From Promethearchaeota archaeon (lineage in GTDB: Archaea; Asgardarchaeota; Lokiarchaeia; Sigyniarchaeales; SOKP01), in the NCBI GenBank assembly GCA_019057795.1, contig JAHLWS010000078.1, positions 1-64,000 on the forward strand: DNA of 64,000 bases, written 5' to 3'. The translations under genes and the position numbers were made by a program. The notes under the pieces are model-generated. The model had not been told where the DNA came from, ran no database searches, and saw only the letters and a list, made by a program, of their open reading frames with translations. Shown piece by piece: positions 1 through 64,000 of this stretch; within the stretch, counting starts at the first letter, position 1; each line of letters starts with the position of its first letter.

Positions 1-115
1 ACATTACATAAGCTCCAATATAAACATAAACCCAGTTTTTATTAAGATTCTTCCCGAAAATTTTGATTTTTTCTTTCAAGTTCCTTTTATTTGAATTTTC
101 TTTCAATTCATTCAC
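1..115 (-). CDS. Partial ORF running off the left edge, possible membrane protein (viral or host unclear)
   Basis: Manual translation from GTG at 115: VNELKENSNKRNLKEKIKIFGKNLNKNWVYVYIGAYVM..., open to the window edge, purine-rich AGGAAG upstream. Confidence 0.4.
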   Translation of the reverse strand, partial: MNELKENSNKRNLKEKIKIFGKNLNKNWVYVYIGAYVM

Positions 116-304
116 TTCCTTTTTTTTAATTTAAAATTTAATAAGCCAAGATAATAATTGCCTAAATTTTATTTAACTTTTATGACACTTCTGATATTTG
201 AAAAATTAGCAAAAAAATCGATTTAAACACACAAAAAAAGCTAAATTTCAATCGTTAAAAAAAAAGTTATGTAATAAGTAACACATTAGGAAAAAAAATT
301 TTTA

Positions 305-562
305 TTAAAGATATAAGGTTTTAAAATCGATATTATTTTTATCCAAATTTTCTTTTTTTTCTGATTCCGTACCCATTAATTCTCGAATATTGTTAACGAG
401 TTCGGTTATGCTTTCAGCATTTCTCGTTATATCTTCGCTAAGAGTTTCGTAGTTTTTATTAATACTTTTCATAGATCTGTTATATTTCCTTCTAACCAAT
501 TTAGCTAATTTGTAAGCTCTAGCTGTTATTATTTCTATCCTTTTAATCCTATCTTCAATCAT
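305..562 (-). CDS. Viral hypothetical coiled-coil protein
   Basis: 85-aa ORF overlapping the upstream gene, heptad-like pattern, end of late operon. Confidence 0.55.
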   Translation of the reverse strand: MIEDRIKRIEIITARAYKLAKLVRRKYNRSMKSINKNYETLSEDITRNAESITELVNNIRELMGTESEKKENLDKNNIDFKTLYL

Positions 563-767
563 CGTTATTCTGTTTTCTGAAACTGCCGATCATGTCTCCC
601 CAAAGCCATACCAAACCTGCAGCATTTCCCCCAGTTAAGAGCATCCCTAAAGTAAGAAATCCGTTTAATATACACATAAACATAATTCTCCCCATCGGAA
701 TTTCCCAACTCTTGTTAATATATAAACTTTTCTTAGCCAATTTATTCCATTTTTCTACTAATCCCAT
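555..767 (-). CDS. Small viral membrane protein (holin-like position)
   Basis: 70 aa with hydrophobic stretch IMFMCILNGFLTLGMLLTGGNAAGLVWLWG, directly after the tail fibre gene. Confidence 0.5.
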   Translation of the reverse strand: MGLVEKWNKLAKKSLYINKSWEIPMGRIMFMCILNGFLTLGMLLTGGNAAGLVWLWGDMIGSFRKQNNDD

Positions 768-784
768 TGTTATTTTTATCCCTT

Positions 785-3700
785 TTAATCGTAATAATAT
801 TCTACTCGAACATAACTTATATCTAAATCTTGAGCATTAGTACAAGTACATTGGAAAAAGAAAAGTATCTTTTTATACGTTCCCCCAATTGTCTCATCGG
901 CAAAATTCCAAATAACTTCTGCTGGATCTCTGTAAAGTCCACTGGTCGCTATTATATTAAAATTATTGTATGCCGTCCATCCAACTAATCGTACAAGTAG
1001 AATGAGGTCAGTTGCGTCTGCATCTCGCAAACCTATATTGAGTCTTGTAATCACTAAATTTTTATCACCAATTATATGATCTAAAGGAACTGCGTAATTT
1101 AATTGCATATCAGCACTACTCTTATTTGATAACTTGTAATTTGAGTATAGCATATTATCGAAATTATCCATACCTTCAAGAATACAATTTTTCCACCTTT
1201 TATTTGCTATGCCAATAGCCATATCAGCTTCGTAATCTGCAACGAGAAGAACAGTTCCAGTCCCAGTTCCAAGATTAGATATTTTTGCATCGTTTCCGTG
1301 TATTACATTAGCACCAAGCATAGTTCCAGTTGAAGTAGCATCTATTTTAATACCGTATTGAGTACCAGCTCCAGCATTGTTGTTGTTAGATATATTATTA
1401 CCATCAATTATATTATAATGAGAATCTTCTAAATCAATTGTTCCATAACTATTAGCATGATTAGATTGATTGTTACAACAATTATTCCCACTAATAGTAC
1501 AATAATCTGTGTTCCTAATTGCTATTGCTCTTGTAAAAAGCCCAGTTGCATCGTTATTAGTAAAATTACCAGTTACAACAGTTCTATGAGAATCATCGTC
1601 AATAGTTATTAACTGAATACTATCTGTCACGTGATTACCTGATACTAAACTATCTGGGGATGTGTCTAATTTTATTCCAGATAGACAATTACTTATTGTA
1701 TTGTTTATAACTTTACTATTAGAACCTATCATAGCTATACCCCATTGAGTATAACTTACATCACATTCTATAACCAAACAATTATCAGATTGAATAAATA
1801 TACCCCATCCTCCCCTATCTCCATTTCCTACAACTGTTATGTTTCTGGCAACACATTTATTATTATTAGCTTCAGTAATCATTACTACTCCTTGCCAATC
1901 TCCTACATCTGAACAATCAACTTTAAAATCTTCTAAAACGCAAGATTTACAATTAGTAACAAAAAAAGCTGCTCTATTTCCATTACAATCTATAACACTT
2001 GTATCACCACTACCTTTAATTTTTATTAATGTATTTGGATTATCATTAACTGTTAAAGTTGCTGATAGTGTATGAGTGCCTGGTAATAATTTAACAACTC
2101 CTGAGCCAATAGATTCAATCTCATCTATTGCTGTTTGAATGTTATCGCCAGGCGATACACCAATTATATTGTCTCCATATAGGTTTCTTAATATATCCCA
2201 TCTGGTTGTTGTATCGTTCCAAACGATCCAATCACCGATTTCGTACCATCTTTCTGGAGTGTTACCATCTACTGCATGATAACCATCGGTAGAAACGATG
2301 TAATAAAAGCCCTTTCCAGTTGCAGGATATGCGTTAGCAGGATTCCAAGTTCCACTATATATTACAGCTCCAGTTAAAGATACAAACACATCTCTACAAG
2401 TTTGTTTTGAAGGAGCAGTTGATACATTTAATCCGCCAGTCCAAGTATCTGGATCGTAAACTACATTAGATATGTTTTCCCATCTAAGAGCATTACCGTT
2501 TTCTGTTGGGGCACCTAATCCCGTTATTTTATGAGAGTTCATAGCAACTGCTCCGTCTGGAACAACCCATTTATTTAATTTAAATGCATCTATTTCTGAT
2601 TCAGTATAATACCTATCATCGTGATCTACTGAATCAGCATCGTGATGAGTATTAATTAAAGAATCTATTGCATTATCTATCGATTGACCGTTAACTAACT
2701 CGGCATTTATGATACCTTCTACCATAGCATTGGTATATTGGGTTATTGAACAGTTTATAGTTCTATTTGCTGCGATAGTACCGCCACCAGTTAAGCCAGT
2801 TCCTGCAGTAATCGAAATTGCTGAATGATCCTTGTGTCTATTGGCAACGTTATGATTACTAATTAATGTATCTATCCCATTATCAATACTTTGCCCATCT
2901 ACTAACTCGGCAGTTATAATATATTCTACTCCGCCAGTTTTCCCGCCAATAGAATCCCAAGTAACAATTGCGCCTTCCCCTAAAGGAGTGGAAATTATTC
3001 TATCTGTGTGAGCTTTACGTGCTAGATAAGCGGATTCTTTAATTATATTTGCGAGTTTTTCTTGAATTGGTGATTTTCCTAAACCACAAGATATAACAGT
3101 TTTTATCCCATCTATTCCGAATTTACTCCTTTGAATAGTTCTAATTGGATAATCTGCAGAATCAACTGTAGGTCTCACCATCGTTAAACCAACAGTTTTC
3201 CCAACCGATAAATCAGCATTAACTCCATTTAAACTTAATTTAATCGATGGTCTTTTAACTTTCCATATCGCTAATTGAGTATCTGCTACTTCTTGAGCAT
3301 CTCCTATAGTCATTATGCTCTCGTCATAAATCTGTTTAACCATTTCAGAATTGACGCTAGTGTCTTCTGCATAAGTGTAAATACCTAACGAAGAACTTCC
3401 AAAAACTTCTACTTTATAGTAAAAATTACAATCATCTTGATATTCCCAATCCCAACCGTAATTTGCTTGAGTTAGATCAACCTCAGAATCTATCATATCA
3501 GTTTCCGAAGATATAATTATTCTATTATTAACGTAATCTTCCCACCAGTGTGTACCTTCCAAATCACACACTGCTGTTAGTACTTCTAAGCCGTTAGTTC
3601 CCCTAAACCATCGTGCCATGTATTTTGAAAGTGTTGTTTGAGTGTGAATTTCTATTCCTATTTTTGCTGAAAGTTCTGTTAATACTTTATTAGTACTTTC

Positions 3701-4846
3701 CCCTATTTTAAATGAATCTCCTACAGCAACACCAGTAGCAGTCCAATCATCGACACCTTCACAAGATAACCATGAATCTGCAGAATCTGTTATCTTTTTC
3801 ATAATCGGCGATATATCTGCTGTATTATAATAAATCTTTACTTTTAGAAAATCCCAAGCACAAGATATTTGCCCATCTCCTTCGCCAGCTGGTTGGATAA
3901 CCCCATCAAATTTAATCCTTATGCCTTTTAAACTAGTATAATTAGCCCCTGTTTTATTGAAGTATTTTAATAACTCTGAATTAGATTCTTGAATCGATAT
4001 AAGGGGAGAATCGATCCAGCCACTATCGAATCCATCGGGATAATCCTCTGGGTAATGTACTATCTTATAAATCGATTTTATGGTCTTATAAGAACCGTCT
4101 TTATTGATTTGTAAATCAACTCTCCCATATGTCCAATCTGCATTAAATAATTCTAATGCTGTACGAAGATTATATTCTATTTCAATTTTTTGTAAATATA
4201 CTGTATCAGAAATAGATTCACCATCCACAGTTAGCCCTATAGTAGCATTATAATAAGAAGCAGATTCAATATCATGGTAATATAACCACTCTCCATCGTT
4301 TTTAGTTAAAGTTCCTTCATAAGTTCCTGCTTTACCTGAACCGTTTTGACAAACATCTGCAGATGCATCCCATTCAATACAAACACTATTATGTGTGTTA
4401 TCTACTATTAAAAATCCTTTATTCTGTTCGCCACTATTCCAATAATCTGCATCCCATGTAAAAGGATTACTATCTAAGTCTTCTAATACAAGATTAGTGC
4501 CAGCAGGTACACTAGAAACCTTTCCTTGTTCTAAGATGTAATTATTGCTAAAACTTTCCCATTCTAATTTTACTCCTAATCCAGAAATCGTTAACGTTAG
4601 TTGATCGTGTTTAAACGATTTTCCCGTAAGAAATCCCCTAAATAATACATTAGAAGAATCATCTTCCACTTTCATGGGAATAAAATCGTAATCTTTCCAA
4701 GTAGCATATAAAGCTCCTTCGAAATCCCTTATAACAACTATAACATTACCAATATTATCTAATCGTGGATTTGGTACGGGATATGTTATTATATCGGTTA
4801 TTTCTGTCCATGAACCATTCTTGTCGTGATCGTGATACACTTTCAT
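785..4846 (-). CDS. Baseplate hub/tail-fibre fusion with right-handed beta-helix (pectin-lyase/NosD-like) receptor-binding region
   Basis: Hub-like N-terminal ~600 aa; internal repeat AELVDGQSIDNGID/AELVNGQSIDNAID; fibre motif HDDRYYTESEID; GDNIQTAIDE followed by N/G-rich beta-helix repeats. Confidence 0.8.
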   Translation of the reverse strand: MKVYHDHDKNGSWTEITDIITYPVPNPRLDNIGNVIVVIRDFEGALYATWKDYDFIPMKVEDDSSNVLFRGFLTGKSFKHDQLTLTISGLGVKLEWESFSNNYILEQGKVSSVPAGTNLVLEDLDSNPFTWDADYWNSGEQNKGFLIVDNTHNSVCIEWDASADVCQNGSGKAGTYEGTLTKNDGEWLYYHDIESASYYNATIGLTVDGESISDTVYLQKIEIEYNLRTALELFNADWTYGRVDLQINKDGSYKTIKSIYKIVHYPEDYPDGFDSGWIDSPLISIQESNSELLKYFNKTGANYTSLKGIRIKFDGVIQPAGEGDGQISCAWDFLKVKIYYNTADISPIMKKITDSADSWLSCEGVDDWTATGVAVGDSFKIGESTNKVLTELSAKIGIEIHTQTTLSKYMARWFRGTNGLEVLTAVCDLEGTHWWEDYVNNRIIISSETDMIDSEVDLTQANYGWDWEYQDDCNFYYKVEVFGSSSLGIYTYAEDTSVNSEMVKQIYDESIMTIGDAQEVADTQLAIWKVKRPSIKLSLNGVNADLSVGKTVGLTMVRPTVDSADYPIRTIQRSKFGIDGIKTVISCGLGKSPIQEKLANIIKESAYLARKAHTDRIISTPLGEGAIVTWDSIGGKTGGVEYIITAELVDGQSIDNGIDTLISNHNVANRHKDHSAISITAGTGLTGGGTIAANRTINCSITQYTNAMVEGIINAELVNGQSIDNAIDSLINTHHDADSVDHDDRYYTESEIDAFKLNKWVVPDGAVAMNSHKITGLGAPTENGNALRWENISNVVYDPDTWTGGLNVSTAPSKQTCRDVFVSLTGAVIYSGTWNPANAYPATGKGFYYIVSTDGYHAVDGNTPERWYEIGDWIVWNDTTTRWDILRNLYGDNIIGVSPGDNIQTAIDEIESIGSGVVKLLPGTHTLSATLTVNDNPNTLIKIKGSGDTSVIDCNGNRAAFFVTNCKSCVLEDFKVDCSDVGDWQGVVMITEANNNKCVARNITVVGNGDRGGWGIFIQSDNCLVIECDVSYTQWGIAMIGSNSKVINNTISNCLSGIKLDTSPDSLVSGNHVTDSIQLITIDDDSHRTVVTGNFTNNDATGLFTRAIAIRNTDYCTISGNNCCNNQSNHANSYGTIDLEDSHYNIIDGNNISNNNNAGAGTQYGIKIDATSTGTMLGANVIHGNDAKISNLGTGTGTVLLVADYEADMAIGIANKRWKNCILEGMDNFDNMLYSNYKLSNKSSADMQLNYAVPLDHIIGDKNLVITRLNIGLRDADATDLILLVRLVGWTAYNNFNIIATSGLYRDPAEVIWNFADETIGGTYKKILFFFQCTCTNAQDLDISYVRVEYYYD

Positions 4847-4852
4847 TTTAAA

Positions 4853-5323
4853 TCACCATAAAAAACTCATACTACCCAAAAGAGTACCTATACTATTTAA
4901 CGCAAGCATAGATTCTCTCATTTCTTTTTCCATTTCTTCTTTACCTGCTGCAGCCGCACTAATAGCAATGCCAGTTTGAACTAAATTAGCCACTCCAATA
5001 GCAAAAGAAATCCAGTCTTGCGTAGCCATAGCTTTTGCAGTGAGTAGAGGTTGTAATACTGCAATACCAGATATTCCCATTTGAATTAAAGCAGCAAACT
5101 GAGTAGAAATAGTTAAACCACTAGCTTTAGCAACAAGCTGAGTTGCTGTCCATCCTGCCCTTGCTATCCCAAGAACTTCGTTAAAAGATGCTTTTGACTC
5201 TTTATCGATAGTTTCGATTATTTCTTTTTGTTTTGCATATATTTGTTTAGCTCTTTGCTCTATCTCGTCTAAAGACTTATGTCCTTTACTAGTATCAATA
5301 TCCATATCAAATATAAAAGCCAA
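4853..5323 (-). CDS. Putative very short tape-measure protein
   Basis: Sits between tail tube and hub; TMP-like N-terminus (DIDTSKGHKSLDEI); Ala/Gly-rich amphipathic and hydrophobic helices. Confidence 0.5.
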   Translation of the reverse strand: MAFIFDMDIDTSKGHKSLDEIEQRAKQIYAKQKEIIETIDKESKASFNEVLGIARAGWTATQLVAKASGLTISTQFAALIQMGISGIAVLQPLLTAKAMATQDWISFAIGVANLVQTGIAISAAAAGKEEMEKEMRESMLALNSIGTLLGSMSFLW

Positions 5324-6328
5324 TTATGTCACCACTCCTTTCCAGTGGTTCGCAAATATCTCAGCAGATTCATTAGCAAAGTTATTAGTGCCATTTACCT
5401 TCTCAGCAGTTAACGTTATGATTATTTCATAGTGACCTTCGTTTTTAGCACCTGTTTTTTTAACACTATTTATGTGGCAGTTTTCAAATATATGAGAAAC
5501 GTAATTACTCATATCTCCTTTCCAAAACTTAATTTCTAAGTCTTTTATATTTCTGTCAACGTAATCGTTCCATTGAAGGTTTGTTTTGAGTATTGCGTGA
5601 AGAGTTATAATTACTGGTCTATATTTGTAAGTATGAACTGTTTGGGTTGTTCCTAATGCGCTTGAAGTTATCTTATGATCTTGAATTATCGAAAAATTAG
5701 CTATTACAACTTCGTTAAAAGCCACATCTCCTACTCCCTTATCCCAAATAACTTGTGGACGTCCTTCAAAAGTGTTTGTAATCGTACTAGTATCACCAGA
5801 TCCTGATGGAAATGGATCTGTCGTGAGATTTGGATTATCCCCTATATCTTCTATTTTTTGCCAAGCAAATTCGCAATCTACCATTAAAGGATTTCCACTT
5901 ACTCCACTTACAGTTACGCCAATACAATAACAACCTACTGCCTGAATATTACTTGGATTAGTGCCTTCGAGTTCTTCTAATCTAATTGTCAGTGGATAAG
6001 TCATCCCTTCAGTTAAAGGAGAAATAGCCACAGGAGGTCCTACTACAGGCGATTTAAGAATCCAACTTAGATATTGCGCAGTTATTGGGTTAAAAGCATG
6101 TGAAAAAGTTGGAAATTTCTTTTCTAAGTCTGTTAAAGTGGGAGTGCGTGAATTATAAACGTAAAATGGTGAAACTTGATTATTTGTAAAAGGGGAATTC
6201 CATTTTTTACATAACTCATCGTATTCTCCAAATTCATAACTTAAACTATCCACAGCAACAATTATTGCAGTTCCTGGCACAGATTCATAAGCATATACAA
6301 ATTTGCTTGATTTGTTTGCATTTACCAT
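5324..6328 (-). CDS. Putative major tail (tube) protein
   Basis: 334 aa, beta-rich, N-terminal YAYESVPGT like tail-tube E-x-x-x-G-T starts; follows neck genes. Confidence 0.6.
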   Translation of the reverse strand: MVNANKSSKFVYAYESVPGTAIIVAVDSLSYEFGEYDELCKKWNSPFTNNQVSPFYVYNSRTPTLTDLEKKFPTFSHAFNPITAQYLSWILKSPVVGPPVAISPLTEGMTYPLTIRLEELEGTNPSNIQAVGCYCIGVTVSGVSGNPLMVDCEFAWQKIEDIGDNPNLTTDPFPSGSGDTSTITNTFEGRPQVIWDKGVGDVAFNEVVIANFSIIQDHKITSSALGTTQTVHTYKYRPVIITLHAILKTNLQWNDYVDRNIKDLEIKFWKGDMSNYVSHIFENCHINSVKKTGAKNEGHYEIIITLTAEKVNGTNNFANESAEIFANHWKGVVT

Positions 6329-6393
6329 TTATCTAATTATTTATTTAATTTATTTTAATTATTTTAATTTTCTATTTAATCTTTTAATACATC

Positions 6394-6807
6394 TTAACTA
6401 GTCGTGAATTTAACGTCTAAAATTAACTGATTATCCCATTTACCACTCTTATAATTAATACTACCTTCGTTACAACTAACTAATTCGATGTGAATTAACG
6501 TACTTGGTTTAGTATAACCAGCTATCGTTAATCTTTTATTAAATTTGTTAATTCCGTCTATAAGATTGTTTAGTGTCGTTATAAGTAAAATTTCCGATGG
6601 TTGACTCAGTAGTATTTTAAATCTTTTAATATACACGTTACAATAAGTTTCTATTAACTCTCCCTGCTTAACTAATATTTTCTGAAAAGTTGCATCGATA
6701 ATGCTGTCAGTTTTTTTACCGTGTTCTACTACATGCTCAACTGTGCTGCCAGTACATACTGCTCCTATAAAAGTTCTAATATAATCTAATTCTGTCGCAT
6801 CTGCCAT
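6394..6807 (-). CDS. Putative tail terminator/completion protein
   Basis: 137 aa, position just before the tail tube gene. Confidence 0.45.
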   Translation of the reverse strand: MADATELDYIRTFIGAVCTGSTVEHVVEHGKKTDSIIDATFQKILVKQGELIETYCNVYIKRFKILLSQPSEILLITTLNNLIDGINKFNKRLTIAGYTKPSTLIHIELVSCNEGSINYKSGKWDNQLILDVKFTTS

Positions 6808-6813
6808 CTTTTA

Positions 6814-7350
6814 TCACTTTTTCCACTTAAACCTACTTGAAATCATTCTTCCCGCTTTACCTACATTTCCCAAATACATAGCTTTAGCTTTAGCGTAATT
6901 AAGTTCTAATCTTTCTTTAGCATATTCGAGAAATTTTTCCCAAAAGAAACCTATTGCACGGGGATCGTTCAATATAATAGGTCCATGATACCCACCGTAA
7001 TATGCGTAATCCTTTTGATTAACATGCCTTACAGTAGCCATTGTCATCTTATTTACAAACTCGGCATAAGATATATGCGTACCTAACTTTAATTTTAAAA
7101 GCGTATTTCTTACAAAGGAAGAACTAAGTTCTAGTTTTAAATCTTTGCGCAATTTTCCCGTTCTTTTAGCCACTTTTGAATCGATCCATAACTCTAATTC
7201 CATTATAGTATCGTCTAAAGTTCTATTTAAGATGTTAACGATTAACTGTTTAACTTGAAGATAATTTAACTTAGTCTGTTTACCCGCAATATAAGTAATA
7301 TCAGTTTTATCAAACCCAACTTCGTAATGGGTTTTTGTTGCGAAAGACAT
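6814..7350 (-). CDS. Putative neck/tail-completion protein (HK97 gp10-like)
   Basis: Basic protein with KRTGKLRKDL and YAEFVN, resembling the xTGxLR..YAxxVE signature of this family. Confidence 0.6.
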   Translation of the reverse strand: MSFATKTHYEVGFDKTDITYIAGKQTKLNYLQVKQLIVNILNRTLDDTIMELELWIDSKVAKRTGKLRKDLKLELSSSFVRNTLLKLKLGTHISYAEFVNKMTMATVRHVNQKDYAYYGGYHGPIILNDPRAIGFFWEKFLEYAKERLELNYAKAKAMYLGNVGKAGRMISSRFKWKK

Positions 7351-7353
7351 CGT

Positions 7354-7719
7354 TTAATCTAAAAACCAACTAGTTACGTTTTTAATTAACTTATAATCGT
7401 ACTTCGTGGCAGTATCAGACAATATACCTAAAACTACATCGTCAATTACTTTAACTGGTTGCTCTCCTTCGCTACCAAAGCCAAACTCGATTATTAGATT
7501 GTTCATTAATCGTTTTGCCATCAATAAAGTTGCTGAAATAGCAAAATCGGGGATCGTACCACTATAACTCGTTTTTTTTATTTTATTTACGTTCCTTTCC
7601 GCTAAAGATATGTTAGCTTCGACCACACCGTCGTCAAGTCCGAACTGCGTGTCGTAATTTATATCTCCGTGATACGCTTCTAAGTTTGCGACAGTTATGT
7701 ATTCATAATCACTTGCCAT
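7354..7719 (-). CDS. Head-tail adaptor/connector protein
   Basis: 121 aa helical; YITVANL start, AERNVN and IPDFAISATL typical of gp6/gp15-like adaptors; follows MCP. Confidence 0.65.
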   Translation of the reverse strand: MASDYEYITVANLEAYHGDINYDTQFGLDDGVVEANISLAERNVNKIKKTSYSGTIPDFAISATLLMAKRLMNNLIIEFGFGSEGEQPVKVIDDVVLGILSDTATKYDYKLIKNVTSWFLD

Positions 7720-7723
7720 CGTT

Positions 7724-7852
7724 TTATTCCTTTTCTAATTCTTTTATAATCTTTCTCAATAAAGATGCTATTTTCTTTAGTTCTTGGAATACAAGAAATT
7801 CTTTCTTATGTAATGGGTAACCTTGAAAATCATCTTCCTTAATTTTAGCCAT
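7724..7852 (-). CDS. Small viral protein (42 aa, below ORF-track cutoff)
   Basis: MAKIKEDDFQGYPLHKKEFLVFQELKKIASLLRKIIKELEKE; stop lies 4 nt before the adaptor start. Confidence 0.55.
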   Translation of the reverse strand: MAKIKEDDFQGYPLHKKEFLVFQELKKIASLLRKIIKELEKE

Positions 7853-7988
7853 AATAATATCTCTTATTAAATTTAATTTGAATAAAATACGTCAATTTTT
7901 AGTTATTTATTTAATTGTTTTGTAATTTTCTAATTTACTACTTCAAAAAAATATTAAGAAAAGTGCACACTCGCACTTATCTTTAAGT

Positions 7989-8897
7989 TTACCAACTACA
8001 TCCATCTAATCGTGCAATTCCTTTAATATACTCTTCAGCAGTTTCTTCCCATAAAGGATCGGATAAGAAAGCCATATAAATTTCATAGTCTACGAAGTAT
8101 GCGTGTTTTTCATTAGAGTAGAATGCATCTACTTTAAGATCACTCATTCCAAAATGAATTTTGGAAAGATCAACTAAGTAACAATTGAAATCTGCTTTTG
8201 TTGCTCCTTCATGTACAAAAGGGCTAAAGATTATAGGAATACCAATAGTGGATTTTATCCATTCTGAAACTCCGACAGATGTATTTGCTATAACTTCGGC
8301 AATCATCGGTCTAACAATCGATGGAGCCAGAAGTGCGAAAGGTCCGTAGAACTTATCGGCAATTAACTCGTCCATTTTAGTAATTATATCTGCTCTTAAG
8401 TTTGCTGTGGTGCTCCAAGTTGCTGTTCTTGCTGCTTGTCCGCTCATTTCTGGGCGATTTAGCGTTCCAGCTGTAGCATTTGGAAAATCTTCTAAACCAT
8501 ACATAGTTACTCTTGTTGAAGAACCTTCAATAAAGTATTTTTCAATACCATTCTTGACGATACTCATAGCATCTCTTATATGGTTCGCAACATTCTTAGG
8601 ATCGGCAGCGTAATCAACTCTATCAATTCGAAGTCTTTTAGAAAGGCAGACAAAGTCTATGTCTTGCATTAATTTACTAGCTTCTTGTTCTGGCGCACTA
8701 AATCTGCGATCTGCTTGAACATCTTGATAAGGATCGCTAATTGGTCTAGTTACGTGTTGTTTTCCATAACCAAATTCTAAAACATCTATATTTCCCAATA
8801 AGGTATCGGGAGATGCAGAATAAGTAGAAAGCTCAGTAGCCATAATTTGCGAAATCGTTTTTGCAAACGAAGTGTCAAAATCGTTATTTGTAGGCAT
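7989..8897 (-). CDS. Major capsid protein, HK97 fold (encapsulin/DUF2184-like)
   Basis: ~302 aa from ATG 8897 (MPTNNDF); YGLEDFP, ATWST and KFYGPFALLAP resemble encapsulin-like MCPs; position after decoration gene. Confidence 0.75.
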   Translation of the reverse strand: MPTNNDFDTSFAKTISQIMATELSTYSASPDTLLGNIDVLEFGYGKQHVTRPISDPYQDVQADRRFSAPEQEASKLMQDIDFVCLSKRLRIDRVDYAADPKNVANHIRDAMSIVKNGIEKYFIEGSSTRVTMYGLEDFPNATAGTLNRPEMSGQAARTATWSTTANLRADIITKMDELIADKFYGPFALLAPSIVRPMIAEVIANTSVGVSEWIKSTIGIPIIFSPFVHEGATKADFNCYLVDLSKIHFGMSDLKVDAFYSNEKHAYFVDYEIYMAFLSDPLWEETAEEYIKGIARLDGCSW

Positions 8898-8898
8898 T

Positions 8899-9486
8899 TT
8901 AACACGCCACCACGTAGGCACATATGAGTAAAGGTCCAGGTTCTTCGTCTACATAGTAATACAACGATCTTAGGAACACTCTATTATGAATAGTAGAACC
9001 TGCAACACCGTTAACACCAACTACTTGATTAACAGCTAAGTCAAAAGCATCTCCACTAGCATCAGCTAAGTCTGCTTCCACAGCAATCATCCATTCCCCA
9101 TCTATCGTTCCAGATACACACATAGGAGTATCGGCAGGAACATTAGCACTAGCATCGTCAATTCTGATGTTCCTCATTTCTACTCCGAGATTTAAGTGCA
9201 ATGGAAGAACTGGGATAAGATCACCACTTCCGTAAGCAATTCCATTATTGGCTATTTGCTTAGGATCGAACTCGGCAATAGCATAAACCATAGCAGAACT
9301 TGAACCAGCTTCTGTTGCAGTAGCTTCTCCGCCAGCTCCAGTACCACGTATAACTCCCATACCAGGTTTTATATTGGCTGAAGTAGTTTTAAGCCATCGA
9401 ACATTTGGATTACTATATGGAGACATTCCCGCAATAAATCGTTTTACGTCGCATACAATCTTCTTTGTTTCTCTAACAGTTACCAT
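8899..9486 (-). CDS. Putative capsid decoration/cement protein
   Basis: 195 aa Gly/Ala-rich, IKPGMGVIRG motif, directly upstream of MCP. Confidence 0.55.
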   Translation of the reverse strand: MVTVRETKKIVCDVKRFIAGMSPYSNPNVRWLKTTSANIKPGMGVIRGTGAGGEATATEAGSSSAMVYAIAEFDPKQIANNGIAYGSGDLIPVLPLHLNLGVEMRNIRIDDASANVPADTPMCVSGTIDGEWMIAVEADLADASGDAFDLAVNQVVGVNGVAGSTIHNRVFLRSLYYYVDEEPGPLLICAYVVAC

Positions 9487-9564
9487 AAATTTTCACTCTT
9501 ATTTTATTATTTCGGTAGTATCCTTTAAGATACGTTTATACACCGTTTATTTCATACGTCAATT

Positions 9565-9927
9565 TTACTTTTTGGTTGTACTTTTCTTAAATACTTCGAT
9601 AGGACTGTAAGATGCCGAGAATAAAATTCCCTTAGGTAAATTCTTATTAACTTTACCAAAAGTAGGTGCATCAATATCCACTGGTTTAGGAACTACTGGT
9701 TTGTTTTTCTTTTTTACAGTTTTAGTTGCTTCAGGCATGTTATCTGCCAAAAAGTCTAATCTGTCAAATTGTTCCTCTAGTGTCAATCCTTTTAGTTTTT
9801 CTTTATCTATTTTAGTTATCTTTATAAGAAAATTGACAGATTTTTGTAATCTATTATCTAAAACTTCTGTCTCTTCTTCTTCTTCAATTTCTTCTTCTTC
9901 TTCATTCTGATCTTCGTTGTCTGGCAA
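9565..9927 (-). CDS. Putative capsid scaffolding protein
   Basis: Probable TTG start at 9927 with a GGTGA SD upstream; acidic N-terminus, helical core, basic tail; lies between portal and capsid genes. Confidence 0.5.
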   Translation of the reverse strand: MPDNEDQNEEEEEIEEEEETEVLDNRLQKSVNFLIKITKIDKEKLKGLTLEEQFDRLDFLADNMPEATKTVKKKNKPVVPKPVDIDAPTFGKVNKNLPKGILFSASYSPIEVFKKSTTKK

Positions 9928-11074
9928 GATTATTTTCACCACGTGGGTTTTGAGGAAAACCTTCTGAATCATTTTCTGGTTCTTCTGGTTTATCCTTTTC
10001 TTTTAAAGCTGTTAATTTGTTATCTTTTTGTAATCCTAAATATCGGTTAATCAAGATTACGATTTGTTCAGGCGGAACTAACTTATCTAAAGCCATTCTG
10101 ATTTGTAGAACACCGTTCATTTGAGTTGCGATATTATACTCTGCAGGTTCATTAAATTTAACCTTTTCTTTTGCTCCTAACTTTATAAGAATGGATATAA
10201 TTGATGGTAATAACTCGTCTTGTAATTCTTTGATATGAGCATACCAATTTGCTGTTGCTGTATCACTTGCTGCTAAAACTCCCGTAGGATCACCATACAA
10301 TTGTAATCTATTTAAACTAGATTCACGGGTTATGTATGTATCGCCATACTCTAACATGTTAATGGGATCGTAAGCGTTTTTCATGGGAGAAATATAACTT
10401 AAATCGTCTTCCGAATCAATAGTTATAGCATCGTCCTTAGTAGGAGCATCTAAAGCTGATTCTGCTTTTTGATAACTCTCAGCATCCAAACCTTTAACTT
10501 TAAGCACTAAATTAGCCAGACCTTGAAAAAAGGCATATTTTGAATATTCTGACCATATCTTAAAACTTTGGTTTGTAACGTCTATCAAGTTTAATAGCTT
10601 AGACAAACCACGTTCTCCTGCTAATCCATCTGCTGTTCTTAATAAGAAAAAATTCTCATCTCTACCACTGATTCTAGTGCCAGTTCCTTGCATAACGTTA
10701 GGATTGTTGTAAATCTTTATTGCTGTACAATCTCCAGTTTTTTCGTCAAATTCGGACATAACAAAACCTATGCCCCCAACTTTCAAATTCCATGCTTGTA
10801 CATTACCATCATCGTCAAAGATAATAGCAGATATACCAAAGAGATCTCTATATTTAATAGCTTTTTCTAATTCTAACTTTCTGTCGTAATCTAAATCAAA
10901 ATCTTCGAATCCGTTATGAAACATGGCTTCTATTGGTTTATTGATTATAGCCTTTGCTCCTGGTACGTGTACGTAAACATCCCATAAATCTTCAGCAGTA
11001 ACTGAATCGCCAACTTTACGGTTACTAGTTCTAGTGCCACTACAAATATCAGAAATCGTTTTATACTGTGTCAT
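9902..11074 (-). CDS. Portal protein (DUF1073-like)
   Basis: AKAIINKPIEAM, RDLFGISAII, GLSKL and LYGDPTGVLAASDTATANWYAHI match DUF1073-type portal motifs; follows terminase. Confidence 0.8.
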   Translation of the reverse strand: MTQYKTISDICSGTRTSNRKVGDSVTAEDLWDVYVHVPGAKAIINKPIEAMFHNGFEDFDLDYDRKLELEKAIKYRDLFGISAIIFDDDGNVQAWNLKVGGIGFVMSEFDEKTGDCTAIKIYNNPNVMQGTGTRISGRDENFFLLRTADGLAGERGLSKLLNLIDVTNQSFKIWSEYSKYAFFQGLANLVLKVKGLDAESYQKAESALDAPTKDDAITIDSEDDLSYISPMKNAYDPINMLEYGDTYITRESSLNRLQLYGDPTGVLAASDTATANWYAHIKELQDELLPSIISILIKLGAKEKVKFNEPAEYNIATQMNGVLQIRMALDKLVPPEQIVILINRYLGLQKDNKLTALKEKDKPEEPENDSEGFPQNPRGENNLARQRRSE

Positions 11075-11076
11075 TT

Positions 11077-12660
11077 TTACCAAATACTTTTTCTATATAT
11101 GTGAAATGTTCTTCGACGCATCTTTTCTAATTCTGTGAATCCCATTGCTAATGCGTCAATAGCATCGAGTTTCTTACAATTTGGGAATGTTAAAATCTCC
11201 CAAATTAGTTCACTTCTTTTTTCTTTCTTTCGTAAACTATTCATAAACCTTATAGTACCGTTTATAATCGGTACTTCTAAGGACATAATACGTTCTTGCT
11301 TAGCTCTTGAATGATGTACTTCTATAATATAAGGTACAAACTCGTAATTACGTGCTTTGGCAATCTCTATCAAGAATTTGCCACCAGCATTCTCTTCAAT
11401 CGCAACAGTTACCTTTATATTTTTGTAAACTTCCCTAATATCTATAAAAGCAGTTTCTATTCTCTTAAGAATGTCATCGAAGTTATATTTTCCACTATCT
11501 TCGTCAAAAACTATGTATTCTCTTTTCTTTTCCTTTTCTTTGCTTTTAAAAATGGTTATTATCGAAGAAAAGGCACTTTCCTTATTGGTCGTCCATGCTG
11601 GGTCCAAAGCAATGCATACTGCTTCGTATTCTGACCATTTCTTTACCTCAGATGCCCAATGGATATTATCTTCTGTCCACACTCCGCCAGTCAGCGGCTG
11701 TGGATTACCTAAGTATTCTGAAGAGTATCTATACTCGCCAATTTCAGCACGTTTCTGAGCTAATTTCTCAAATGTCCACCGTTCAGGACACAGAAGGCTA
11801 CCATCGGCATTAATGGGAGTTCTAAAGAATATTGCGATTTTGTCTTTATAGCTTTTCTGAATGTAATCTAAGAAATCCCCTTCAAACTTACGTGTGCCGC
11901 AGATAATCGTTTTATTTGGGTTTATATTAGCGATAGTACTTTCCCATCGGTTTTCTAAGTCACGTTCTTTGCTAGGATACATTTCAAAACTCTCGTCAAT
12001 TGGATCGTCAATTATAAGGCATAATCCTTGTTTAGAACCATATATATCCGCATGCATTCCCAGAATTGCCTTATCTTTTAAACCATAGCAATCAAATCTA
12101 TTTCCGTCCTTTGTTTTGAAGTGATTAGCAGTATTTTTAACCACTGATTCAGTAGTTATCAAATTATTCCTAAGAAAATAGACGTAGATAAATTCAGCGA
12201 GTTGCTTCCTTCTATCTGTCCAACCTAAGAGCATAACGTCCATTTTTTTGACATCTAAGAGATATTCGATGTACATAACGAGTAGAACAGATTTACCGTG
12301 ATCTCTGGCTACGACAATTAAGGACATGTCGTTTTCTTCCAAATGCTTGAAAAGCTCATATTGCCACTTGTATAAGATTGTATAAGGAAAACAGTTTTTA
12401 ACAAATTCGGTGAAAAGACTCGGCAAAATTCGTACCTTTTCGTTTAGCGGTAAGTTTGCCCTAAGTTTGTTTAACACGTCTTTGTTTTGAATTTGATCGA
12501 GAATCCGTTTCTTAGCTTGTCTTACAGTGTTTTTTTCTTTGACTGAAATTGCCTTTGTAAGGTTGTAAAGGTCTTCGTTGTCGCAGAAAGGGTTCTCACT
12601 TAGCAGGAATCTTACCTGTGCAGTTACTGAAGTACTTGTAATTTTTGTCACGCTTTGCAA
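11077..12660 (-). CDS. terL: Terminase large subunit
   Basis: Walker A VARDHGKS, Walker B LIIDDPI, GTRK, RNase H-like nuclease IALDPA...IEEN...DAIDAL. Confidence 0.92.
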   Translation of the reverse strand: MQSVTKITSTSVTAQVRFLLSENPFCDNEDLYNLTKAISVKEKNTVRQAKKRILDQIQNKDVLNKLRANLPLNEKVRILPSLFTEFVKNCFPYTILYKWQYELFKHLEENDMSLIVVARDHGKSVLLVMYIEYLLDVKKMDVMLLGWTDRRKQLAEFIYVYFLRNNLITTESVVKNTANHFKTKDGNRFDCYGLKDKAILGMHADIYGSKQGLCLIIDDPIDESFEMYPSKERDLENRWESTIANINPNKTIICGTRKFEGDFLDYIQKSYKDKIAIFFRTPINADGSLLCPERWTFEKLAQKRAEIGEYRYSSEYLGNPQPLTGGVWTEDNIHWASEVKKWSEYEAVCIALDPAWTTNKESAFSSIITIFKSKEKEKKREYIVFDEDSGKYNFDDILKRIETAFIDIREVYKNIKVTVAIEENAGGKFLIEIAKARNYEFVPYIIEVHHSRAKQERIMSLEVPIINGTIRFMNSLRKKEKRSELIWEILTFPNCKKLDAIDALAMGFTELEKMRRRTFHIYRKSIW

Positions 12661-13019
12661 ATATTTTTAGAATACTCAATCCATTTTTTTCAATTCCATT
12701 CATATAAATCGACGGGGGATACCTATCGTTTCTATCACTCTCTAAGAATACTAAACCTAATGTGCATTAATTACTTGAAATATATAGTGTGCACACTGAA
12801 TTTACAATCATTAGATAGTTATCACAGTAATGCCGTGATTCATGTGACAAAGCAGAGTAGGGCTTTTTGAGTCTCATTCTATAAGGAGTAGACAGAAAAG
12901 CCCATAAGCTCCCCATGTACGAAGGTTTGAAAAGGTAGAAGAATATGCATCTAATGCATAACTCTATCAATAATTATTAACGTAATTTGTATTTAAATGT
13001 TTACAAAAATTACATTTGC

Positions 13020-13440
13020 ATACATTTGCATACAATAATGAAATAATGAAATGTAGTGTAATAACTTCTTCCCACTCTTCTAGTATATTATGAATGAAAC
13101 TCAGCTAGAATAGTAAAAAGATTACTACACTTTAAATAATGAAATAATGAATGCTCATACTACCCATACAATTCATTTACCTAAATTCCTTAATATTCTT
13201 TACCCAATGCATGTAGAAAAAAAATATACTAGTTTAATTCTAGTAGATAGAGAGTAATCAAAACGTCGGAATTTAGGTATATAATAATGAAATAATGAAA
13301 TAATGTGAAATAACAAAATAACACGTTTTCCAATACATCCTCTATACTAAGTAATTAACTAGTATATTTTTTTTCCATGTGCATTGGGTGAAAAAAAATA
13401 GGTTATTTAGTTATTTCATAATGAAATGATAAAAAATGTA
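13020..13440 (+). ncRNA. Candidate large structured viral ncRNA (may extend 5' to ~12730)
   Basis: Helices 13202-13252/13340-13389, 13178-13189/13268-13279, 13304-13322/13402-13420 and a hairpin at 13052-13131; several non-WC positions are G-U on + strand; AATAATGA repeats in linkers. Confidence 0.55.
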
Positions 13441-13509
13441 AATCCTTATATAAAGATTTTATTAAAGATTATTGAATTGAAATAAATTCAATTTTCTACA
13501 GTGATTAAT

Positions 13510-13818
13510 ATGAAAAAGAATGTAAATTTTAAACTAGATGTAGATTTACACAGTTGGTTAAAACATTATGTTATAACAAATAACACGACAATAACCGAAG
13601 TTTTAACCAAACACATCAAAGAATTGAAAAATCCAAAGACGACAATAACCGAAACTAATAATTCGGAAAAACCAAAAAAAGTATCTAAACCTAAGAAGTC
13701 TAAACCATATAACGAAGACAATCCGCCAGAAGAGCCCATGTACGAAGGAGATTCATTCGATGAGCCATTATCGGTTAAAGATTTTGTTAAAATGGGCTAT
13801 CATAAAAAGAGCGATTAA
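13510..13818 (+). CDS. Ribbon-helix-helix DNA-binding protein (viral regulator)
   Basis: KNVNFKLDVDLHSWLKHYVITNNTTITEVLTKHI strand-helix-helix pattern; TATA-like TTATATAA at ~13446. Confidence 0.7.
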   Translation: MKKNVNFKLDVDLHSWLKHYVITNNTTITEVLTKHIKELKNPKTTITETNNSEKPKKVSKPKKSKPYNEDNPPEEPMYEGDSFDEPLSVKDFVKMGYHKKSD

Positions 13819-13820
13819 AA

Positions 13821-14201
13821 ATGGCACACACTGAATCATCTCGACTTAATCGTGTATATAGTATGTTTATTCCCCCCGATGTCTTTCTTGGTAAACGAGT
13901 AATGACAGAATTTGATACTCTTCATAGCAAACTCCGCCACTGCCATACTTGCGGACGTCCTATGATATGGTCTGAATTTCTCGCAGGAGCTCGAATAGGA
14001 GTGGGTTTTTATACGTTTGGCATGAAAATGCTCAAAGAAATATGGGAAAACGACATCTTCGTGTTAAAATGCTGTCGTTGTTTTCACTCAAACACTCAAA
14101 ACTCCGACGTATTAGATGCAATAACCCACTGGCTTCCAGAATACATGCGAAATCCTGCAGTAACGATGGATGATTTAAATAATGAACTGGAATCAGATTA
14201 A
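13821..14201 (+). CDS. Zn-finger protein (CxxC...W...CCxC)
   Basis: CHTC and CCRC motifs with intervening W residues. Confidence 0.6.
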   Translation: MAHTESSRLNRVYSMFIPPDVFLGKRVMTEFDTLHSKLRHCHTCGRPMIWSEFLAGARIGVGFYTFGMKMLKEIWENDIFVLKCCRCFHSNTQNSDVLDAITHWLPEYMRNPAVTMDDLNNELESD

Positions 14202-14916
14202 ATATATCGATTGTATGGACGAGAAGGAAGGTCTCCCATCCCTGCCTTCCCAGTCCATCGATCTCGCACTCACGGACCCGCCTTGGGGAGTGGACATTCA
14301 TAAAACCATGATAAAAGATCGCAAATACATAAATGGGAGAATCTTAAAGGCTAAACCTGCAGAGCTAATGTACAACGATTCTTGGAGACCTGACTGGAAT
14401 TTAACGTGGTTTAAACAATTAGAACGTATCTGCAAAGCCATTATCTTAGTTGTTGGTCAGAAAAGAGTAATTTGGTGGATACAAAATACAAATCCTATCG
14501 GTATAATCGCCATTACTCATAAAAATGGCTACAGTTCTACCAAAGTATCTCGTTGGAACAAATTTTCACCCTATTTAGTCTACGGAAAACTTAACAAAAG
14601 ATTGTTTTCAAACGTCATAGAATACGTGATTCCGTGGGGATTTTTATCGGATAAGCAATACAAACATCCTAGTCAAAAAGGTATCGAAATTGCCATAAAA
14701 ATACTAAAAGAAACTAAAACTAAATCGATGATCGATCCTTTCGCAGGAAGTGGGAGTTATTTAAAAGCAGCAGACTTACTCGACATCAAATGGATAGGCT
14801 ACGAGATTAACCCAAGCATTTCAAAAGAAGACGTCGACAAGAGATTTAACGACAAGAGAACTTTAGCAGACTTAGGATACGAAGATTACGAAGTAGGAAA
14901 CATGATGTTAATATAA
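14182..14916 (+). CDS. Orphan beta-class N6-A/N4-C DNA methyltransferase
   Basis: Motif IV DPPW precedes HPSQK and motif I DPFAGSGS; no cognate endonuclease nearby. Confidence 0.9.
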   Translation: MNWNQIKYIDCMDEKEGLPSLPSQSIDLALTDPPWGVDIHKTMIKDRKYINGRILKAKPAELMYNDSWRPDWNLTWFKQLERICKAIILVVGQKRVIWWIQNTNPIGIIAITHKNGYSSTKVSRWNKFSPYLVYGKLNKRLFSNVIEYVIPWGFLSDKQYKHPSQKGIEIAIKILKETKTKSMIDPFAGSGSYLKAADLLDIKWIGYEINPSISKEDVDKRFNDKRTLADLGYEDYEVGNMMLI

Positions 14917-14941
14917 ACAAAAATGAGGTGATAAAAGAAAA

Positions 14942-15133
14942 ATGGGTAAAGAAGAAGATAAATATTGTCCATTCAAAGCCGAGTTCCGTATATGCCAAAA
15001 ATGGAAATGTATGGCTTACTTTAAGGAAGACGATGTCTGTCTGTGCAAATTATTAGACTTTGGGAATATAATATTATATTCTTTTGAAAATTTAAGAAAT
15101 AGTATAGATAACTTAGTAACGACAAAAAAGTAA
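14942..15133 (+). CDS. Small Cys-rich viral protein
   Basis: CPF...C...CMAY...C..C pattern; GAGGTGA SD upstream. Confidence 0.6.
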   Translation: MGKEEDKYCPFKAEFRICQKWKCMAYFKEDDVCLCKLLDFGNIILYSFENLRNSIDNLVTTKK

Positions 15134-15170
15134 TAAAAAATCAGTAATAAAAAGAAGTATTTGGGATAAT

Positions 15171-16355
15171 TTACTTATCCCTTAGTAATTTTTCCTTATA
15201 AAGTTCCTTTGCCCATTCTTTTAGCTTATCGATGTCTTTTTCAAAGCTAAGGTTTTGTTTAATCAATAAGTCAATTTGCTCATCTTTTTTAGCCATTGCT
15301 TTAGTTAACTCAACTATTTGCACGTTTGTCGTGTCGTAAATTTCGCAATCAATACAAATCGATTTTTCCACTTCTAACCATTTCTTATAAAAGTAATCGA
15401 TTTTTCTTAACTTAGTGTTATAAGATTCACTCAAATCCTTTGCTTTATGTCCCATCAAATGCTCTTTAAACCATCCCTTAACGTCCTTAGTGTCTTCTAA
15501 TGAACTATCGAAGTATTTTCTTACACAGTGGGTTTTAACGTTTTGAGTTATGCCCAGTTCCTTTCCGATTGCTTTTATCCTATCCAAATAATCGTATTGC
15601 TTAATTCTAGTGCCTTTTTTGGTTTGAAAAATCGTAGTTAAGTCTAATTTAGTCAAATCAACTGTGTAAATCGATTGCATCAAAGTGGTTAACTCGCTTG
15701 GTAAAAACATAAAATTTATTATCACGTTCCACTTTTGACTTACAAATCTTCTTACAAAGTAGTGTTCCTTATACTTTTCAATTTTGTATTTTCCATTAGT
15801 TAACTCTTCTAGTATGTCGTCTACTCTTAAACCTAATAACGCTTGACTTTTCATAAGTAATCTATATTCTGCTCTGTGTAATTTGGCTATAAAAAGTTTT
15901 AAATCTTCACGTTCAAAAATCATCTCGTTCTTATTCAATCCTGCTGAGTAAGATTCAATCCCTTCGGTTATAGACGATCCTCTGGCAGAGTAAAAGGATT
16001 TAATTCTCGATTGCCAGTTATTAACGATAGAAACTTCGTTTTTCCCTAACTTAATCATTTCTGTAAGATAATTCATTAATCTCGCATTTCTGTCGTCTAT
16101 ATGTTCTTCTAACAATTCTGACGGATTTTCACAGCTATAAAAATCGCAGTATTTCTTTAACTCGTTCAAATAGCCAGTAATACTAAACTTTTTAGGATCT
16201 TTACCTTTTTTGGAAAATTTTCTAACTTTAGATTCAATCCATTTCTTAACGTCTTCGTTTCTAAAAACCGAATATCGTTTTTCCCATGCATCAATTTTTT
16301 CCTTTCCGTAAATTTCCCCTAAGTCTGTCTTACTTATGGCTTTAATTTCTTGCAT
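15171..16355 (-). CDS. int: Tyrosine recombinase/integrase
   Basis: Catalytic R (GLRVDD), HCVRK, LMGH and Y (SESYN); C-terminal coiled coil. Confidence 0.9.
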   Translation of the reverse strand: MQEIKAISKTDLGEIYGKEKIDAWEKRYSVFRNEDVKKWIESKVRKFSKKGKDPKKFSITGYLNELKKYCDFYSCENPSELLEEHIDDRNARLMNYLTEMIKLGKNEVSIVNNWQSRIKSFYSARGSSITEGIESYSAGLNKNEMIFEREDLKLFIAKLHRAEYRLLMKSQALLGLRVDDILEELTNGKYKIEKYKEHYFVRRFVSQKWNVIINFMFLPSELTTLMQSIYTVDLTKLDLTTIFQTKKGTRIKQYDYLDRIKAIGKELGITQNVKTHCVRKYFDSSLEDTKDVKGWFKEHLMGHKAKDLSESYNTKLRKIDYFYKKWLEVEKSICIDCEIYDTTNVQIVELTKAMAKKDEQIDLLIKQNLSFEKDIDKLKEWAKELYKEKLLRDK

Positions 16356-16462
16356 TTTTTTTAATCACTCTCATTTTTTTATTTTTTATTTTTTTTTCTA
16401 TTATTTTTTTGTTGGTCGATGTCCTATTTTGAATTGAGTATTTAAATGTAGGCACTCGGAGT

Positions 16463-16488
16463 TTAACCGAATATATACTTTCGGTTAA
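16463..16488. promoter_or_regulatory. 9-8-9 palindrome upstream of the integrase (operator or att core)
   Basis: TTAACCGAA-tatatact-TTCGGTTAA. Confidence 0.5.
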
Positions 16489-16791
16489 TTTGGTATTTTG
16501 GCTTATACTCTCATGTTCTTTAAATAAGCTCATTTTTATTTTCATTATTACTTTCTCACTACAATTAATATAGGGGATAGAGTATTTAAACGTCAGCATG
16601 TAACCCAATAATTTTAAACAATTTTTCAGAAAAAATTTAAGCTGCCTAGAATTTATTAAATTAGGAATAAAATAAAAATTATTGTAAATTCGGTTTGTAC
16701 AGCAGTAATTTTTTATAATAAAAAGTAATCGTGACAATAGCTTTCAATCAATAAATTTCAATAACATATTAATATATATAAAGACAAGGTT

Positions 16792-17841
16792 ATGAGAGAG
16801 AATCAAAACCAAAATAAATTTCCAATTGGTAAGCTTAAACATAAGTTTCTCTTAAAGATGTTAAAGAGTTTTGTTTCTAACACTCATTTAGAGGATGACA
16901 GGGTCATCATGGGCTCGAGCATTGGAGAGGATGCGGCTGTTATTGATATGGGCGATAATTACTTAGTTGCTAAGACCGACCCAATTACTTTTGCTACAGA
17001 CGCTATAGGATACTACGCCGTAAATGTCAATGTAAACGACGTTGTGTGTACTGGAGCTACTCCTAAGTGGTTTCAATCAACAATTTTACTACCTAAGAAA
17101 CTTACAGATGAAAATTTAATTGAAAACATTTTCAAAAACATTCATGATACTTGCAAATCTTTTGGGATTTCTGTAATAGGGGGTCACACTGAAATTACTT
17201 CAGACCTTACCAGACCAATTATTGTTGGTTCTCTCCTTGGCGAGGTTGAGAAAGATAAATTGGTTTTGACATCTGGAGCAAAAGCAGGAGACTCAATAAT
17301 ACTAACCAAGGGAATTTTTATCGAAGGCACATCCATTATAGCGCGAGAAAAAGAGAATATATTAAAGGATAAAGGGTACAGCGCCGAATTTATTGAAAAA
17401 TGTAAAGATTACCTATATAATCCAGGCATCAGCATCTTTAAAGAAGCTTTATTATCCAACGATAATTTCAAAATTAATTCTATGCACGACCCTACAGAAG
17501 GCGGTCTATTTTGTGGCATCGCGGAAATGGCAATTGCCTCGAATTTAGGGGTATTAATCGAAAAAAACAAAATAAATGTTTTACCAGAGCCAACGGAGTT
17601 AAGTAAAATCTTTGATTTAAATCCATATAACACAATCTCTTCCGGTTCTCTTTTAATTTCAATTAAAGAAGAATTTACTGCAGATTTAATTGATTTATTG
17701 GCGAAAAACGGCATAAATTCTGAATTGATTGGTAATTTCACTTCGAAAAAAGAAAACTATTTAGTAATAGATGATAACAATAAAAAGACGCCAATGTTGT
17801 ATACAGAAACAGACGAAATCACAAAATTGTTTAATTTTTAA
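16792..17841 (+). CDS. AIR synthase family protein (HypE/ThiL-like)
   Basis: GEDAAV, KTDP, VNDV, GGHTE and MHDPTEGG motifs. Confidence 0.9.
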   Translation: MRENQNQNKFPIGKLKHKFLLKMLKSFVSNTHLEDDRVIMGSSIGEDAAVIDMGDNYLVAKTDPITFATDAIGYYAVNVNVNDVVCTGATPKWFQSTILLPKKLTDENLIENIFKNIHDTCKSFGISVIGGHTEITSDLTRPIIVGSLLGEVEKDKLVLTSGAKAGDSIILTKGIFIEGTSIIAREKENILKDKGYSAEFIEKCKDYLYNPGISIFKEALLSNDNFKINSMHDPTEGGLFCGIAEMAIASNLGVLIEKNKINVLPEPTELSKIFDLNPYNTISSGSLLISIKEEFTADLIDLLAKNGINSELIGNFTSKKENYLVIDDNNKKTPMLYTETDEITKLFNF

Positions 17842-18044
17842 AATTAGCTAAGATTTTAGCTAAGATTTTTATTTTTGAATTTTCATTATATTTATATAAT
17901 TAAGGGTTGTTTACTAAATTTACTAAAATTACATTATTAAATTAATATTTGAGTTAAAGTGGTTAAAGAATTACGAATAAAGAATTAAGTACCATTCTGA
18001 AATCCATAGGAGAAAAAGCGAAAGGGAAAGAATTAACTCTTAAG

Positions 18045-19895
18045 ATGAATTCCCATGTCTTTTTTGATATTTTAAAAAGTAAAGGAGCTTTGTTTAGTGA
18101 TTTTAAAGAAGGGATTAGAAAAGAATGGGAACAGTTCAAATTAAAAAATCAAAAAAGAATAATTCAAAAAACTTATAGTACGTTTTTTTTTCAATATTTT
18201 GATCAATATTTTCACAATTATTTGCAAAACTTTTGTGGATTCGATACAAAATCAAATTTGAAATTAATTGTTAAGGAGAAGATTTCTGACGACCACTTAT
18301 TTTTAGAGTATTCTTATTACTTATCACCCGAAGAGATGGAATACTTTAACGAATTTGCTGAAAGTTTTAAAGACACTTCAGATGGAATTACCTCCCCGTT
18401 CGGTTATTTATATTTAGTGGTCGCAATATTAGGGGTAATTCTGAGAAAGCTAACCGGAGAAAAGCTTTATATTATTTTAGACGCAGCAGTTATAAAAAAC
18501 GGCGATAATAACAATACTCTAAATTTTTTGATTGTAATTAAAAATAGCAAAGATGAACTTTTTGAAAATTACTATTCTATGTACCTTTACTACTTTCTTA
18601 AATACTTTGAAAATGTTCCAGAAGCGTATTCAGATAAACTATTAAAAGGTAGAGATAGGGTATATGAAATTGCTTTAGAGGAATACTCTCTTGCTAAAGA
18701 AAAACTCGTAGATTTATTATATTATTTCTATAAGAAATGTAATCTACTTCAGAACTTTTCGCCAATTTTAGATTTCTTGAATTTCGTTAACTCAAGAGTA
18801 GAGGACTCAATTTTCCCTAAATTAGATATAATAAAGAAAGAGTTCCTCCAGAATTTTGACTATACAGATGAGAAAAAGAATTTTTTTATTAGAATCTTTG
18901 ATTACATTGACAAGAAAGCGACCTTATATGCCACATTTCAAGCTAATAATTTACCTTCTCAAAAGTCTCAGTTTAATTTATTTTTATTGTATATGAAATA
19001 TTACTTTGGTAGTGGAAGCTTAGAAGCTTTGGAAGTAAGCGATCTATTATTTTTACCAGGAGAGTTTAGGAACAGATTAAATAAACTTAATAAGACTTTG
19101 GATGGAGCGATTAATGCTAAGAATATTAAAGAAATCCAAGATTTTATGGACATTTTTTCAATTTTAACAAATGTAGAACATCCAAATGTATTTTTTGAAA
19201 AAATCTTTAATAAAAATATTTCACAGATTAATTACGACTTTTTAAGAACATTTTTGCGAAGCCTGAATATAAGTATTACTCGTTTAATCGCCCGAGAAAA
19301 CAAGGTTTTATCTGAAGCCCCAAATAACGAACCTTTAACTTTTAAAATAGTTGTTGACCACATATGTCGGATGCTCTACACGTTAATCGATAAAATCTTT
19401 ATTAGAAAAATTCCTGGGCAAGCATCTAAAAATTTTATAGACCCGAGAAGCAGATATGTGGGCAGAAACATTGCTTTGAGAGTATTAGAATTATTTATTT
19501 TTTGCGATTTAAATGTTTCAGATGATGTTTGGCCAGATTACATTATTAGCATGAATAAGGAAGCTCTATTAAAGGAATTAGAAGACCATAACATAGTTAT
19601 CCCGGAAAAGTTCTTTTATCGGTATGAAGACATAGTTAGGTTTGTTGTTACATATAACTTTCAATCATCAAAGGATCAAATCATTTTCGAAGAGTGGTTA
19701 ATCACCGAGATTATTATTCCGTTAAATATCTTCATTTTAAATATTCGCAAATCAATAAAAGATCTTACAAATATAACTGAGATTTCCGAAAAATTAAAAG
19801 AATTTTTTGTTAAAGGTAGCAAAGACGATGAAATCATTCAAGATATTGAATTTGTGTGCCAGCAACTCGCAGTATTTTGGGAAAAATCCAAGTAA
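18045..19895 (+). CDS. Hypothetical helical protein (616 aa)
   Basis: Long ORF with host-like composition; no recognisable motif. Confidence 0.7.
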   Translation: MNSHVFFDILKSKGALFSDFKEGIRKEWEQFKLKNQKRIIQKTYSTFFFQYFDQYFHNYLQNFCGFDTKSNLKLIVKEKISDDHLFLEYSYYLSPEEMEYFNEFAESFKDTSDGITSPFGYLYLVVAILGVILRKLTGEKLYIILDAAVIKNGDNNNTLNFLIVIKNSKDELFENYYSMYLYYFLKYFENVPEAYSDKLLKGRDRVYEIALEEYSLAKEKLVDLLYYFYKKCNLLQNFSPILDFLNFVNSRVEDSIFPKLDIIKKEFLQNFDYTDEKKNFFIRIFDYIDKKATLYATFQANNLPSQKSQFNLFLLYMKYYFGSGSLEALEVSDLLFLPGEFRNRLNKLNKTLDGAINAKNIKEIQDFMDIFSILTNVEHPNVFFEKIFNKNISQINYDFLRTFLRSLNISITRLIARENKVLSEAPNNEPLTFKIVVDHICRMLYTLIDKIFIRKIPGQASKNFIDPRSRYVGRNIALRVLELFIFCDLNVSDDVWPDYIISMNKEALLKELEDHNIVIPEKFFYRYEDIVRFVVTYNFQSSKDQIIFEEWLITEIIIPLNIFILNIRKSIKDLTNITEISEKLKEFFVKGSKDDEIIQDIEFVCQQLAVFWEKSK

Positions 19896-19923
19896 AAAGT
19901 TAATTTTTAACGAAATTATTTGA

Positions 19924-20427
19924 TTATTTGATTTCAAAAATTTTTAAAAAGCTCTCGAAGTTTTCTTCTACATCCACAATTGGCAACTTAATTTCACTTT
20001 TTTGATTGATTTTACTTGCTGCAATTAGACCAGAGATTGCTTTCACATTTTCGTTTAACTGGGGTTTTATCTCATTTATTTCTTTTACGCATAAAATCGT
20101 TGGAAAATCCAAATTCCTAAAACCTTCTGTAAAGATTATTTCAACTTTAAATGGACCTTTTATAACCCATCTTATTAACTCTTCAATATTGATTTTCTTT
20201 TTAAGATATATCGCGTTTTCGTCATATTTGTTTCTGATTATCGAATATACTGCTCCAGCTTCAGTAAATTTATCTGAATCTTTTCCTTCTTCGTCGATTT
20301 TATGCTGATGAATATTTTTTATTACCGCCACTTCAAAATTTAGTTTGTTCTTTAATCTCCTTATCGTCTTTTGTATGAAATGCGTTTTTCCACTTCCAGA
20401 ATACCCAATAACGCTAATAATTATCAT
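19924..20427 (-). CDS. mobB: Molybdopterin-guanine dinucleotide biosynthesis protein B
   Basis: GYSGSGKT, VAVIK, GKDS and EGF motifs. Confidence 0.9.
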   Translation of the reverse strand: MIIISVIGYSGSGKTHFIQKTIRRLKNKLNFEVAVIKNIHQHKIDEEGKDSDKFTEAGAVYSIIRNKYDENAIYLKKKINIEELIRWVIKGPFKVEIIFTEGFRNLDFPTILCVKEINEIKPQLNENVKAISGLIAASKINQKSEIKLPIVDVEENFESFLKIFEIK

Positions 20428-20474
20428 TCAGAATCACAGATTCTTAAATATATAAAAATGCTCAAGATTTAATA

Positions 20475-20531
20475 TAATTAACATTAATTAACATTAATTA
20501 ACATTAATTAACTTTAAAGTAATTAACATTA
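20475..20531. repeat. 10-bp tandem repeat (TAATTAACAT x~3.8 plus one offset copy) in a divergent promoter
   Basis: Visible directly between mobB and the PIN-TPR gene. Confidence 0.8.
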
Positions 20532-20563
20532 CTTTATGACTGAAGAAGAAGTTTTCTGCAATT

Positions 20564-22549
20564 ATGACTAAGAAAAACGAAATAATAGTGTTCGATGCTA
20601 ATTTCTTTATATGCATGAATTCTATCAGAGCTAAAGATATTCTTGAAAATCTAAGGCGAGTGAGTTCAGATTTGGGTTTTGATTATTACATTAGCTTAAT
20701 TGTTTTTAACGAAATTAAGGCCTCTCACACTTTCAGGGAAAAATTTCAAGAATTTATAAATGTAGAAGAAATTGAGAATTTGGAAATTGAAAATATAAAA
20801 AACGCCTTAAGTAAACAAGGTATTCGGTTCCCTGCTCAAGACCCAGACTTGTCTTTGTTATCCTTGTCGCAGAAATTATTAGAATGTAATGAAGAAATTT
20901 CTATTAACTTAGTTTCTGATGACTTTAAACTCGTAAAGAACGCAAATTTATATTTTCGCGGGAAGATCAATATTCTATCTCTTTCAAGTTTTTTGCTAAA
21001 AATACACAGAACAATCTCCAATAAGCAGTTGCGGTATTACTTCAAGAGTACTTGGAAAAAATCATTGAACTATACTCTTTCTTATATGATTGAGCGTTCT
21101 AAAATTTATCCTGCCGAGGAAAAAATAACTTGGTTGATTGAAAAAGCGATTAGCGTAACACAAGAATCTATACTTCAAAAAGAACCTGTTAAATTTGAGA
21201 TAGGAGCGAATAAATATGAAAAAGAAATCATTATATGTGAAAAATATATTTTGAACCAGAAATTAGCTAATAGCGAAGAAAACCTAGTATCTAGAATAAT
21301 TAATTTCCTTGAAAATTTAAAAATATCTCGGGAATATGTTAAGCAAGCAAGAGAAGCCATCGTGAAGCACGATTCGAAAAACGCTGTAAAATTTTTAAAG
21401 AAAGGCAACGGTTTTTTAGTGTCATTATTACAAATAGCTTCAGGCCAGCTTCAGGCCAATTTAAAAGACTACGAAATTATTGAGCAATTAATTTGTAGTG
21501 AAATTTCAAAGATGGAATTTTTACGAGCTTTTCTTTTAGTTTCATTAGGTCGAATCAATCCCGCTATTGATTCTTTAGAAAGAGCAGCATTGTTTTCTAC
21601 GATTATACATAATCATCAAACCTGTTTAACATTAAACTATGTAAAGGCATTAATACTTTTATTTCATGGGCTTTATAATAACGCTATAATGGCTTATAAT
21701 TTCACGGAGGAGCTCGCTGACATATATAACGACGAAAGGCTTAAGCTTAAATGTGCTATAGGGAAAGCAATAGCTCTTTATATCCAAGGAGATAATACCG
21801 CGACAGCTATGGCTATTATGGAAGAGATTTCTTCCATAAATATGGAGGAAAACTTTTTAGATGCAATAATTGTTTTTAGTGAGCTCGGAGATTATTTTTT
21901 AGCTTTAGGTCATTCGCAATTGGCAGCAAACCTTTACAACGAAGCATTAGAGATTAGTATTGATTATAAACTTAAAATTAGAAGCGATATTCTAATAGAA
22001 AAATTAAAACGTGCATATATCGCGACCGTTCTAAATGGTTATTCTACCGAAGATATTATGATCGATAAATTAGATGTTTTACTTAATAAAGCGTATTCGG
22101 TTAAAGATGTAGAGAAATATAACGAGCAAATCAAAAAGATTTCTAGCTTTAACATATTATTTTACACTCCATTCCCTTACATCTCAGGGAAGAAAAAAAT
22201 AATTCCTTACATTAAACTTCCTAAAGAACTGCAAGAAGATTATTTAGAAGTCGTACATTTTGAAAAATTAGAGAATAAGAAAGGAGTAGGAGTGGACCGA
22301 TATCTTTTTATAGTATCCCATTACGATCTAGGATTATTAGGTATCATCGTAAAAACTGATGATAATGTGATTGGCATAGCTGAAAATTACACTTTAAAAT
22401 TTAAACCGATGTCTAAAGTGAAGATATATAAACCTAGCGAAGATTTGAGGGATACTTATTTAATCCGGGCTATTATTGAAGTTGTATCCAAAAATGAGTG
22501 TGAAATAATCTATTCGTTGCCGTCTTTCTTTAAAACGTTAAATTTGTGA
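20564..22549 (+). CDS. PIN-domain plus TPR-repeat protein
   Basis: PIN acidic residues in VFDANF, VFNE, DLSLL, VSDD; TPR-like helices (ELGDYFLALGHSQLAANLYNEALEI). Confidence 0.75.
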   Translation: MTKKNEIIVFDANFFICMNSIRAKDILENLRRVSSDLGFDYYISLIVFNEIKASHTFREKFQEFINVEEIENLEIENIKNALSKQGIRFPAQDPDLSLLSLSQKLLECNEEISINLVSDDFKLVKNANLYFRGKINILSLSSFLLKIHRTISNKQLRYYFKSTWKKSLNYTLSYMIERSKIYPAEEKITWLIEKAISVTQESILQKEPVKFEIGANKYEKEIIICEKYILNQKLANSEENLVSRIINFLENLKISREYVKQAREAIVKHDSKNAVKFLKKGNGFLVSLLQIASGQLQANLKDYEIIEQLICSEISKMEFLRAFLLVSLGRINPAIDSLERAALFSTIIHNHQTCLTLNYVKALILLFHGLYNNAIMAYNFTEELADIYNDERLKLKCAIGKAIALYIQGDNTATAMAIMEEISSINMEENFLDAIIVFSELGDYFLALGHSQLAANLYNEALEISIDYKLKIRSDILIEKLKRAYIATVLNGYSTEDIMIDKLDVLLNKAYSVKDVEKYNEQIKKISSFNILFYTPFPYISGKKKIIPYIKLPKELQEDYLEVVHFEKLENKKGVGVDRYLFIVSHYDLGLLGIIVKTDDNVIGIAENYTLKFKPMSKVKIYKPSEDLRDTYLIRAIIEVVSKNECEIIYSLPSFFKTLNL

Positions 22550-22550
22550 A

Positions 22551-22823
22551 TTATCCTTTCCTTAAATTTTTATTTCTTTGGCTAATTTGATGGCTGTGGA
22601 CCGCACAGGATATACAATAGTACTTTTTTTTGCTAGGAGTTTGAATAATCGTTCCTGTTTTTTTTAGTTCAGCGTACATTCTTCCATCAACTAAAGGGAC
22701 TCTTCTAGTCACCGCTTTGGCTTTACTTCTCGGTACCATTCTCCCGCACTTGGAGCACTGAACTTGACTGTAGTGTCCTTTTCTTGATCCAGTTTTTCCC
22801 CCGCTCTTTCTTTTTTTTGGCAA
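22551..22823 (-). CDS. rps26e: 30S ribosomal protein eS26
   Basis: MPKKRKSGG, CSKCGRMVPRSKA, YCISCAVH. Confidence 0.95.
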   Translation of the reverse strand: MPKKRKSGGKTGSRKGHYSQVQCSKCGRMVPRSKAKAVTRRVPLVDGRMYAELKKTGTIIQTPSKKKYYCISCAVHSHQISQRNKNLRKG

Positions 22824-22968
22824 TTTTCAGTCAGCTTTTTTTTTCTATTTCGAAATTAAACTCTTATTTCTTTGTATTTGAATAAGGCAAACCTTAAAAA
22901 TTTTATTTTTTCTCTTAGAAAGTTGCCAAACTAACGCTCTATTAAGATTTCCTTTCAAAAAGATGTTT

Positions 22969-23652
22969 TTACTTCTTATTTTGCTCGTCTAACTTATTTA
23001 GAGCTTTAAAAGAAAACATTAATCTTTGGACTATGGTTAAAATTAGTAGTCCTGTAAAAAATAGAATAAATATTGGAAAAAACCAGGTGAAAGGCGTCCC
23101 AAGTATTAGCTTTGATAAAGTATAAATCCACCATTCAGCCATAAAAGCAAGCCATAAAATAACTAATCGCTCAGCTCTTTCCATAAATCCTACTCCCATC
23201 ATGTCAATGCCCTCGTTTTCTGCTCTAGCGCGAATGTAGGAAATCATAATTACTAAAAATAAAAGGATATACCCTAAAATGTAATGCAGATAATTCCCCA
23301 GAGTCAACCCTATTATTAACGCCGCATCTGAAAGTCTATCTAAATTAGAATCTAAAAAAGCTCCAGCTTTAGAATTTGAATTCGTTCTTCTGGCTACTTC
23401 TCCATCGAACACATCAAATGCGCCCGCCCAAAACAATATAAAAGGTACCATCCAAGCTGTATAAAATGGCAAGTGCAACCCCCCAATTGAAAGCAAAAAA
23501 GCAACACTTGCAGAACATAAAAACCCTATATAGGATAAGAGGGTTGGCGAGAACTTATGTTTGATTAAAAAATTAACGGGAAGATCAATAACCTTGCCTA
23601 TAATTCTTCTTTGGTTACTTCTTTTATTATTTGTATGTTCTGTTCCGCTCAA
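22969..23652 (-). CDS. pgsA: CDP-alcohol phosphatidyltransferase (archaetidylinositol-phosphate synthase-like)
   Basis: DVFDGEVAR...GAFLDSNLDRLSD signature; SYIRARAE; GFMERAER. Confidence 0.9.
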   Translation of the reverse strand: MSGTEHTNNKRSNQRRIIGKVIDLPVNFLIKHKFSPTLLSYIGFLCSASVAFLLSIGGLHLPFYTAWMVPFILFWAGAFDVFDGEVARRTNSNSKAGAFLDSNLDRLSDAALIIGLTLGNYLHYILGYILLFLVIMISYIRARAENEGIDMMGVGFMERAERLVILWLAFMAEWWIYTLSKLILGTPFTWFFPIFILFFTGLLILTIVQRLMFSFKALNKLDEQNKK

Positions 23653-23721
23653 TTTTTTTGATTTTTTGAAATGAGTATTTGAGATATTTTGTTTTAAATG
23701 TACTTTAAAATAAAAATTTTT

Positions 23722-24315
23722 TCATATTAATAAGCTCAAGTTGTATTTGATTAATCGAATCGTGCTACTTGCTAAGTAAGATCGATTTCCAAGACTCAGA
23801 TTTGTTAGTTTTAACTCCTTTAATTCTTTTGAATTTATTAATTCACCGCTTTGGTCTCCAACTATAAATAACAAATTCCTTTTTGGACTCATGTCCATAA
23901 ATATTTTGCTAAAATGTGCTCCACTTTCATTTAATATAAATACTTGATATTTTTTCTTAATAAATTTTTTAATTGCTTCAAAAATATCTAAATTTGAACA
24001 CTTTATTGAATCCAATGGATTTACGGTATATTTCTTATTTCCTTTCTTAATGAAATCTACAAAATAATCCGTCAACATTATTTCGTTTTTAGGAAAAGAG
24101 ACATTATTAAATGTATTGGAATCAAAAACAAATGTTCCATACTTATCTAGAAAAGCCCAAATCTGAATATTTTTTTCGAGTTTATTATCGCTTGTAAGTG
24201 CGGATAAAACACATCGTGACACAACATCTAATCTTCCAGAAGTTCCTTGAATATCTTTAATATAATAGTTACTAATGTCAACCGTGGATGATTTTATGAA
24301 AAAAATTAAAGTCAT
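23722..24315 (-). CDS. trmY: tRNA (pseudouridine54-N1)-methyltransferase
   Basis: GTSGRLDVVSRC, FIVGDQ and LSLGNRSYLAS SPOUT motifs. Confidence 0.85.
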   Translation of the reverse strand: MTLIFFIKSSTVDISNYYIKDIQGTSGRLDVVSRCVLSALTSDNKLEKNIQIWAFLDKYGTFVFDSNTFNNVSFPKNEIMLTDYFVDFIKKGNKKYTVNPLDSIKCSNLDIFEAIKKFIKKKYQVFILNESGAHFSKIFMDMSPKRNLLFIVGDQSGELINSKELKELKLTNLSLGNRSYLASSTIRLIKYNLSLLI

Positions 24316-24427
24316 GGAATTAGTGTTCGATTTAATTTTATATTTTAGATAAATTAGATTTATAATAGATTGTTATATTAAATGTATCGATAATATTAAA
24401 TTATTAAATTTGAGAAAGTGTTGATAT

Positions 24428-25342
24428 TTGGATAAAATTGACCTTAAAATTTCAATGTTGTTAATGGCTAATTCGAGAACACCGTACAAACAATTAGCTG
24501 ATGTATTTCATATTAGTGTCAATTCAATCCATAAACGTGTTAAATCGTTAGTAGAAAAAGGTATCATTCAAAAATTTAAAGCAAGATTAGGTTTCGCGAA
24601 TTTTCCTACTATCTCAAATATCGTGATGTTTGGCACACCAAATGTAAAAGATAAGAAACATCTTTTAGAAAAATTAGGTGACAATGAGTTTGTATATAAT
24701 ATTTCACGAGCCAGCGGAAATTTATTTTATATTCATGCTTATATTCGAAATATGAATGAATTAGATACATTAGTTACCTTTGTACGAAAAACTGGAAAAA
24801 TTAGTGAACTCACAGTTGGTATTGATCGAAATATGCCTTCAATATCAATAATTGATAAACAAAAACTTAAAAATTTAGATTATTTTATAGTAAATTCTTT
24901 AAAAGATAATTCTAGAAAAACAATTTCTGATATAGCAGAAGAAGTAGGAGCTTCCACCAAAACAATTAAAAGACGATTAGACAATTTGATTGAGAACTTC
25001 TTAATAGAATTACAAATAGATTGGTATCCCGATTTAATTTTTACCATGATAATTTTAAAATTAAAATCTGATTCATTAATAGATGATAGAGACTTTATAA
25101 GTAGCTTAAAGAAAACTTATGGTTCCAAAATTGTTTTTTCATGGTCTTTTAGTAATTTACCGCTTACAAAACTTATATGTGTTTGCAATGAATCAATGAA
25201 AGATCTTCAAGATATAGAATCTTCACTTCTTTCAGAAAATTATGATTCTGTAGAAGTTACAATACTTATTGAAGGTAAAAATTTCCCCACATGGAGAGAA
25301 ACTTATCTTAAAGAGAGGATTCAAGAAATAAATAGCTTATAA
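24428..25342 (+). CDS. Tandem Lrp/AsnC-family regulator
   Basis: Two HTH-RAM units (MDKIDLKI...NSRTP; LDYFIVNSLKDNSRKT). Confidence 0.85.
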   Translation: MDKIDLKISMLLMANSRTPYKQLADVFHISVNSIHKRVKSLVEKGIIQKFKARLGFANFPTISNIVMFGTPNVKDKKHLLEKLGDNEFVYNISRASGNLFYIHAYIRNMNELDTLVTFVRKTGKISELTVGIDRNMPSISIIDKQKLKNLDYFIVNSLKDNSRKTISDIAEEVGASTKTIKRRLDNLIENFLIELQIDWYPDLIFTMIILKLKSDSLIDDRDFISSLKKTYGSKIVFSWSFSNLPLTKLICVCNESMKDLQDIESSLLSENYDSVEVTILIEGKNFPTWRETYLKERIQEINSL

Positions 25343-25665
25343 TTTATAGTTCCCCATTCTTTCAATATGATGGTGATAATTAGGTAATAAAATTTTAAAA
25401 TTTATTTATAAATATAATTTAAATTTCCTCTAATGATGCAAAGAAATCATAGTTAAAAAAAAAAGATAATTTTTTTTGTGCAATTCATCACCCAAGTGGG
25501 TTAAAAACCTCCCATTTTATTTGTATTTTTATCTCATTTTTGCTACAACTGGTTATCATTAATATTAAAAGCGAATAAAGGAATTCCTATATTAAATATC
25601 GGACTAAAGATAATTTATATTAAAATAAAACTTAAATTGTTTAAAGAACATGGAAGTGATAAAAA

Positions 25666-26484
25666 ATGTCAGAAACTAAAATAAAACCTTATGAAAAACC
25701 AGAAAATATCATAAATCCTAATAGTGAATTTTCGATAGAAGTACAAAATCTAAGAAAGATATTCAGAGGGAAAAAGGGATATGATGATGTTATCGCTGTA
25801 GATGATGTCTCCTTTAAAGTGAAATCTGGAGAATTATTCGGTTTTTTGGGACCGAATGGCGCAGGAAAAACAACAGTAATTAATATGTTGATTGGACTTT
25901 TAAAACCTACAAGTGGAATCGCAATTGTTAATGGTTATAACATACATGATGGTCTCTCTCATATCAAAGAATTAATTGGAGTATGTCCGCAGGAACCATC
26001 AGTTTTTAAATTTCTTACAGGGATAGAGAACATTGAACTTTTTGGGAAGCTTCATTCAATGAAAAAAGCTGAAATAAAGGATAAGACCAATAAACTATTA
26101 GAATTTCTAGACTTATCTAAAGCAAGTAGAAGAAAAACTAAAGGATATAGTGGTGGAATGCTAAGGCAACTGAACATGATAATTGCATTAATTCACGACC
26201 CTAAAATAGCGTTTTTAGATGAACCCACGGTAGGTATGGATCCAAGAGCACGGAGAGCGACTTGGGAGTTTATTGGATCACTTAAAACTAAAAGTAAAAC
26301 CATATTCCTTACGACGCATTATATTGAAGAAGCAGAAGCACTATGTGATAGAGTTGCCATAATTGATTATGGTAAAATAATCGAAATAGGGGCTCCACAA
26401 GATTTAATAAAAAAATATGAAGTCGAAAATTTAGAGGGAGTGTTTATGAAAATTACTGGAAGAAGAATAATGGAGGGAGTATAA
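25666..26484 (+). CDS. ABC-2 exporter ATP-binding subunit
   Basis: GPNGAGKT, YSGGM, LDEPT, TTH. Confidence 0.95.
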   Translation: MSETKIKPYEKPENIINPNSEFSIEVQNLRKIFRGKKGYDDVIAVDDVSFKVKSGELFGFLGPNGAGKTTVINMLIGLLKPTSGIAIVNGYNIHDGLSHIKELIGVCPQEPSVFKFLTGIENIELFGKLHSMKKAEIKDKTNKLLEFLDLSKASRRKTKGYSGGMLRQLNMIIALIHDPKIAFLDEPTVGMDPRARRATWEFIGSLKTKSKTIFLTTHYIEEAEALCDRVAIIDYGKIIEIGAPQDLIKKYEVENLEGVFMKITGRRIMEGV

Positions 26485-27224
26485 TGAATACCCAAAGAAT
26501 ATTAGCTCTAATGAAAATGGAACTTTACAAAATGTTCAGGGAACCAGCATACTTATTTTTAATGATTTTATTCCCCGCGGTTCTTACAATCACCTTTGGA
26601 TTTGCTTTTAGCGATCCCGAACTTGGCTTGGATTTTAATCTTATGGCTCCGGGATTATTTGCATATGCGTGCATATTTATAATAATGACTGTTGCACAAT
26701 CATTTGCCGAGCTTAGAGAACAAGGATTACTAAGAAGACTTAATACTACGCCAATGTCGTCTACTGATTTCATGTTCAGTAATATACTCTCTAACATGAT
26801 AATCTCCATGCTGCAAGTTGTAATTGTTTTCGTTTTAGCATTATTATTTGGCTTTAGATCTAATACCGACATTGTAGGAATCTTACTTGCATTTTTGCTA
26901 ATGGCTTTATTCTCACTAAGTTCTGTGGGATTAGGACTCATAACGGCATCAGTTTCTAAAAGTGCAGGAACAGCCACAGGGATTTCATTTATATTCATTC
27001 TACCACAAATGTTTTTTGGTACTTTTATCCCAATAACCGACACTACAAGGCCAATCGCAATGTTTCTTCCTAGTTATTACGCAACTGATGCTTTAACTTC
27101 AATATTTAGCGGTGCCGCATTAACAAGTGCTAATATTTTGATCGATTTTGCTTTTATCTCAATAGTAAGCATAGCAATTGTAATTATTGGCATTCTGTTA
27201 TTTAAGAAATCAGGGAATAAATAA
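26484..27224 (+). CDS. ABC-2 type permease
   Basis: About 6 TM segments, EQGLLRRLNTTP motif, coupled to the ATPase gene. Confidence 0.9.
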   Translation: MNTQRILALMKMELYKMFREPAYLFLMILFPAVLTITFGFAFSDPELGLDFNLMAPGLFAYACIFIIMTVAQSFAELREQGLLRRLNTTPMSSTDFMFSNILSNMIISMLQVVIVFVLALLFGFRSNTDIVGILLAFLLMALFSLSSVGLGLITASVSKSAGTATGISFIFILPQMFFGTFIPITDTTRPIAMFLPSYYATDALTSIFSGAALTSANILIDFAFISIVSIAIVIIGILLFKKSGNK

Positions 27225-27359
27225 TTTAGAAATAATTAAACTAATTTTTTTTTAATTTTCCTTTCTTAAGAAAATGTCAATAAGGAGCTATTACTACAGC
27301 ATGGAAGTGGAAAAAAAGAATTAAATAAAAGTTAAAAAAAAAAATTTACATCAAATCAA

Positions 27360-27392
27360 AAGGGAAAATGTTTTCCTTCCCTCTTTTTTTTA
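27360..27392. terminator. Hairpin plus T-tract between convergent genes
   Basis: AAGGGAAAA-TG-TTTTCCTT followed by a T run. Confidence 0.4.
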
Positions 27393-27405
27393 TTAAAAAT
27401 TTCTA

Positions 27406-27714
27406 TTATTTCGTGTCCTTTTTCTTCAAATATGTTATCAAGTAAAAAACACCCGTCATGATAGCTATAGAAAGAACGACCCCAATAATCCCTGCAACAT
27501 AATCGTTAGTAACCCAACTTAGGATAGGTGTCCAAGGAGAAATCAAATTCTCGAGCCACTCTTCGCCATTAATGTCGATTAAAACTCTTTCTAAACCATC
27601 TGGGTTTTCTGAAAGAAACCCAATTGTAAATCCTACAGCTATCACAAACATTAGTGCCACAACTACGACTACTACCGTGATTAAAGGCCATTTATATCTA
27701 CTAATTTCAACCAT
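27406..27714 (-). CDS. PDGLE-domain Ni/Co ECF accessory subunit (NikN-like)
   Basis: SENPDGLE motif between two TM helices. Confidence 0.88.
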   Translation of the reverse strand: MVEISRYKWPLITVVVVVVALMFVIAVGFTIGFLSENPDGLERVLIDINGEEWLENLISPWTPILSWVTNDYVAGIIGVVLSIAIMTGVFYLITYLKKKDTK

Positions 27715-27717
27715 CCT

Positions 27718-28389
27718 TTATTCTACCCCCAAAATTGATTCAGTTAAAATAAAATCTGGTTTTGTTTTATAGATATAAAAAACAATTAAAGCAGAAATTA
27801 TTGCTTCCCCAATACCTATTATAAGATGCCAGAAAACCATAGCAGGAATTGCAATTTCCATTGGAATCGCGCCACCAATACCAATCTCGATGCCACAAAT
27901 GAAAGAAGCCAAGACAATTGCGATGTAAGATCCAATAGCAGTTGCGATTGCAACTTTTAATTCTTTTTTAAGCGATGTTTTATTAAAAATCCTTACAAGC
28001 AACACCACTATATAAAATCCTACAATACCACCAATTATCCCCATATTAAAGGCATTTGGTCCTAACGCGGTAATCCCTCCGTCCCCAAAAAGGCTTTGAA
28101 TAACTAAAATTAAAAACATTACTATAACGGACGCCCAAGGACCAAGTATAATAGCTACTAAAGTTCCTCCAACCAAATGACCGGAAGTTCCTCCTGGAAC
28201 TGGATAGTTAACAAATTGAAACGCAAAAATAACTGCTGCTAATACTCCAATATAGGGAATCATCTTTTCAGAATCTTCTTTTTCAAACATTTTGCCCATT
28301 CTAAAATATCCTAGAATCATAATAGCAATTGTAACAATCCAGAGCACTATAGTTGTGATTGGATCTAATAATCCATCTGGTATATGCAT
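27718..28389 (-). CDS. cbiM: Ni/Co ECF S component CbiM/NikM
   Basis: MHIPDG N-terminus, GTSGHLVGG, GDGGITALG. Confidence 0.95.
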   Translation of the reverse strand: MHIPDGLLDPITTIVLWIVTIAIMILGYFRMGKMFEKEDSEKMIPYIGVLAAVIFAFQFVNYPVPGGTSGHLVGGTLVAIILGPWASVIVMFLILVIQSLFGDGGITALGPNAFNMGIIGGIVGFYIVVLLVRIFNKTSLKKELKVAIATAIGSYIAIVLASFICGIEIGIGGAIPMEIAIPAMVFWHLIIGIGEAIISALIVFYIYKTKPDFILTESILGVE

Positions 28390-28587
28390 TTTTTATTTAC
28401 CTATATTTTATTATCGATTAATTTTTTTGGTATGAATAATATTTTATCATAATTTAGTATTATTTATAAACGATATGATAAATTTATAAAATAATATGAA
28501 GTCGCAAAATGTAGCTTTCAGAGATTTATATATAACAAAGAATGATAAAATTGCCTAAAGAGTAGAGAATAAGGGAGACTAAGAAAA

Positions 28588-29394
28588 TTGGACATAGATT
28601 TGCCTTTTAAACACGAAGATGAGAAAGACTTTTTGAATAGGATCCATCCCTTAGTTCGTTTTATCCTCCCGTTCATTTTTGTCCTCCCTTTCCTAATTAT
28701 AAACGATGTTTATCTAGTCGTTACAATAATATTGGTTGTTTTAATTTTTAATTTAGTGTTTCGCTTACATCTTACAAAGACACTTTCAAAACTTAAAGCG
28801 TTACTTCCTTTTATCCTACTTATTACGATTTTTGTACCTTTATACGTTGGAAACACCGTAATTTATCAATTAAATATTGGAATTTCGCTTAATATTTATA
28901 AAGAAGGTTTAATTTTTGCAACTTTATTATTTTTTAGAATTATAGGGTCTATGTTTGTATTTCTAACATTCTTCATGTCTTTAACCTATTCAGAATTTAT
29001 TGAAGCATTAACTAAACTCAGGGTAATTCCCTCATTTTTTATTGGAAGCATTGTTATTATGCTTCATTACTTACCAATTCTTGCAAAATCTAATAGAAAG
29101 ATATTGGAAGCACAAGATTTAAGAGGAAAAAGCTTCACATCCTATTGGCGTAGGCTTAAAACTCATGGATTTATAATGGGAAAGAATGTAGTAAACAACA
29201 TGGAGAGAAGCGAAAAATTGAACGAGAGTTTAAAAATGAGGGGTTTTTCTGGTAAGATTACTTTTGCTTCAAAAAAGATAAAGTTTGTAGATATATCAAT
29301 CGTGGCTATGTTTTTAAGCGTCGTAATTTATTTCATCTATTTTATTAATTTAGAACAAATATATATGGAGGTTTTCAAATTATTCCTCTCGTAG
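28588..29394 (+). CDS. cbiQ: ECF T component CbiQ/NikQ
   Basis: IHPLVRF start, EAQDLRG and SLKMRGF motifs. Confidence 0.88.
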   Translation: MDIDLPFKHEDEKDFLNRIHPLVRFILPFIFVLPFLIINDVYLVVTIILVVLIFNLVFRLHLTKTLSKLKALLPFILLITIFVPLYVGNTVIYQLNIGISLNIYKEGLIFATLLFFRIIGSMFVFLTFFMSLTYSEFIEALTKLRVIPSFFIGSIVIMLHYLPILAKSNRKILEAQDLRGKSFTSYWRRLKTHGFIMGKNVVNNMERSEKLNESLKMRGFSGKITFASKKIKFVDISIVAMFLSVVIYFIYFINLEQIYMEVFKLFLS

Positions 29395-30131
29395 AAGTTA
29401 AAAATGTGAACTTTGAGTATAATTCAAATTTTTCCATAAACGATTTATCATTAACCATAGAAGAAAATTCAATCTATGCTTTAACGGGGAACAATGGGTC
29501 CGGTAAAACTACGTTACTAAGGTTGTTGGTTGGTTTGCTGAAACCTAAATCTGGAACTATTAAAATATTTAACGAAATTTTAACCAGAGATAAAAATCAA
29601 TTGTGGAAGCTTAGACAAAGAATTGGTTTTTTATTTCAAAACCCTGACGACCAATTATTTGCGCCAACAATTGAAGAAGATGTAGGTTTTGGAGCGAGAA
29701 ATCTTGGTCTTGAAGAAGTCGAAGTGAAAGAGAGAGTTGAATGGGCGCTCGAAGCAGTTAATTTAACAGAATATAGAAAATTTTCTCCGTATGATTTATC
29801 TTGGGGCCAAAAGAAACGAGCTGCTTTGGCGGGATTGCTAGTTATGAAGCCTAAATTGTTAATTTTAGACGAGCCATTCGCAAATCTCGATTTTAGATCG
29901 ATTTATAACCACCTAAAAATTTTAGAAACCCTTAGAAAAGAAGAAAAGATGACTATTTTGTTCACTACTCATAATCTTTTTTTTATAGAACATTGGGCGG
30001 ATAAAGTGCTTGTGTTAAACGATGGAAAGGCGGTATTTGAAGGTAACATAGAAGAAGGATTAAACAGCCCCAAAATTAAAAAGCTCTTAGGATCTTACGA
30101 AGATATTTTAAATCTTCTTAACCAAAAGTAA
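29379..30131 (+). CDS. cbiO: ECF ATPase CbiO/NikO (probable ATT start)
   Basis: GNNGSGKT, FQNPDDQLF, LSWGQKKR, LDEP; frame extends to IIPLVEVKNV after a GGAGGT SD. Confidence 0.9.
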   Translation: MIPLVEVKNVNFEYNSNFSINDLSLTIEENSIYALTGNNGSGKTTLLRLLVGLLKPKSGTIKIFNEILTRDKNQLWKLRQRIGFLFQNPDDQLFAPTIEEDVGFGARNLGLEEVEVKERVEWALEAVNLTEYRKFSPYDLSWGQKKRAALAGLLVMKPKLLILDEPFANLDFRSIYNHLKILETLRKEEKMTILFTTHNLFFIEHWADKVLVLNDGKAVFEGNIEEGLNSPKIKKLLGSYEDILNLLNQK

Positions 30132-30188
30132 ATTAATTTTCCCATTTAAATAGAAAGATTTTTTTAGCTCGTTTTTTATATAATTATT

Positions 30189-30496
30189 GGGAAAATGATG
30201 ATGGAACATTGGCATATTCGAGGACACGTATGATAACCCGTGATTACGTGTGCAAACTTATGCAGACATCCTGAGTTTATTAATCAACAATTTACTGCAT
30301 CAAAAATGGGCTCTTAATCAAGCTAAGGTAATACCGTGCGATGAGATTCGAGTCAGCACCCAGCGTGCAGATATGATTATGCCCCAAAAGGCATAGAAAT
30401 TACCGCCTAGCACGAGAGAACTTATTTGATTTTATGGAATAACCATTAGATGATAAATGTGTGTTAGTGTTTTAGGCAACAATATATGCTGATTTT
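30189..30496 (+). ncRNA. Candidate ~300-nt structured RNA closed by box C/D
   Basis: AAA-ATGATGA (30195-30201) ... CTGA-TTTT (30489-30496); raised GC; several nested helices; no ORF in the track; T-rich TATA-like element ~30 nt upstream. Confidence 0.65.
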
Positions 30497-30539
30497 AAAA
30501 AGAATTTGTACTTACTTCAAAAAGAGAAAAGAATATTCA

Positions 30540-31013
30540 TCATAAAAGGCTAATCGTGTCTGAATTAAAGAGTTCTTTCAACTCTTTATTTATTTCTCCT
30601 TCCTCTGCTTGAAGGTATCGGTTCAAAATTACTGCAATCTTTATCGAATACTTGTTCATTATCGCTCTTACAAGCCCTATTTGAATATTTTTATCTGAAG
30701 CAACGCACAAGACTCCTTTACCTGCTTTTATAGAAAAAATCATCCCTTTAAAATATTCAGTGATTTGTAGGTGAATGTTTCCATAACCGAGGATGTACCC
30801 TTGTTCTTCGCCAGCGGTGAACACTGCGCCTCCAATTGCTCCAATTTTTTCGACGGAGATGTCGTCTTTGGAAGACTTTAGAATGAATTTAGACTCGCTC
30901 ACAATAGTTATTCCAGTGTCGTCTATTATTATAGCGTATTTTAAGCCTGGCGTACTATTAATAATCTCGTTTAATATTTTTTTTAAAGTACGCTCGTCTT
31001 GAGAATAACTCAA
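30540..31013 (-). CDS. Roadblock/LC7 domain protein
   Basis: PGLKYAIIIDDTGITIVS...IGAIGGAV...NIQIGLVR. Confidence 0.88.
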   Translation of the reverse strand: MSYSQDERTLKKILNEIINSTPGLKYAIIIDDTGITIVSESKFILKSSKDDISVEKIGAIGGAVFTAGEEQGYILGYGNIHLQITEYFKGMIFSIKAGKGVLCVASDKNIQIGLVRAIMNKYSIKIAVILNRYLQAEEGEINKELKELFNSDTISLL

Positions 31014-31188
31014 TTGTTTCTACCTTTCATTTTTTAATCAAAATAAATATTATCTAGGGCGTTTTATTATACTAAAGAATTTATTTAAAGTAAACTCTAA
31101 TCATTCTTTATTAAGTTTATAGTAAAAAAATAAGATTCTATCTATAAAAATTTAATTCACTCTAGATAGTTTTATGTTGCGCAACGGA

Positions 31189-31545
31189 TTAAAATAGCTC
31201 TTGCGACCTAATCAAAGTTTTTAAGGGTTTTACTCTGTTTTTATTATTTTTCGATTTTTCTAATAAAATAAATAGTTTAAACTTCTTTCCTTTATCAATA
31301 TCAAACTTCAACTGAACTAAATTTGGATCGTTTAGGATATCCTTATTCTCCTTATTTTTGGAAATTGCCCATAAAGCTAGTTTATTCTCGTGAATCCAAA
31401 GTCTTTTTGAGATATCCGAGCCTATTGCGAATCCGTTATTATCTGTTATTACGCCTGCTACAAAATTGGGGAAATTTTTCTTAATCCTGTGTAAGAAATA
31501 ATTTACTTCAACTTGATTTATTAATTTAGTATTCTCCTGTTTCAT
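31189..31545 (-). CDS. Divergent roadblock/profilin-like small protein
   Basis: FVAGVITDNNGFAIGS resembles the roadblock beta-hairpin; adjacent to a roadblock gene. Confidence 0.45.
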   Translation of the reverse strand: MKQENTKLINQVEVNYFLHRIKKNFPNFVAGVITDNNGFAIGSDISKRLWIHENKLALWAISKNKENKDILNDPNLVQLKFDIDKGKKFKLFILLEKSKNNKNRVKPLKTLIRSQELF

Positions 31546-31658
31546 AATACTTGACCTATCAAAATCATATAATCGATAGAATAAAATTGGAAAAAAAAGT
31601 CTTAAATCAGTATATTATGAAGGTATTACAAAAAAGAGAGTTTGTACAAAATGAAAAA

Positions 31659-32624
31659 TTATTTTTTCTTTATACTAATTCCGAGATCTAAATTTTCAAT
31701 AAGTTCGGAGAAGCGATTTCGAACCGTCACCTCTGTGACTTGACTAACTTTGGCTATTCTCCTTTGAGTTCTTCGTTCTTTAGTAAGAATTGATGCGGTA
31801 TAAATTGCTGCGGCGCATAGTCCCGTTGGACCGCGACCAGAGGTTAGCCCCCTTAATTCAGCCATTTGAATAATTTTCTTTGCTGTTTTTTGGCAATCTG
31901 TAGATAGTTCTAATTCAGATATAAATCGAGTAAGAAAATCTAATGCTTTAGTTGGGTTTAAATTTAGTCCTAATTCCCTTGAGATAAATCTAAAGGAACG
32001 TCCTATTTCTTTTTTATCAACACGAGCAACTTCTGCTATCTCGTTTAATGTGCGTGGTACTTTAAACCTTCTACAAGCGGCATATAGACTTGCAGCAGCA
32101 ACGCCTTCAATGCTTCTCCCTCGAATAAGATGAGCTCTAACAGCGTCTCTATAAATTTTTGCAGAACATTCTCGAAGATTTTTCTGAAGATCAAGGTTTG
32201 AAGCCATGCGATCTAATTCACTTAAGGCAAAAGTCAAGTTTCTTTCAGTTGCATCTGATACTCTAATCCTACTTTGCCATTTTCTCAAGCGATATATTTG
32301 ACCTCTAATCTTAGCAGAGATTTCTTTACCAAAGATATCCTTATTCTTCCAATCAATCATCGTGGAGAGCCCTTTGTCGTGGATCATATAAGTCATTGGA
32401 GCTCCTGTCCTAGTTCTTTTCTTTTTTTGATCTGCATCAAAAGCACGCCATTCAGGCCCCTGATCTATATGTTTTTCTGAGTGTACTAAACCACATTCTT
32501 GACAAACTAATGAACCTCTATTTTCGTCAAATAGAATATTTTTACCGCATTCGCTACAATTAGTATGACTTTTTCCAAAATCAATTTCTTCGGATGCATT
32601 GCTTTGGTTCCAACTTGAAATAAT
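31659..32624 (-). CDS. tfb: Transcription initiation factor IIB (full length needs an ATT start at 32624 or 32621)
   Basis: In-frame upstream Zn ribbon CSECG...LVCQECG and B-reader GPEWRAF; cyclin repeats [15 protein letters not shown]. Confidence 0.95.
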
Positions 32625-32668
32625 TTACACCTTTTTAGATATTTTTTTTTAAAAACTAATATAAAATA

Positions 32669-32917
32669 CTAATGTAATTTAGCGTAGATAGTATCATTTG
32701 GATTAAATTTTTTGTTAGGTAAAATATTTATAGAAACAAAGGGCAATTTTATAGGACCAAAAATTTCTTTAATATACCCAATTTCTTCATATTGTTCAGT
32801 AAAAACAGGTTTATGAAAAATTGCTTCGAGGTTTTTATCCCACTTTTTGGCTCTAAAGATATGATGTTTCTTAGAATTCCCGAGAAAAAATAGATTTAGC
32901 TTAATATATTTTTGCAA
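32669..32917 (-). CDS. gar1: H/ACA RNP component Gar1/Naf1
   Basis: IGYIKEIFGPIKLPFVSI motif; gar1-tfb order is conserved in archaea. Confidence 0.85.
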   Translation of the reverse strand: MQKYIKLNLFFLGNSKKHHIFRAKKWDKNLEAIFHKPVFTEQYEEIGYIKEIFGPIKLPFVSINILPNKKFNPNDTIYAKLH

Positions 32918-33182
32918 ACAACGACCCTAACTATTATTTAAAATATAGAATAGAAAATTGAAAAGTAATATTTAAATATACCCTTTATTTAAAAAGGGCT
33001 TACAAAAATGATTATTTTAATATAAATGTACGTTATTTTTAAAATCGTAATAAGCGGGAAATGGGTGGGATATATAAATCAATTATTGATTTTCGATAAA
33101 AATACAAAAATTCTGTCAGTTTTTGATTACTTTTAAAAATAAGTTTAAGAATTTCTTTTAATTGTCATCTTAATTGTATTTA

Positions 33183-34286
33183 TTATATGAAATTTTTCTG
33201 CAACTGATATTTTATCAGGCAACCACATGAGTAGCTATCGTCTTTTTTTATTAAATGATTAATATTTTGAGACAATACAAACTCTTTGAGAGAGTTTATC
33301 ATAAATTCGTTGCAATCTCTTTTTAAACAATTGTGAATTCCTCTTTTCGAGCCAGCTCCAGAGGGAGACGATATAATCCTAACTGAATCCAAGATAGTCT
33401 TGTCTTTACAAGCTTTAATTATACATTTAAATAAAGAATAAAACCAAGGTGGCCGATATCTGTTCTGATACCATAAATATTCCACTAGCGAATTTTTTTG
33501 AATGTTGAGAGGGTTGATAGAAATAGTATTAACCTTTAATTCAGCTAATTTTTGAATAGAACTAGCACAATCATCTATTGCTGTTTGTTCGTTTAGGAAT
33601 GGTGGTTTAAACAATAAATATACTCTCACACCTACATTATTTTCCTTACAAATTTGGACTGCCTTTAAAAAATCTTCGAATTTTAGGCCTTTATTTACGT
33701 ATGTATTTCTAATATAATCATTTACCGTTTCCAAACCTATTGCTACTTCGATGTACTTATTTTCTAATGTGTTTTTCATTTTTTTAAGCTTCTCACGAGT
33801 TATATAATCAACTCGAGATTCTACAACGATTTCTTTTATTTTAGGGACTTCAGCGATTTTTTTATATATATGTTCACGAACATCAGCAGATATTTCGTCG
33901 TCATCGAAAAAACTTCCAGAATTAAAAATCTTGAGGATAAAATCATCTTTATCAATAGAAATTTCCTTGATTTTTTTTTGGAAGGCATAATCAAATTGGT
34001 TGATAATGTGAACAGGGTCAATTTCTTCAATGGTAGAATCTTGAATATATCCACACATGGAACACCCTCCAGTTTCTCCTAATGCCCAACTACATCCCTT
34101 TGTTCTTAATATAGTCGTGAATTCCTTTCCTTTTTCTTTGAGCAAACGATCTTCTTTTATCCAAAAACTTACTGGTTTATCTAATCGTTCGTCTTCAAAT
34201 TTTGACTTTTTTCTAATAGCTTTAGATCTAAGTGCTTTGATTTTTTCAACGAGGAAATTATTTTCATTTAATTTTTCCGTAGACAT
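33183..34286 (-). CDS. Archaeosine biosynthesis radical SAM protein RaSEA
   Basis: LRTKGCSW...GGCSMCGY, KIFNSGSF, YRPPW, RGIHNC; adjacent to arcS. Confidence 0.9.
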   Translation of the reverse strand: MSTEKLNENNFLVEKIKALRSKAIRKKSKFEDERLDKPVSFWIKEDRLLKEKGKEFTTILRTKGCSWALGETGGCSMCGYIQDSTIEEIDPVHIINQFDYAFQKKIKEISIDKDDFILKIFNSGSFFDDDEISADVREHIYKKIAEVPKIKEIVVESRVDYITREKLKKMKNTLENKYIEVAIGLETVNDYIRNTYVNKGLKFEDFLKAVQICKENNVGVRVYLLFKPPFLNEQTAIDDCASSIQKLAELKVNTISINPLNIQKNSLVEYLWYQNRYRPPWFYSLFKCIIKACKDKTILDSVRIISSPSGAGSKRGIHNCLKRDCNEFMINSLKEFVLSQNINHLIKKDDSYSCGCLIKYQLQKNFI

Positions 34287-36354
34287 TTGCAATTTTACCT
34301 GTTTTTGAATTCTTAATATAATTTGAACCAACTTCTAGGTTCCCTAATCCAATTAAACTCTTTTTATCTTTGTCGAAAATAAGCGTAAAATCTTTTGGAA
34401 CGAGATTTGGACTATAACTTACAATCCCAGGACGAAATAAGGTGTTACCCTTAATTATTTGTCCATCAAAAACTATAAAATTCGTATTTTCATTTAAAGG
34501 TAATAATCTATTCGCTCCTGAAAGATTTAATTCAATTTGTCCCGTTTTAAAATTGAATTTTCCAAGATACTCATTATTTATCAAGTCAAATATTTCTATT
34601 TGGTGTCTTCTTTCATTTTTTCTAGTCCTAATTCCATTAAAACATATTTTTTCTCCAGCCCCTGTTCCAAATTGATAATCCAATATTTTAATAAATTTAC
34701 GAGTCCAACTCTTTGAGAAATTTTTATTTTTTGGAATAGGTTTTAGTGGTTTAAACGAATCTTTTAGGTCAATAATACTGTTTTCTAAAGATTTTAAGGA
34801 TTCAATGGTAGTTAGATTGTTTTTAATTCCCGTGAAGTAAAATTTATTCTTTAGTATTAATCGAGCGTTATCTATAATTTTTAAGTATCCGGGTTCTTTT
34901 AAATAACATATAATAGGTATGTCCTTATCATATTTCTCTAGTAGTTTAATTAACATATTTGAAGCAATTGATATTTCTTCATTATCCCAATCCCCAGTTA
35001 CTGAAATGTCATATGAATTTACGGGGTATATATTTTCAAGTTGTCTAGGAATGGCTCCTAAGGGAGAAGTTAAAATTATTTCTTGAAAATCAGGAAAATC
35101 ACGAAATTTTCTAATTATGCTGTAAAATTTCTTGTGAGATTTCGACTCGGAGTACGGTTTTTTTGCCGAGCAAGGAAGTATGATAATCAATTTTGTCCAT
35201 GATTCAGGCGTAAAACTTTTCAATAATCTCTCCCGAAATTCTTGGAAATCTGGTCTATAATATGAAGATGGACCAAAACATTTAATGATCTTGTTCGCTT
35301 GAGTTATCGGAGTTTCAAGTTTCATCGCGTTAAAGTACTGTTTATCTAAGACTTTCAAAGTAGATATTATGTTCATGTCGTCAAATGAGGATTTTTCGAC
35401 GAAACCTCGAAAATCCTCCATTCGCAAATACAACTTTATTTTATTCATGTATGTATAAGCGGATATAATATTATGAAGAGTTAATTGTTCTATTTTTTCA
35501 GAAGAATATTTGTTTTCTAGGATATATTTTAATTTCCTTTTGCAAATAGAACACGAGCAGGGTAAATATTTTAATTTATAAATGGGAAGTAAATGTTCTA
35601 TAGTATCGTAGAAATTTTCAGAAGATAAATATAATAGATAGGAACAATCAATTAAATCTACTCCTAAATAGACTAAAATTGGATAAAATTTCGGAATAAT
35701 TCTACCTGAAGCCATTAAGACTAAATTATTGTCGAGCTCTTGTTTAATTTGAATAATTATATTTAAAATATTTCTATATTTACTAAATACATCAAATAGA
35801 TCGACTAAATTTAATATTCTCACATTACTGTTATCCTTAATTAAAGGAAGATATAGATCAAATAATTCGGGATACTCAAAGATCTTAATAGATAAACCAA
35901 AATCTAAATTTCGATATTGATTTAAGATTTGATTGGCGTTGGTTATAAAATGTATAATTTCGTTTTTAGCGAAATCCTTATTTATGGTCGTAGTAGGGAT
36001 ATTAAACGGAATTAAAGGTACAATATTATCCTCTGAAAATATATCAATATTATTAACTAAAATTTCTTTAAATCTTTCCATTGAACCATTGTGCTTATAA
36101 ATAAAGCCAGTATGTTTAAACTTTTCTCGTAAAAACCCAATTTTCAAATAGAATTCTTTTAAGATCAAAAATACCTCGTGGTCTTCAAATTCCTCAAGAA
36201 AACTTATATGGTTTATTAAACTTTTCTTCATCGGAATGAGGATATTAGGTGTCGATATAAACCTTTTAGATTCTTTTGAACAAATTATTCTTCCTACTCT
36301 AGAAAATCCTATTCCTTTAGTTATTAATTCAAAAAAATAATTCATGTTCTTCAA
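34264..36354 (-). CDS. arcS: Archaeosine synthase subunit alpha (TGT-like, DUF5591, PUA)
   Basis: LGVDLID, LPCSAKKPYSESKSH, TSPLGAIPRQLE, YDISVTGDW, LDYQFG, PUA tail. Confidence 0.88.
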   Translation of the reverse strand: MKNMNYFFELITKGIGFSRVGRIICSKESKRFISTPNILIPMKKSLINHISFLEEFEDHEVFLILKEFYLKIGFLREKFKHTGFIYKHNGSMERFKEILVNNIDIFSEDNIVPLIPFNIPTTTINKDFAKNEIIHFITNANQILNQYRNLDFGLSIKIFEYPELFDLYLPLIKDNSNVRILNLVDLFDVFSKYRNILNIIIQIKQELDNNLVLMASGRIIPKFYPILVYLGVDLIDCSYLLYLSSENFYDTIEHLLPIYKLKYLPCSCSICKRKLKYILENKYSSEKIEQLTLHNIISAYTYMNKIKLYLRMEDFRGFVEKSSFDDMNIISTLKVLDKQYFNAMKLETPITQANKIIKCFGPSSYYRPDFQEFRERLLKSFTPESWTKLIIILPCSAKKPYSESKSHKKFYSIIRKFRDFPDFQEIILTSPLGAIPRQLENIYPVNSYDISVTGDWDNEEISIASNMLIKLLEKYDKDIPIICYLKEPGYLKIIDNARLILKNKFYFTGIKNNLTTIESLKSLENSIIDLKDSFKPLKPIPKNKNFSKSWTRKFIKILDYQFGTGAGEKICFNGIRTRKNERRHQIEIFDLINNEYLGKFNFKTGQIELNLSGANRLLPLNENTNFIVFDGQIIKGNTLFRPGIVSYSPNLVPKDFTLIFDKDKKSLIGLGNLEVGSNYIKNSKTGKIANVYGKIK

Positions 36355-36440
36355 TTAAAGATATCATTCAAAGGTATTTAAATTAATTTTTTTCTACTTT
36401 TTTAAATTCAAGCTACAAAATAAGAATTATCAAATTAAAA

Positions 36441-37400
36441 TCAAAATAATTTAAAGTTTGTGTACGGTTTCAACTCATCAAGTACAAAATTAGTATAAGT
36501 ATCTTCCATATCTTCTGATTCGTAGAGATTTTTGATAAAATCTCCGAACTCTTCGATTTTTTTTACTCGAACAATTGCTAACAATCCGTATTGTTCGCCC
36601 ATCCTGAATAGATACACAATTTCATCTCTTCTTACTAAGCTTAGTGCCAATTCACTATATTTCGAAGAATCTTTAGGTTTAATTCTTACTATAAATTTCC
36701 CTTTAAATCCCACCTCTTTTGGCTTAAAATTTATGGAATAATTAAGTACAACGCTTGATTCTTCAAGTTTTTTTATTCTATTGTAAATAGTAGATTGTGA
36801 CAGCTCTACATTATATCTTTTCTTGAAAATTTTGGAAATTTCGTAAGTAGAAATCAATTTTAAATTTTGTTCGTTCTCCATTATTTTCAGAATATTATAA
36901 TCAATTTGGTCAAGGTTTAGATCTATTTCCAGTTCTGTTGTCGTTACATCTATTCCATTAGTTTTGAACACTTTTATCGCTTCAATTATCTGATATTTCT
37001 TAAAATAAGATGTTCCCATTATTTCATCTATTTTTAGGAGAACTTTGTTAAACTCATCAGAATCGTTAAACACAAATAGAGCAATGAGTGAGTACTCTCC
37101 AAAAATTCCATCCAGCATTTTCATTTGAGGAATTTTTAACAAATCTTCGACGATGTGTGGCTCTTTAGGGTTTGTTTTTATTTCCAAAATTACATATTTT
37201 AAATTGGGTCGAATATTAGGGTTGATATTAATAGTGAAATTTTTAATTATTCCTTTATCCTTTAACATTTCAAATTTATTTTGAAAAGTTTGTCTAGTAA
37301 TCCCCAATTCTTTTGAAATTTTTGAGATATTAGGTTTTGATTTTGTATTGACATTTTTCAATATCTCAAAAGATTTTATATGATTTTTGCTGCTCACCAT
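36441..37400 (-). CDS. Tandem Lrp/AsnC-family regulator, divergent from ahcY
   Basis: Two HTH-RAM units (GIFGEYSL; RMGEQYGL); likely ATG at 37400. Confidence 0.8.
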   Translation of the reverse strand: MVSSKNHIKSFEILKNVNTKSKPNISKISKELGITRQTFQNKFEMLKDKGIIKNFTININPNIRPNLKYVILEIKTNPKEPHIVEDLLKIPQMKMLDGIFGEYSLIALFVFNDSDEFNKVLLKIDEIMGTSYFKKYQIIEAIKVFKTNGIDVTTTELEIDLNLDQIDYNILKIMENEQNLKLISTYEISKIFKKRYNVELSQSTIYNRIKKLEESSVVLNYSINFKPKEVGFKGKFIVRIKPKDSSKYSELALSLVRRDEIVYLFRMGEQYGLLAIVRVKKIEEFGDFIKNLYESEDMEDTYTNFVLDELKPYTNFKLF

Positions 37401-37560
37401 AATAATTTTTAAGTAATTGCTATTTAAGAATATAATTGTTTGTATAAAAATTGCATAATTTAGTTTACACTTTTTGATAATCATATTTAAATAATATCAT
37501 AAAATTATTAGATTAACATATTGTTAAAATTTATCATTTTTGTGAATAGTGAAATTGAAT

Positions 37561-38829
37561 ATGGTTAATTATAAAGTAGCTGATGAAAACCTTGCTGAAA
37601 AAGGCAAAGAAGCTCTATATGTAGCTGAATCTAAAATGCCAGTTACAGCCGAAATTATTCGTAAGAGATTTTCCAAAGAAAAGCCCTTGAAAGGCATAAC
37701 AATTGCAGGATGTTTACATATTACTAAAGAAACCGGAATTCTTGCTCGTACTTTGAAAGCAGGGGGTGCTGAAGTCTATTTATGTGGAAGTAATCCGTTA
37801 TCTACTCAAGATGATGTTGCTGCTGCCTTAGTTCAAGAAGGAATAAATGTTTTTGCGTGGCATGGAAATACAGACGAAGAATTTTATTGGTGTATTCGAG
37901 AGTGTCTCAAGGCAAAACCGAATATTTTAATTGATGATGGTGCGGATATGATTGTTACTGCTCATAAGGAGTTTCCAGAGTTGATTGAAAAGGGCACGAT
38001 AATTGCATGTCAAGAAGAAACTACCACTGGAGTAAAAAGATTTAAAGCAATGAATAAAAAAGGAGCGCTGAAAGTTCCCTTATTTCCTGTGAATGATGCA
38101 AGGTGTAAGAATCAATTTGATAACGAGTTAGGAACGGGACAAGGCATTATTTCTGCAATATACGGTATGCATGTTCTCTTCGCAGGAAAAAATGTTCTGA
38201 TTGCAGGGTTCGGGCATTGCAGCTCGGGAATGGCATTAAGAGCTAGAGGATTAGGTGCTAATGTAACGGTTACTGAAGTTGATGCAATAAAAGCTTTGCA
38301 AGCCAAATTCGCAGGATATAATGTTATGCCCATTCTTGAAGCAATTCCAGACGCTGATATTATCCTTACAGCGACAGGATGCAAGCATGTAATCCCTGCA
38401 AAAACAGAAGTATTCGATAAACTTAAGGACAACGTCATCCTTGGGAATCTTGGTCATTTCGACATTGAAATTCCAACCAAAGAATTGTATGAACATGCCA
38501 AGGAAATAAAGCCAGTTAGAACGAATGTAGAAGAATTAATCTTTCCTAATGGAAAAAAAGTTTATCTGCTAGCTAAGGGAAGGCTCGCAAATCTCGTTTT
38601 GTCTGAAGGGCATCCTAGCGAAGTTATGGATATGTCGTTTGCTCTGCAATCTTTAATGTCCGAGTACATTGTGAAAAATAAAGCCTCTTTTAAGCCGGGC
38701 ATGATTAGTATTCCGCCTGAGATAGACGATAAAGTTGGTTATTTGAAATTAAAAACCATGGGTGTTAAAATAGATAAATTAACAGACGAGCAGTACAGTT
38801 ACATTCATGGATATGAAGAAGGGACTTAA
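37561..38829 (+). CDS. ahcY: S-adenosylhomocysteine hydrolase
   Basis: CLHITKET, SNPLSTQD, EETTTG, GHFDIEI, GHPSEVMD. Confidence 0.97.
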   Translation: MVNYKVADENLAEKGKEALYVAESKMPVTAEIIRKRFSKEKPLKGITIAGCLHITKETGILARTLKAGGAEVYLCGSNPLSTQDDVAAALVQEGINVFAWHGNTDEEFYWCIRECLKAKPNILIDDGADMIVTAHKEFPELIEKGTIIACQEETTTGVKRFKAMNKKGALKVPLFPVNDARCKNQFDNELGTGQGIISAIYGMHVLFAGKNVLIAGFGHCSSGMALRARGLGANVTVTEVDAIKALQAKFAGYNVMPILEAIPDADIILTATGCKHVIPAKTEVFDKLKDNVILGNLGHFDIEIPTKELYEHAKEIKPVRTNVEELIFPNGKKVYLLAKGRLANLVLSEGHPSEVMDMSFALQSLMSEYIVKNKASFKPGMISIPPEIDDKVGYLKLKTMGVKIDKLTDEQYSYIHGYEEGT

Positions 38830-38899
38830 ACATTTTAATAACATAATTTTTTATTTATTTTTATAATTTCTATTACTAAGCTTTTTTTTATTTTGTCTT

Positions 38900-39925
38900 T
38901 CAAGGTTTAGGATTTAAGATTTCATCTGCAGTAATATCTCCATAGATTTCATTAGCCAGTTTTCTGAGCCCATCTATTCCAAGTGGTTCTTCAAGGAGCT
39001 TATCTGAATCCCAAATCTTTAAATCTTTAAATTCTTTTTTAATTTCCTCAGAAAATTTTAATTGTATTTGACGCATTTTTTTACAGAAATTACAGTGTTT
39101 AGGATCAGGAGTCAACATATTAATGTGGACCGCATCAAGGTTAATGTATTTTTTCGTTAAATCTCTTGCGCGTTTAACTTCTTCAAAGCTAGGTTTTTCA
39201 GCTATTGAAACTAACCTTAAGGACCCTACGCTATGGATTAGTTCAGTAATTCTCTCGCCACGCTTTTCAAGATCGACTATCATATTGAATATTTCTTTAC
39301 CTAATTCCCTCCTCTTTTCCTGATCATCAAATGGTTTAAGAATTTGATGAAACATTTTAGAAAAATTCCTAATTGTTCCTTTTATTGAATTATAAAAATT
39401 TAAAGAGTATTTTAAGACGACTTTTACTTGGTCTTCTGGGATTTCAAAGAGAGCAATCATATTAGCAGTGGGAGGAAAGTCAGCTATAATGATATCAAAT
39501 TGAATATCTTGAGAAGTTATATCCTCAGCATCTAAGATTTTTTGAAAAAACATGGCGTTTTTTAAAGCCAACGGTATTGAATCGGAAGTAAAGGTAGTAT
39601 CAAAAAATTCTTCAATTTGGGGGATCCTCCCTACCAATGGCATCTGTTTCATGAGAGCTTTCATCTTATTAACTAAATCTTTAGTATATTTTTCAGCATA
39701 GATATTTGGATCGGGCTCAATTGCCCATAGATTACTTGTTATTGGCGTAATATAGTTTCCAATCTCCAGAGATAGGAGATCTGATAAATTATGGGCCATA
39801 TCAAAGGAAATGAGAAGTATTTTCTTATTTGGAAGTAGTTTTGACAGAAGCACAGCGGTAGCTGCACTTATAGAGCTTTTCCCCACTCCTCCTTTCCCTC
39901 CTAACACTATTATTCTTTCAATCAT
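38900..39925 (-). CDS. ArsA/GET3(TRC40)-family ATPase
   Basis: GKGGVGKS, SFDMAHNL, DFPPT switch II, CxxC (CNFC), EPLGIDGL. Confidence 0.88.
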   Translation of the reverse strand: MIERIIVLGGKGGVGKSSISAATAVLLSKLLPNKKILLISFDMAHNLSDLLSLEIGNYITPITSNLWAIEPDPNIYAEKYTKDLVNKMKALMKQMPLVGRIPQIEEFFDTTFTSDSIPLALKNAMFFQKILDAEDITSQDIQFDIIIADFPPTANMIALFEIPEDQVKVVLKYSLNFYNSIKGTIRNFSKMFHQILKPFDDQEKRRELGKEIFNMIVDLEKRGERITELIHSVGSLRLVSIAEKPSFEEVKRARDLTKKYINLDAVHINMLTPDPKHCNFCKKMRQIQLKFSEEIKKEFKDLKIWDSDKLLEEPLGIDGLRKLANEIYGDITADEILNPKP

Positions 39926-40718
39926 GTCAAACGCTTAGATGCTTTAAAATAAGAAATTAAATAATATCAAATAACGATATAATATATAAAATAAATTCAA
40001 GAATTTTAATAATTCTACATTAATTTATTGGATTTTTTTTAGGAAAAAAGACTAACTTCCCGGAAAGAGTTGGACACTCACAATCCTTGTTTCTTTCGAA
40101 ATAGAAATAAAATCTGCCGATATCCGTATTAAGTTTGTACTTTACCTTTCTTTTGATGTTATCTGACATTTTTTTTAATAATTTATTATTCCAGTAAATA
40201 CTCATAGATTTAGAATCATAATTAATCTTAAAAAAATAGCATTTTATGGAGATAATATAACGATAAGGGCGGAGCCTTAATTGAACCTTTAAATTAACAA
40301 AAGATAAATTAAAAGAATTATTTTAATAAAATAATCATCAAAAAAATGTTGATTATTAATAGATTTACTAATTAAATTTACCATTCATATTAATTAAAAT
40401 TTTAATCGAATAAGTAAAATTAAATTTTCAAAAAAATCATCAATTAAATGAAATAATAAAATCAATCAATCAAAGTATTAAATTAAAATTATTATCCAAA
40501 CTTATAACAATATATAGGAAGTAGATTCATTAGATTCATAATTCAAGCTTAATAAAGACAAATAAAAATATCTCAAAAGATAAAGCATTCAAGATCTTAG
40601 TTAGAAATAATCAATTTAACATTAGTTCCTATCTACTAGTCGGATTTTACTTCTTTTTATAAGTTTATAATTAATTTTAGATAGATTGATAAAATTAAAT
40701 GTTAAATAGAAAAAAGGA

Positions 40719-41900
40719 GTGATTAAGATTACACATACTAATGTAGATTTTACTACAAAATATATTATTGAAGCTAAATTTAAAATTAAAGGTGTCGTTG
40801 AGAAATCAGACATCGTTGGAGCGATTTTTGGACAAACTGAAGGTCTTCTTTTAGATCTCGACTTGCGAGATCTTCAAAAGTCAGGGCGTATAGGACGGAT
40901 TGAGGTTGAAAATGAATCAAAGGAAGGAATTTCCGAAGGAATCATTAAAATCCCTTCTAGCCTTACTCGTAAAGAAACTGCTCTATTAGCAGCAACTGTA
41001 GAAACGGTTTCGCGTGTTGGACCTTGTGAAGCTGAGATTCAATTAATAGAAATAAGAGATGTGAGAGAAGCTAAACGTAAACAAATAATTGAACGGGCGG
41101 CTGAACTATTAAAAGAATGGGATGAAAAATCTTTAGAACCAAGCGAAATAGAAGAACAAATCGATACGGGTATAAAACTAGGTGAAATTATCTCTTGGGG
41201 TCCAGAAGGCTTACCCGCTGGTCCTAAAATTGACTCTAGTTCAGAACTAATACTCGTTGAAGGTCGAGCAGATGTATTAAACCTATTGAGGATAGGAGTT
41301 AAAAATACAGTTGCCGTACAAGGTACTCAAGTTCCTAAGTCGATTATTAGTTTAACTAAGAAAAAAGAAAGTGTCATAGCTTTCTTGGATGGGGATCGTG
41401 GAGGGACTATTATTTTGAATGAACTTTTACAAGTTGCAAAGCTTGATTATGTGGCGCGAGCACCAGAAGGTTACGAAGTGGAAGAACTTACTCGTAAACA
41501 AATGATAAAATCTCTCCAAAATAAAAAGCCCGTAAGAACCGCACATGAGAGGAAGGTTATCGAGAGAAAAGGACATACGGGAAAGGAATCGTATTTACAT
41601 AAATTATTGAAGAAATTAAAAGTCAAAAATTACGCAATAATAGAAGAAAGCTTTAAGAAAATAGAGCCAGGCCACAGTATAGGGTTTAATAAGAGCTTAG
41701 AGAAACTATTTGAAATCCCTGTTGGAGAAATCTTTGAAAAAATTAAAGATTTTAAAGGTACGCAATTTCTAATTATTGATGGCATCTTAACGAAACGCCT
41801 GCTTTCACTTTTATTAAAATTGAAATTGAAATTTATCGCATGTAAAAACAAGGAAGAAGATTTAAGAATACCAGAACAAATAATTGTTTTCTTCTTCTAA
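40719..41900 (+). CDS. dnaG: Archaeal DnaG-like TOPRIM protein
   Basis: GVVEKSDIVGAIFGQTEGLL, VEGRADV, DGDRGG. Confidence 0.95.
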   Translation: MIKITHTNVDFTTKYIIEAKFKIKGVVEKSDIVGAIFGQTEGLLLDLDLRDLQKSGRIGRIEVENESKEGISEGIIKIPSSLTRKETALLAATVETVSRVGPCEAEIQLIEIRDVREAKRKQIIERAAELLKEWDEKSLEPSEIEEQIDTGIKLGEIISWGPEGLPAGPKIDSSSELILVEGRADVLNLLRIGVKNTVAVQGTQVPKSIISLTKKKESVIAFLDGDRGGTIILNELLQVAKLDYVARAPEGYEVEELTRKQMIKSLQNKKPVRTAHERKVIERKGHTGKESYLHKLLKKLKVKNYAIIEESFKKIEPGHSIGFNKSLEKLFEIPVGEIFEKIKDFKGTQFLIIDGILTKRLLSLLLKLKLKFIACKNKEEDLRIPEQIIVFFF

Positions 41901-41942
41901 AATTTCTAATTTTTTTTAATCATTGAATTATAGAGATTAATT

Positions 41943-42377
41943 TCAGATTTTATTACAATTGACGTTAATAGGCAAGCCATCCGCGATTGAATTTGAAACT
42001 ATACAATATTCTCTAAACTTATTGATACATAAATTGATTTCTTCAGAAGAAGCGTTTTCTTCAGGTTTAAATTTAATTTCAGCATTCACTTTAGTTAACC
42101 TTAAAAGCATTTTAGGACCTACATGAGATAATTTTCCATCTACCACGATTTCAACGCTTTTCATCTTTATATTCTTTTTTTGTAAGCAATATATAAAGGT
42201 TGTTCCTAAACACCCACCTATTCCAATTAATAAGTACTCGACGGAACTTGGACCTAGATCCGTACCGTGAAATGATGTAGGTTCGTCTACGCTAAAGTCC
42301 TTAAATTGTCTCGCAGAAGCTTTAAAATGGAGATTTTCGGTATAATTTAACGATACTTTCATGACAAAACAACTCAA
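41943..42377 (-). CDS. OsmC family protein
   Basis: DEP...GPSSVEYLL..GGC and YCIVSNSI. Confidence 0.9.
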   Translation of the reverse strand: MSCFVMKVSLNYTENLHFKASARQFKDFSVDEPTSFHGTDLGPSSVEYLLIGIGGCLGTTFIYCLQKKNIKMKSVEIVVDGKLSHVGPKMLLRLTKVNAEIKFKPEENASSEEINLCINKFREYCIVSNSIADGLPINVNCNKI

Positions 42378-42427
42378 AAATAGAATATCTCTTACTTTTC
42401 AATAAAAATAGGAAAAATTTAAAATTG

Positions 42428-42676
42428 TTAACGGATTCCTAAGATGAAATTAATAAAGGTCCAAAGAAGTTGGATTACAAAAGATATGCCCCCTAATAAT
42501 AGTAATCCAATTCCACATATCTTAAAAATTAAAAGATATTCTTTCCTATCTGGTTTATTGGCAATTTTTATTATTCTTTTAGTATTTTGAAAAAAGACAC
42601 CAAGACGTTCGTAGATACTTAATTTTTTACTTTTATTGTATTTAGAGTATTTTTCATAACTGGGATAATTTGACAT
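42428..42676 (-). CDS. secE: Translocase subunit SecE/Sec61-gamma
   Basis: RIIKIANKPDRKEY followed by one TM helix; follows ftsY. Confidence 0.92.
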   Translation of the reverse strand: MSNYPSYEKYSKYNKSKKLSIYERLGVFFQNTKRIIKIANKPDRKEYLLIFKICGIGLLLLGGISFVIQLLWTFINFILGIR

Positions 42677-42761
42677 TTTTCGTTTTTCTTCCGTTTTTTT
42701 ATATTATTTAAATTAAAACTAAATATTTAAAAAATTTAATTATTGATTAAACTTTTGATCG

Positions 42762-43676
42762 TCATTCCTCGTTAATATCAAGAATGTTCGAAATGAACAT
42801 TTCACGATTAAATGGCTCTAAATCGTCATATCCTTGTCCCGTTCCTACAAATAAAATAGGTTTTTTAGTTTCGTAAGATATTGATAACGCAGCACCACCC
42901 TTAGCGTCAGCATCTAATTTGGTTAGAATGTTTGCATCAATTCCTACGCTATTATTAAACTCTTTGGCTTGGGTTAACGCATCATTTCCAGCAAGGGAAT
43001 CTCCAATAAATAAGACTAAATCTGGTTCGGCAACTTTAACGATTTTTTGCATTTCTCTCATTAAATTTTTATTACTAACTTGTCTCCCCGCAGTATCAAC
43101 TAGTACAACATTAATTCCTTTTGCTGTTGCGTGTTGTATTGCGTCAAAAGCAACACTTGCAGGATCTGATTTATATTCATGCTTGATAACTCTAATTCCA
43201 ATATTTTGCATATGGTAAGAGAGTTGTTCAATTGCCGCCGCTCTGAACGTGTCCGAAGCCGCAGCTACAGAAGATAAATTATTATTTTTTAAATAATGAG
43301 CTATTTTTGCAATTGTAGTCGTCTTCCCAGTCCCGTTTACACCTAGAAAAACTATAATATATGGCAAGTTTTTAGAATTTTTAATATTTATCTCATCCAA
43401 TAAATTTATGTCTTTTTCAGGCGTTAAAATGTCGGTAATTACATCTTTTAAAACATCAAATAAAAATTTACTTTTTGACGATAATAGACCTATCTCTACG
43501 CCCTTAAGCGAATCTTTTATTTTATCGCAGAGGATATCTGCGGTTTCGGTAGCTACATCATTTCCAATTAATAATAAATTCAGATCGTATAAAGTATCAT
43601 CTAAACTTTTGTCAGATAAAGTCTTTTTAACGAAAATAGAGAAAACATTACTTAATTTTTTCATTGACTTAACCAC
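42762..43676 (-). CDS. ftsY: SRP receptor FtsY
   Basis: GVNGTGKTTT, DTFRAAA, DTAGR, TKLDADAKGG, GTGQ. Confidence 0.96.
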   Translation of the reverse strand: MVKSMKKLSNVFSIFVKKTLSDKSLDDTLYDLNLLLIGNDVATETADILCDKIKDSLKGVEIGLLSSKSKFLFDVLKDVITDILTPEKDINLLDEINIKNSKNLPYIIVFLGVNGTGKTTTIAKIAHYLKNNNLSSVAAASDTFRAAAIEQLSYHMQNIGIRVIKHEYKSDPASVAFDAIQHATAKGINVVLVDTAGRQVSNKNLMREMQKIVKVAEPDLVLFIGDSLAGNDALTQAKEFNNSVGIDANILTKLDADAKGGAALSISYETKKPILFVGTGQGYDDLEPFNREMFISNILDINEE

Positions 43677-43727
43677 ATGAATTGAAGATTAATACTATTT
43701 TAAAATAAGTGAAAAATTCAAATTATT

Positions 43728-44138
43728 TTAGCCCGTTTTACCTTGAAACATTTGGTTTATTCCTTGAAGGTTATAATCCAAGGTTATAATTCTCTCTTTT
43801 AAAAACTTTAGTTGTTCATTATGTTGTTTCATAAGTTTATTGATAAATTCAATTGATTCTTCAATTGTTTTTTCAATTACGATGTCTTGGTTAACAGCCA
43901 CAAGAACTTTTTTTGTATCTTTAATTGATCCTTTTATGTTCACTAGACCCCCAATTGGGATTAGAATCTCGTCGTTTTCATCTATTCCATCTTTTAAATT
44001 ATCAAGAGTCTTTTTTGTAGTGTATAAATTTCCAAGAGACACATTGACTATTTCAAATTGCCCTTGGAACATATCTCGTTGTTCTTTAAGATACCTGAAT
44101 TGCTGTAATTGTTTTTCAAAATTTTGATTGTTTTCCAT
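43728..44138 (-). CDS. pfdA: Prefoldin alpha subunit
   Basis: Coiled coils flanking EILIPIGG...KVLVAV; conserved operon position. Confidence 0.9.
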   Translation of the reverse strand: MENNQNFEKQLQQFRYLKEQRDMFQGQFEIVNVSLGNLYTTKKTLDNLKDGIDENDEILIPIGGLVNIKGSIKDTKKVLVAVNQDIVIEKTIEESIEFINKLMKQHNEQLKFLKERIITLDYNLQGINQMFQGKTG

Positions 44139-44170
44139 ACGAATCAACTATACTATATGTGAGAAAGTTT

Positions 44171-44398
44171 TTATTGCGATAATTCGCGAATAAGATAATC
44201 CTTACACTCTTCTTGAGAAATCACTTTAATTTCTTGAATATTTATTTGTCTTCTCAAAATGCCGATCGATGTGACTTGAGTAAGTGCTTTTTCAAGAGCA
44301 TTTTCTTCGTTTAAGGCTCTAACTTCCTTTCGAAACAAATATTTTTTATGTTTTTTTTTGTAAGTACCTATAATCCGATAAATTTTAATCTCTGACAT
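44171..44398 (-). CDS. rpl18a: 50S ribosomal protein eL20 (L18Ae/LX)
   Basis: IKIYRIIG...FRKEVRALNEENALE...RRQINI. Confidence 0.9.
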   Translation of the reverse strand: MSEIKIYRIIGTYKKKHKKYLFRKEVRALNEENALEKALTQVTSIGILRRQINIQEIKVISQEECKDYLIRELSQ

Positions 44399-44499
44399 GG
44401 GTTATCAATTCCTATGTATCAACGAATTTAAAATTGATAATTATTTTAAAAATATTAAATTTTTGCTTTTTTATTATGTATTGGTTAGCACTAAAGAAT

Positions 44500-45180
44500 T
44501 TAGAGTTTTAGAACGGATGTAAGTCTCATTAGTTCGGGTCCAGTAGACGCCATGCCAAAAATACCACTCTGGTCGTTAACAATCGCTCCTGAGGAGAGAT
44601 AAGGAATCCCTCGGTTAACAGTAGAGACGTCCGTTTCATCTACTTTTAAAATTGTAGAAATAATTTCAATCTCTTCATCAGTTGCAAGAGGGTGTACTAA
44701 ACATCCATGGTTATTCGTTAAAGATATCGATCCAGGAAGATAGTAATTGACGAATTCGTAAACTATGGTCTCGACATTTAAAGTATCTTCAATCTGTTTT
44801 TTATAATCTTTTAAAAAAGAAGAAATTATTGCGCCTTTATCATTACATAAAATCAAATTTCCAAAAGCGTTATCTAAAGATTTGAGAATTCCTATCTTAA
44901 AATTAGTATTCAGCTCATCTGAACATGTCTTTAACTTTTGAAGCTCATCGTCCCTAATTATATGGGGGACTATTATTCCATATTTATTACTTGCTGTGTA
45001 TACACCGATTAAATTAGAATTATTAACTGAAATGGGAAAAAATGGAACTTTAAACACGCTCTCAATTTTCATCATATATGGTTTAAGCAGAGTAGATGGA
45101 TATAAACCAAATAAATTATTGACTGCTAAATAGATCCCTATAGAGTTCTTCCCGAATATCTGGTACTTTAAAATCGTCAT
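44500..45180 (-). CDS. eif6: Translation initiation factor 6
   Basis: GNLILCND, LVHP, STVNRG, STGPEL. Confidence 0.95.
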   Translation of the reverse strand: MTILKYQIFGKNSIGIYLAVNNLFGLYPSTLLKPYMMKIESVFKVPFFPISVNNSNLIGVYTASNKYGIIVPHIIRDDELQKLKTCSDELNTNFKIGILKSLDNAFGNLILCNDKGAIISSFLKDYKKQIEDTLNVETIVYEFVNYYLPGSISLTNNHGCLVHPLATDEEIEIISTILKVDETDVSTVNRGIPYLSSGAIVNDQSGIFGMASTGPELMRLTSVLKL

Positions 45181-45357
45181 TTAACAAAACTAAGAAAATC
45201 GTTATGTGGAGTATAAAGTTTTAAACCATAAATATTTTATTAAAAATAGGTAAGTTTAATGAATCTACTACTAATAATTTAAAATATCTATTATTAGCAT
45301 TACAATATCCATTATTTTGGTCAACATTTATTAATAAAAAAATCATAATTATTATTT

Positions 45358-47607
45358 ATGATAAATTGGATTATTGCTTTCTTCTATTTTCTAGAAGAGC
45401 TTGGTTTTTTAAAAATTGAAGACATGATTACTAAGAACCTTCCAATGTTGTTAATTTGCAGATTTTTCTACTGTATCGCCTATTTTCTTAATTATCATAA
45501 GAGCTTTATTGCCGAAACTAACGATAGAAAATCTTTATTTACTCAAAAAGAGATTGTAATCTTCATTTTCAAACAATTGATCTTAATACTCTTTGGAACA
45601 ATCTATTTGGTTTTTGCTGTGTTTATTAGCTTTTATTCCTTAATGATGAGCGGAAGATACATTACCAATATTTCTGAAAAAAGAAAAAATAGATTACTGA
45701 GTATTTTAGGAAAACTTATAACTTTTTCCGCTCCACTTATTGGTATTTTATGGTATACTTTTATCGTAGCGAATTATTATTCCCTTGCTGCTATTGGAGT
45801 GAGCGTAATTGCGTTCCTTCACTATGGATTAAAAATCTCCTCCTTGTCTTTAACTAAAATCTTAGAAAAGTATAGTAAAAGGCGCATCGAGAAAATCCCT
45901 AAAATTATCCCATACCTTCTATTAATTATTTTAATTGCTTTCCCAACTACGGTAATTCTGGGAACTGGAATCTATAAAGTTCAAGAAAAGCAAACATATA
46001 TGGTCCCTATGCGAGATAATATTGAATTAGCCACGGATGTCTATTTTGCTCCTGGATCCTTTGGGGTCCCTCGCCCCGTTATTTTGATTAGAACACCTTA
46101 TGGTAAATCTGGTTGGGCGTATGATTTATATTCTCCCATTTATCTAATTCAAGACTATCATTTAGTTATTCAAGATTTACGTGGTACTCATGATTCTGAG
46201 GGAGGAGAGAGCTTTCTTCTCTTTGTAAATTCTTATAAAGATGGTGTTGATACAATTGATTGGATATTAGATCAAAGCTGGTCTAATGGAAAAATAGCTA
46301 GTGCAGGGGTTTCTGCTCTATGCCTTAACCAATATTACTATGCTGGAATGGGTCCAGATGGATTATTAGCTCAGCAATTATGGTTTGGTACACCAGAAAT
46401 GTTTGACCACGCTATCTTCCAAGGATCTTATCATAAATCCTCCGTTGAGACTTGGATAAAAAGCACTTCTCCTACGAATTGGCGTTATCAAGTGGATACA
46501 ATTTTTTCTAAAACAATCCCTAAAAATGAAATTCTTTACAACTCGACGTCGCTATCAATTCCTATAGGACCGCATTATTCAAATGTTTCTGTCTACGGAA
46601 TTCATGTTGGTGGTTGGTACGATCATTTCTTACAAGGTACTATTGATGGGTATATTGGATACGATGATTATGGGGCTACTAGGGCACAAGGACATCAAAA
46701 ATTGGTGATGGGTCCATGGACTCATGGTTCGATTTATGGCGGACAACAAGGAGAGTTACTATATCCTGGTAATTCTAATGGATTCGATTTATTGCTCGAT
46801 TGGGAGATGGAAATCTTTGATGAAGCTTTGTTAGGCATTCCTGCTGACTGGAGTAGAGCGAGAGTTGCATACTATTTAATGGGTGATGTGGATGTTGATT
46901 CGGATAACTGGAATTACTGGCGTTATGCATATGATTGGCCATTAGATCATGTAGACGATACATGGTATTTCGATGCTGAGGGAGGATTAAGTAAAACCTC
47001 TGCTGGTTTAATAAATAAAGGTTTCTCTTATTTATACGATCCTCGATACCCAGTTCCAAACTTAGGAGGTCAAAATCAGCCATTTGATCTGGCGGGTCCC
47101 ATGGATCAAACATCAATAGAAAATCGATCCGATGTTTTGATATTCGAGACTCCTATTTTAACAGAAACCGTGGAAACAGTTGGTAGAATATGGGGCAACT
47201 TGTTCATTAGTTCAAATTGTACTGACACAGATTTTACTATTAAGTTGACTGATGTATATCCTGACGGTAGATCTATGTTAGTTACTGACGGATCGTTAAC
47301 TGTTCGATATAGATATAACTACACTTCGGAAGTTTTTATGTCAGGTAATCAAAATGATGTTTATGAGCTATTAATAGATTGTTGGTCTACAGCTTATTCT
47401 TTTGCGCCAGGTCATAAAATAAGAGTAACTATTTCGAGTTCTAACTATCCTCGTTTTGCTACAAACCCTAATACTGGAGCACCACTAGCACGAGATTACT
47501 TAAATGCTAACATTGCGAATAATACTCTTCTCGTTGGACCATTATACAGTTCAAGCATCATTTTACCGAGATTAGTGAATATGAGTAGCACTCATACAAT
47601 TTATTAA
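45358..47607 (+). CDS. CocE/NonD family serine hydrolase with N-terminal TM region
   Basis: VPMRDNIELATDVY, RTPY, QDLRG, GVSA nucleophile elbow, GGWYD, GPWTH, SSNYPRF. Confidence 0.9.
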   Translation: MINWIIAFFYFLEELGFLKIEDMITKNLPMLLICRFFYCIAYFLNYHKSFIAETNDRKSLFTQKEIVIFIFKQLILILFGTIYLVFAVFISFYSLMMSGRYITNISEKRKNRLLSILGKLITFSAPLIGILWYTFIVANYYSLAAIGVSVIAFLHYGLKISSLSLTKILEKYSKRRIEKIPKIIPYLLLIILIAFPTTVILGTGIYKVQEKQTYMVPMRDNIELATDVYFAPGSFGVPRPVILIRTPYGKSGWAYDLYSPIYLIQDYHLVIQDLRGTHDSEGGESFLLFVNSYKDGVDTIDWILDQSWSNGKIASAGVSALCLNQYYYAGMGPDGLLAQQLWFGTPEMFDHAIFQGSYHKSSVETWIKSTSPTNWRYQVDTIFSKTIPKNEILYNSTSLSIPIGPHYSNVSVYGIHVGGWYDHFLQGTIDGYIGYDDYGATRAQGHQKLVMGPWTHGSIYGGQQGELLYPGNSNGFDLLLDWEMEIFDEALLGIPADWSRARVAYYLMGDVDVDSDNWNYWRYAYDWPLDHVDDTWYFDAEGGLSKTSAGLINKGFSYLYDPRYPVPNLGGQNQPFDLAGPMDQTSIENRSDVLIFETPILTETVETVGRIWGNLFISSNCTDTDFTIKLTDVYPDGRSMLVTDGSLTVRYRYNYTSEVFMSGNQNDVYELLIDCWSTAYSFAPGHKIRVTISSSNYPRFATNPNTGAPLARDYLNANIANNTLLVGPLYSSSIILPRLVNMSSTHTIY

Positions 47608-47619
47608 TACTTCTTTTTA

Positions 47620-47856
47620 TTATTTTAGCATTTTTAAAAATTCTAATTCATCGATGAAAGTTACACCTAAATCTCTAGCTTTTTTAAAGTTCCTAGATTT
47701 AACATCGGGGTTATTTGTAACTATATACCATAAATCGTTTGAAATGGCGTCTCTTATAACACCCCCCTTCTCAATTACTTTTAATTTTGCTTCTTCTTTA
47801 TTCATAGTTTCTAAATTTCCCGAAAAGTAGAATTTTATTAAAGATAAATCAGCTAT
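47620..47856 (-). CDS. Stand-alone BRCT domain protein (probable ATA start)
   Basis: In-frame IADLSLIKFYFSGNLETMNKEEAK...GG...KARDLGV.IDE.EF gives a complete ligase-type BRCT. Confidence 0.75.
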   Translation of the reverse strand: MADLSLIKFYFSGNLETMNKEEAKLKVIEKGGVIRDAISNDLWYIVTNNPDVKSRNFKKARDLGVTFIDELEFLKMLK

Positions 47857-47985
47857 ATTTGACCATCTTCCTTAAGTGTTTAGTTTTGAAATTTTACAAC
47901 AAGAAGATTAAACGAAGTAGCTTTTAAAATTAAATGACTATTAAAAATTTTTAATTTTTAGAATAAAGATAGTGTATTTGTATGT

Positions 47986-48450
47986 TTATTCGGCCAAATA
48001 AACAACTACTAAGCCGTCAATGTTCTTAGTTGCCCTGACCTTTATCTTTCTTGGAGGCTTTTGAATGCCTCTTGACCATATCTTTTCATTTACAGGTTGC
48101 GAAATAATTAGAGATTCAGGTTTGAAATGGCGTTCCATAAATTCTCTGAGATATCTAATCGCTTTTTTTGCCCGCTTATTTCTCGGACCTCGCCGTGCTT
48201 TTGCTAGAGGAATCACATATATTCGTTCATCTATAATTTCTTCCTTAGGGGCTTCTTCCTCTTCTATTTCTTCTAATTCTTCAAGCTCTTCTTCAAAAAC
48301 TTCGCTAACTTCTTCTTCAGAAATCTCATCTAAGCTAAATTCTTCGATCTCTTCTATTTCTTCGTCTTCTACTTTTTCAACTTCTTCAGAATCAGTTAGT
48401 TCTTCCTCTAAGTCGTCCAAACTGATTTCTTTTGTTTTTTTTTTTGCCAT
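47986..48450 (-). CDS. rpl31e: 50S ribosomal protein eL31 with acidic N-terminal extension
   Basis: ERIYVIPL...RAKKAI...VNEKIWSRGIQKPPRKIKV. Confidence 0.95.
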   Translation of the reverse strand: MAKKKTKEISLDDLEEELTDSEEVEKVEDEEIEEIEEFSLDEISEEEVSEVFEEELEELEEIEEEEAPKEEIIDERIYVIPLAKARRGPRNKRAKKAIRYLREFMERHFKPESLIISQPVNEKIWSRGIQKPPRKIKVRATKNIDGLVVVYLAE

Positions 48451-48484
48451 TTTGAATCAATAATGTTATAAATTTGTCTTTAAC

Positions 48485-48646
48485 TTAATCTCTTTTTAAT
48501 CTTGTATTTCGCCACTGTCTTCCCGAGTAGGGGTTGTTTTTAACTTTGCCTCCAGTTCTCTTAACAACCCAGGTTGGAACTGAGCGACTTTGGTTAAGCT
48601 TTTTAGCTCTTCTTAATTTTGAGGGTAGATCTTTATTACGTGCCAT
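48485..48646 (-). CDS. rpl39e: 50S ribosomal protein eL39 (missing from ORF track)
   Basis: MARNKDLPSKLRRAKKLNQSRSVPTWVVKRTGGKVKNNPYSGRQWRNTRLKRD. Confidence 0.95.
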   Translation of the reverse strand: MARNKDLPSKLRRAKKLNQSRSVPTWVVKRTGGKVKNNPYSGRQWRNTRLKRD

Positions 48647-48663
48647 AATACTAATCTCAACCT

Positions 48664-49005
48664 TTATTTTTTGATATTAAATTCTTTTTTTTTTCCTGTG
48701 GTTGTAATTTGTTCTAAAATTTTTTTAAATTCTTTATCGGGTAATGGAGTAGCTCCACGCAGCTTCCCTGATTGGTACAATTGTATTAATTGTAATTCGA
48801 TCTGTTCTGCGAATTGAGGTTTTACTATTCTTATGTTTTCTAATCGTTGGCGTCCTTCTTGGCTCAATATTTGTCTCATTATTTGATATTTTTTGCTTAC
48901 ATATTCTTTTTGTTGATGTTCGGCATATTGTTGTTGGGCTGCTTGTTGCTTTAATTCTTCTAGTTTTCTTCTTCTAATGTTTTCTAATTCATCTTCTTCG
49001 CTCAA
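48664..49005 (-). CDS. PDCD5/TFAR19-like DNA-binding protein
   Basis: ELENIRRRKLEEL...RQILSQEGRQRLENIRIVKP. Confidence 0.92.
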   Translation of the reverse strand: MSEEDELENIRRRKLEELKQQAAQQQYAEHQQKEYVSKKYQIMRQILSQEGRQRLENIRIVKPQFAEQIELQLIQLYQSGKLRGATPLPDKEFKKILEQITTTGKKKEFNIKK

Positions 49006-49036
49006 AGTTAGACCACAAAGAATAATTTGATTAAAT

Positions 49037-49459
49037 TTATTTTCTTAAAATTGCGTACGCAGTTCTCTCTAAGAGACTTGTCCCTTCTGGAGAAACAATC
49101 CTACCTTTTTTATCTTGTTTTACGATTAAATTGGCTTTTTCTAGCTGCTGCAACGCAACCCGGATAATTTTTCCGCTTCCTTTAGCGCTGTGATGACGCC
49201 CTGGTCCTTTTCTATTTTTTCCCCCGTAATATTTTCTGAGTTTATTAACGCCAATTGGGCCAAATTTTTTAAGTTTCCTCAATAGTGAAGCGCATCTGAT
49301 ATACCAGAAATTTTCATGATCAATTGGAGCTAATTCCTTAAAAAATGCCGTCTTCCAAAATTGACTTCCTTCAGGCGGTTTAATTTCGGGATAATCCTTC
49401 AATTTTTCTGCTAATGTTTTTATCAGTTTCTCGGGTTCTACGATATATATGCTAATAAT
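49037..49459 (-). CDS. rps19e: 30S ribosomal protein eS19 (probable ATT start)
   Basis: KELAP...WYIRCASLLRK...GSGKIIRVALQQLE; N-terminus ISIYIVEP is in frame but has no ATG/GTG/TTG. Confidence 0.95.
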   Translation of the reverse strand: MISIYIVEPEKLIKTLAEKLKDYPEIKPPEGSQFWKTAFFKELAPIDHENFWYIRCASLLRKLKKFGPIGVNKLRKYYGGKNRKGPGRHHSAKGSGKIIRVALQQLEKANLIVKQDKKGRIVSPEGTSLLERTAYAILRK

Positions 49460-49537
49460 TAATACACCAAGAATTAATTATTTATGATACATTTTAAAAG
49501 ATTAAGTAGATTAAAAATTTTTTGATAATTATGGTAT

Positions 49538-49816
49538 TTGGGGACAATGAATCAAGACGAGTTTAAAAAAGTATTATTATCACAACCACATTGTACTTTG
49601 GGAAAAAAAGGAATTACAGATGAATTTATTGCTCATGTACGGCAATTGCTTAAAAGATATAAAATAATAAAAATAAAAATGTTAAAATCTATAGCAAATA
49701 AATCAAATATTAAAAGTATAGCAGACCAGATATCTCAAGCGACGGATTCACATGTTTTAGATGTAAGAGGTAAAACTATTATTGTTTCAAAGCGTCAAAT
49801 TAAAAAAAAGAATTAA
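49538..49816 (+). CDS. YhbY/CRM RNA-binding protein
   Basis: LGKKGIT...IIKIK...VRGKTII. Confidence 0.88.
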   Translation: MGTMNQDEFKKVLLSQPHCTLGKKGITDEFIAHVRQLLKRYKIIKIKMLKSIANKSNIKSIADQISQATDSHVLDVRGKTIIVSKRQIKKKN

Positions 49817-49838
49817 AATTAATTGTGAAATAACCTAA

Positions 49839-50168
49839 ATGGCTAAAAATAAAAGAAAACATCAAGCTATTATTAAACAAATAGCAGATACGAGAATGAG
49901 CTATTTATTTCAAAAAGCACACGATATATTCCCAAACAATAAAGAATTAGCTAATAGGTATGTGTACTTAGCGCGACGATATGCTCAAAGAGCTAAGATT
50001 AAAATCCCCCCAATTTGGAAAAAAAGGATTTGTCATAAATGTAAGGGATTCCTTTATCCTGGAATTAATTGTAGAACGAGAATACATTCAAAAGGAAAAG
50101 GTTCTCATGTATCAACGACTTGTTTGGATTGTAATCAAACAACGCGGTATTTTTTTAAAATAAAGTAA
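49839..50168 (+). CDS. rnp4: RNase P protein Rpp21
   Basis: LANRYVYLARR, KRICHKC, PG, CLDC. Confidence 0.92.
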   Translation: MAKNKRKHQAIIKQIADTRMSYLFQKAHDIFPNNKELANRYVYLARRYAQRAKIKIPPIWKKRICHKCKGFLYPGINCRTRIHSKGKGSHVSTTCLDCNQTTRYFFKIK

Positions 50169-50205
50169 TTCATAGATAAAAAATATAATAAATTTCGGAT
50201 TTAAA

Positions 50206-50880
50206 ATGCCTTTAACGATAATTCTGGCAGAATGCGGACTAGAATTGATCCCCAAAGAAATTAGGAAGCATTCAGCTATCCAGAGGAACCTAAAAAGAGA
50301 TAATTATTCCTCACAACTCCTTGATAACGCATTACATCATTCTGCGATGGTTAAGTTAAAAGATGTTGGAAAAAGAGGGCGGCCTGATATTACACATAGC
50401 TGCCTATTAAACGCTTTGGGATCTCCCTTGAATAAAAGTGGTAATTTAAAACTATACATTCATACTTTAAATAATAAAATATTCGAATTTAATCCACAAA
50501 TCAAAATCACTAGAAATTATAATAGATTTAAAGGATTAATGGCAAAATTGCTAAGGGAAAATGAGATTCGAATAAAAGAATTACTTTTAATTTCGCAATT
50601 TAATGGAAATCTAAGGGATTTAGTAAAATCTTTTAAAAAGAGGGAAATCGTAATATTTTCAAGCAGGGGGGAATTAGTTAAATATCATCTCGATTTATTT
50701 GATAAAGATTTGAAAAAAAATTATATTGCTATTATTGGTGGTTTTCAAAAAGGTTATTTTACAGAAGATATCTTAAACCTAAGCGATAAAATTGTATCAA
50801 TTTCGAATTATTCTTTGGATGCGTGGGTTATCTTAAATAAAATAGTTAGCTATTATGAAATTACTAATGACATTATTTAA
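50206..50880 (+). CDS. nep1: Nep1/Emg1 rRNA pseudouridine methyltransferase
   Basis: RGRPDITH, SPLNK, RNYNRFKGLM, IGGF. Confidence 0.93.
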   Translation: MPLTIILAECGLELIPKEIRKHSAIQRNLKRDNYSSQLLDNALHHSAMVKLKDVGKRGRPDITHSCLLNALGSPLNKSGNLKLYIHTLNNKIFEFNPQIKITRNYNRFKGLMAKLLRENEIRIKELLLISQFNGNLRDLVKSFKKREIVIFSSRGELVKYHLDLFDKDLKKNYIAIIGGFQKGYFTEDILNLSDKIVSISNYSLDAWVILNKIVSYYEITNDII

Positions 50881-50989
50881 CAAAATAAGTATAAGAAAGT
50901 TTTTTTTTAATCGTTAATATATACAAATAATCAAATTTTTTTCAATACCACTTGAAAAATTCTTTTTAAGTATCTTCTGTTTTTACATT

Positions 50990-51061
50990 GCGCTCTTAGT
51001 ATAGTGGTTAGAATCTCGGGTTTCCAACCCGAGGACCCGGGTTCAATTCCCGGAGGGCGCA
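50990..51061 (+). tRNA. tRNA-Gly(TCC), no intron, CCA not encoded
   Basis: GCGCTCT/GGGCGC acceptor, TCGGG-TTTCCAA-CCCGA anticodon arm, GGTTCAATTCC T arm. Confidence 0.97.
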
Positions 51062-51276
51062 TTTATTTAGTATATGCGATATCCATACCAGAGCAATAAT
51101 TATTTACCTTTTCGTCTTTAAATGTAATTGAGGAATTTGCAGAGGAATTTTTAGCCGCTAAGAAGTTTTATGAAAAAATAGGATTTAAATTAGATTGTAC
51201 TCAAGACATTAATGAAGATCAAATTTTCTTTGTAAAGAAAAAGAAAAAAAAGAAAAATAGTTCAATTAAGGAGTAA
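51061..51276 (+). pseudogene. Truncated GNAT acetyltransferase remnant
   Basis: AAKKFYEKIGF (GNAT C-terminal motif), no start codon, in-frame stop at 51097. Confidence 0.5.
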
Positions 51277-51460
51277 TTCTAACTTGTTTAATATTGTGAT
51301 TTGGAAAAAAATCGATTTTTCCTTCTTCCATTCCAGATACTAGTAATCCTGAATTCATAAATTTATAATCAGCATTTTTTAGAATAGTATCTGGTACACG
51401 AGAAGGGGTTTTACGACCTATAAACCAAATCTTAATTTCTGTTGCTTTTTCCCATTCCAT
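51266..51460 (-). CDS. Small hypothetical protein
   Basis: 64-aa ATG ORF with beta-rich composition. Confidence 0.5.
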   Translation of the reverse strand: MEWEKATEIKIWFIGRKTPSRVPDTILKNADYKFMNSGLLVSGMEEGKIDFFPNHNIKQVRITP

Positions 51461-51987
51461 TTTAAATTCAACACTATAAAGTTTATTTATAATTTAGAAT
51501 TAGAAATTCAAAAACAATATTAATACTTTTTTAATATCTCTTTCTGTGATAAATTTCGTGAAACGATGATTTCACGAAGAAAAAATGGATATAAATTATG
51601 ATTAGTATTGAAGAAACTTACAATTCTAATTAAGAATCATTAAAATGTATCATCCTTCCATAGATAAATGTTTGTTTCCCTCATTTTTTCACACTTATTA
51701 AAAAAACCTCAAAATTTTAATAAAAAATCATAACAGAGTATTAAGAGTGTTATTATTGGATAATTTATTATAACCTAAAGATATATATAATCAAATTAGT
51801 ATATACATTAATTGAAGAAGCGCCCATTTTTCCATTTCCATTTTATAATCACTTAATCACTTAAAAATAATAATAAAAATAATTAAGGGCGTTTTTTCAC
51901 ATGTTTTCTTATAAACAACATGTAAGGAATAACTAATCTTAAATTTTTTATCGTATTATTGAGCTTTACTGATAATTTTACTTTAAG

Positions 51988-53136
51988 ATGACGAAGAACT
52001 TTAAAATTATTCATAGAGAATTTAAGACGGCGTTAAATAAGTTAAAATACCCTGATTCTTGGTTTTGGTGCAGATATACGATAAACCCCTACTCGGGATG
52101 CGCCCATACTTGCATATACTGCGATGCTAGGAGCCAAAGGTATTACTTAGATCAAGACTTCGAGAACGAAATTATCATAAAAACGAATATTGATAAAAAA
52201 TTAGATCAAAGAATTAAGAGAGCTCGAAAATTACTTCCCGATGTAATTGGACCTGGTGGTGTTTGTGACGCGTACCAACCAATCGAAAAAGAGGTTGAAA
52301 ACACTTTAAAAATTCTGAAAGTTATAGCTAAACACAAATTCCCCTTGAATATAGCAACAAAAAATAAAATGATTACGCGAGATATAGAGTTATTAGATAA
52401 AATCGCAGAAGATACTTGGTGTACCGTTGGTTTTTCGATCACTACGATTGACGAGGAATTGGCGCAGTTTTTAGAACCTTATTCTTCTCCACCTAAGGAA
52501 CGACTCGAAGCTTTGAAACAGATTAAAACTAAAGCTCCAAATATTCAAGTTGGGATTTATTTTATGCCAATAATACCTTTTTTAGAAGATAACGATGAAA
52601 ATTTGGAAGATGTTATCAAACAATCTAAAAAAGCGGGAGCCGATTTTATTCTTTTCTCGCCAGGTTTGACAATACGAGATCAACAAGCAGAATTTTTTAT
52701 TAAAAAATTAAAGAACAGTAAATATGAACATATCGTAAAACCTTTACTAAATTTATATAAGGGACAAATCTACCCACCTGCTGATTATGTAAAGAAATTA
52801 CACCCAAAATTGTTAAGATATTGCGAGGAGTATGGATTACCCATAAGAGAAAAGAGATGGATACCAAACGATTACCGAAAGTGGAATTACAAGATTTCTG
52901 AGTTGTTATTGAACAAAGAATATTTGGATGCTGTTAAAAACGGAAAATCAAACAATGCCATGAAATGGGCTGGTTTAAATCTAAATAATCTGGAAGAATC
53001 TATTATAAACGTGTATAAAAGAGGGGAACTATCAAAACTAAATAATTTCAATAAAAAAATAATTGAATTCGTTAAACCATATTTAGAAAAAAGTAAAGAA
53101 TCAGAACGAAAAACAGGACTTGATAAATTTCTATGA
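51988..53136 (+). CDS. Radical SAM protein, spore-photoproduct-lyase-like family
   Basis: INPYSGCAHTCIYCDAR, DAYQPIE, LEP...ERL. Confidence 0.9.
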   Translation: MTKNFKIIHREFKTALNKLKYPDSWFWCRYTINPYSGCAHTCIYCDARSQRYYLDQDFENEIIIKTNIDKKLDQRIKRARKLLPDVIGPGGVCDAYQPIEKEVENTLKILKVIAKHKFPLNIATKNKMITRDIELLDKIAEDTWCTVGFSITTIDEELAQFLEPYSSPPKERLEALKQIKTKAPNIQVGIYFMPIIPFLEDNDENLEDVIKQSKKAGADFILFSPGLTIRDQQAEFFIKKLKNSKYEHIVKPLLNLYKGQIYPPADYVKKLHPKLLRYCEEYGLPIREKRWIPNDYRKWNYKISELLLNKEYLDAVKNGKSNNAMKWAGLNLNNLEESIINVYKRGELSKLNNFNKKIIEFVKPYLEKSKESERKTGLDKFL

Positions 53137-53876
53137 CGGAAGATATAATTGTTGAAATTAAAAATCTATTAGTGGAAAAAACTCCGCGTCTTACTCCAGA
53201 ACAGAAGTCAATGATGTACAAGATTATAAACCCCGACATCTCTAATTATGTAAAATACGGAGTAAAGGTTGCCGAGATTGAGAACATCGTAAAAAATGTT
53301 TATAATAAGTTCATATGTACATATCAAGATGCAATTGAAATATTTAAAATGTTAACTAAATCAAATGTTGAGGAGGAAAAATTCGCAGCATTCTTATTCT
53401 TAAATCGTTTTAAAAAAAACTTTAATGAAGGAACTATTCAGCTTTTCAGAGACGAATACGCTAAACATTGCCATACATGGAGCCACTGTGATAGCACTTG
53501 CGTCAGAGTTATAGGGCCGTTTCTCGGGAAACAGGGTAATGAAGAATTAGCAAAAAAAACTATCGATGAGTGGTCCAATTCTGACAATATATGGATTAAA
53601 AGAGCCTCAATGGTTATTCTACTTAAAATTACGATGATAAGAAAAGATTTTGACGAGACTTTCGTGTTTGAACTAGTGGAAAAAATGTTAAAGTATTCCG
53701 AAGCAAATTATATCGAAAAGGGAATAGGATGGCTCCTTAAGACTTGTTCTAAATATAAACCTGAAGTAATTATTGACTGTTTAACTAAAAACAAAAAAAT
53801 TCTCTCCAGACTTATCCTTAGGTACGCAAGTGAAAAACTTCCCAAGGATAAAAGGGCTTTAGTATTAAAAAAATAA
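53133..53876 (+). CDS. DNA alkylation repair protein (AlkD-like HEAT repeat)
   Basis: YGVK, TWSHCD, WSNSDNIWIKRAS, KGIGWLLK, RYASEK. Confidence 0.88.
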   Translation: MTEDIIVEIKNLLVEKTPRLTPEQKSMMYKIINPDISNYVKYGVKVAEIENIVKNVYNKFICTYQDAIEIFKMLTKSNVEEEKFAAFLFLNRFKKNFNEGTIQLFRDEYAKHCHTWSHCDSTCVRVIGPFLGKQGNEELAKKTIDEWSNSDNIWIKRASMVILLKITMIRKDFDETFVFELVEKMLKYSEANYIEKGIGWLLKTCSKYKPEVIIDCLTKNKKILSRLILRYASEKLPKDKRALVLKK

Positions 53877-53984
53877 AAATTGAACACCTATAATTTTAAT
53901 AAATTTATATCAAGAAAGAGATATGTCCTTTTAAAGAATTCTTATTTAAATTAATAATATGGAGTATTATAAAACAATCATACT

Positions 53985-54773
53985 ATGAAGCATGTAGAAT
54001 ATAAAGGAAAACGATATAATGTATTAGACGGGAAGCTGGATCTTAGTAATTTAGGTATTAGCAATATTAATAATATTTTAGGATTAGAAAATTTGATCAA
54101 TCTAAAGGAACTGGATCTTTCAAATAATGCTATTACTGAGATTGAAGGGCTTGAAACATTAACTCATCTGGAGTTGCTAAATCTAAGAATAAACCAAATT
54201 AAAGAAATAAAAGGCCTTGAAGAGTTGACTAATTTAAAATATTTATATCTCTATAATAATCGAATATCTGAGATTAGCGGACTTGAGGCGCTCTTTAATG
54301 TGGTTGAATTGAATCTTTTTGATAATCAAATTCATAATATTAAAGGCTTAGAAAACTTGATTAATTTAAAGAAATTATATCTCGGTAGTAATCGTATAGC
54401 GATGATTGAAGGACTTGAAAATTTAATCTACTTAAAATTCTTAAATATTGAAAAGAACTTTATTACAGAACTCCAAGGTCTTGATACGCTTGAAAATCTG
54501 ATCCTTTTGGCAATTAAGAGAAATAATATTAAAGAAATTAAGTCTCTCGAGCTTTTAACTCAATTGAAAAGGTTAGAATTAGCATTTAACGAGATCACCG
54601 AGATAATGGGACTTGCCGAGCTTGAGAATCTTGAAACAATTGATCTTCGGGGAAATCCTGTATATGATAATGAACTTGAGTTTGCGACGAAAAAAATAAA
54701 AGTAAAATTGTTAGACGCCAAAGAGTTAGTTTTCTATTGTAAATGGTTTAATCGAGTCTGCGAAAATGTATAG
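53985..54773 (+). CDS. Leucine-rich repeat protein (SDS22-like)
   Basis: About nine 22-aa repeats LxxLxLxxNxIxxIxGLExL. Confidence 0.93.
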   Translation: MKHVEYKGKRYNVLDGKLDLSNLGISNINNILGLENLINLKELDLSNNAITEIEGLETLTHLELLNLRINQIKEIKGLEELTNLKYLYLYNNRISEISGLEALFNVVELNLFDNQIHNIKGLENLINLKKLYLGSNRIAMIEGLENLIYLKFLNIEKNFITELQGLDTLENLILLAIKRNNIKEIKSLELLTQLKRLELAFNEITEIMGLAELENLETIDLRGNPVYDNELEFATKKIKVKLLDAKELVFYCKWFNRVCENV

Positions 54774-54861
54774 AACTTTTAATGATTATATTTAATTTAA
54801 AAACTTTATATCTAATTAATAAATCTTAGATAGATAGTATTAAGATATTATTTTGTCATTT

Positions 54862-54950
54862 CTACTATTATACTACTATTATCAAAAAATCTAAAAAGTT
54901 GATTTCTTTCTGATTCTACTACTATTATTCTACTTCTATCAAAAACTCTA
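54862..54950. repeat. Two 32-bp direct repeats (28/32 identical) upstream of the HTH-RHH-LRR gene
   Basis: CTACTATTATACTACTATTATCAAAAAATCTA (54862) and CTACTATTATTCTACTTCTATCAAAAACTCTA (54919). Confidence 0.75.
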
Positions 54951-54999
54951 CTACAAAGATTTAAATACATCAATTGTTTATAGTAGTAACAGTGATTAA

Positions 55000-56218
55000 T
55001 ATGACAAGAGAACCTAATAAAAAAAAATATGAACGTATACTTGAACGCCTTGCGAAAGGTGATAAACAATCTTCGATTGTTATAACCGAAAAATGTTCCT
55101 ATGGTACAATTTCAGCTGCAAAACAGTGGGATACGAATGGAAGACCTATTACGATTACCTCTACAAGAAGCACATCAACAAATAGAACTAAAATTGTGCT
55201 CTCAATACCAAACTTTTGGCTTGAATGCTTAAATGAAGATATAATGTCAGGAATTTGGATAGATTATTCTGATGCAATTATTGATATTATCAGGTTTTTT
55301 TTCCGAACTCGAATGGAAGACAATCAACCTGAGCCTTCATCAGCGAGAAGAAGAGAAATTCTACATTCAAGAGAATTTAGAAGAAAAGAACCTAACCTTA
55401 GAAGAGAAGTTATGAAAGAGCTTAAAGAATCTCTTACACATGAACAAGTCCGAGATTCTGAAAATAAAAATTTAATAAATGTAATAGAATTAAAAGAATA
55501 TAAAGAGATCAAAGAAGAGCAGAGACAAGAATTTTATAAACAAAGAGAGCTAATATATTCACGATTTAATGATCAGAAAACAGAGAAATATGTTTTTAAA
55601 AATTATCACGGAGAACCATTGATAAAAGAAGAATTTGAGATATTAATGGAATTAGAGCAGCAAGTGGGGAGAATCCCTAAATGGGAAGGGGATTTTACTC
55701 GAGGAGATTATATGCCTGCGCCAACTGATATAAAGACTTATAAATTCAGTTATGTCCTTTTAGGCAATCATGTAATTATACTTAATATATGTGGTAAAGG
55801 TTTAAACTATTTACCAGAATCGATTGGTCAATTAAAATATTTACAAACTCTTGATTTAAGAAACAACAATCTAACCGAACTTCCCGAATCTATTGGAAAT
55901 TTAGAATTTCTGGAAGAGCTTATTCTCCATGATAATGCTCTCAGATCCGTTCCTAAATCTATAGGGAACCTTAAAAATCTTGGATTACTCCATTTGGACA
56001 ATAACAATCTTACAACTTTGCCTGAAACAATTTGTAACCTTAAAACATGGTATCCTATTGGATTAACTAATAATAAAATAGATTCACTCAGTGAGAAAAT
56101 TCTAAAAATGTGTATGCCGCAAGCAAAGGTTACTATATACGCGAAGGCGCACGGGATAAGAAAGAAACTGTGTGAGTTAGATTTGGTAGGAAATCCTATA
56201 ATGGAAGCAAAAAAATAA
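55000..56218 (+). CDS. HTH/RHH plus LRR protein
   Basis: N-terminal HTH-like segment, RHH-like TKIVLSIPNFWLECLNEDI...YSDAIIDII, C-terminal LPESIGxL repeats. Confidence 0.8.
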
Positions 56219-56411
56219 GATGTAAAATGTTATTCTACTCTTAAGTCCAAGCTTAATTAGTGAAAATTGAATTTTCAGTAGATTCTTATTTTCCAATAAA
56301 TATTGTATGCATTATACTACGAAATAAGTCAATGCATCCTATTACTAATAAAACAATCCAGGTAAATTTTGGCACTTCTTTCTTCTTTACTATATTTTCT
56401 TTATCTTCTTT

Positions 56412-56602
56412 TATTATTCTTAACTCTCTCTCTTTAAAGATCTTTTTTAATTTCATCAGTTAGAAATTCTGCTATTTTTTCTATATAGACCTTACCTTTT
56501 TTCTTACTAGTTTTAGTTGGATCTCCAATAACACCAATTTCACACCAAGATATCCTGGTTGGAATCTCTCTCTTGACAAGATATTCATTTCTTCCATTCG
56601 AA
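56412..56602 (-). pseudogene. Internally deleted copy of the creatininase gene
   Basis: Matches 57893-58125 with a gap, then 20/20 identity to 58640-58659. Confidence 0.85.
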
Positions 56603-56643
56603 TTCTTTAAATATATTTTATTGGGAAAAATTTTAGTTTTAAC

Positions 56644-57516
56644 TTATTCCTTTGAACCGGGCTGCCATATAAACAATTCTATCGTGCAACATTCCTTAAA
56701 ACCCATCCGATTATACATATTTAAACCCATCTCAGTTGAATGAAGAATTGCAGTCTCATATCCTAATTTCTTAGCCTCGTTTAGGGGAGCAAGAGTTATC
56801 GCAGTACCAATCCCTTTACCATGTGCTTCTTCTAATGTAGTAACCAAATGAATACCTGCAACACCTGCTTTATACAATACTAATGAAGAAGCGACAGGAT
56901 TTCCATCATAATATGCTAAGAATGCACTTGCAGAGGCCCTATCCTTCAAAAGTATAAATGAGAAAGCCTCGAAAAAAAAATCAGATCGAACTTCTTTTGG
57001 AAAATCAAAACCCGTTAAAATTATGTCATTCCATACTTTTAAAGCATTCATACTTTCAATCTTTATAATCTCTACCTTATTTAAAAGTTCTCTTTCTGTG
57101 TTTAAAATTTTTAGGTTATAAGCCATCCCCTGAAGCTTGTCAAGGATGAATCCATTTTTGATTAATAACTCTCCCATATTTTTAGGAGTGCTTGATGGGC
57201 CAAGCACCCAAAGAAAGGGAACTTGTCTCTTTTCAAAATAAGTGATATTGTCCTTTATCTTTTTAATAGCATTTTCTGAGGAAATATGGCTATCTATCAC
57301 CCCATTAAAAAAAAAAAAAGGGATCCCCGTAGAGAATCTGGAGAACTCCTCAGTCTCTTCATATTGGATATGTTCAAGATCGATATGTACTATCGATCTA
57401 AAAAATTCATAAAGATTAAACTCAATTGCATGTTCAATTTCTGATTGATTTGGATTTTTAAGAATAGTTATAAATTGTTTCACTTCTAGAGTTTTGATAT
57501 AATATATTATACACAA
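56644..57516 (-). CDS. GNAT family acetyltransferase
   Basis: VTTLEEAHGKGIG, MYNRMGF. Confidence 0.9.
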   Translation of the reverse strand: MCIIYYIKTLEVKQFITILKNPNQSEIEHAIEFNLYEFFRSIVHIDLEHIQYEETEEFSRFSTGIPFFFFNGVIDSHISSENAIKKIKDNITYFEKRQVPFLWVLGPSSTPKNMGELLIKNGFILDKLQGMAYNLKILNTERELLNKVEIIKIESMNALKVWNDIILTGFDFPKEVRSDFFFEAFSFILLKDRASASAFLAYYDGNPVASSLVLYKAGVAGIHLVTTLEEAHGKGIGTAITLAPLNEAKKLGYETAILHSTEMGLNMYNRMGFKECCTIELFIWQPGSKE

Positions 57517-57685
57517 AATAAGATAATATACTATATAAGAGTCGATTTTTAGTTTTACATATTTGGTAAATTTAAAGTTTTTTGGGCATTTGTGTTAATT
57601 AGGAGGAGTATGTTAAGTGTTTTATGAGGGATGGAGATATGCATTAAGTATTAAAACTTTTTAAGAAAGGCTTAATCATTATCTT

Positions 57686-57904
57686 ATGACAAAATTCAAT
57701 TTGAACTTAGAATATAATAAGAATTTTATAAATGCTCTCGAAAACTGGAAAATTGAAGATTGGTCTAAAAATGATAAAAAAAAAAGGCTTAAATCAGAAA
57801 AACAAATTCAAAAGAGATTAAAGAATTTAAAAAAAGTATTCGTATTCTCTATCGAAGAAAAATCAATTGAAAATTTAGCTTCATTTACTCTCTATTATTC
57901 TTAA
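57686..57904 (+). CDS. Small hypothetical protein or fragment
   Basis: 72-aa ATG ORF whose 3' end runs into the duplicated segment. Confidence 0.35.
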   Translation: MTKFNLNLEYNKNFINALENWKIEDWSKNDKKKRLKSEKQIQKRLKNLKKVFVFSIEEKSIENLASFTLYYS

Positions 57905-57916
57905 CTCTCTCTCTCG

Positions 57917-58669
57917 TTAAAGATCTTTTTTAATTTCAGCAGTTAGAAATTCTACCATTTTTTCTATATAGATTTTCCCGTGTTCTTTACTTGCTTTAGT
58001 TGGATCTCCAATAACACCAATTTCAGTCAAAGAGGGCATCCCTTTCTTAATAAGCATTTCAATTTCCTTTTCTTTAAGAACTCCAAGATATCCTGGTTGA
58101 AATTTGTCTCTTTTTACAAGGTTTTCAGCGAGGAACAATATTTCAGATGTTTCTGCTTCACCAGCATGACCTCCTGCTTCTTCTATTGTTATATTTAAAC
58201 CTGCGGCAATTTTAAACTGAACATTCATAAAGCCCATCAAATCTGTAAATGCTAAAATCTTATTGTTAGTATATTTTTCCTGTGCTTCCTCAACTGCTTC
58301 TTTTAATGGAATAAAATTTCCTCCATGCGTAGGGATAAAAATAATGTTTTCAAAACCATGTTTTTGAAGACTCTCGATATAATCGTGAATTATTCCCTTT
58401 AAAGTAGATTTTTTTAATGAAATTGTTCCTGGAAAGGCTAAATGATGATCTGAACACCCCACTCTTATTGTTTGTGCTTGTAACGCATTCTTTAATTTTT
58501 GAGCGATTAAATTAACTATGACATCTGCTATTAATGCGTCTGTCTGAGTTGGTAAGTGAGGTCCATGCTGTTCAGTAGATCCTACTCCAATTATGACTGT
58601 TTTGAAACCACCATTAATCGCATCTTTAATATCAACCCAATTCATTTCTTCCATTCGAAGTGTTCTCAT
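57917..58669 (-). CDS. Creatininase/amidohydrolase family protein
   Basis: GSTEQHGPHLP...D, HHLAFPGT, HGGN, GHAGEAETS, GVIGDP. Confidence 0.95.
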   Translation of the reverse strand: MRTLRMEEMNWVDIKDAINGGFKTVIIGVGSTEQHGPHLPTQTDALIADVIVNLIAQKLKNALQAQTIRVGCSDHHLAFPGTISLKKSTLKGIIHDYIESLQKHGFENIIFIPTHGGNFIPLKEAVEEAQEKYTNNKILAFTDLMGFMNVQFKIAAGLNITIEEAGGHAGEAETSEILFLAENLVKRDKFQPGYLGVLKEKEIEMLIKKGMPSLTEIGVIGDPTKASKEHGKIYIEKMVEFLTAEIKKDL

Positions 58670-58932
58670 TTTTAATCTCTTACCTTTTTACTTTTTATTT
58701 ATTAAATTGCTTTCATTTCATAATAAATTTGTTAGAAATTGATGTTTTGTAGTTTAGACCATCTTGAACTGACTAAATTGACAAAACAATTTGATTTTTA
58801 TATTTGAAAATAGTCTTACTAGTATAATTTTTAATTTCTCTTCTCATGATTATCTATTTATTATCAAATATTTCAATCTGAAAGGTAAATTCAGAGTCTG
58901 ATTTCGATGAAAATTCCGTGGATTATTCTCTT

Positions 58933-58973
58933 CCTCTCCCGTGGCGTCCACTCCTACAAAAGTGGGTGCGAAA
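58933..58973. repeat. Dispersed GC-rich repeat, copy A
   Basis: CCCGTGGCGTCCACTCCTACAAAAGTGGGTGC; aligns without gaps to copies B and C. Confidence 0.65.
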
Positions 58974-59164
58974 TTTATTAAAAAATAATTTGACCAAATA
59001 ATTTTTATTTTAAGAGCAACATTAGTCTTATAAGGCAAGAAGTATAGAAATGAAGATTAAAAATGAATTTCAATGACGAAATTATCAAAGAACATTAGCA
59101 TTAATCTTTTTACTTTCCCCAGGTCTTAATAAGAAAGGATTAAAAAATAAAAAGACACGCTTAA

Positions 59165-60064
59165 ATGGTGATCATTAAAATGCTTGACAAAATGGAACCA
59201 AAGGAAAAAAGGATATTACAAGGAGTCGTCTTAAGTTTAATCGGAACAATTATTATAGCATATAATTTATTCCCATTATTTTACATGATGGGTCTTCCAT
59301 TTACCCTTGGAACGGTGCGCATGATAAATTATTGGATCCTTGGAATAGCCTTCATTCTTACCGGTGTCTTCACTTTAAAACCACGGAGAACGAGGAAGGG
59401 AATTATTGTGCTAGGTTCAATTTCAACCATTATAGGGGGGATACTAATTCTTTCTACCATGCAAATAATAGTTGAACTCGTTGTAAGATTTGGGGGAACT
59501 TCAATCATCTATATATTTTGGAACGATATTCCAATCTTGGCTACTTTTATGATATCAGGAACGGTTTTACTCTTACACGGACTAATCCTAATCATCACAA
59601 AACAAAAAAATATGAAGCTCATTTGGGGAGTAATTTTTGCTTCGATTGGAATAACAGTAATCGTTTGGGTGTCCCGTCCATTATACATGTCAATCATATC
59701 TTCAACATTAAACCCATTTTTTTATACGGCAATTAACTTAAACCTTATAATTATTGGTGTCTCATCACTACTTATTGGTTTTTTTTATTTTAATCCTCCT
59801 GAAAAAAAGCGCATCAAATTGCTCGTTGGGATGATTTCAATAATTTTCGGTTGCGTAATCGTTATTTTCTCGCTTTTTGGCATTTTAAGTTTTAACATGT
59901 ACTTGGAAAGATTGGAATCAGAAGGAACATTTGCAAGCGTGATGGACTTGAACTCAATTTTTGTGGTATTTATTTTGGTGGGGGTTGGATTAATAATTCA
60001 CGGTGTATTTATGATAAAAAAGAGAGATATTAAAAAGGATCGCTATCATCCCACAGACGAGTAG
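59165..60064 (+). CDS. 8-TM membrane protein built from four hairpin repeats
   Basis: Repeated K..L.G.I...IG..I helix starts. Confidence 0.8.
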   Translation: MVIIKMLDKMEPKEKRILQGVVLSLIGTIIIAYNLFPLFYMMGLPFTLGTVRMINYWILGIAFILTGVFTLKPRRTRKGIIVLGSISTIIGGILILSTMQIIVELVVRFGGTSIIYIFWNDIPILATFMISGTVLLLHGLILIITKQKNMKLIWGVIFASIGITVIVWVSRPLYMSIISSTLNPFFYTAINLNLIIIGVSSLLIGFFYFNPPEKKRIKLLVGMISIIFGCVIVIFSLFGILSFNMYLERLESEGTFASVMDLNSIFVVFILVGVGLIIHGVFMIKKRDIKKDRYHPTDE

Positions 60065-60154
60065 AATCAATCAAATAATTTGGTGAATCTTTAGAGACTG
60101 AAATACTTTAAAAAGATAAAACATTAAACTTTTTTTTTCTGCCTATTTATCTCA

Positions 60155-60187
60155 CTCCCCCGTGGTGCCTCCTCCTAAAAAAGCAGT
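60155..60187. repeat. Dispersed GC-rich repeat, copy B
   Basis: CTCCCCCGTGGTGCCTCCTCCTAAAAAAGCAG. Confidence 0.75.
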
Positions 60188-60788
60188 CAAAATGATAAAA
60201 GCATCAATTTTAATAAGTTTTAGAGTTAAACTCTCTCTTTTATTCAAAGCAATTATTTTAGTCTCCTTCTGCCCATTTGGAAGATGGGTAAGGAGACTTT
60301 TTGTTAAAAAAACTTTTTCAACATTAATATATATGTATTTCAAATTATTTAAAGATATTGTTAATTATCGTTATTTACATCATTGATATTGGAATTCTGG
60401 ATTATATTCTTTAAGAAAATCAACTATCTACTGATTAAATTGAGCTGGATTTTAACGGTGTAAAAATTAATAGCTTAACAATCTATATAAAACAATAAAT
60501 TTCTATTGAGAACTAATGGATAAATCCATTCAAAAACTAAATTATAATCTAATTCATGCAAATTTAATACATAATCCTTAAATTAGATAAAATTGACCAC
60601 ACGATTAGGCGAAGTTCTAATAAAATTGGATAAAATTACAAATATCTATAAGTGATTATTTATCATTCCATCTAAATTTAAAATCTGAAGTAGAATTCTA
60701 ATATTTGTTGCTTAATTAGATAACCTAATATAAGTTCAGAAAATTTATAATATACATTATTTTTATTATCCCTTATTTTCTATTATCC

Positions 60789-60827
60789 CTCCCCCGTGAT
60801 GCCCCCTCCTGAAAAAGCAGGTGCAAA
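60789..60827. repeat. Dispersed GC-rich repeat, copy C
   Basis: CTCCCCCGTGATGCCCCCTCCTGAAAAAGCAGGTGC. Confidence 0.75.
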
Positions 60828-61004
60828 CAATACATTTAAGATATTATAAATATCTCTAAAGAATAAAATTTATTTAGAATAAATAGATTTAATTCAAAAA
60901 GATAATCTTGAAAGTTTTCTTAAGAATACTAATTTAATAATAACTATTAAAAATGTAATTTTACCATATACTTTAAAAGATAAAAAATTAAATGTGCATA
61001 TTTT

Positions 61005-61856
61005 TTGACTGATTTTAAATTACCAAAAGACTTGACGGATAAATGTACTCAAATGTTAAAAGCATATTATAATTTATATATTCTTGAGAATACTTTACGT
61101 CTATTTATTGAAAATACTGCAAAGTCTAAGTATGGAGATGACTATTGGGGAAAATTAACTATTAAAACCAAAATTGAAAGAACTATTAAAACCAGAAAGG
61201 ATAACGAGAAAAAAAATAAATGGCTTAATTTTAGAGGAGAATCAAACATATTTTATTTAGACTTTATTGATCTTAGAAGTGTTTTAATAAGTAATTGGAA
61301 TATTTTTAATGATTATTTTCCAAATCAAGAATGGATAACAAATCGTATTTCAGAACTCTATGATATTAGAAACCGAATAGCACACAATTCATTTATATAT
61401 TTAAGCGAGATTGAACAACAGACAATCGAAACTTATGCTAAATCAATCTATCAACAATTAAAAATATATAAAAATAATCTTAATTTACCAAATAATCTCA
61501 TCGTAAAAGCAGTTAAACCGAAATTTCAGGAAACATCTTTATTTAATAGATTTCAAAGACTCTTCTTTGAAAGAGATTTTAAAGAAATTTTAACCAAATG
61601 GGATATTTTTGAAGAATTATTTGATACAAATGCTTTTTATAAAATTAACAAAATTGCTAATATTTCTGGAAGTGAAACATTTATAATTCAATATAAATTT
61701 AAAGATGCTACAATGTATCTATCTCATGGTGGAGGTAAATTTGGATGTAACATAAGTATTTCCGCTAATAAATGTATTTCTGATGATAATGAAAAATTTA
61801 ATAACATTGCAAAAGAATTCTTTAAAATAATAGCAGATGGAGTTAACGATATTTAG
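61005..61856 (+). CDS. Swt1-like HEPN domain protein
   Basis: LENTLRLFI, YLDFIDL..I..NW..F, RNRIAH (Rx4H). Confidence 0.85.
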   Translation: MTDFKLPKDLTDKCTQMLKAYYNLYILENTLRLFIENTAKSKYGDDYWGKLTIKTKIERTIKTRKDNEKKNKWLNFRGESNIFYLDFIDLRSVLISNWNIFNDYFPNQEWITNRISELYDIRNRIAHNSFIYLSEIEQQTIETYAKSIYQQLKIYKNNLNLPNNLIVKAVKPKFQETSLFNRFQRLFFERDFKEILTKWDIFEELFDTNAFYKINKIANISGSETFIIQYKFKDATMYLSHGGGKFGCNISISANKCISDDNEKFNNIAKEFFKIIADGVNDI

Positions 61857-62077
61857 AATGAGTTTTAAAAATTTAAAAAAGCAGGAGTTTGAAGATTTCA
61901 AAATGGGAGATTCTTGAAGCTCTATAATGATTGAAGTGTTCAGAGTTTTAGTTAATACTAAAATTAGGGTGTATTTATAAAACTGAGATTAATTGGTATG
62001 TTGAAAAATTATTAAAAAATGATCTCATTGAAATAAATAAAGATATACTCTCAATTAAAAATAAATAATGGCTTTTT

Positions 62078-63475
62078 ATGAAGAAACATATCTATATTTT
62101 TAGAATTAACTATTTAGAAGTTAGATCACCTATTAAATTATCTGAAACTATCTCTATTCTTCCTGGAAATTATGAGTTATCTCAAGATGAAGATTTAAAT
62201 TTTGACATTTCGTTTCAAATTAATAAATATTCCTATATATTTATCGAAAGAGATATTAGCTTAAAAATCAGTGATCTTAAAAAAGAGCTGAATCTTATTT
62301 TTGCTCTAATTTCCTTTTTATTATCAAATTGGATAGATATTTATCCTCAAGAAAGTTATCATATAAATTATGATACCAACAAAAGAATTATGTTAGAAAA
62401 AGGAATAATAGTTCCATTTAAAAGCTTTAAATTTAATAGACAATATTCCAGAATTTACTCAATTAAGGACAGATTTAGAAAGATTATAAATGAGATGTAT
62501 AGGATTTTTATAGAGGACCCTATTTCTGATTCGATATATTTCATTATTGGGCAGTTCCTAATCTCTAAGAGGGAAGATATTCTCTTAACAAAAGTTATTT
62601 ATGCTTGGAATGTTCTCGAGCATTTTGCTTCTAGTTATTGGGAAAATACCAATAAGACACAACTCTACATAATAAATGAAGAGAAATTTGACCAGTTAAT
62701 GAAATCTTTAAACGACACCCTCGAAGAATATATCAAAAATAAAATTAAACAAAATGATATTTATCTCTCTCAATTAGAGGTTGATTTTTATAGACAAGAT
62801 TATATAAAGCTCTTAAAAGATAAATTAAGGAATGGAGTAGATAATTTTTCTCCTATAAAATATAAGATAATTCGGATGTTTGAAATTGAAGGATTAAATA
62901 TGACAAAGCAGGAATATGAATTGATAAATAAGATGTATAAAATGAGAAATTTTATTTATCATAAAGGTGTTAAAAAAGAGGAAATTGAAAAAGAAATAAA
63001 AAAAGATCCCGCAGATTTAGCTAAAGAATTTTTAAACTTTTTAGAAATCAAAATTTGGCAATATTTTAAGTTTATTAATAAATATGCTACGCTAAATAAT
63101 GAATTGATCTCTTTTAAAGAGTGTCAGATTTCTAAAACGAGTTTAGTGGTTGAAGATTATACTGAAAAAAGGGAAATTTTAAAAAAACTGGAATTTGTGA
63201 GAGAGAAAATAGAGAAATATTCAAATAAACCAATAGAAGCTCGAATTATGGAAGTAAAAAAGGAGTTTAATACATATATAAATTTTAATTATAAAAGAGA
63301 TAGTTATGAAGATGGTTTAGTTATAGATAATTTACCTCAAGATATACATTCATATGGAAACATAATTAAATTAAAAGCCAAATTAGATGATTTAAATGTG
63401 ACTTTTAATTTTAATGGGATTTTTAAATGTGGTATATTTTCAGAAATCCTTATTGAAAAATTTATTATAGAATAA
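62078..63475 (+). CDS. ApeA/MAE_28990-like HEPN protein (putative defence RNase)
   Basis: LISFLLS, AWNVLE, MRNFIYHKG (Rx4H). Confidence 0.65.
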   Translation: MKKHIYIFRINYLEVRSPIKLSETISILPGNYELSQDEDLNFDISFQINKYSYIFIERDISLKISDLKKELNLIFALISFLLSNWIDIYPQESYHINYDTNKRIMLEKGIIVPFKSFKFNRQYSRIYSIKDRFRKIINEMYRIFIEDPISDSIYFIIGQFLISKREDILLTKVIYAWNVLEHFASSYWENTNKTQLYIINEEKFDQLMKSLNDTLEEYIKNKIKQNDIYLSQLEVDFYRQDYIKLLKDKLRNGVDNFSPIKYKIIRMFEIEGLNMTKQEYELINKMYKMRNFIYHKGVKKEEIEKEIKKDPADLAKEFLNFLEIKIWQYFKFINKYATLNNELISFKECQISKTSLVVEDYTEKREILKKLEFVREKIEKYSNKPIEARIMEVKKEFNTYINFNYKRDSYEDGLVIDNLPQDIHSYGNIIKLKAKLDDLNVTFNFNGIFKCGIFSEILIEKFIIE

Positions 63476-64000
63476 GACTTCTTTCTTTTCTCGCTCCTTT
63501 AGAATCGCCTCCCTCTCCTAGATATGCTGCGGGTAGTGCTGTGATCCCAATTATTCTATTCTAATAGATTTTATTGCTTCTTTATTTTTTATTTTATGAG
63601 CTCCACTCCAAGTTTCATCGAATCCATAATAACACATCATAGGCTCTCCATTATATTCTACTTACAATTTATTTTTTAAATGTGGTGGAATTTTTAATTA
63701 AACATATTCTCAAATGTATTTGTCTTTTTCTAAATAATAAAAGATAAATTCTTTTTCCTTCACCGGACTCTTATCTTCGAAAATTTTTGCCATACTATCA
63801 TCATAATGTGAAACTTTATCCATTCTTTGTTGCACTTTTTTCCTTGTGTTCTTGCCGCTTGAAAAATTACATCCCTGAAGGCAATAAAGATGGTTATTTA
63901 CAAATATCTATTCTCGTTTTATCGCATTTTCTACCTTTTTATATAAAAGATTAATAAAATTAAGATAAATTTTCGCAGTTTCTGAGTCAATTTCAACATT

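Follow-up and report, generated by a model that had tools for sequence, protein, structure and literature searches.

Described small Asgard viruses and the present locus

Verdandiviridae (VerdaV1-6; Medvedeva et al., 10.1101/2021.07.29.453957), in which MCPs are grouped by the rule of BLAST E 1e-5, are tailed viruses of Loki/Thor hosts with a ~20-kb genome, no replication genes and a short tape measure, and in all annotated verdandivirus contigs covering the region a KTSC gene is situated between TerL and portal (Table S5 of the same paper). Replication genes are also missing from NMV2/Juurluvirus of Nerearchaeum (10.64898/2026.08.12.739948), a Lokiarchaeon siphovirus with a 15.7-kb core, which has been proposed to borrow the helicase-primase of its satellite, and no replication protein is known in Fylgjavirus 1 of Lokiarchaeum ossiferum B36 (10.64898/2026.02.13.705702), an active provirus of 16.1 kb. 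The missing replication module, the headline trait of the locus described here, is not new among small Asgard viruses, having been reported before in verdandiviruses, NMV2 and Fylgjavirus, and the published viruses of this kind are complete or active.

The locus lies at the beginning of contig C78 of a Promethearchaeota (Loki) archaeon (94% to Loki_b31), within a stretch of 64,000 nucleotides which is called the window. It is probably a complete, temperate, siphovirus-type provirus replicated by its Lokiarchaeon host. An HK97-fold MCP, TerL and portal, and tail genes (tube and fibre, with the tape measure assigned by position) are the features by which Caudoviricetes are recognised, while an intact tyrosine integrase and defined att ends are those of a temperate virus. 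The sequence-only reading had proposed that an Asgard archaeon carries a streamlined tailed provirus dependent on its host, and this is supported. The element encodes the whole HK97 head, the neck and a tail that is short and non-contractile, but no recognisable replication enzyme.

The same reading took the verdandiviruses as the obvious comparator. The likeness holds in size (~18-20 kb), in a tailed virion and a host in Lokiarchaeia, in the lack of replication genes and the short tape measure, and it extends to a tube resembling PF18906, to a gene separating scaffold from MCP, and to small RHH and Zn-finger genes. It does not hold for protein homology at the level of BLAST: in the comparison with VerdaV5, one of the six named genomes, found via its published protospacer, tblastn gave a match for 0/22 element proteins (best E 0.18), and the element is for this reason not placed in Verdandiviridae. 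Its MCP had no tblastn match to VerdaV5 in either direction, and thus does not group with it at E 1e-5; the two are related only at profile level (hhalign probability 69 with 20% identity, HMM E 3e-7). The packaging module of TerL and portal likewise had no BLAST match to VerdaV5, on whose ORFs the clade HMMs reached E 0.005 and 0.03. No KTSC gene is present between the element's TerL and portal, which are adjacent (11077 / 11074), and the element has an integrase and is integrated, whereas VerdaV5 is without a PF00589 match. Verdandiviridae membership had been suggested by the gene order of the KTSC-bearing relatives L036, L089, L090 and L123, and was rejected on the VerdaV5 comparison.

Other described viruses share different parts of the picture. 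Lokiarchaeota virus Sköll Meg22_1214 (URC17536.1), with which likeness was compared on TerL alone, has a homologous terminase (30% over 565 aa, E 2e-66), but it lies on a 39.9-kb contig and is reported with replication genes and its TerL is of 660 aa versus 524 in the element. NMV2, compared by description, resembles the element in that the HK97 fold was recognised only through modelling, and differs in having no integrase, not being integrated and possessing a helicase-primase satellite; on this description only, the two could share a lineage. HeimV1 of Heimdallarchaeum (PMC8813620), also compared by description, is an integrated Asgard virus with an integrase, a methylase and a predicted tail fibre, and it excises, but it is 30 kb long, sits beside a tRNA gene and has a Heimdall host. 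By analogy, the best model for the element's workings would be Fylgjavirus 1, which has the same kind of intergenic non-tRNA site, an end inverted repeat and a tyrosine recombinase-like gene, although it is a tailless double jelly-roll virus of another realm.

Extent and integration site

The provirus had been taken to be ~16 kb long with its right end at 16500 and a left boundary possibly beyond the window. Only the last point stood: the window has an exact 115-bp overlap with contig C1, which adds 1.66 kb and four genes, and in the joined contigs C1 and C78 the element runs from C1:8483 to window position 16723, for a total of 18,376 bp and 22 ORFs. It is bordered by a 6-bp core, ATAAAA, at C1:8483-8488 (attL) and at 16718-16723. 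The motif TACAAACC, 19 nt inward of the left core, mirrors GGTTTGTA at the right end; 8% of AT-rich controls reached the same alignment score, so that by this measure alone the inverted repeat of the ends is weak, which counts against the preferred explanation. The right-end region is 92% identical over 61 bp on a contig of G134 that bears an 82%-identical integrase.

Both flanks match one intergenic spacer, and in 19 genomes of the same genus the genes on either side stand immediately next to each other, which fixes both ends of the element. The insertion lies in an AT-rich, non-tRNA intergenic spacer with the 6-bp core as sole duplication, and the element is apparently an intact, complete small tailed provirus in a Loki-type chromosome. 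A tRNA-type att site was rejected, there being no tRNA close to either end and no common non-trivial direct repeat >15 bp, as was a perfect 9-bp inverted repeat (16463-16488) which sits 230 bp inside the true end. Joined ends of a circular form were absent from the assembly contigs, which drop rare forms, and the source-run contig runs through attR unbroken with no excision seen; both results count against the preferred explanation.

Gene content and relatives

The claim of a full head-neck-tail operon of ~12.4 kb was confirmed as a co-oriented minus-strand block (305-12651), while the five non-structural genes counted earlier became nine clearly non-structural ones, with two small role-unassigned genes after the tail fibre (Table 1).

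Table 1. Features of the element, in window coordinates unless contig C1 is given.
Feature	Position	Strand	Basis or remark
wHTH, 112 aa; Cys-containing protein, 72 aa; 118-aa protein	further left on C1		118-aa protein without assigned role
Conserved hairpin	C1 9558-9680		left of membrane-protein gene
Provirus part in window	1..16723	.	leftward continuation on contig C1 to C1:8483
Membrane protein, 166 aa, 5' end	1..115	-	rest on C1 9756-10256; host-derived cargo
Coiled-coil protein, 85 aa	305..562	-	weak matches only
Hydrophobic protein, 70 aa	555..767	-	candidate lysis/egress gene
Distal tail/baseplate-fibre protein, 1353 aa	785..4846	-	C-terminal beta-helix; PF05048/PF13229
Probable tape-measure protein, 156 aa	4853..5323	-	position after tube gene
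Major tail (tube) protein, 334 aa	5324..6328	-	Atlas features 0.98 to PF18906 Phage_tube_2 clusters
Probable tail terminator, 137 aa	6394..6807	-	position; 30-74% in relatives
Neck protein, 178 aa, HK97-gp10-like (weak lead)	6814..7350	-	faint PF04883 match of L067 orthologue
Probable head-tail adaptor, 121 aa	7354..7719	-	position; conserved in relatives
HK97-fold MCP, 302 aa	7989..8897	-	AF2 pLDDT 74; Foldseek E 1e-13 to encapsulins and phage capsids
Probable capsid decoration protein, 195 aa	8899..9486	-	position upstream of MCP; 25-59% in relatives
Probable scaffold, 135 aa, acidic	9565..9972	-	position
Portal	9902..11074	-	PHROG 146 E 1e-4; PF06381 E 0.0015
TerL, 524 aa	11077..12651	-	PHROG 38 E 8e-42; conserved N-terminal three-helix, HTH-like extension
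Divergent control region	12661..13500	.	candidate operator/origin
RHH (Arc-like) regulator	13501..13818	+	PHROG 3180 E 3e-5
Cys-rich protein, 126 aa	13821..14201	+	46% in L003; Atlas: unnamed clusters only
N4/N6 DNA methyltransferase	14182..14916	+	DPPW and FAGSGS motifs; PF01555 E 8e-11
Cys-rich accessory protein, 63 aa	14942..15133	+	missing from close variant
Tyrosine integrase, 394 aa	15171..16355	-	PF00589; R177, H276, R279, H303, Y312
Right end	16677..16723	.	GGTTTGTA motif 18 nt inward of 6-bp core ATAAAA

The N-terminal extension of TerL was modelled as a three-helix bundle (pLDDT 85-90) with many HTH matches, but these had Z of 4-5, rmsd of 3-3.6 over ~50 aligned residues and Foldseek E >1, and no match of this domain to a TerS fold rose above chance. 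In the Atlas clusters matching the tube protein, the PF18906 family is present on 20-53% of members. Tape-measure counterparts have 152-160 aa in all close relatives, and with the tape measure assigned by position, the rule of 1.5 A per residue gives a probable tail length of ~23 nm. The fibre protein is 54% identical to that of the relative L003 and 45% to the fibre of the G113 provirus, whose ends were searched for and not found. Position and hydrophobicity make the 70-aa protein, which has no family match, a candidate lysis/egress gene. The membrane-protein gene has three paralogues on host contig C4 (87, 53 and 29% identity). In the control region we found six same-strand ATAATGAAAT repeats (13035-13427; 6 copies vs 0.022 expected) and a 64-nt inverted repeat (13178-13241 / 13350-13413, 78%).

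In L003 the early and late genes are arranged as in the element, no replication gene lies within its 14.5 kb, and a hairpin of the C1 type (79% over 127 nt) leads directly into the integrase, as in a circle. The repeats of the two viruses are unlike (ATAATGAAAT x6 in the element vs TTGTACTAACA x5 in L003), and this divergence parallels that of RHH, which is 26% identical as against 76% for TerL. The capsid family, part of a widespread head-gene lineage in which no named member was found, comprises ~100 unnamed relatives or clusters from sediments, many on 19-22-kb contigs, and tail and integrase are common to a second Loki provirus having a verdandi-type head. Scans of IMG/VR patterns and GenBank phages gave no relatives beyond TerL matches at 22-25%. 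Small viruses of this kind exchange cassettes for head, terminase, tail, integrase and replication, and the element belongs to a mosaic lineage that appears to be undescribed. A bolder view, which we regard as rather doubtful, would make it the first host-anchored member with both boundaries defined in an as yet undescribed group, of family rank, of tailed Lokiarchaeia viruses of 18-22 kb, with Tn916-like integration at AT-rich sites through a 6-bp core, a repeat-defined origin served by host enzymes only and a terminase with its own DNA-recognition domain.

Replication and rival explanations

Pfam and PHROG scans revealed no polymerase, primase, helicase, TerS or prohead protease, in agreement with the earlier claim, and there is no replication gene on the adjacent DNA among the four extra C1 genes (a host-like membrane protein, the wHTH, the small Cys-containing protein and the 118-aa protein). 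The small proteins could conceal an unrecognised initiator, which counts against the preferred explanation. According to that explanation, the integrase would bind the mirrored end motifs and excise a circle, and RHH would hold lysogeny by binding the six repeats situated where the early and late units diverge. After induction, host MCM, primase and polymerase would copy the circle, loaded at or near the region of the repeats and inverted repeat, possibly via one small DNA-binding protein of the element; the methyltransferase would protect its DNA against restriction, a separate TerS may be made unnecessary by the HTH-like extension of TerL, and a recycled scaffold would need no protease. Mimicry of a host origin by the repeats is unsupported, since the motif is absent from the flanks of three host cdc6 genes.

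A recently grounded or helper-dependent provirus, which has lost the helicase cassette seen in its relatives and depends for replication on a co-infecting virus or satellite, or does not replicate at all, is an unlikely but serious rival. The sister virus L063 (TerL 62%, portal 67%) carries an SF3-type helicase (PF19263) in the same early slot, which indicates that members of this lineage are not all helicase-free and speaks against the preferred explanation. The borrowing proposed for NMV2, the lack of visible excision in the assembly and the source-run contig, and remnants with related integrases (G134:C25 and own contig C40) point the same way. However, no ORF of the element is broken, further samples from the study contain variants ~97% identical, and L003 shares the helicase-free early region (46-79% protein identity, dS close to saturation), which indicates that this arrangement has persisted. 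The dN/dS values against L003/L004 (TerL 0.18/1.49, MCP 0.24/0.86, MTase 0.16/1.9) point to genes under purifying selection; with dN far below dS they indicate constraint along the lineages of the element and L003/L004, and not present activity.

The small structural cluster, the short tail and the lack of replication genes would also suit a domesticated gene transfer agent packaging random host DNA, an option raised in the sequence-only reading which we now hold to be very improbable. Its locus is empty in the 19 congeners instead of being vertically retained across the host clade, and the MCP was found neither in the other 41 same-genus genomes nor in 134 family genomes (many incomplete), nor in 399 other genomes of the phylum except on one unrelated high-GC contig. 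Moreover, integrase and ends are intact, accessory genes turn over fast, and L090, of the same MCP family, is a free circular relative. Least credible of all is a chimera of assembly or binning, a free virus joined to a host contig, even with a contig break at a repeat common to C4 and a MAG contamination of 7.5%; it is largely refuted by the synteny of the empty site, with both flanks in one spacer contiguous in 19 relatives, and the Logan assembly of the probable source run (a non-independent sample) has virus and host in one contig.

Comparison with CRISPR spacers, proposed in the earlier reading, gave no match between the 13 host spacers on contig C3 and the element, and a class-wide spacer DNA search gave low-complexity matches only (two candidates scored per genome). 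Few tailed Asgard viruses have a physically linked host, and the provirus links the sediment capsid family of ~100 unnamed clusters to Lokiarchaeia. Its exact att junction is usable for PCR, the compact integrase/att pair could serve as a tool for Loki genetics, and the pair of helicase-plus and helicase-free viruses is a natural test of recruiting the eukaryote-like Asgard replisome. In runs X3/X4, the close variant without the 63-aa gene is seen as a contig joint of 14916-15137.

Ends of the provirus and its host

The last 115 bases of contig C1 are the first 115 bases of the window, which is itself the opening 64 kb of contig C78 in a 4.95 Mb genome of 31% GC. As suspected by the sequence-only reading, the left boundary lies outside the window, and the tailed provirus continues onto C1. 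In 19 genomes of the same genus the C1 gene ending at 8365 directly adjoins the orthologue of the window gene at 16792, and when the element is aligned to the unoccupied spacer of its nearest relatives both crossovers fall at ATAAAA, with a possible error of a few bases because the spacer is AT-rich and strain-variable. The complete element is 18,376 bp long with 22 ORFs, instead of the ~16 kb proposed earlier. Neither a tRNA nor a long direct repeat was found at its ends; a TACAAACC motif lies 19 and 18 nt inside the left and right cores in mirror orientation, and the right-end sequence recurs (92% over 61 bp) on a contig of genome G134 carrying an 82%-identical integrase. Among AT-rich controls, 8% reach the alignment score that the two ends give by themselves, therefore the case for an inverted repeat is made by symmetry and conservation. 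Integration through a short core in AT-rich DNA brings to mind Tn916-type recombinases. Fylgjavirus also has an intergenic integration site with an end repeat (10.64898/2026.02.13.705702). Promethearchaeota MAGs, Loki_b31 among them, encode proteins 90-94% identical to the product of the gene at 16792; this protein similarity marks the host as a Loki-type Asgard archaeon.

Coordinates of the provirus, its surroundings and compared elements
Feature	Location	Remark
Left core	C1:8483-8488	ATAAAA
Right core	window 16718-16723	ATAAAA
Provirus ORFs in the window	window 305-16355	18 ORFs
Non-coding hairpin	C1:9558-9680; L003:239-363	79% conserved between both viruses, ends in U run (z -2.4); candidate terminator or small structured RNA
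Gap between MCP and adaptor	window 7720-7988	may hold ORF <50 aa; 65-aa gene there in L003
Exact 14-bp sequence, twice	window 12912-12925; 13735-13748	upstream of terL; inside RHH gene
Perfect 9-bp inverted repeat, 8-bp spacer	window 16463-16488	upstream of integrase, unique in genome; possible operator
Host gene	window 22551-22823	candidate ribosomal protein S26e, going by how its sequence reads; fits Asgard host
Integrase paralogue, own contig C40	L062:5514-6508	44-51%, frameshifted; viral genes absent nearby
Probable rearranged remnant	L085:41-3411 (G134:C25)	82%-identical integrase, MTase fragment, inverted copy of end motif; split grpE-like gene between
Second Loki provirus, apparently complete	L086 (G113:C28 ~132600-149200)	verdandivirus-type head; tail and integrase resemble those of the 18.4-kb provirus
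Integrated virus-like element (GCA_019058445.1)	L066:2167-19149	integrase, TFIIB-like gene; tail module looks incomplete

Gene content, replication and state of the provirus

Profile searches recognise the terminase large subunit (TerL), portal, MTase, integrase and the Arc-like regulator RHH; structure prediction gives a 302-aa protein the HK97 capsid fold, and the nearest clusters of a 334-aa protein are Phage_tube_2. The putative scaffold, decoration, adaptor, neck, terminator and tape measure proteins are named from position and conservation only. The C1 part adds four genes, which encode a membrane protein (three paralogues in the host), a wHTH protein, a 72-aa Cys protein and an unknown protein of 118 aa, therefore the complete element is without a recognisable polymerase, primase or helicase, and the earlier remark that no replication module is visible still holds. 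Replication genes are likewise reported absent in verdandiviruses (10.1101/2021.07.29.453957), NMV2 (10.64898/2026.08.12.739948) and Fylgjavirus (10.64898/2026.02.13.705702). Since the sister virus L063 (19.7-kb contig, TerL 62% identical, no annotated integrase) has a PF19263 helicase, this lineage carries replication genes as an optional cassette.

Between terL and the RHH gene lie 840 bp in which ATAATGAAAT occurs six times on one strand, against 0.022 expected, along with a 64-nt inverted repeat. At the equivalent place in L003, a syntenic relative, a different 11-mer is present in five copies; the RHH of L003 is only 26% identical while its TerL is 76% identical. This difference within one pair of viruses suggests that the ATAATGAAAT repeats are putative RHH operators, perhaps lying within an origin. 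The motif was not found near host cdc6 genes.

We consider the provirus to be probably an intact temperate siphovirus replicated by its host. None of its ORFs is broken, the integrase retains R-H-R-H-Y, and dN is far below dS for the head, neck, tube and MTase genes in comparison with L003 and L004. In L003 the hairpin shared with C1 is followed by that virus's own integrase, a very distant one, which is the arrangement to be expected of an excised circle. Two further sequencing runs of the source study contain ~97%-identical variants of the provirus, one of which lacks the 63-aa gene. No excised junction of the provirus was found among assembled contigs, which drop rare forms. A helper-dependent or grounded element is unlikely. 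A gene transfer agent is very improbable for an element with an integrase and exact ends, and an artefact is more improbable still.

Relatives and module swapping

VerdaV5 (20,002 bp, terminal repeats), obtained from IMG/VR via a published protospacer, was the sole member of Verdandiviridae compared. None of the 22 provirus proteins matches it (best E 0.18), so the sequence tests against the one member available do not place the provirus in the family, and the major capsid protein (MCP) families of the two are related at profile level only. The provirus appears to work like a verdandivirus, yet on this comparison it stands apart from the family; the earlier comparison with verdandiviruses is kept for likeness in operation.

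The MCP has 18 close homologues, and its expanded profile collects 106 clusters. No virus name attaches to any of these, and about 10 of them lie on contigs of 18.8-21.7 kb. A distant MCP homologue also occurs on a 62% GC phage-like contig (L061, G029:C57) in a MAG of the same order, its host link being uncertain. In the MCP tree the provirus forms a supported clade (96/90) with L003, L004, L063 and L067, and one TerL type is common to all; the provirus TerL shares 30% identity with its counterpart in Sköll virus. Other relatives combine modules differently. The Loki provirus of G113, whose ends were looked for and not found, has neck, tail and fibre (30-45%) and integrase (50%) in common with our provirus and a different head, its TerL, KTSC, portal and MCP matching VerdaV5 at 31-46%. 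The L066 element has a TerL 41% identical to the provirus TerL, together with portal and MCP of VerdaV5 type; one host spacer from contig C3 matches it, over only 20/36 nt. L036, L089, L090 and L123 belong to a large group of ~20-kb TerL-KTSC-portal viruses whose genes are ordered as in verdandiviruses and whose fibres are akin to that of VerdaV5. They have the capsid family of the provirus and a third TerL type, and gene order alone would misfile them. Among them L090, a circular 20-kb genome with the KTSC gene, has MCP 49% and portal 38% identical to the provirus, and unrelated TerL, tube and fibre.

Integrated Asgard viruses were already known, namely Fylgjavirus (10.64898/2026.02.13.705702) and HeimV1 (PMC8813620). 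The lineage described here seems to be new, NMV2 being compared by description only. Also new, it seems, are its Loki host, established by physical linkage, its temperate state with both ends exactly placed, and the clear swapping of modules.

Follow-up and report, generated by a model that had tools for sequence, protein, structure and literature searches.

The intergenic region at positions 13020-13440 of the window (the whole 64,000-nucleotide stretch of DNA analysed here) raises the question of whether its extensive secondary structure belongs to an RNA molecule or to the DNA itself. The earlier note had read it as one large pseudoknotted non-coding RNA of the plus strand, serving as a protein sponge, scaffold or packaging RNA, with a DNA origin composed of repeats and hairpins as the alternative. 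The first reading was not supported, as no strand bias was found and the modules of the region are reordered and individually inverted in relatives. The alternative fitted better, with the repeats taken as putative operators of an RHH protein. Our best explanation, held with moderate confidence, is that this is a DNA cis-acting control and replication-origin region, in which a pRN1-like stem-loop origin would be joined to F55-type operators.

The region lies in a tailed provirus of ~16.5 kb carried by a Lokiarchaeia (Promethearchaeota) host (contig C78 of the host genome G000). The first 142 bases of the window are a host repeat, and the provirus is therefore probably complete at this length. 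An 11-bp direct repeat, TAAATTTCAAT, at 242-252 and 16751-16761, near both provirus ends, is a possible candidate for the att core (E = 0.1). On one side of the region, terL stands at the head of the structural operon. Its product matched phrog_38 (E = 8e-42, residues 67-519) as a full terminase large subunit; terL has relatives in Lokiarchaeota virus Skoll (30%) and in a provirus whose Promethearchaeota genome belongs to the same family. The other side carries the RHH gene, a Cys-rich ORF, a methyltransferase and the integrase, followed by host purM-like genes. No replication gene was recognised among the tested proviral ORFs, and no TerS gene was seen in the provirus. The Cys-rich, Zn-binding protein of ORF 13821-14201 is conserved in the virus clade and has distant relatives in 14 host-family genomes, encoded either next to glutamine synthetase or as fusions with small GTPase-like domains; these host relatives gave no clue to an initiator. 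On the host contigs C52 and C73, ARAGORN called a putative tRNA-Pyl and a putative tRNA with a 'Stop' anticodon.

The region is an array of three imperfect AT-rich palindromes (C, A and B) separated by 8-bp-period repeats. Its features are as follows (L-numbers denote regions of related viruses):

11077-12660, minus strand: terminase large subunit (TerL) gene, the divergent neighbour of the array, with an N-terminal three-helix extension
12990-12997, minus strand: TATA-like box TTTAAATA after GTAAACA, facing terL; predicted promoter, conserved in L016, L022 and L241
13034-13050, plus strand: repeat cluster 1, a putative RHH operator with two AATAATGA units at an 8-bp period
13052-13132, no strand assigned: module C, imperfect palindrome of ~80 bp, AT-rich at its centre; homologs have the same orientation in L133 and are inverted in L022 and, probably, L241
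13135-13151, plus strand: repeat cluster 2; putative RHH operator, overlapping a TATA-like TTTAAATA at 13131-13138
13156-13164, no strand assigned: CATACTACC, likely a remnant arm of module D (by eye); module D is complete in L242
13178-13279, no strand assigned: module A, 12-bp terminal inverted repeat and 78-bp core (13190-13267); homologs in L133, L017 and L242
13199-13392, no strand assigned: long inverted repeat formed by 13199-13266 and 13323-13392, one part in each core (the helix of the earlier note)
13283-13303, plus strand: repeat cluster 3, with 2-3 units that continue into the AAATAAC repeats in the arm of module B
13304-13420, no strand assigned: module B, 19-bp terminal inverted repeat and 79-bp core (13323-13401); homologs in L133, L017, L022 and L242
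13413-13425, no strand assigned: palindromic repeat junction TTTCATAATGAAA, found in L133 too
13445-13452, plus strand: CTTATATA preceded by GTAAATC, a TATA-like box ~60 nt upstream of the RHH start; predicted promoter, with equivalents in L133, L017, L022 and L241
13510-13818, plus strand: gene of the RHH protein with an acidic tail (PHROG Arc-like; family profile SvtR/ParG)

The terminal repeat of module B is built from 8-bp-period AAATAAC units, and its core repeats that of module A in inverted orientation. The sense-strand TTTAWATA motif peaks at -70..-51 in the host, and the right-hand TATA-like box is at the host-typical distance from the start codon; a promoter matrix made from host tRNA upstream regions was uninformative. 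Upstream of the integrase, two TTTAAATA boxes (16439-16446 and 16583-16590) have one ATAATGAA between them (16541-16548, minus strand); a single ATAATGAA there is within chance.

The pairings named in the earlier note were all found. Positions 13178-13189 pair with 13268-13279 at 12 of 12 positions, 13260-13266 with 13323-13329 at 7 of 7, and 13304-13322 with 13402-13420 at 18 of 19 (17 Watson–Crick pairs and one G-U). The hairpin given as 13052-13131 is real and spans 13052-13132, and so are the linker repeats, with ATAATGAA at 13035, 13043, 13136, 13144, 13284, 13292 and 13418. The long helix exists too, but it is longer than had been claimed, with 60 bp on the plus and 65 bp on the minus strand. 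As an inverted repeat, it comprises 63 matches, 6 transitions, 6 transversions and 7 gaps, and folds alone at -60.2 (plus) and -61.5 (minus) kcal/mol. An assembly artefact was considered unlikely, the two cores being just 69-77% identical. The GC content of the array is 24%, and its GC-skew turn is confounded by gene direction.

Folded as RNA, the region departs from chance on both strands (z -7.2 on plus, -7.3 on minus), and DNA folding is likewise equal on the two; the best-strand MFE was -106.9 as compared with -67.3 +/- 6.5 for host windows of equal GC. The bias of G-U pairs toward the plus strand, from which selection on a plus-strand molecule had been argued, was not found: G-U pairs are split 6:6 between the strands (plus versus minus, 4 vs 2 in the long helix, 1 vs 0 in the stem of module B and 1 vs 4 in hairpin C), and over 14 modules of six viruses they number 32 and 37 (p = 0.63). 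Hairpin C itself folds better on the minus strand (z -4.5, as against -2.4 on plus).

The proposal that all these pairings form simultaneously as a double pseudoknot is also hard to reconcile with geometry. With a and b denoting the terminal stems of modules A and B and h the long helix, the arc order a<h<a'<b<h'<b' is that of kissing hairpins, i.e., two hairpins with complementary 78- and 79-nt loops. The linkers of 12 nt (~78 A) are too short to span the 60-bp helix (~168 A, 5.5 turns), and therefore the three stems, which cannot easily coexist around this helix, are alternatives. On the plus strand, the two local hairpins amount to -49.3 kcal/mol and the duplex fold to -64.9 kcal/mol, the duplex on the minus strand reaching -64.6 kcal/mol.

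These two states would suit a structured plus-strand RNA of ~270 nt (13160-13430), transcribed from the TATA-like box at 13131, repressed by the RHH protein and flipping between two hairpins and the 60-bp duplex. We regard this as very unlikely. Its strong folding and the overlap of the plus-strand TTTAAATA at 13131-13138 by the repeats speak for it, but the minus strand folds equally well, the three stems hardly coexist, a U8 run (13367-13374) lies inside the helix of an array as poor in GC as this one, and the TATA-like box at 13131 is not at the same place in homologs. The linker motifs track the RHH protein, and divergent TATA-like boxes flank the array. The search of Rfam returned no known family, giving one chance hit outside the element for the window (E = 6.7) and, for the homologs, miRNA-like hits far below the gathering score. 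A colinear one-strand fold with G-U bias, as in ROOL, GOLLD or OLE-like RNAs, was not seen here, and our literature search on structured RNAs of Asgard viruses found nothing. Were this reading true, the region would encode a structured regulatory RNA of an Asgard virus that has no Rfam family.

For a comparison with related viruses, relatives were gathered through homologs of terL, the RHH gene and the Cys-rich protein, which gave five independent regions (L133, L017 = L024, L022 = L023, L241 and L242), all mutually related and several of them truncated. All five contain imperfect AT-rich palindromes of 70-140 bp, which fall into four types (modules A-D). The modules change order, number and orientation between relatives: the order is C-A-B in the window, B-A-C in L133, A-B in L017, B-C (inverted) in L022, C alone in L241 and A-D-B in L242. 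The inversion of module C in L022 is seen from scores of 68 and 78 in reverse as compared with 51 and 43 in direct orientation; module C of L241 has diverged but shares its better-folding strand with L022. Modules A, B and C each occur in 4-5 viruses, their closing stems are kept across viruses with a few two-sided changes, and every virus of the clade keeps at least one module. The array as a whole lies behind a small RHH gene in L017 and L022, where it may be transcribed, as an RNA reading would have it, and between back-to-back TATA-like boxes in the window and L241.

The long helix is not conserved as such. The cores of modules A and B belong to one family, which occurs in either orientation and in a long self-complementary or a short one-sided form. 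The window has two short cores facing one another, and the long helix therefore arises as two inverted copies of one module core. The cross-helix is absent in L133 (z +0.7 on plus), although the partner of module B there may lie past the contig end, and in L017 it is weaker than the local folds on the plus strand. A complementary core pair is present in L242 too (z -8), arranged independently, which would favour an RNA; however, its T-tract strand comes first, so that polarity is reversed with each core flipped. Thus, the cross-helix was found in two viruses with opposite polarity, the view of covariation being limited to 4-5 sequences. The cores also show 10 virus-concordant columns within a virus, as against 2 and 3, and within-virus copying and selection on the long helix explain this concordance equally well. 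The 60-bp helix is a consequence of the two inverted cores, one of which was probably copied from the other within the virus. An early explanation, an exchange of 3' arms between two perfect hairpins, was abandoned because L133 and L242 show the short core as its own unit. We infer that such behaviour is unexpected for a colinear one-stranded RNA and expected for DNA modules bounded by inverted repeats.

A search of IMG/VR found no close relatives, a DNA search of 60 related genomes returned only short AT-rich chance matches, and the terL search of 161 genomes of the class yielded a single distant provirus, which lacks the array. Of the 105 hits of a spaced-pattern scan, none of those retrieved matched the module profiles. 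In the host genome, blastn and nhmmer detected no module copies outside the provirus (best E >1), so the modules are not a host repeat of the MITE or REP type. In a comparison aimed at ORB boxes shared with the host oriC, the motif of which was not established, the module profiles had no match around the three orc1/cdc6 genes of the host or in the rest of its genome. In a distant relative (L135:1190-1620), the region upstream of terL carries GAGTCTAA repeats and an AT-rich palindrome, a similar plan in unrelated sequence.

The modules taken singly, above all module C, could instead be small oriented RNAs of ~80 nt (antisense RNA, primer or antitoxin), each on its own strand and inverting between viruses. 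The consensus fold of module C is -9.06 on one strand as compared with -0.39 on the other, with several changes that retain G-U pairs, and the same strand of the module wins in four of four viruses (in the window and L133 the minus strand, in L022 and L241 the plus strand). However, covariation in module C did not exceed that of shuffled controls (43-70 of 500; 4-5 sequences), no promoter is conserved at a fixed distance, modules A and B lack a clear preferred strand, and an oriented single-stranded DNA hairpin gives an identical signal. Small RNAs of this kind are therefore, in our estimate, improbable to much the same degree as the single large RNA. The oriented folding of module C and the kept stems point to single-stranded hairpins on module-specific strands.

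The position of the array upstream of terL and the missing TerS gene might suggest a packaging signal (pac or cos DNA, or a packaging RNA) for a TerL acting without a separate TerS. This function we consider highly doubtful. In L017 and L022 the array lies farther from terL, and the terL relatives L018, L021 and L134 have no such array in the available sequence (that of L021 and L134 being short). Meanwhile, TerL possesses its own conserved N-terminal three-helix domain, possibly DNA-recognising (residues 9-54; 12450-12660, minus strand; pLDDT ~88). Fold matches of this domain are weak (Z <=5.3, many HTH-like), and as modelled it may stand in for TerS. The packaging motor of phi29-type systems, which use a packaging RNA, lacks the TerL nuclease; here the neighbour of the array is a full terminase large subunit. 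It should be noted that the block at 12700-12960, right before terL, is much better conserved than the array and colinear in five viruses, and would make a stronger candidate for a structured late leader or for pac/cos. It contains GTGACA repeats with a 10-bp period, a conserved hairpin (GGGY-TTTTTGA-GCCC) and a short long-range pairing that shows two-sided changes. A 30-bp insertion at ~12878-12907, specific to the window, repeats the conserved hairpin arm in inverted form, and the RHH gene contains a 14-bp copy of 12912-12925, CCCATGTACGAAGG being copied at 13727-13748 without a counterpart in L133. This insertion and the copy in the RHH gene are signs of a rearrangement hot spot.

The repeats between the palindromes were best explained through the RHH protein, the cognate gene of which adjoins them as expected of an operator array. 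Its family profile matched SvtR (2KEL, E = 2.9e-7) and ParG (1P94, E = 4.8e-5). Seven of the nine proviral copies of ATAATGAA are clustered within 390 bp, with 2.6 expected in the whole provirus, and all four copies of AATAATGAAATAATG in the 4.95-Mb genome are in this region. Among the six viruses, a small and related sample, the linker motif changes together with the RHH recognition strand. The motif TAATGAAA is present in six copies in the window and five in L133, with the RHH beta-strand NVNFK/NINFK, and TTACATAA occurs in L022 and L241, both of which have the beta-strand LINIR. In L017 the motif is TGTTAGTACA (eight copies, three inside the RHH gene) and in L242 it is TTCCAATGT. The match between RHH protein and repeat is drawn from two pairs and could be explained by shared descent; terL is 86% identical between L022 and L241, and either is 82-83% identical to that of the window. 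Judging from these sequences, RHH dimers very probably bind the repeats as double-stranded DNA operators. The arms of the module B stem are inverted 8-bp-period repeats, and the stem may thus be an inverted pair of RHH binding sites. The three repeats within the RHH gene of L017 (L017:3350-3420) are the intergenic repeat, encoding KIVST repeats. The acidic tail of the RHH protein contains a PIP-like stretch seen by eye, with a score of 0.02 for PCNA and the tail, and is not kept in L022 and L242.

The evidence for operators is the strongest part of the case, and it would be accounted for by a transcriptional switch alone, in which RHH operators lie between divergent promoters, the palindromes are either by-products of recurrent template switching and duplication or minor insulators, and the origin is elsewhere or replication is origin-independent. 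The locus rearranges readily, as the inverted duplication at ~12878-12907 and the 14-bp copy in the RHH gene indicate, and 6 of the 12 substitutions in the long helix are transversions. Against this speak the closing stems of modules A, B and C, kept across viruses with some two-sided changes, and the retention of at least one module by each virus of the clade. We judge such a switch on its own to be unlikely, though a good deal more plausible than any of the RNA or packaging readings.

For the preferred reading, a DNA origin joined to operators, the following sequence of events is proposed. RHH protein bound to the repeats would, very probably, control the flanking divergent promoters and so act as a switch between lysogeny and induction. 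After excision, negative supercoiling between the divergent promoters would open the AT-rich cores, and the modules would extrude as ~100-nt stem-loops to serve as loading or priming sites, in the manner of the pRN1 stem-loop. A core present in both orientations would provide one site per strand, as do ssiA and ssiB of IncQ. Because the virus has no replication gene, the replication protein would have to be supplied in trans, and its source might conceivably be the host or a co-resident element that encodes a D5-type primase-helicase.

Such an element is present in the host: a second integrated element at ~50000-66000 of contig C22 (G000:C22, L273) encodes an RHH protein, an integrase and a D5-type primase-helicase of 977 aa. 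It is the only DUF5906 hit in the host genome, and its primase-helicase family was found in just 7 of the 161 class genomes searched. One of the three hairpins in the genome with an A-tract and a T-tract is upstream of this helicase gene (C22:52965), without significant similarity to the module profiles. Terminators were rejected as an explanation of such hairpins, which are this few and show no excess at convergent gene ends.

In the relative L018, a D5/SF3 helicase gene occupies the slot of the array, with a stem-loop ~46 bp downstream (z -3.5, one strand); its similarity to the modules gave p ~0.006 as an 80-nt piece and p = 0.16 over the whole intergenic region. A significant palindrome was found in 1 of 11 helicase-downstream regions, that of L283 (G072:C88), where it measures 130 bp, begins ~45 bp (to 170 bp) after the stop of the DUF5906 helicase gene, and has a TATATA core and tandem 8-bp repeats at both ends, which is the plan of module B. 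This palindrome is a candidate stem-loop origin of another Lokiarchaeia element. The modules showed no significant homology to palindromes located after other D5 helicase genes. In L278 (G072:C96), several direct and inverted GTTGCTGGGTGTTT copies, iteron-like, follow the DUF5906 gene.

These data provide a candidate 420-bp origin and its likely regulator for small tailed Asgard viruses, which have no replication genes; an origin that works would also be a point of departure for genetic tools in Lokiarchaeia. For the comparison of binding, there are six natural variants in which RHH protein and repeat are matched, and the borrowing of a D5-type primase-helicase in trans by such viruses is a testable idea. 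If only the operator switch is real, the value is modest. The region also illustrates how a palindrome core present in two inverted copies can look like a pseudoknotted RNA.

Several known systems resemble parts of the array. The verdandiviruses (10.1101/2021.07.29.453957) are likewise small tailed Asgard viruses without replication genes that depend on outside machinery, and the part of that account available to us contained no description of an origin or non-coding RNA. The homologous regions of baculoviruses (PMC4535591) are repeated imperfect palindromes that combine an origin and a transcriptional element; unlike the array, they are dispersed, near-identical repeats of a large eukaryotic virus, and no homology is implied. 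The IncQ (RSF1010) oriV with ssiA and ssiB (PMC8567376) likewise unites repeats with two inverted hairpin-forming copies on opposite strands, but IncQ encodes RepA, RepB' and RepC and has 40-nt ssi sites, none of which is present here.

On the operator side, F55 of SSV1, SvtR and AvtR (PMC5569661) and the ParG sites (PMC3130281) place an RHH protein next to clustered short tandem repeats that lie close to its own promoter and to neighbouring ones. F55 binds tandem 8-mers ATAGATAG at early promoters and keeps lysogeny (PMC5569661), these sites being like the 8-bp-period repeats of the array. The systems differ in virus realm and motif, and here the putative operator clusters alternate with long palindromes.

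On the origin side, the pRN1 origin is a ~100-nt stem-loop with a 21-nt stem and a 58-nt loop; it lies 54 bp downstream of the primase-helicase gene, can be relocated, and keeps its shape but not its sequence (PMC4234260). The array differs in having up to three shuffled modules in place of a single stem-loop downstream of its own primase-helicase, and it is a candidate origin only. Since this provirus has no primase-SF3 helicase gene of its own upstream of the stem-loops, the element is not a member of the pRN1 family. Nevertheless, modules A, B and C are each a stem-loop of ~100 nt with a short stem and a large loop (12 + 78, 19 + 79 and 15 + 46, as compared with 21 + 58 in pRN1) that is kept in relatives, and they share with the Sulfolobus plasmids a shape kept while the sequence drifts, a flexible position and an RHH repressor on the element.

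What the first reader, a model, noticed from the sequence alone, without database searches (positions are those of the whole stretch)
30189..30496. Unannotated ~300-nt structured host RNA capped by a box C/D kink-turn (U3/long-snoRNA-like architecture)
Seen: a GC-enriched intergenic island that begins AAA-ATGATGA and ends CTGA-TTTT, i.e. box C, box D and a terminal stem. Helices include GCATAT/ATATGC near the ends, CACGTA/TACGTG, ATGCAG/CTGCAT around an internal CTGA, and a nested arm ATCAAA..TGGG/CTTATTTGAT, CTCT/AGAG, GCTA/TAGC, GGTAAT/ATTACC with GTGC/GCAC and TATGCC/GGCATA branches. Known: archaeal C/D guides are usually ~50-70 nt, while long C/D-capped RNAs such as U3 are eukaryotic. It lacks the SRP helix-8 and RNase P P4 signatures. 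GGTAATACCG and ATTACCGC echo the 16S 530-loop sequence GCGGUAAUAC, possibly by chance. Inference: an Asgard long C/D RNP RNA relevant to the origin of eukaryotic snoRNAs.
Basis: partly seen in the sequence, partly recalled or inferred. Interest (0 to 1): 0.78.

Follow-up and report, generated by a model that had tools for sequence, protein, structure and literature searches.

The report
Three-hairpin H/ACA pseudouridine guide RNA
The gap holds a real, widely conserved RNA gene of about 300 bases, but it is not a U3-like box C/D RNA: it is best read as the Asgard-archaeal version of a known three-hairpin guide RNA that tells an enzyme which three uridines in the core of the large ribosomal RNA to turn into pseudouridine, here with an extra closing helix around each hairpin.

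Summary
A single-copy RNA gene at about 30189-30490 (+) is real. It is found in 114 of 126 family genomes and across the phylum, behind a conserved TATA-like box. The C/D cap is not supported: the terminal CUGA is kept in 17 of 49 homologues, and the 5' 'box C' forms a kink-turn with the internal CUGA at 30271. Covariation supports three archaeal H/ACA motifs (lower stem, pocket, upper stem, K-loop or K-turn, ACA/AUA box): 92% of cells paired, 38 of 59 pairs compensated. Against the genome's own 23S rRNA (E. coli numbering), hairpin 1 fits U2496 (best of 1069 uridines in 46/48 homologues), hairpin 3 fits U1917 (29/47), and hairpin 2 most likely U2586 (rival: A-loop U2554). These sites match, or for helix 69 lie two bases from, those of Pab40/Pf7/Afu4 (Rfam HgcG). 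HgcG does not hit this copy but hits, below cut-off, the same family in other Asgard genomes. Cbf5, Nop10, Gar1 and L7Ae-family genes are present. Each hairpin with its ACA box is closed by an extra helix, the first with a kink-turn; I found this undescribed. Expression and activity were not tested. The scan found this family before in other genomes.

The parts
30159..30167 (+). TATA-like T-tract about 28 nt upstream of the GGGA 5' end (putative own promoter)
   Evidence: Same motif at -27 to -30 in 28 of 30 genus homologues; function inferred
30189..30490 (+). Whole RNA gene, three H/ACA modules (ends inferred from conservation)
30193..30278 (+). Basal kink-turn closing module 1: 30193-30196 pairs 30275-30278, 3-nt bulge 30197-30199, tandem G.A at 30200-30201 with 30273-30274, GGA 30203-30205 pairs UCC 30269-30271
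   Evidence: 95-99% paired with compensatory changes (helices 1-3); 5' GA in 40/40, 3' GA in 36/40; the next pair varies, U.U in 17/40
30212..30268 (+). H/ACA motif 1: lower stem 30212-30216/30259-30263, pocket strands 30218-30223 and 30252-30255, upper stem 30224-30230/30245-30251, K-loop 30231-30244, ACA box 30266-30268; predicted target 23S U2496
   Evidence: 14 nt from pocket to ACA
30281..30379 (+). Module 2 closing helix 30281-30285/30375-30379
   Evidence: 99% paired, 4 of 5 pairs with changes on both sides (helix 6)
30295..30373 (+). H/ACA motif 2: lower stem 30295-30299/30366-30370, 5' guide about 30305-30311, 3' guide 30358-30364, K-turn at about 30320-30323/30338-30344, AUA box 30371-30373 (ACA in most homologues); predicted target 23S U2586, rival U2554
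   Evidence: ACCC lies exactly 13 nt before the box in 42/42 homologues that have it
30391..30489 (+). Module 3 closing helix 30391-30395/30485-30489
   Evidence: 91% paired, all 5 pairs with changes on both sides (helix 11); present in 32/40, both arms lost together in 8/40
30405..30481 (+). H/ACA motif 3: lower stem 30405-30413/30467-30477, guides 30414-30419 and 30463-30469, K-turn 30425-30429/30450-30457, ACA box 30479-30481; predicted target 23S U1917 (possibly also U1915)
32669..32917 (-). gar1 gene (H/ACA RNP protein), 2.2 kb from the RNA, just upstream of the TFB gene
   Evidence: Pfam PF04410, E 1e-7, over cut-off; whether the closeness matters was not tested

Best explanation
An independently transcribed, three-motif box H/ACA guide RNA, the Asgard counterpart of Pab40/Pf7/Afu4 (HgcG). 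Each hairpin binds L7Ae at its apical K-loop or K-turn and Cbf5-Nop10-Gar1 at its lower stem and ACA box. The two pocket strands pair with 23S rRNA on both sides of a uridine held 14 nt from the box, and Cbf5 isomerises it: U2496 (helix 89), U2586 (peptidyl transferase centre) and U1917 (helix 69). An extra helix joins the strand 5' of each hairpin to the strand 3' of its ACA box; in module 1 it carries a kink-turn that probably binds a fourth L7Ae. These closing helices most likely insulate the folding of the modules and protect the ends of an AU-rich RNA. Shown: conservation, structure by covariation, boxes, spacing, complementarity, presence of protein genes. Inferred: transcription, protein binding, catalysis, and the role of the closing helices.
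For: Structure: 92.1% of cells paired, 38/59 pairs changed on both sides, 0/500 shuffles, slid controls 31-41%. An ACA/AUA box follows each hairpin. With the ruler fixed at 14-15 nt, U2496 ranks first of 1069 uridines in 46/48 homologues, U1917 in 29/47 (top five in 43), and U2586 first in the window and top five in 35/47. Motif 1 has the same 10-pair stem to the G.A pairs and the same pocket letters as the HgcG consensus. Pab40 motif 1 guides P. abyssi 2588 and motif 3 guides 2016; motif 2 of Afu4/Pf7 is expected to guide the position equal to P. abyssi 2678 (PMC2377435). In E. coli numbers 2016 = 1915 and the Haloarcula site 2621 = 2586; the Haloferax homologue of Pf7 stem III is proposed to guide both 1915 and 1917 (PMC2584109). 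The offset of 92 makes 2588 = 2496. HgcG hits 13 other genomes of the phylum at E 4e-13 to 4e-3 and my model built from this element hits most of the same stretches, best E 2e-13. Cbf5, Nop10, Gar1 and two L7Ae-family genes are in the genome.
Against: HgcG gives no match in this genome and no Asgard match reaches the gathering score, so homology rests on a chain through intermediates. The structure was derived from the sequences it was scored on, which favours it in both controls. Target sites are nearly invariant in the rRNAs, so no guide-target compensatory change could be shown. Motif 2 is ambiguous: U2586 ranks first in only 14/47, with LSU 1162 (12) and U2554 (10) close. Motif 3 needs a three-base unpaired UNN, which is functional but non-canonical (PMC2377435). 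The target ranking used my own simple energy score.
Confidence: 0.9

Rival explanations
1. Same RNA class, but motif 2 guides the A-loop uridine U2554, alone or as well as U2586, or holds helix 92 open as a chaperone.
For: The 5' guide matches 7 bases of helix 92 perfectly in this genome, and a conserved CAG fits the other side. U2554 ranks first in 10/47 and in the top five in 27/47. Afu4 motif 2 was first assigned to A. fulgidus 2601, equal to P. abyssi 2647, which the offset of 92 places in the A-loop.
Against: The CAG lies mostly 16-19 nt from the box and its distance varies, whereas ACCC is fixed at 13 nt in 42/42. The U/C variation in the 5' guide is tolerated opposite G2592 but not opposite the A of helix 92. 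CAG is missing in more distant Asgard copies while ACCC stays.
Confidence: 0.25
2. A composite C/D-H/ACA RNA (scaRNA-like): the basal kink-turn of module 1 is a working box C/D that recruits Nop5-fibrillarin, as well as the H/ACA activity.
For: In this copy the motif reads AUGAUGA/CUGA and brackets an H/ACA hairpin; it is conserved in many homologues. Pab21 is co-transcribed with a C/D RNA.
Against: The D-like strand is UCCUGA in only 26/49 and the U.U pair of true C/D motifs is kept in 17/40. The 15 nt before each D-like box match rRNA by at most 7-8 bases and are taken up by the ACA box and stems. Some Asgard copies lack the motif (L123, L125, L131).
Confidence: 0.05
3. One reading: a long box C/D-capped, U3-like RNA acting in pre-rRNA processing.
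For: The window copy does begin with a C-like and end with a D-like motif; the exact flanked pair occurs once in the genome.
Against: Terminal CUGA in 17/49; terminal stem 68% paired and its arms are each used by better-supported local helices; plain RUGAUGA...CUGA at 280-320 nt occurs 114 times in this genome; no complementarity to the 16S 5' end, the helix-2 region or rRNA flanks beyond shuffles.
Confidence: 0.02

Closest known systems
Pab40 / Pf7 / Pho40 / Afu4, three-motif archaeal box H/ACA sRNA (Rfam HgcG, RF00064; PMC2377435)
   Same: Three H/ACA motifs in the same order; K-loop on motif 1 and a K-turn-type motif on motif 3; same pocket words (CGAGG/GC.A, ACCC, GUUA); target regions helix 89, PTC U2586 and helix 69.
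   Different: AU-rich and too diverged to match RF00064 in this genome. Each motif is closed by an extra helix, the first with a kink-turn, absent from the Rfam consensus structure. Motif 3 fits U1917 at 14 nt rather than U1915.
Haloferax volcanii H/ACA hairpins HP1 and HP2 (homologues of Pf7 stems II and III; PMC2584109)
   Same: Proposed to guide U2586 and U1915/U1917 by alternative folds, as motifs 2 and 3 here.
   Different: [quoted passage not shown]
Eukaryotic U3 snoRNA and long box C/D RNAs
   Same: Length and the presence of kink-turn motifs bound by L7Ae-family proteins.
   Different: No conserved terminal C/D pair, no B/C pair, no 5' domain pairing with small-subunit rRNA or spacer.
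Eukaryotic H/ACA snoRNAs for the same sites (U19/snR191 for 1915/1917; snR46 for yeast 2865, from memory)
   Same: Same chemistry, and target sites modified in eukaryotes.
   Different: Two hairpins with an H box and no K-turn; direct descent was not tested.

Membership tests
Archaeal box H/ACA guide RNA | Hairpin with lower stem, internal-loop pocket and upper stem | tested here: met
   Three such hairpins with compensatory changes
Archaeal box H/ACA guide RNA | ANA (mostly ACA) box 3' of each hairpin | tested here: met
   first and last A of boxes 1 and 2 invariant across 18 Asgard copies
Archaeal box H/ACA guide RNA | K-turn or K-loop above the pocket | tested here: met
   UGA invariant on the 3' side of all three hairpins; motif 2 has A.A for one G.A in this copy
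Archaeal box H/ACA guide RNA | Bipartite complementarity to an rRNA uridine 14-15 nt from the box | tested here: met
   Motif 1 clear (46/48 rank first), motif 3 good (29/47), motif 2 weaker
Archaeal box H/ACA guide RNA | Cbf5, Nop10, Gar1 and L7Ae encoded | tested here: met
Archaeal box H/ACA guide RNA | Binds Cbf5 and directs pseudouridine formation | not testable with these tools
   needs RIP, pseudouridine mapping or reconstitution
HgcG / Pab40 (RF00064) | Score at or above the Rfam gathering threshold (77 bits) | tested here: not met
   No match in this genome; best Asgard match 51.9 bits
HgcG / Pab40 (RF00064) | Three motifs with the same order, pocket words and target regions | tested here: met
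Box C/D guide RNA | Conserved terminal box C and box D forming one kink-turn | tested here: not met
   Terminal CUGA 17/49; box C pairs with the internal motif
Box C/D guide RNA | 10-21 nt antisense element upstream of D or D' | tested here: not met
   At most 7-8 nt against own 16S/23S; tRNA targets not scanned
U3 snoRNA | 5' domain complementary to small-subunit rRNA 5' end and 5' spacer | tested here: not met
   Longest matches no better than shuffles; no Rfam U3 match
Archaeal RNase P RNA / SRP RNA | Match to RF00373 / RF01857 | tested here: not met
   Both families match other contigs of this genome

The most novel reading that the evidence does not exclude
The closing helices and basal kink-turn are a functional Asgard-specific architecture in which each ACA box sits inside a junction, and the first module recruits box C/D proteins or a further L7Ae that changes assembly or activity, making this a structural intermediate between archaeal guides and eukaryotic composite C/D-H/ACA RNAs.
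Probability: 0.08. Interest if true: 0.7.

Novelty: new variant of a known kind. Interest (0 to 1): 0.3.

Why it matters
My literature searches found no description of Asgard H/ACA guide RNAs, and Rfam misses this one. It gives three concrete, testable pseudouridine predictions in the catalytic core of the ribosome of eukaryotes' closest prokaryotic relatives, at sites also modified in eukaryotes. It extends the Pab40/Afu4 lineage from Euryarchaeota to Asgard archaea. The closing helices and basal kink-turn are a modest structural novelty. It does not provide an archaeal U3.

Tried and rejected
RNase P/MRP-like reading: the 3' end resembled CR-V, but a canonical RNase P lies on contig C56. SRP: on C38. 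Minus strand: folds no better, and the K-turn and ACA signatures are on the plus strand. A structure-blind pocket scan was swamped by A/U and G.U matches and was uninformative. My first assignment of motif 2 to the A-loop was demoted after the ruler test. A 12-nt match to 16S 1321-1332 is kept whole in only 4/40 homologues and is taken as chance. Guide-target covariation could not be tested because the rRNA sites are almost invariant; part of that script picked wrong A-loop and helix 69 stretches and those rows were not used. A pattern scan for Thermococcales Pab40 found none (one unnamed archaeon scored 71.6 bits with HgcG), so P. abyssi numbers were converted through the papers. The rRNA family search over relatives failed and was replaced by a DNA search.

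Full report
Observation. The stretch alone is unremarkable: GC 0.415, folding z-score -0.70, no Rfam match at gathering level or of any weight at E up to 10. Comparison makes it real. It is single copy, conserved with sharp borders in 29/36 genus genomes, and found by a profile in 114/126 family genomes and in other orders. A T-rich TATA-like motif lies 27-30 nt before the GGGA start in 28/30 genus copies. RNase P and SRP RNAs lie elsewhere in the genome.

The C/D cap fails. The terminal CUGA is kept in 17/49 homologues and the exact box C in 18/49. The 5' C-like motif instead forms a standard kink-turn with the internal motif at 30269-30278: both flanking helices are 95-99% paired with compensatory changes, the tandem G.A is kept, and the next pair is free to vary. 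No D-adjacent antisense element exceeds 8 nt, and complementarity to the 16S 5' end and to rRNA flanks is at shuffle level.

What is there. The alignments show three modules, each with a lower stem, an internal loop with near-invariant strands, an upper stem topped by a K-loop or K-turn, and an ACA/AUA triplet. That is the definition of an archaeal H/ACA motif (PMC2377435; PMC7991803). On 40 sequences the structure has 92.1% of cells paired and 38 of 59 pairs changed on both sides; no shuffle reaches it and slid versions give 31-41%. The structure was read from these same sequences, so the controls lean its way. Modules folded singly give broadly the same helices.

Targets. Both rRNAs are assembled in this genome. 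With the 3' guide fixed 14-15 nt before the box and all 1069 uridines ranked by a simple stacking score, motif 1 picks U2496 in 46/48 homologues and motif 3 picks U1917 in 29/47. For motif 3 the target has three unpaired bases, a form shown to work in P. abyssi; a two-base slide would address U1915 at 16 nt, which is outside the 14-15 rule. Motif 2 is less sharp. U2586 ranks first in the window and in 14/47, and U2554 in 10/47. The ACCC that pairs 5' of U2586 is exactly 13 nt from the box in 42/42 copies, while the CAG that would address the A-loop drifts, mostly from 16 to 19 nt, so U2586 is preferred. The rRNA sites are almost invariant, so no compensatory guide-target change could be shown.

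Relation to known RNAs. Pab40, Pf7, Pho40 and Afu4 have three motifs; motif 1 guides P. abyssi 2588, motif 3 guides 2016, and motif 2 of Afu4/Pf7 is expected at the position equal to 2678. PMC2584109 equates 2016 with E. coli 1915 and the Haloarcula site for stem II with 2586, and proposes that the Haloferax stem III homologue guides both 1915 and 1917. The resulting offset of 92 puts 2588 at 2496, a site conserved in eukaryotic rRNA. Rfam HgcG does not hit this genome but hits 13 other genomes of the phylum below cut-off; its consensus carries the same pocket words, and my model hits most of those same stretches. An 18-sequence alignment across the phylum keeps the pocket, UGA and box letters invariant. 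The family is also in complete genomes of the sister family. Orthology is therefore likely but rests on intermediates. Cbf5, Nop10 and two L7Ae-family genes are in the genome, and gar1 is 2.2 kb away.

What differs. Each hairpin with its box is closed by an extra helix joining the strand before the hairpin to the strand after the box. Helices 2 and 3 are 99% and 91% paired with compensatory changes, and both arms of the third are lost together in 8/40 copies, so it is real but dispensable. The first includes the kink-turn. The HgcG consensus structure has none of these and a literature search found no description. I infer a folding and end-protection role; a link to box C/D proteins is possible but unsupported.

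Verdict. A real RNA, correctly spotted but misclassified: an Asgard variant of the three-motif Pab40/HgcG H/ACA guide (confidence 0.9 for the class; about 0.9, 0.65 and 0.75 for targets U2496, U2586 and U1917). Earlier notes of this scan reach the same class in other genomes; my reading was fixed before I opened them and they are not counted as evidence. Interest 0.3.

Noticed in passing
window 31659-32917 (-): gar1 directly upstream of a TFB gene, 2.2 kb from the guide RNA; the roadblock-like gene and TFB flank the RNA in most genus copies but not in the distant Asgard loci examined.
   Followed up: partly
window 33183-36354 (-) and 23722-24315 (-): Further RNA-modification genes nearby: a radical SAM protein with a TGT/DUF5591/PUA protein (archaeosine synthesis-like) and a PF04013 RNA methyltransferase (TrmY-like).
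   Followed up: no
L026:880-1030 (-) and L062:1900-2030 (+): Degenerate second copy of hairpin 3 a few hundred bases downstream of the RNA in two genus genomes, G029 and G093.
   Followed up: partly
window 30333-30344: 12-nt perfect antisense match to own 16S rRNA 1321-1332; whole in only 4/40 homologues, taken as chance.
   Followed up: yes
G000:C38:38134-38446 (-), L040: The genome's SRP RNA scores only 54 bits, under the Rfam cut-off of 96.5, so standard annotation would miss it too.
   Followed up: no
L133:1456-1780 (+), L129, L134: Some Asgard copies appear to have only two of the three hairpins (L133 lacks motif 2; L129 and L134 have a different first hairpin before motif 3).
   Followed up: no
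L041, 23S position 2804: The A-loop has A at the position of E. coli U2555 in most relatives and U in G025.
   Followed up: no
window 50990-51061 (+): A tRNA gene, the only Rfam match over cut-off in the window.
   Followed up: no
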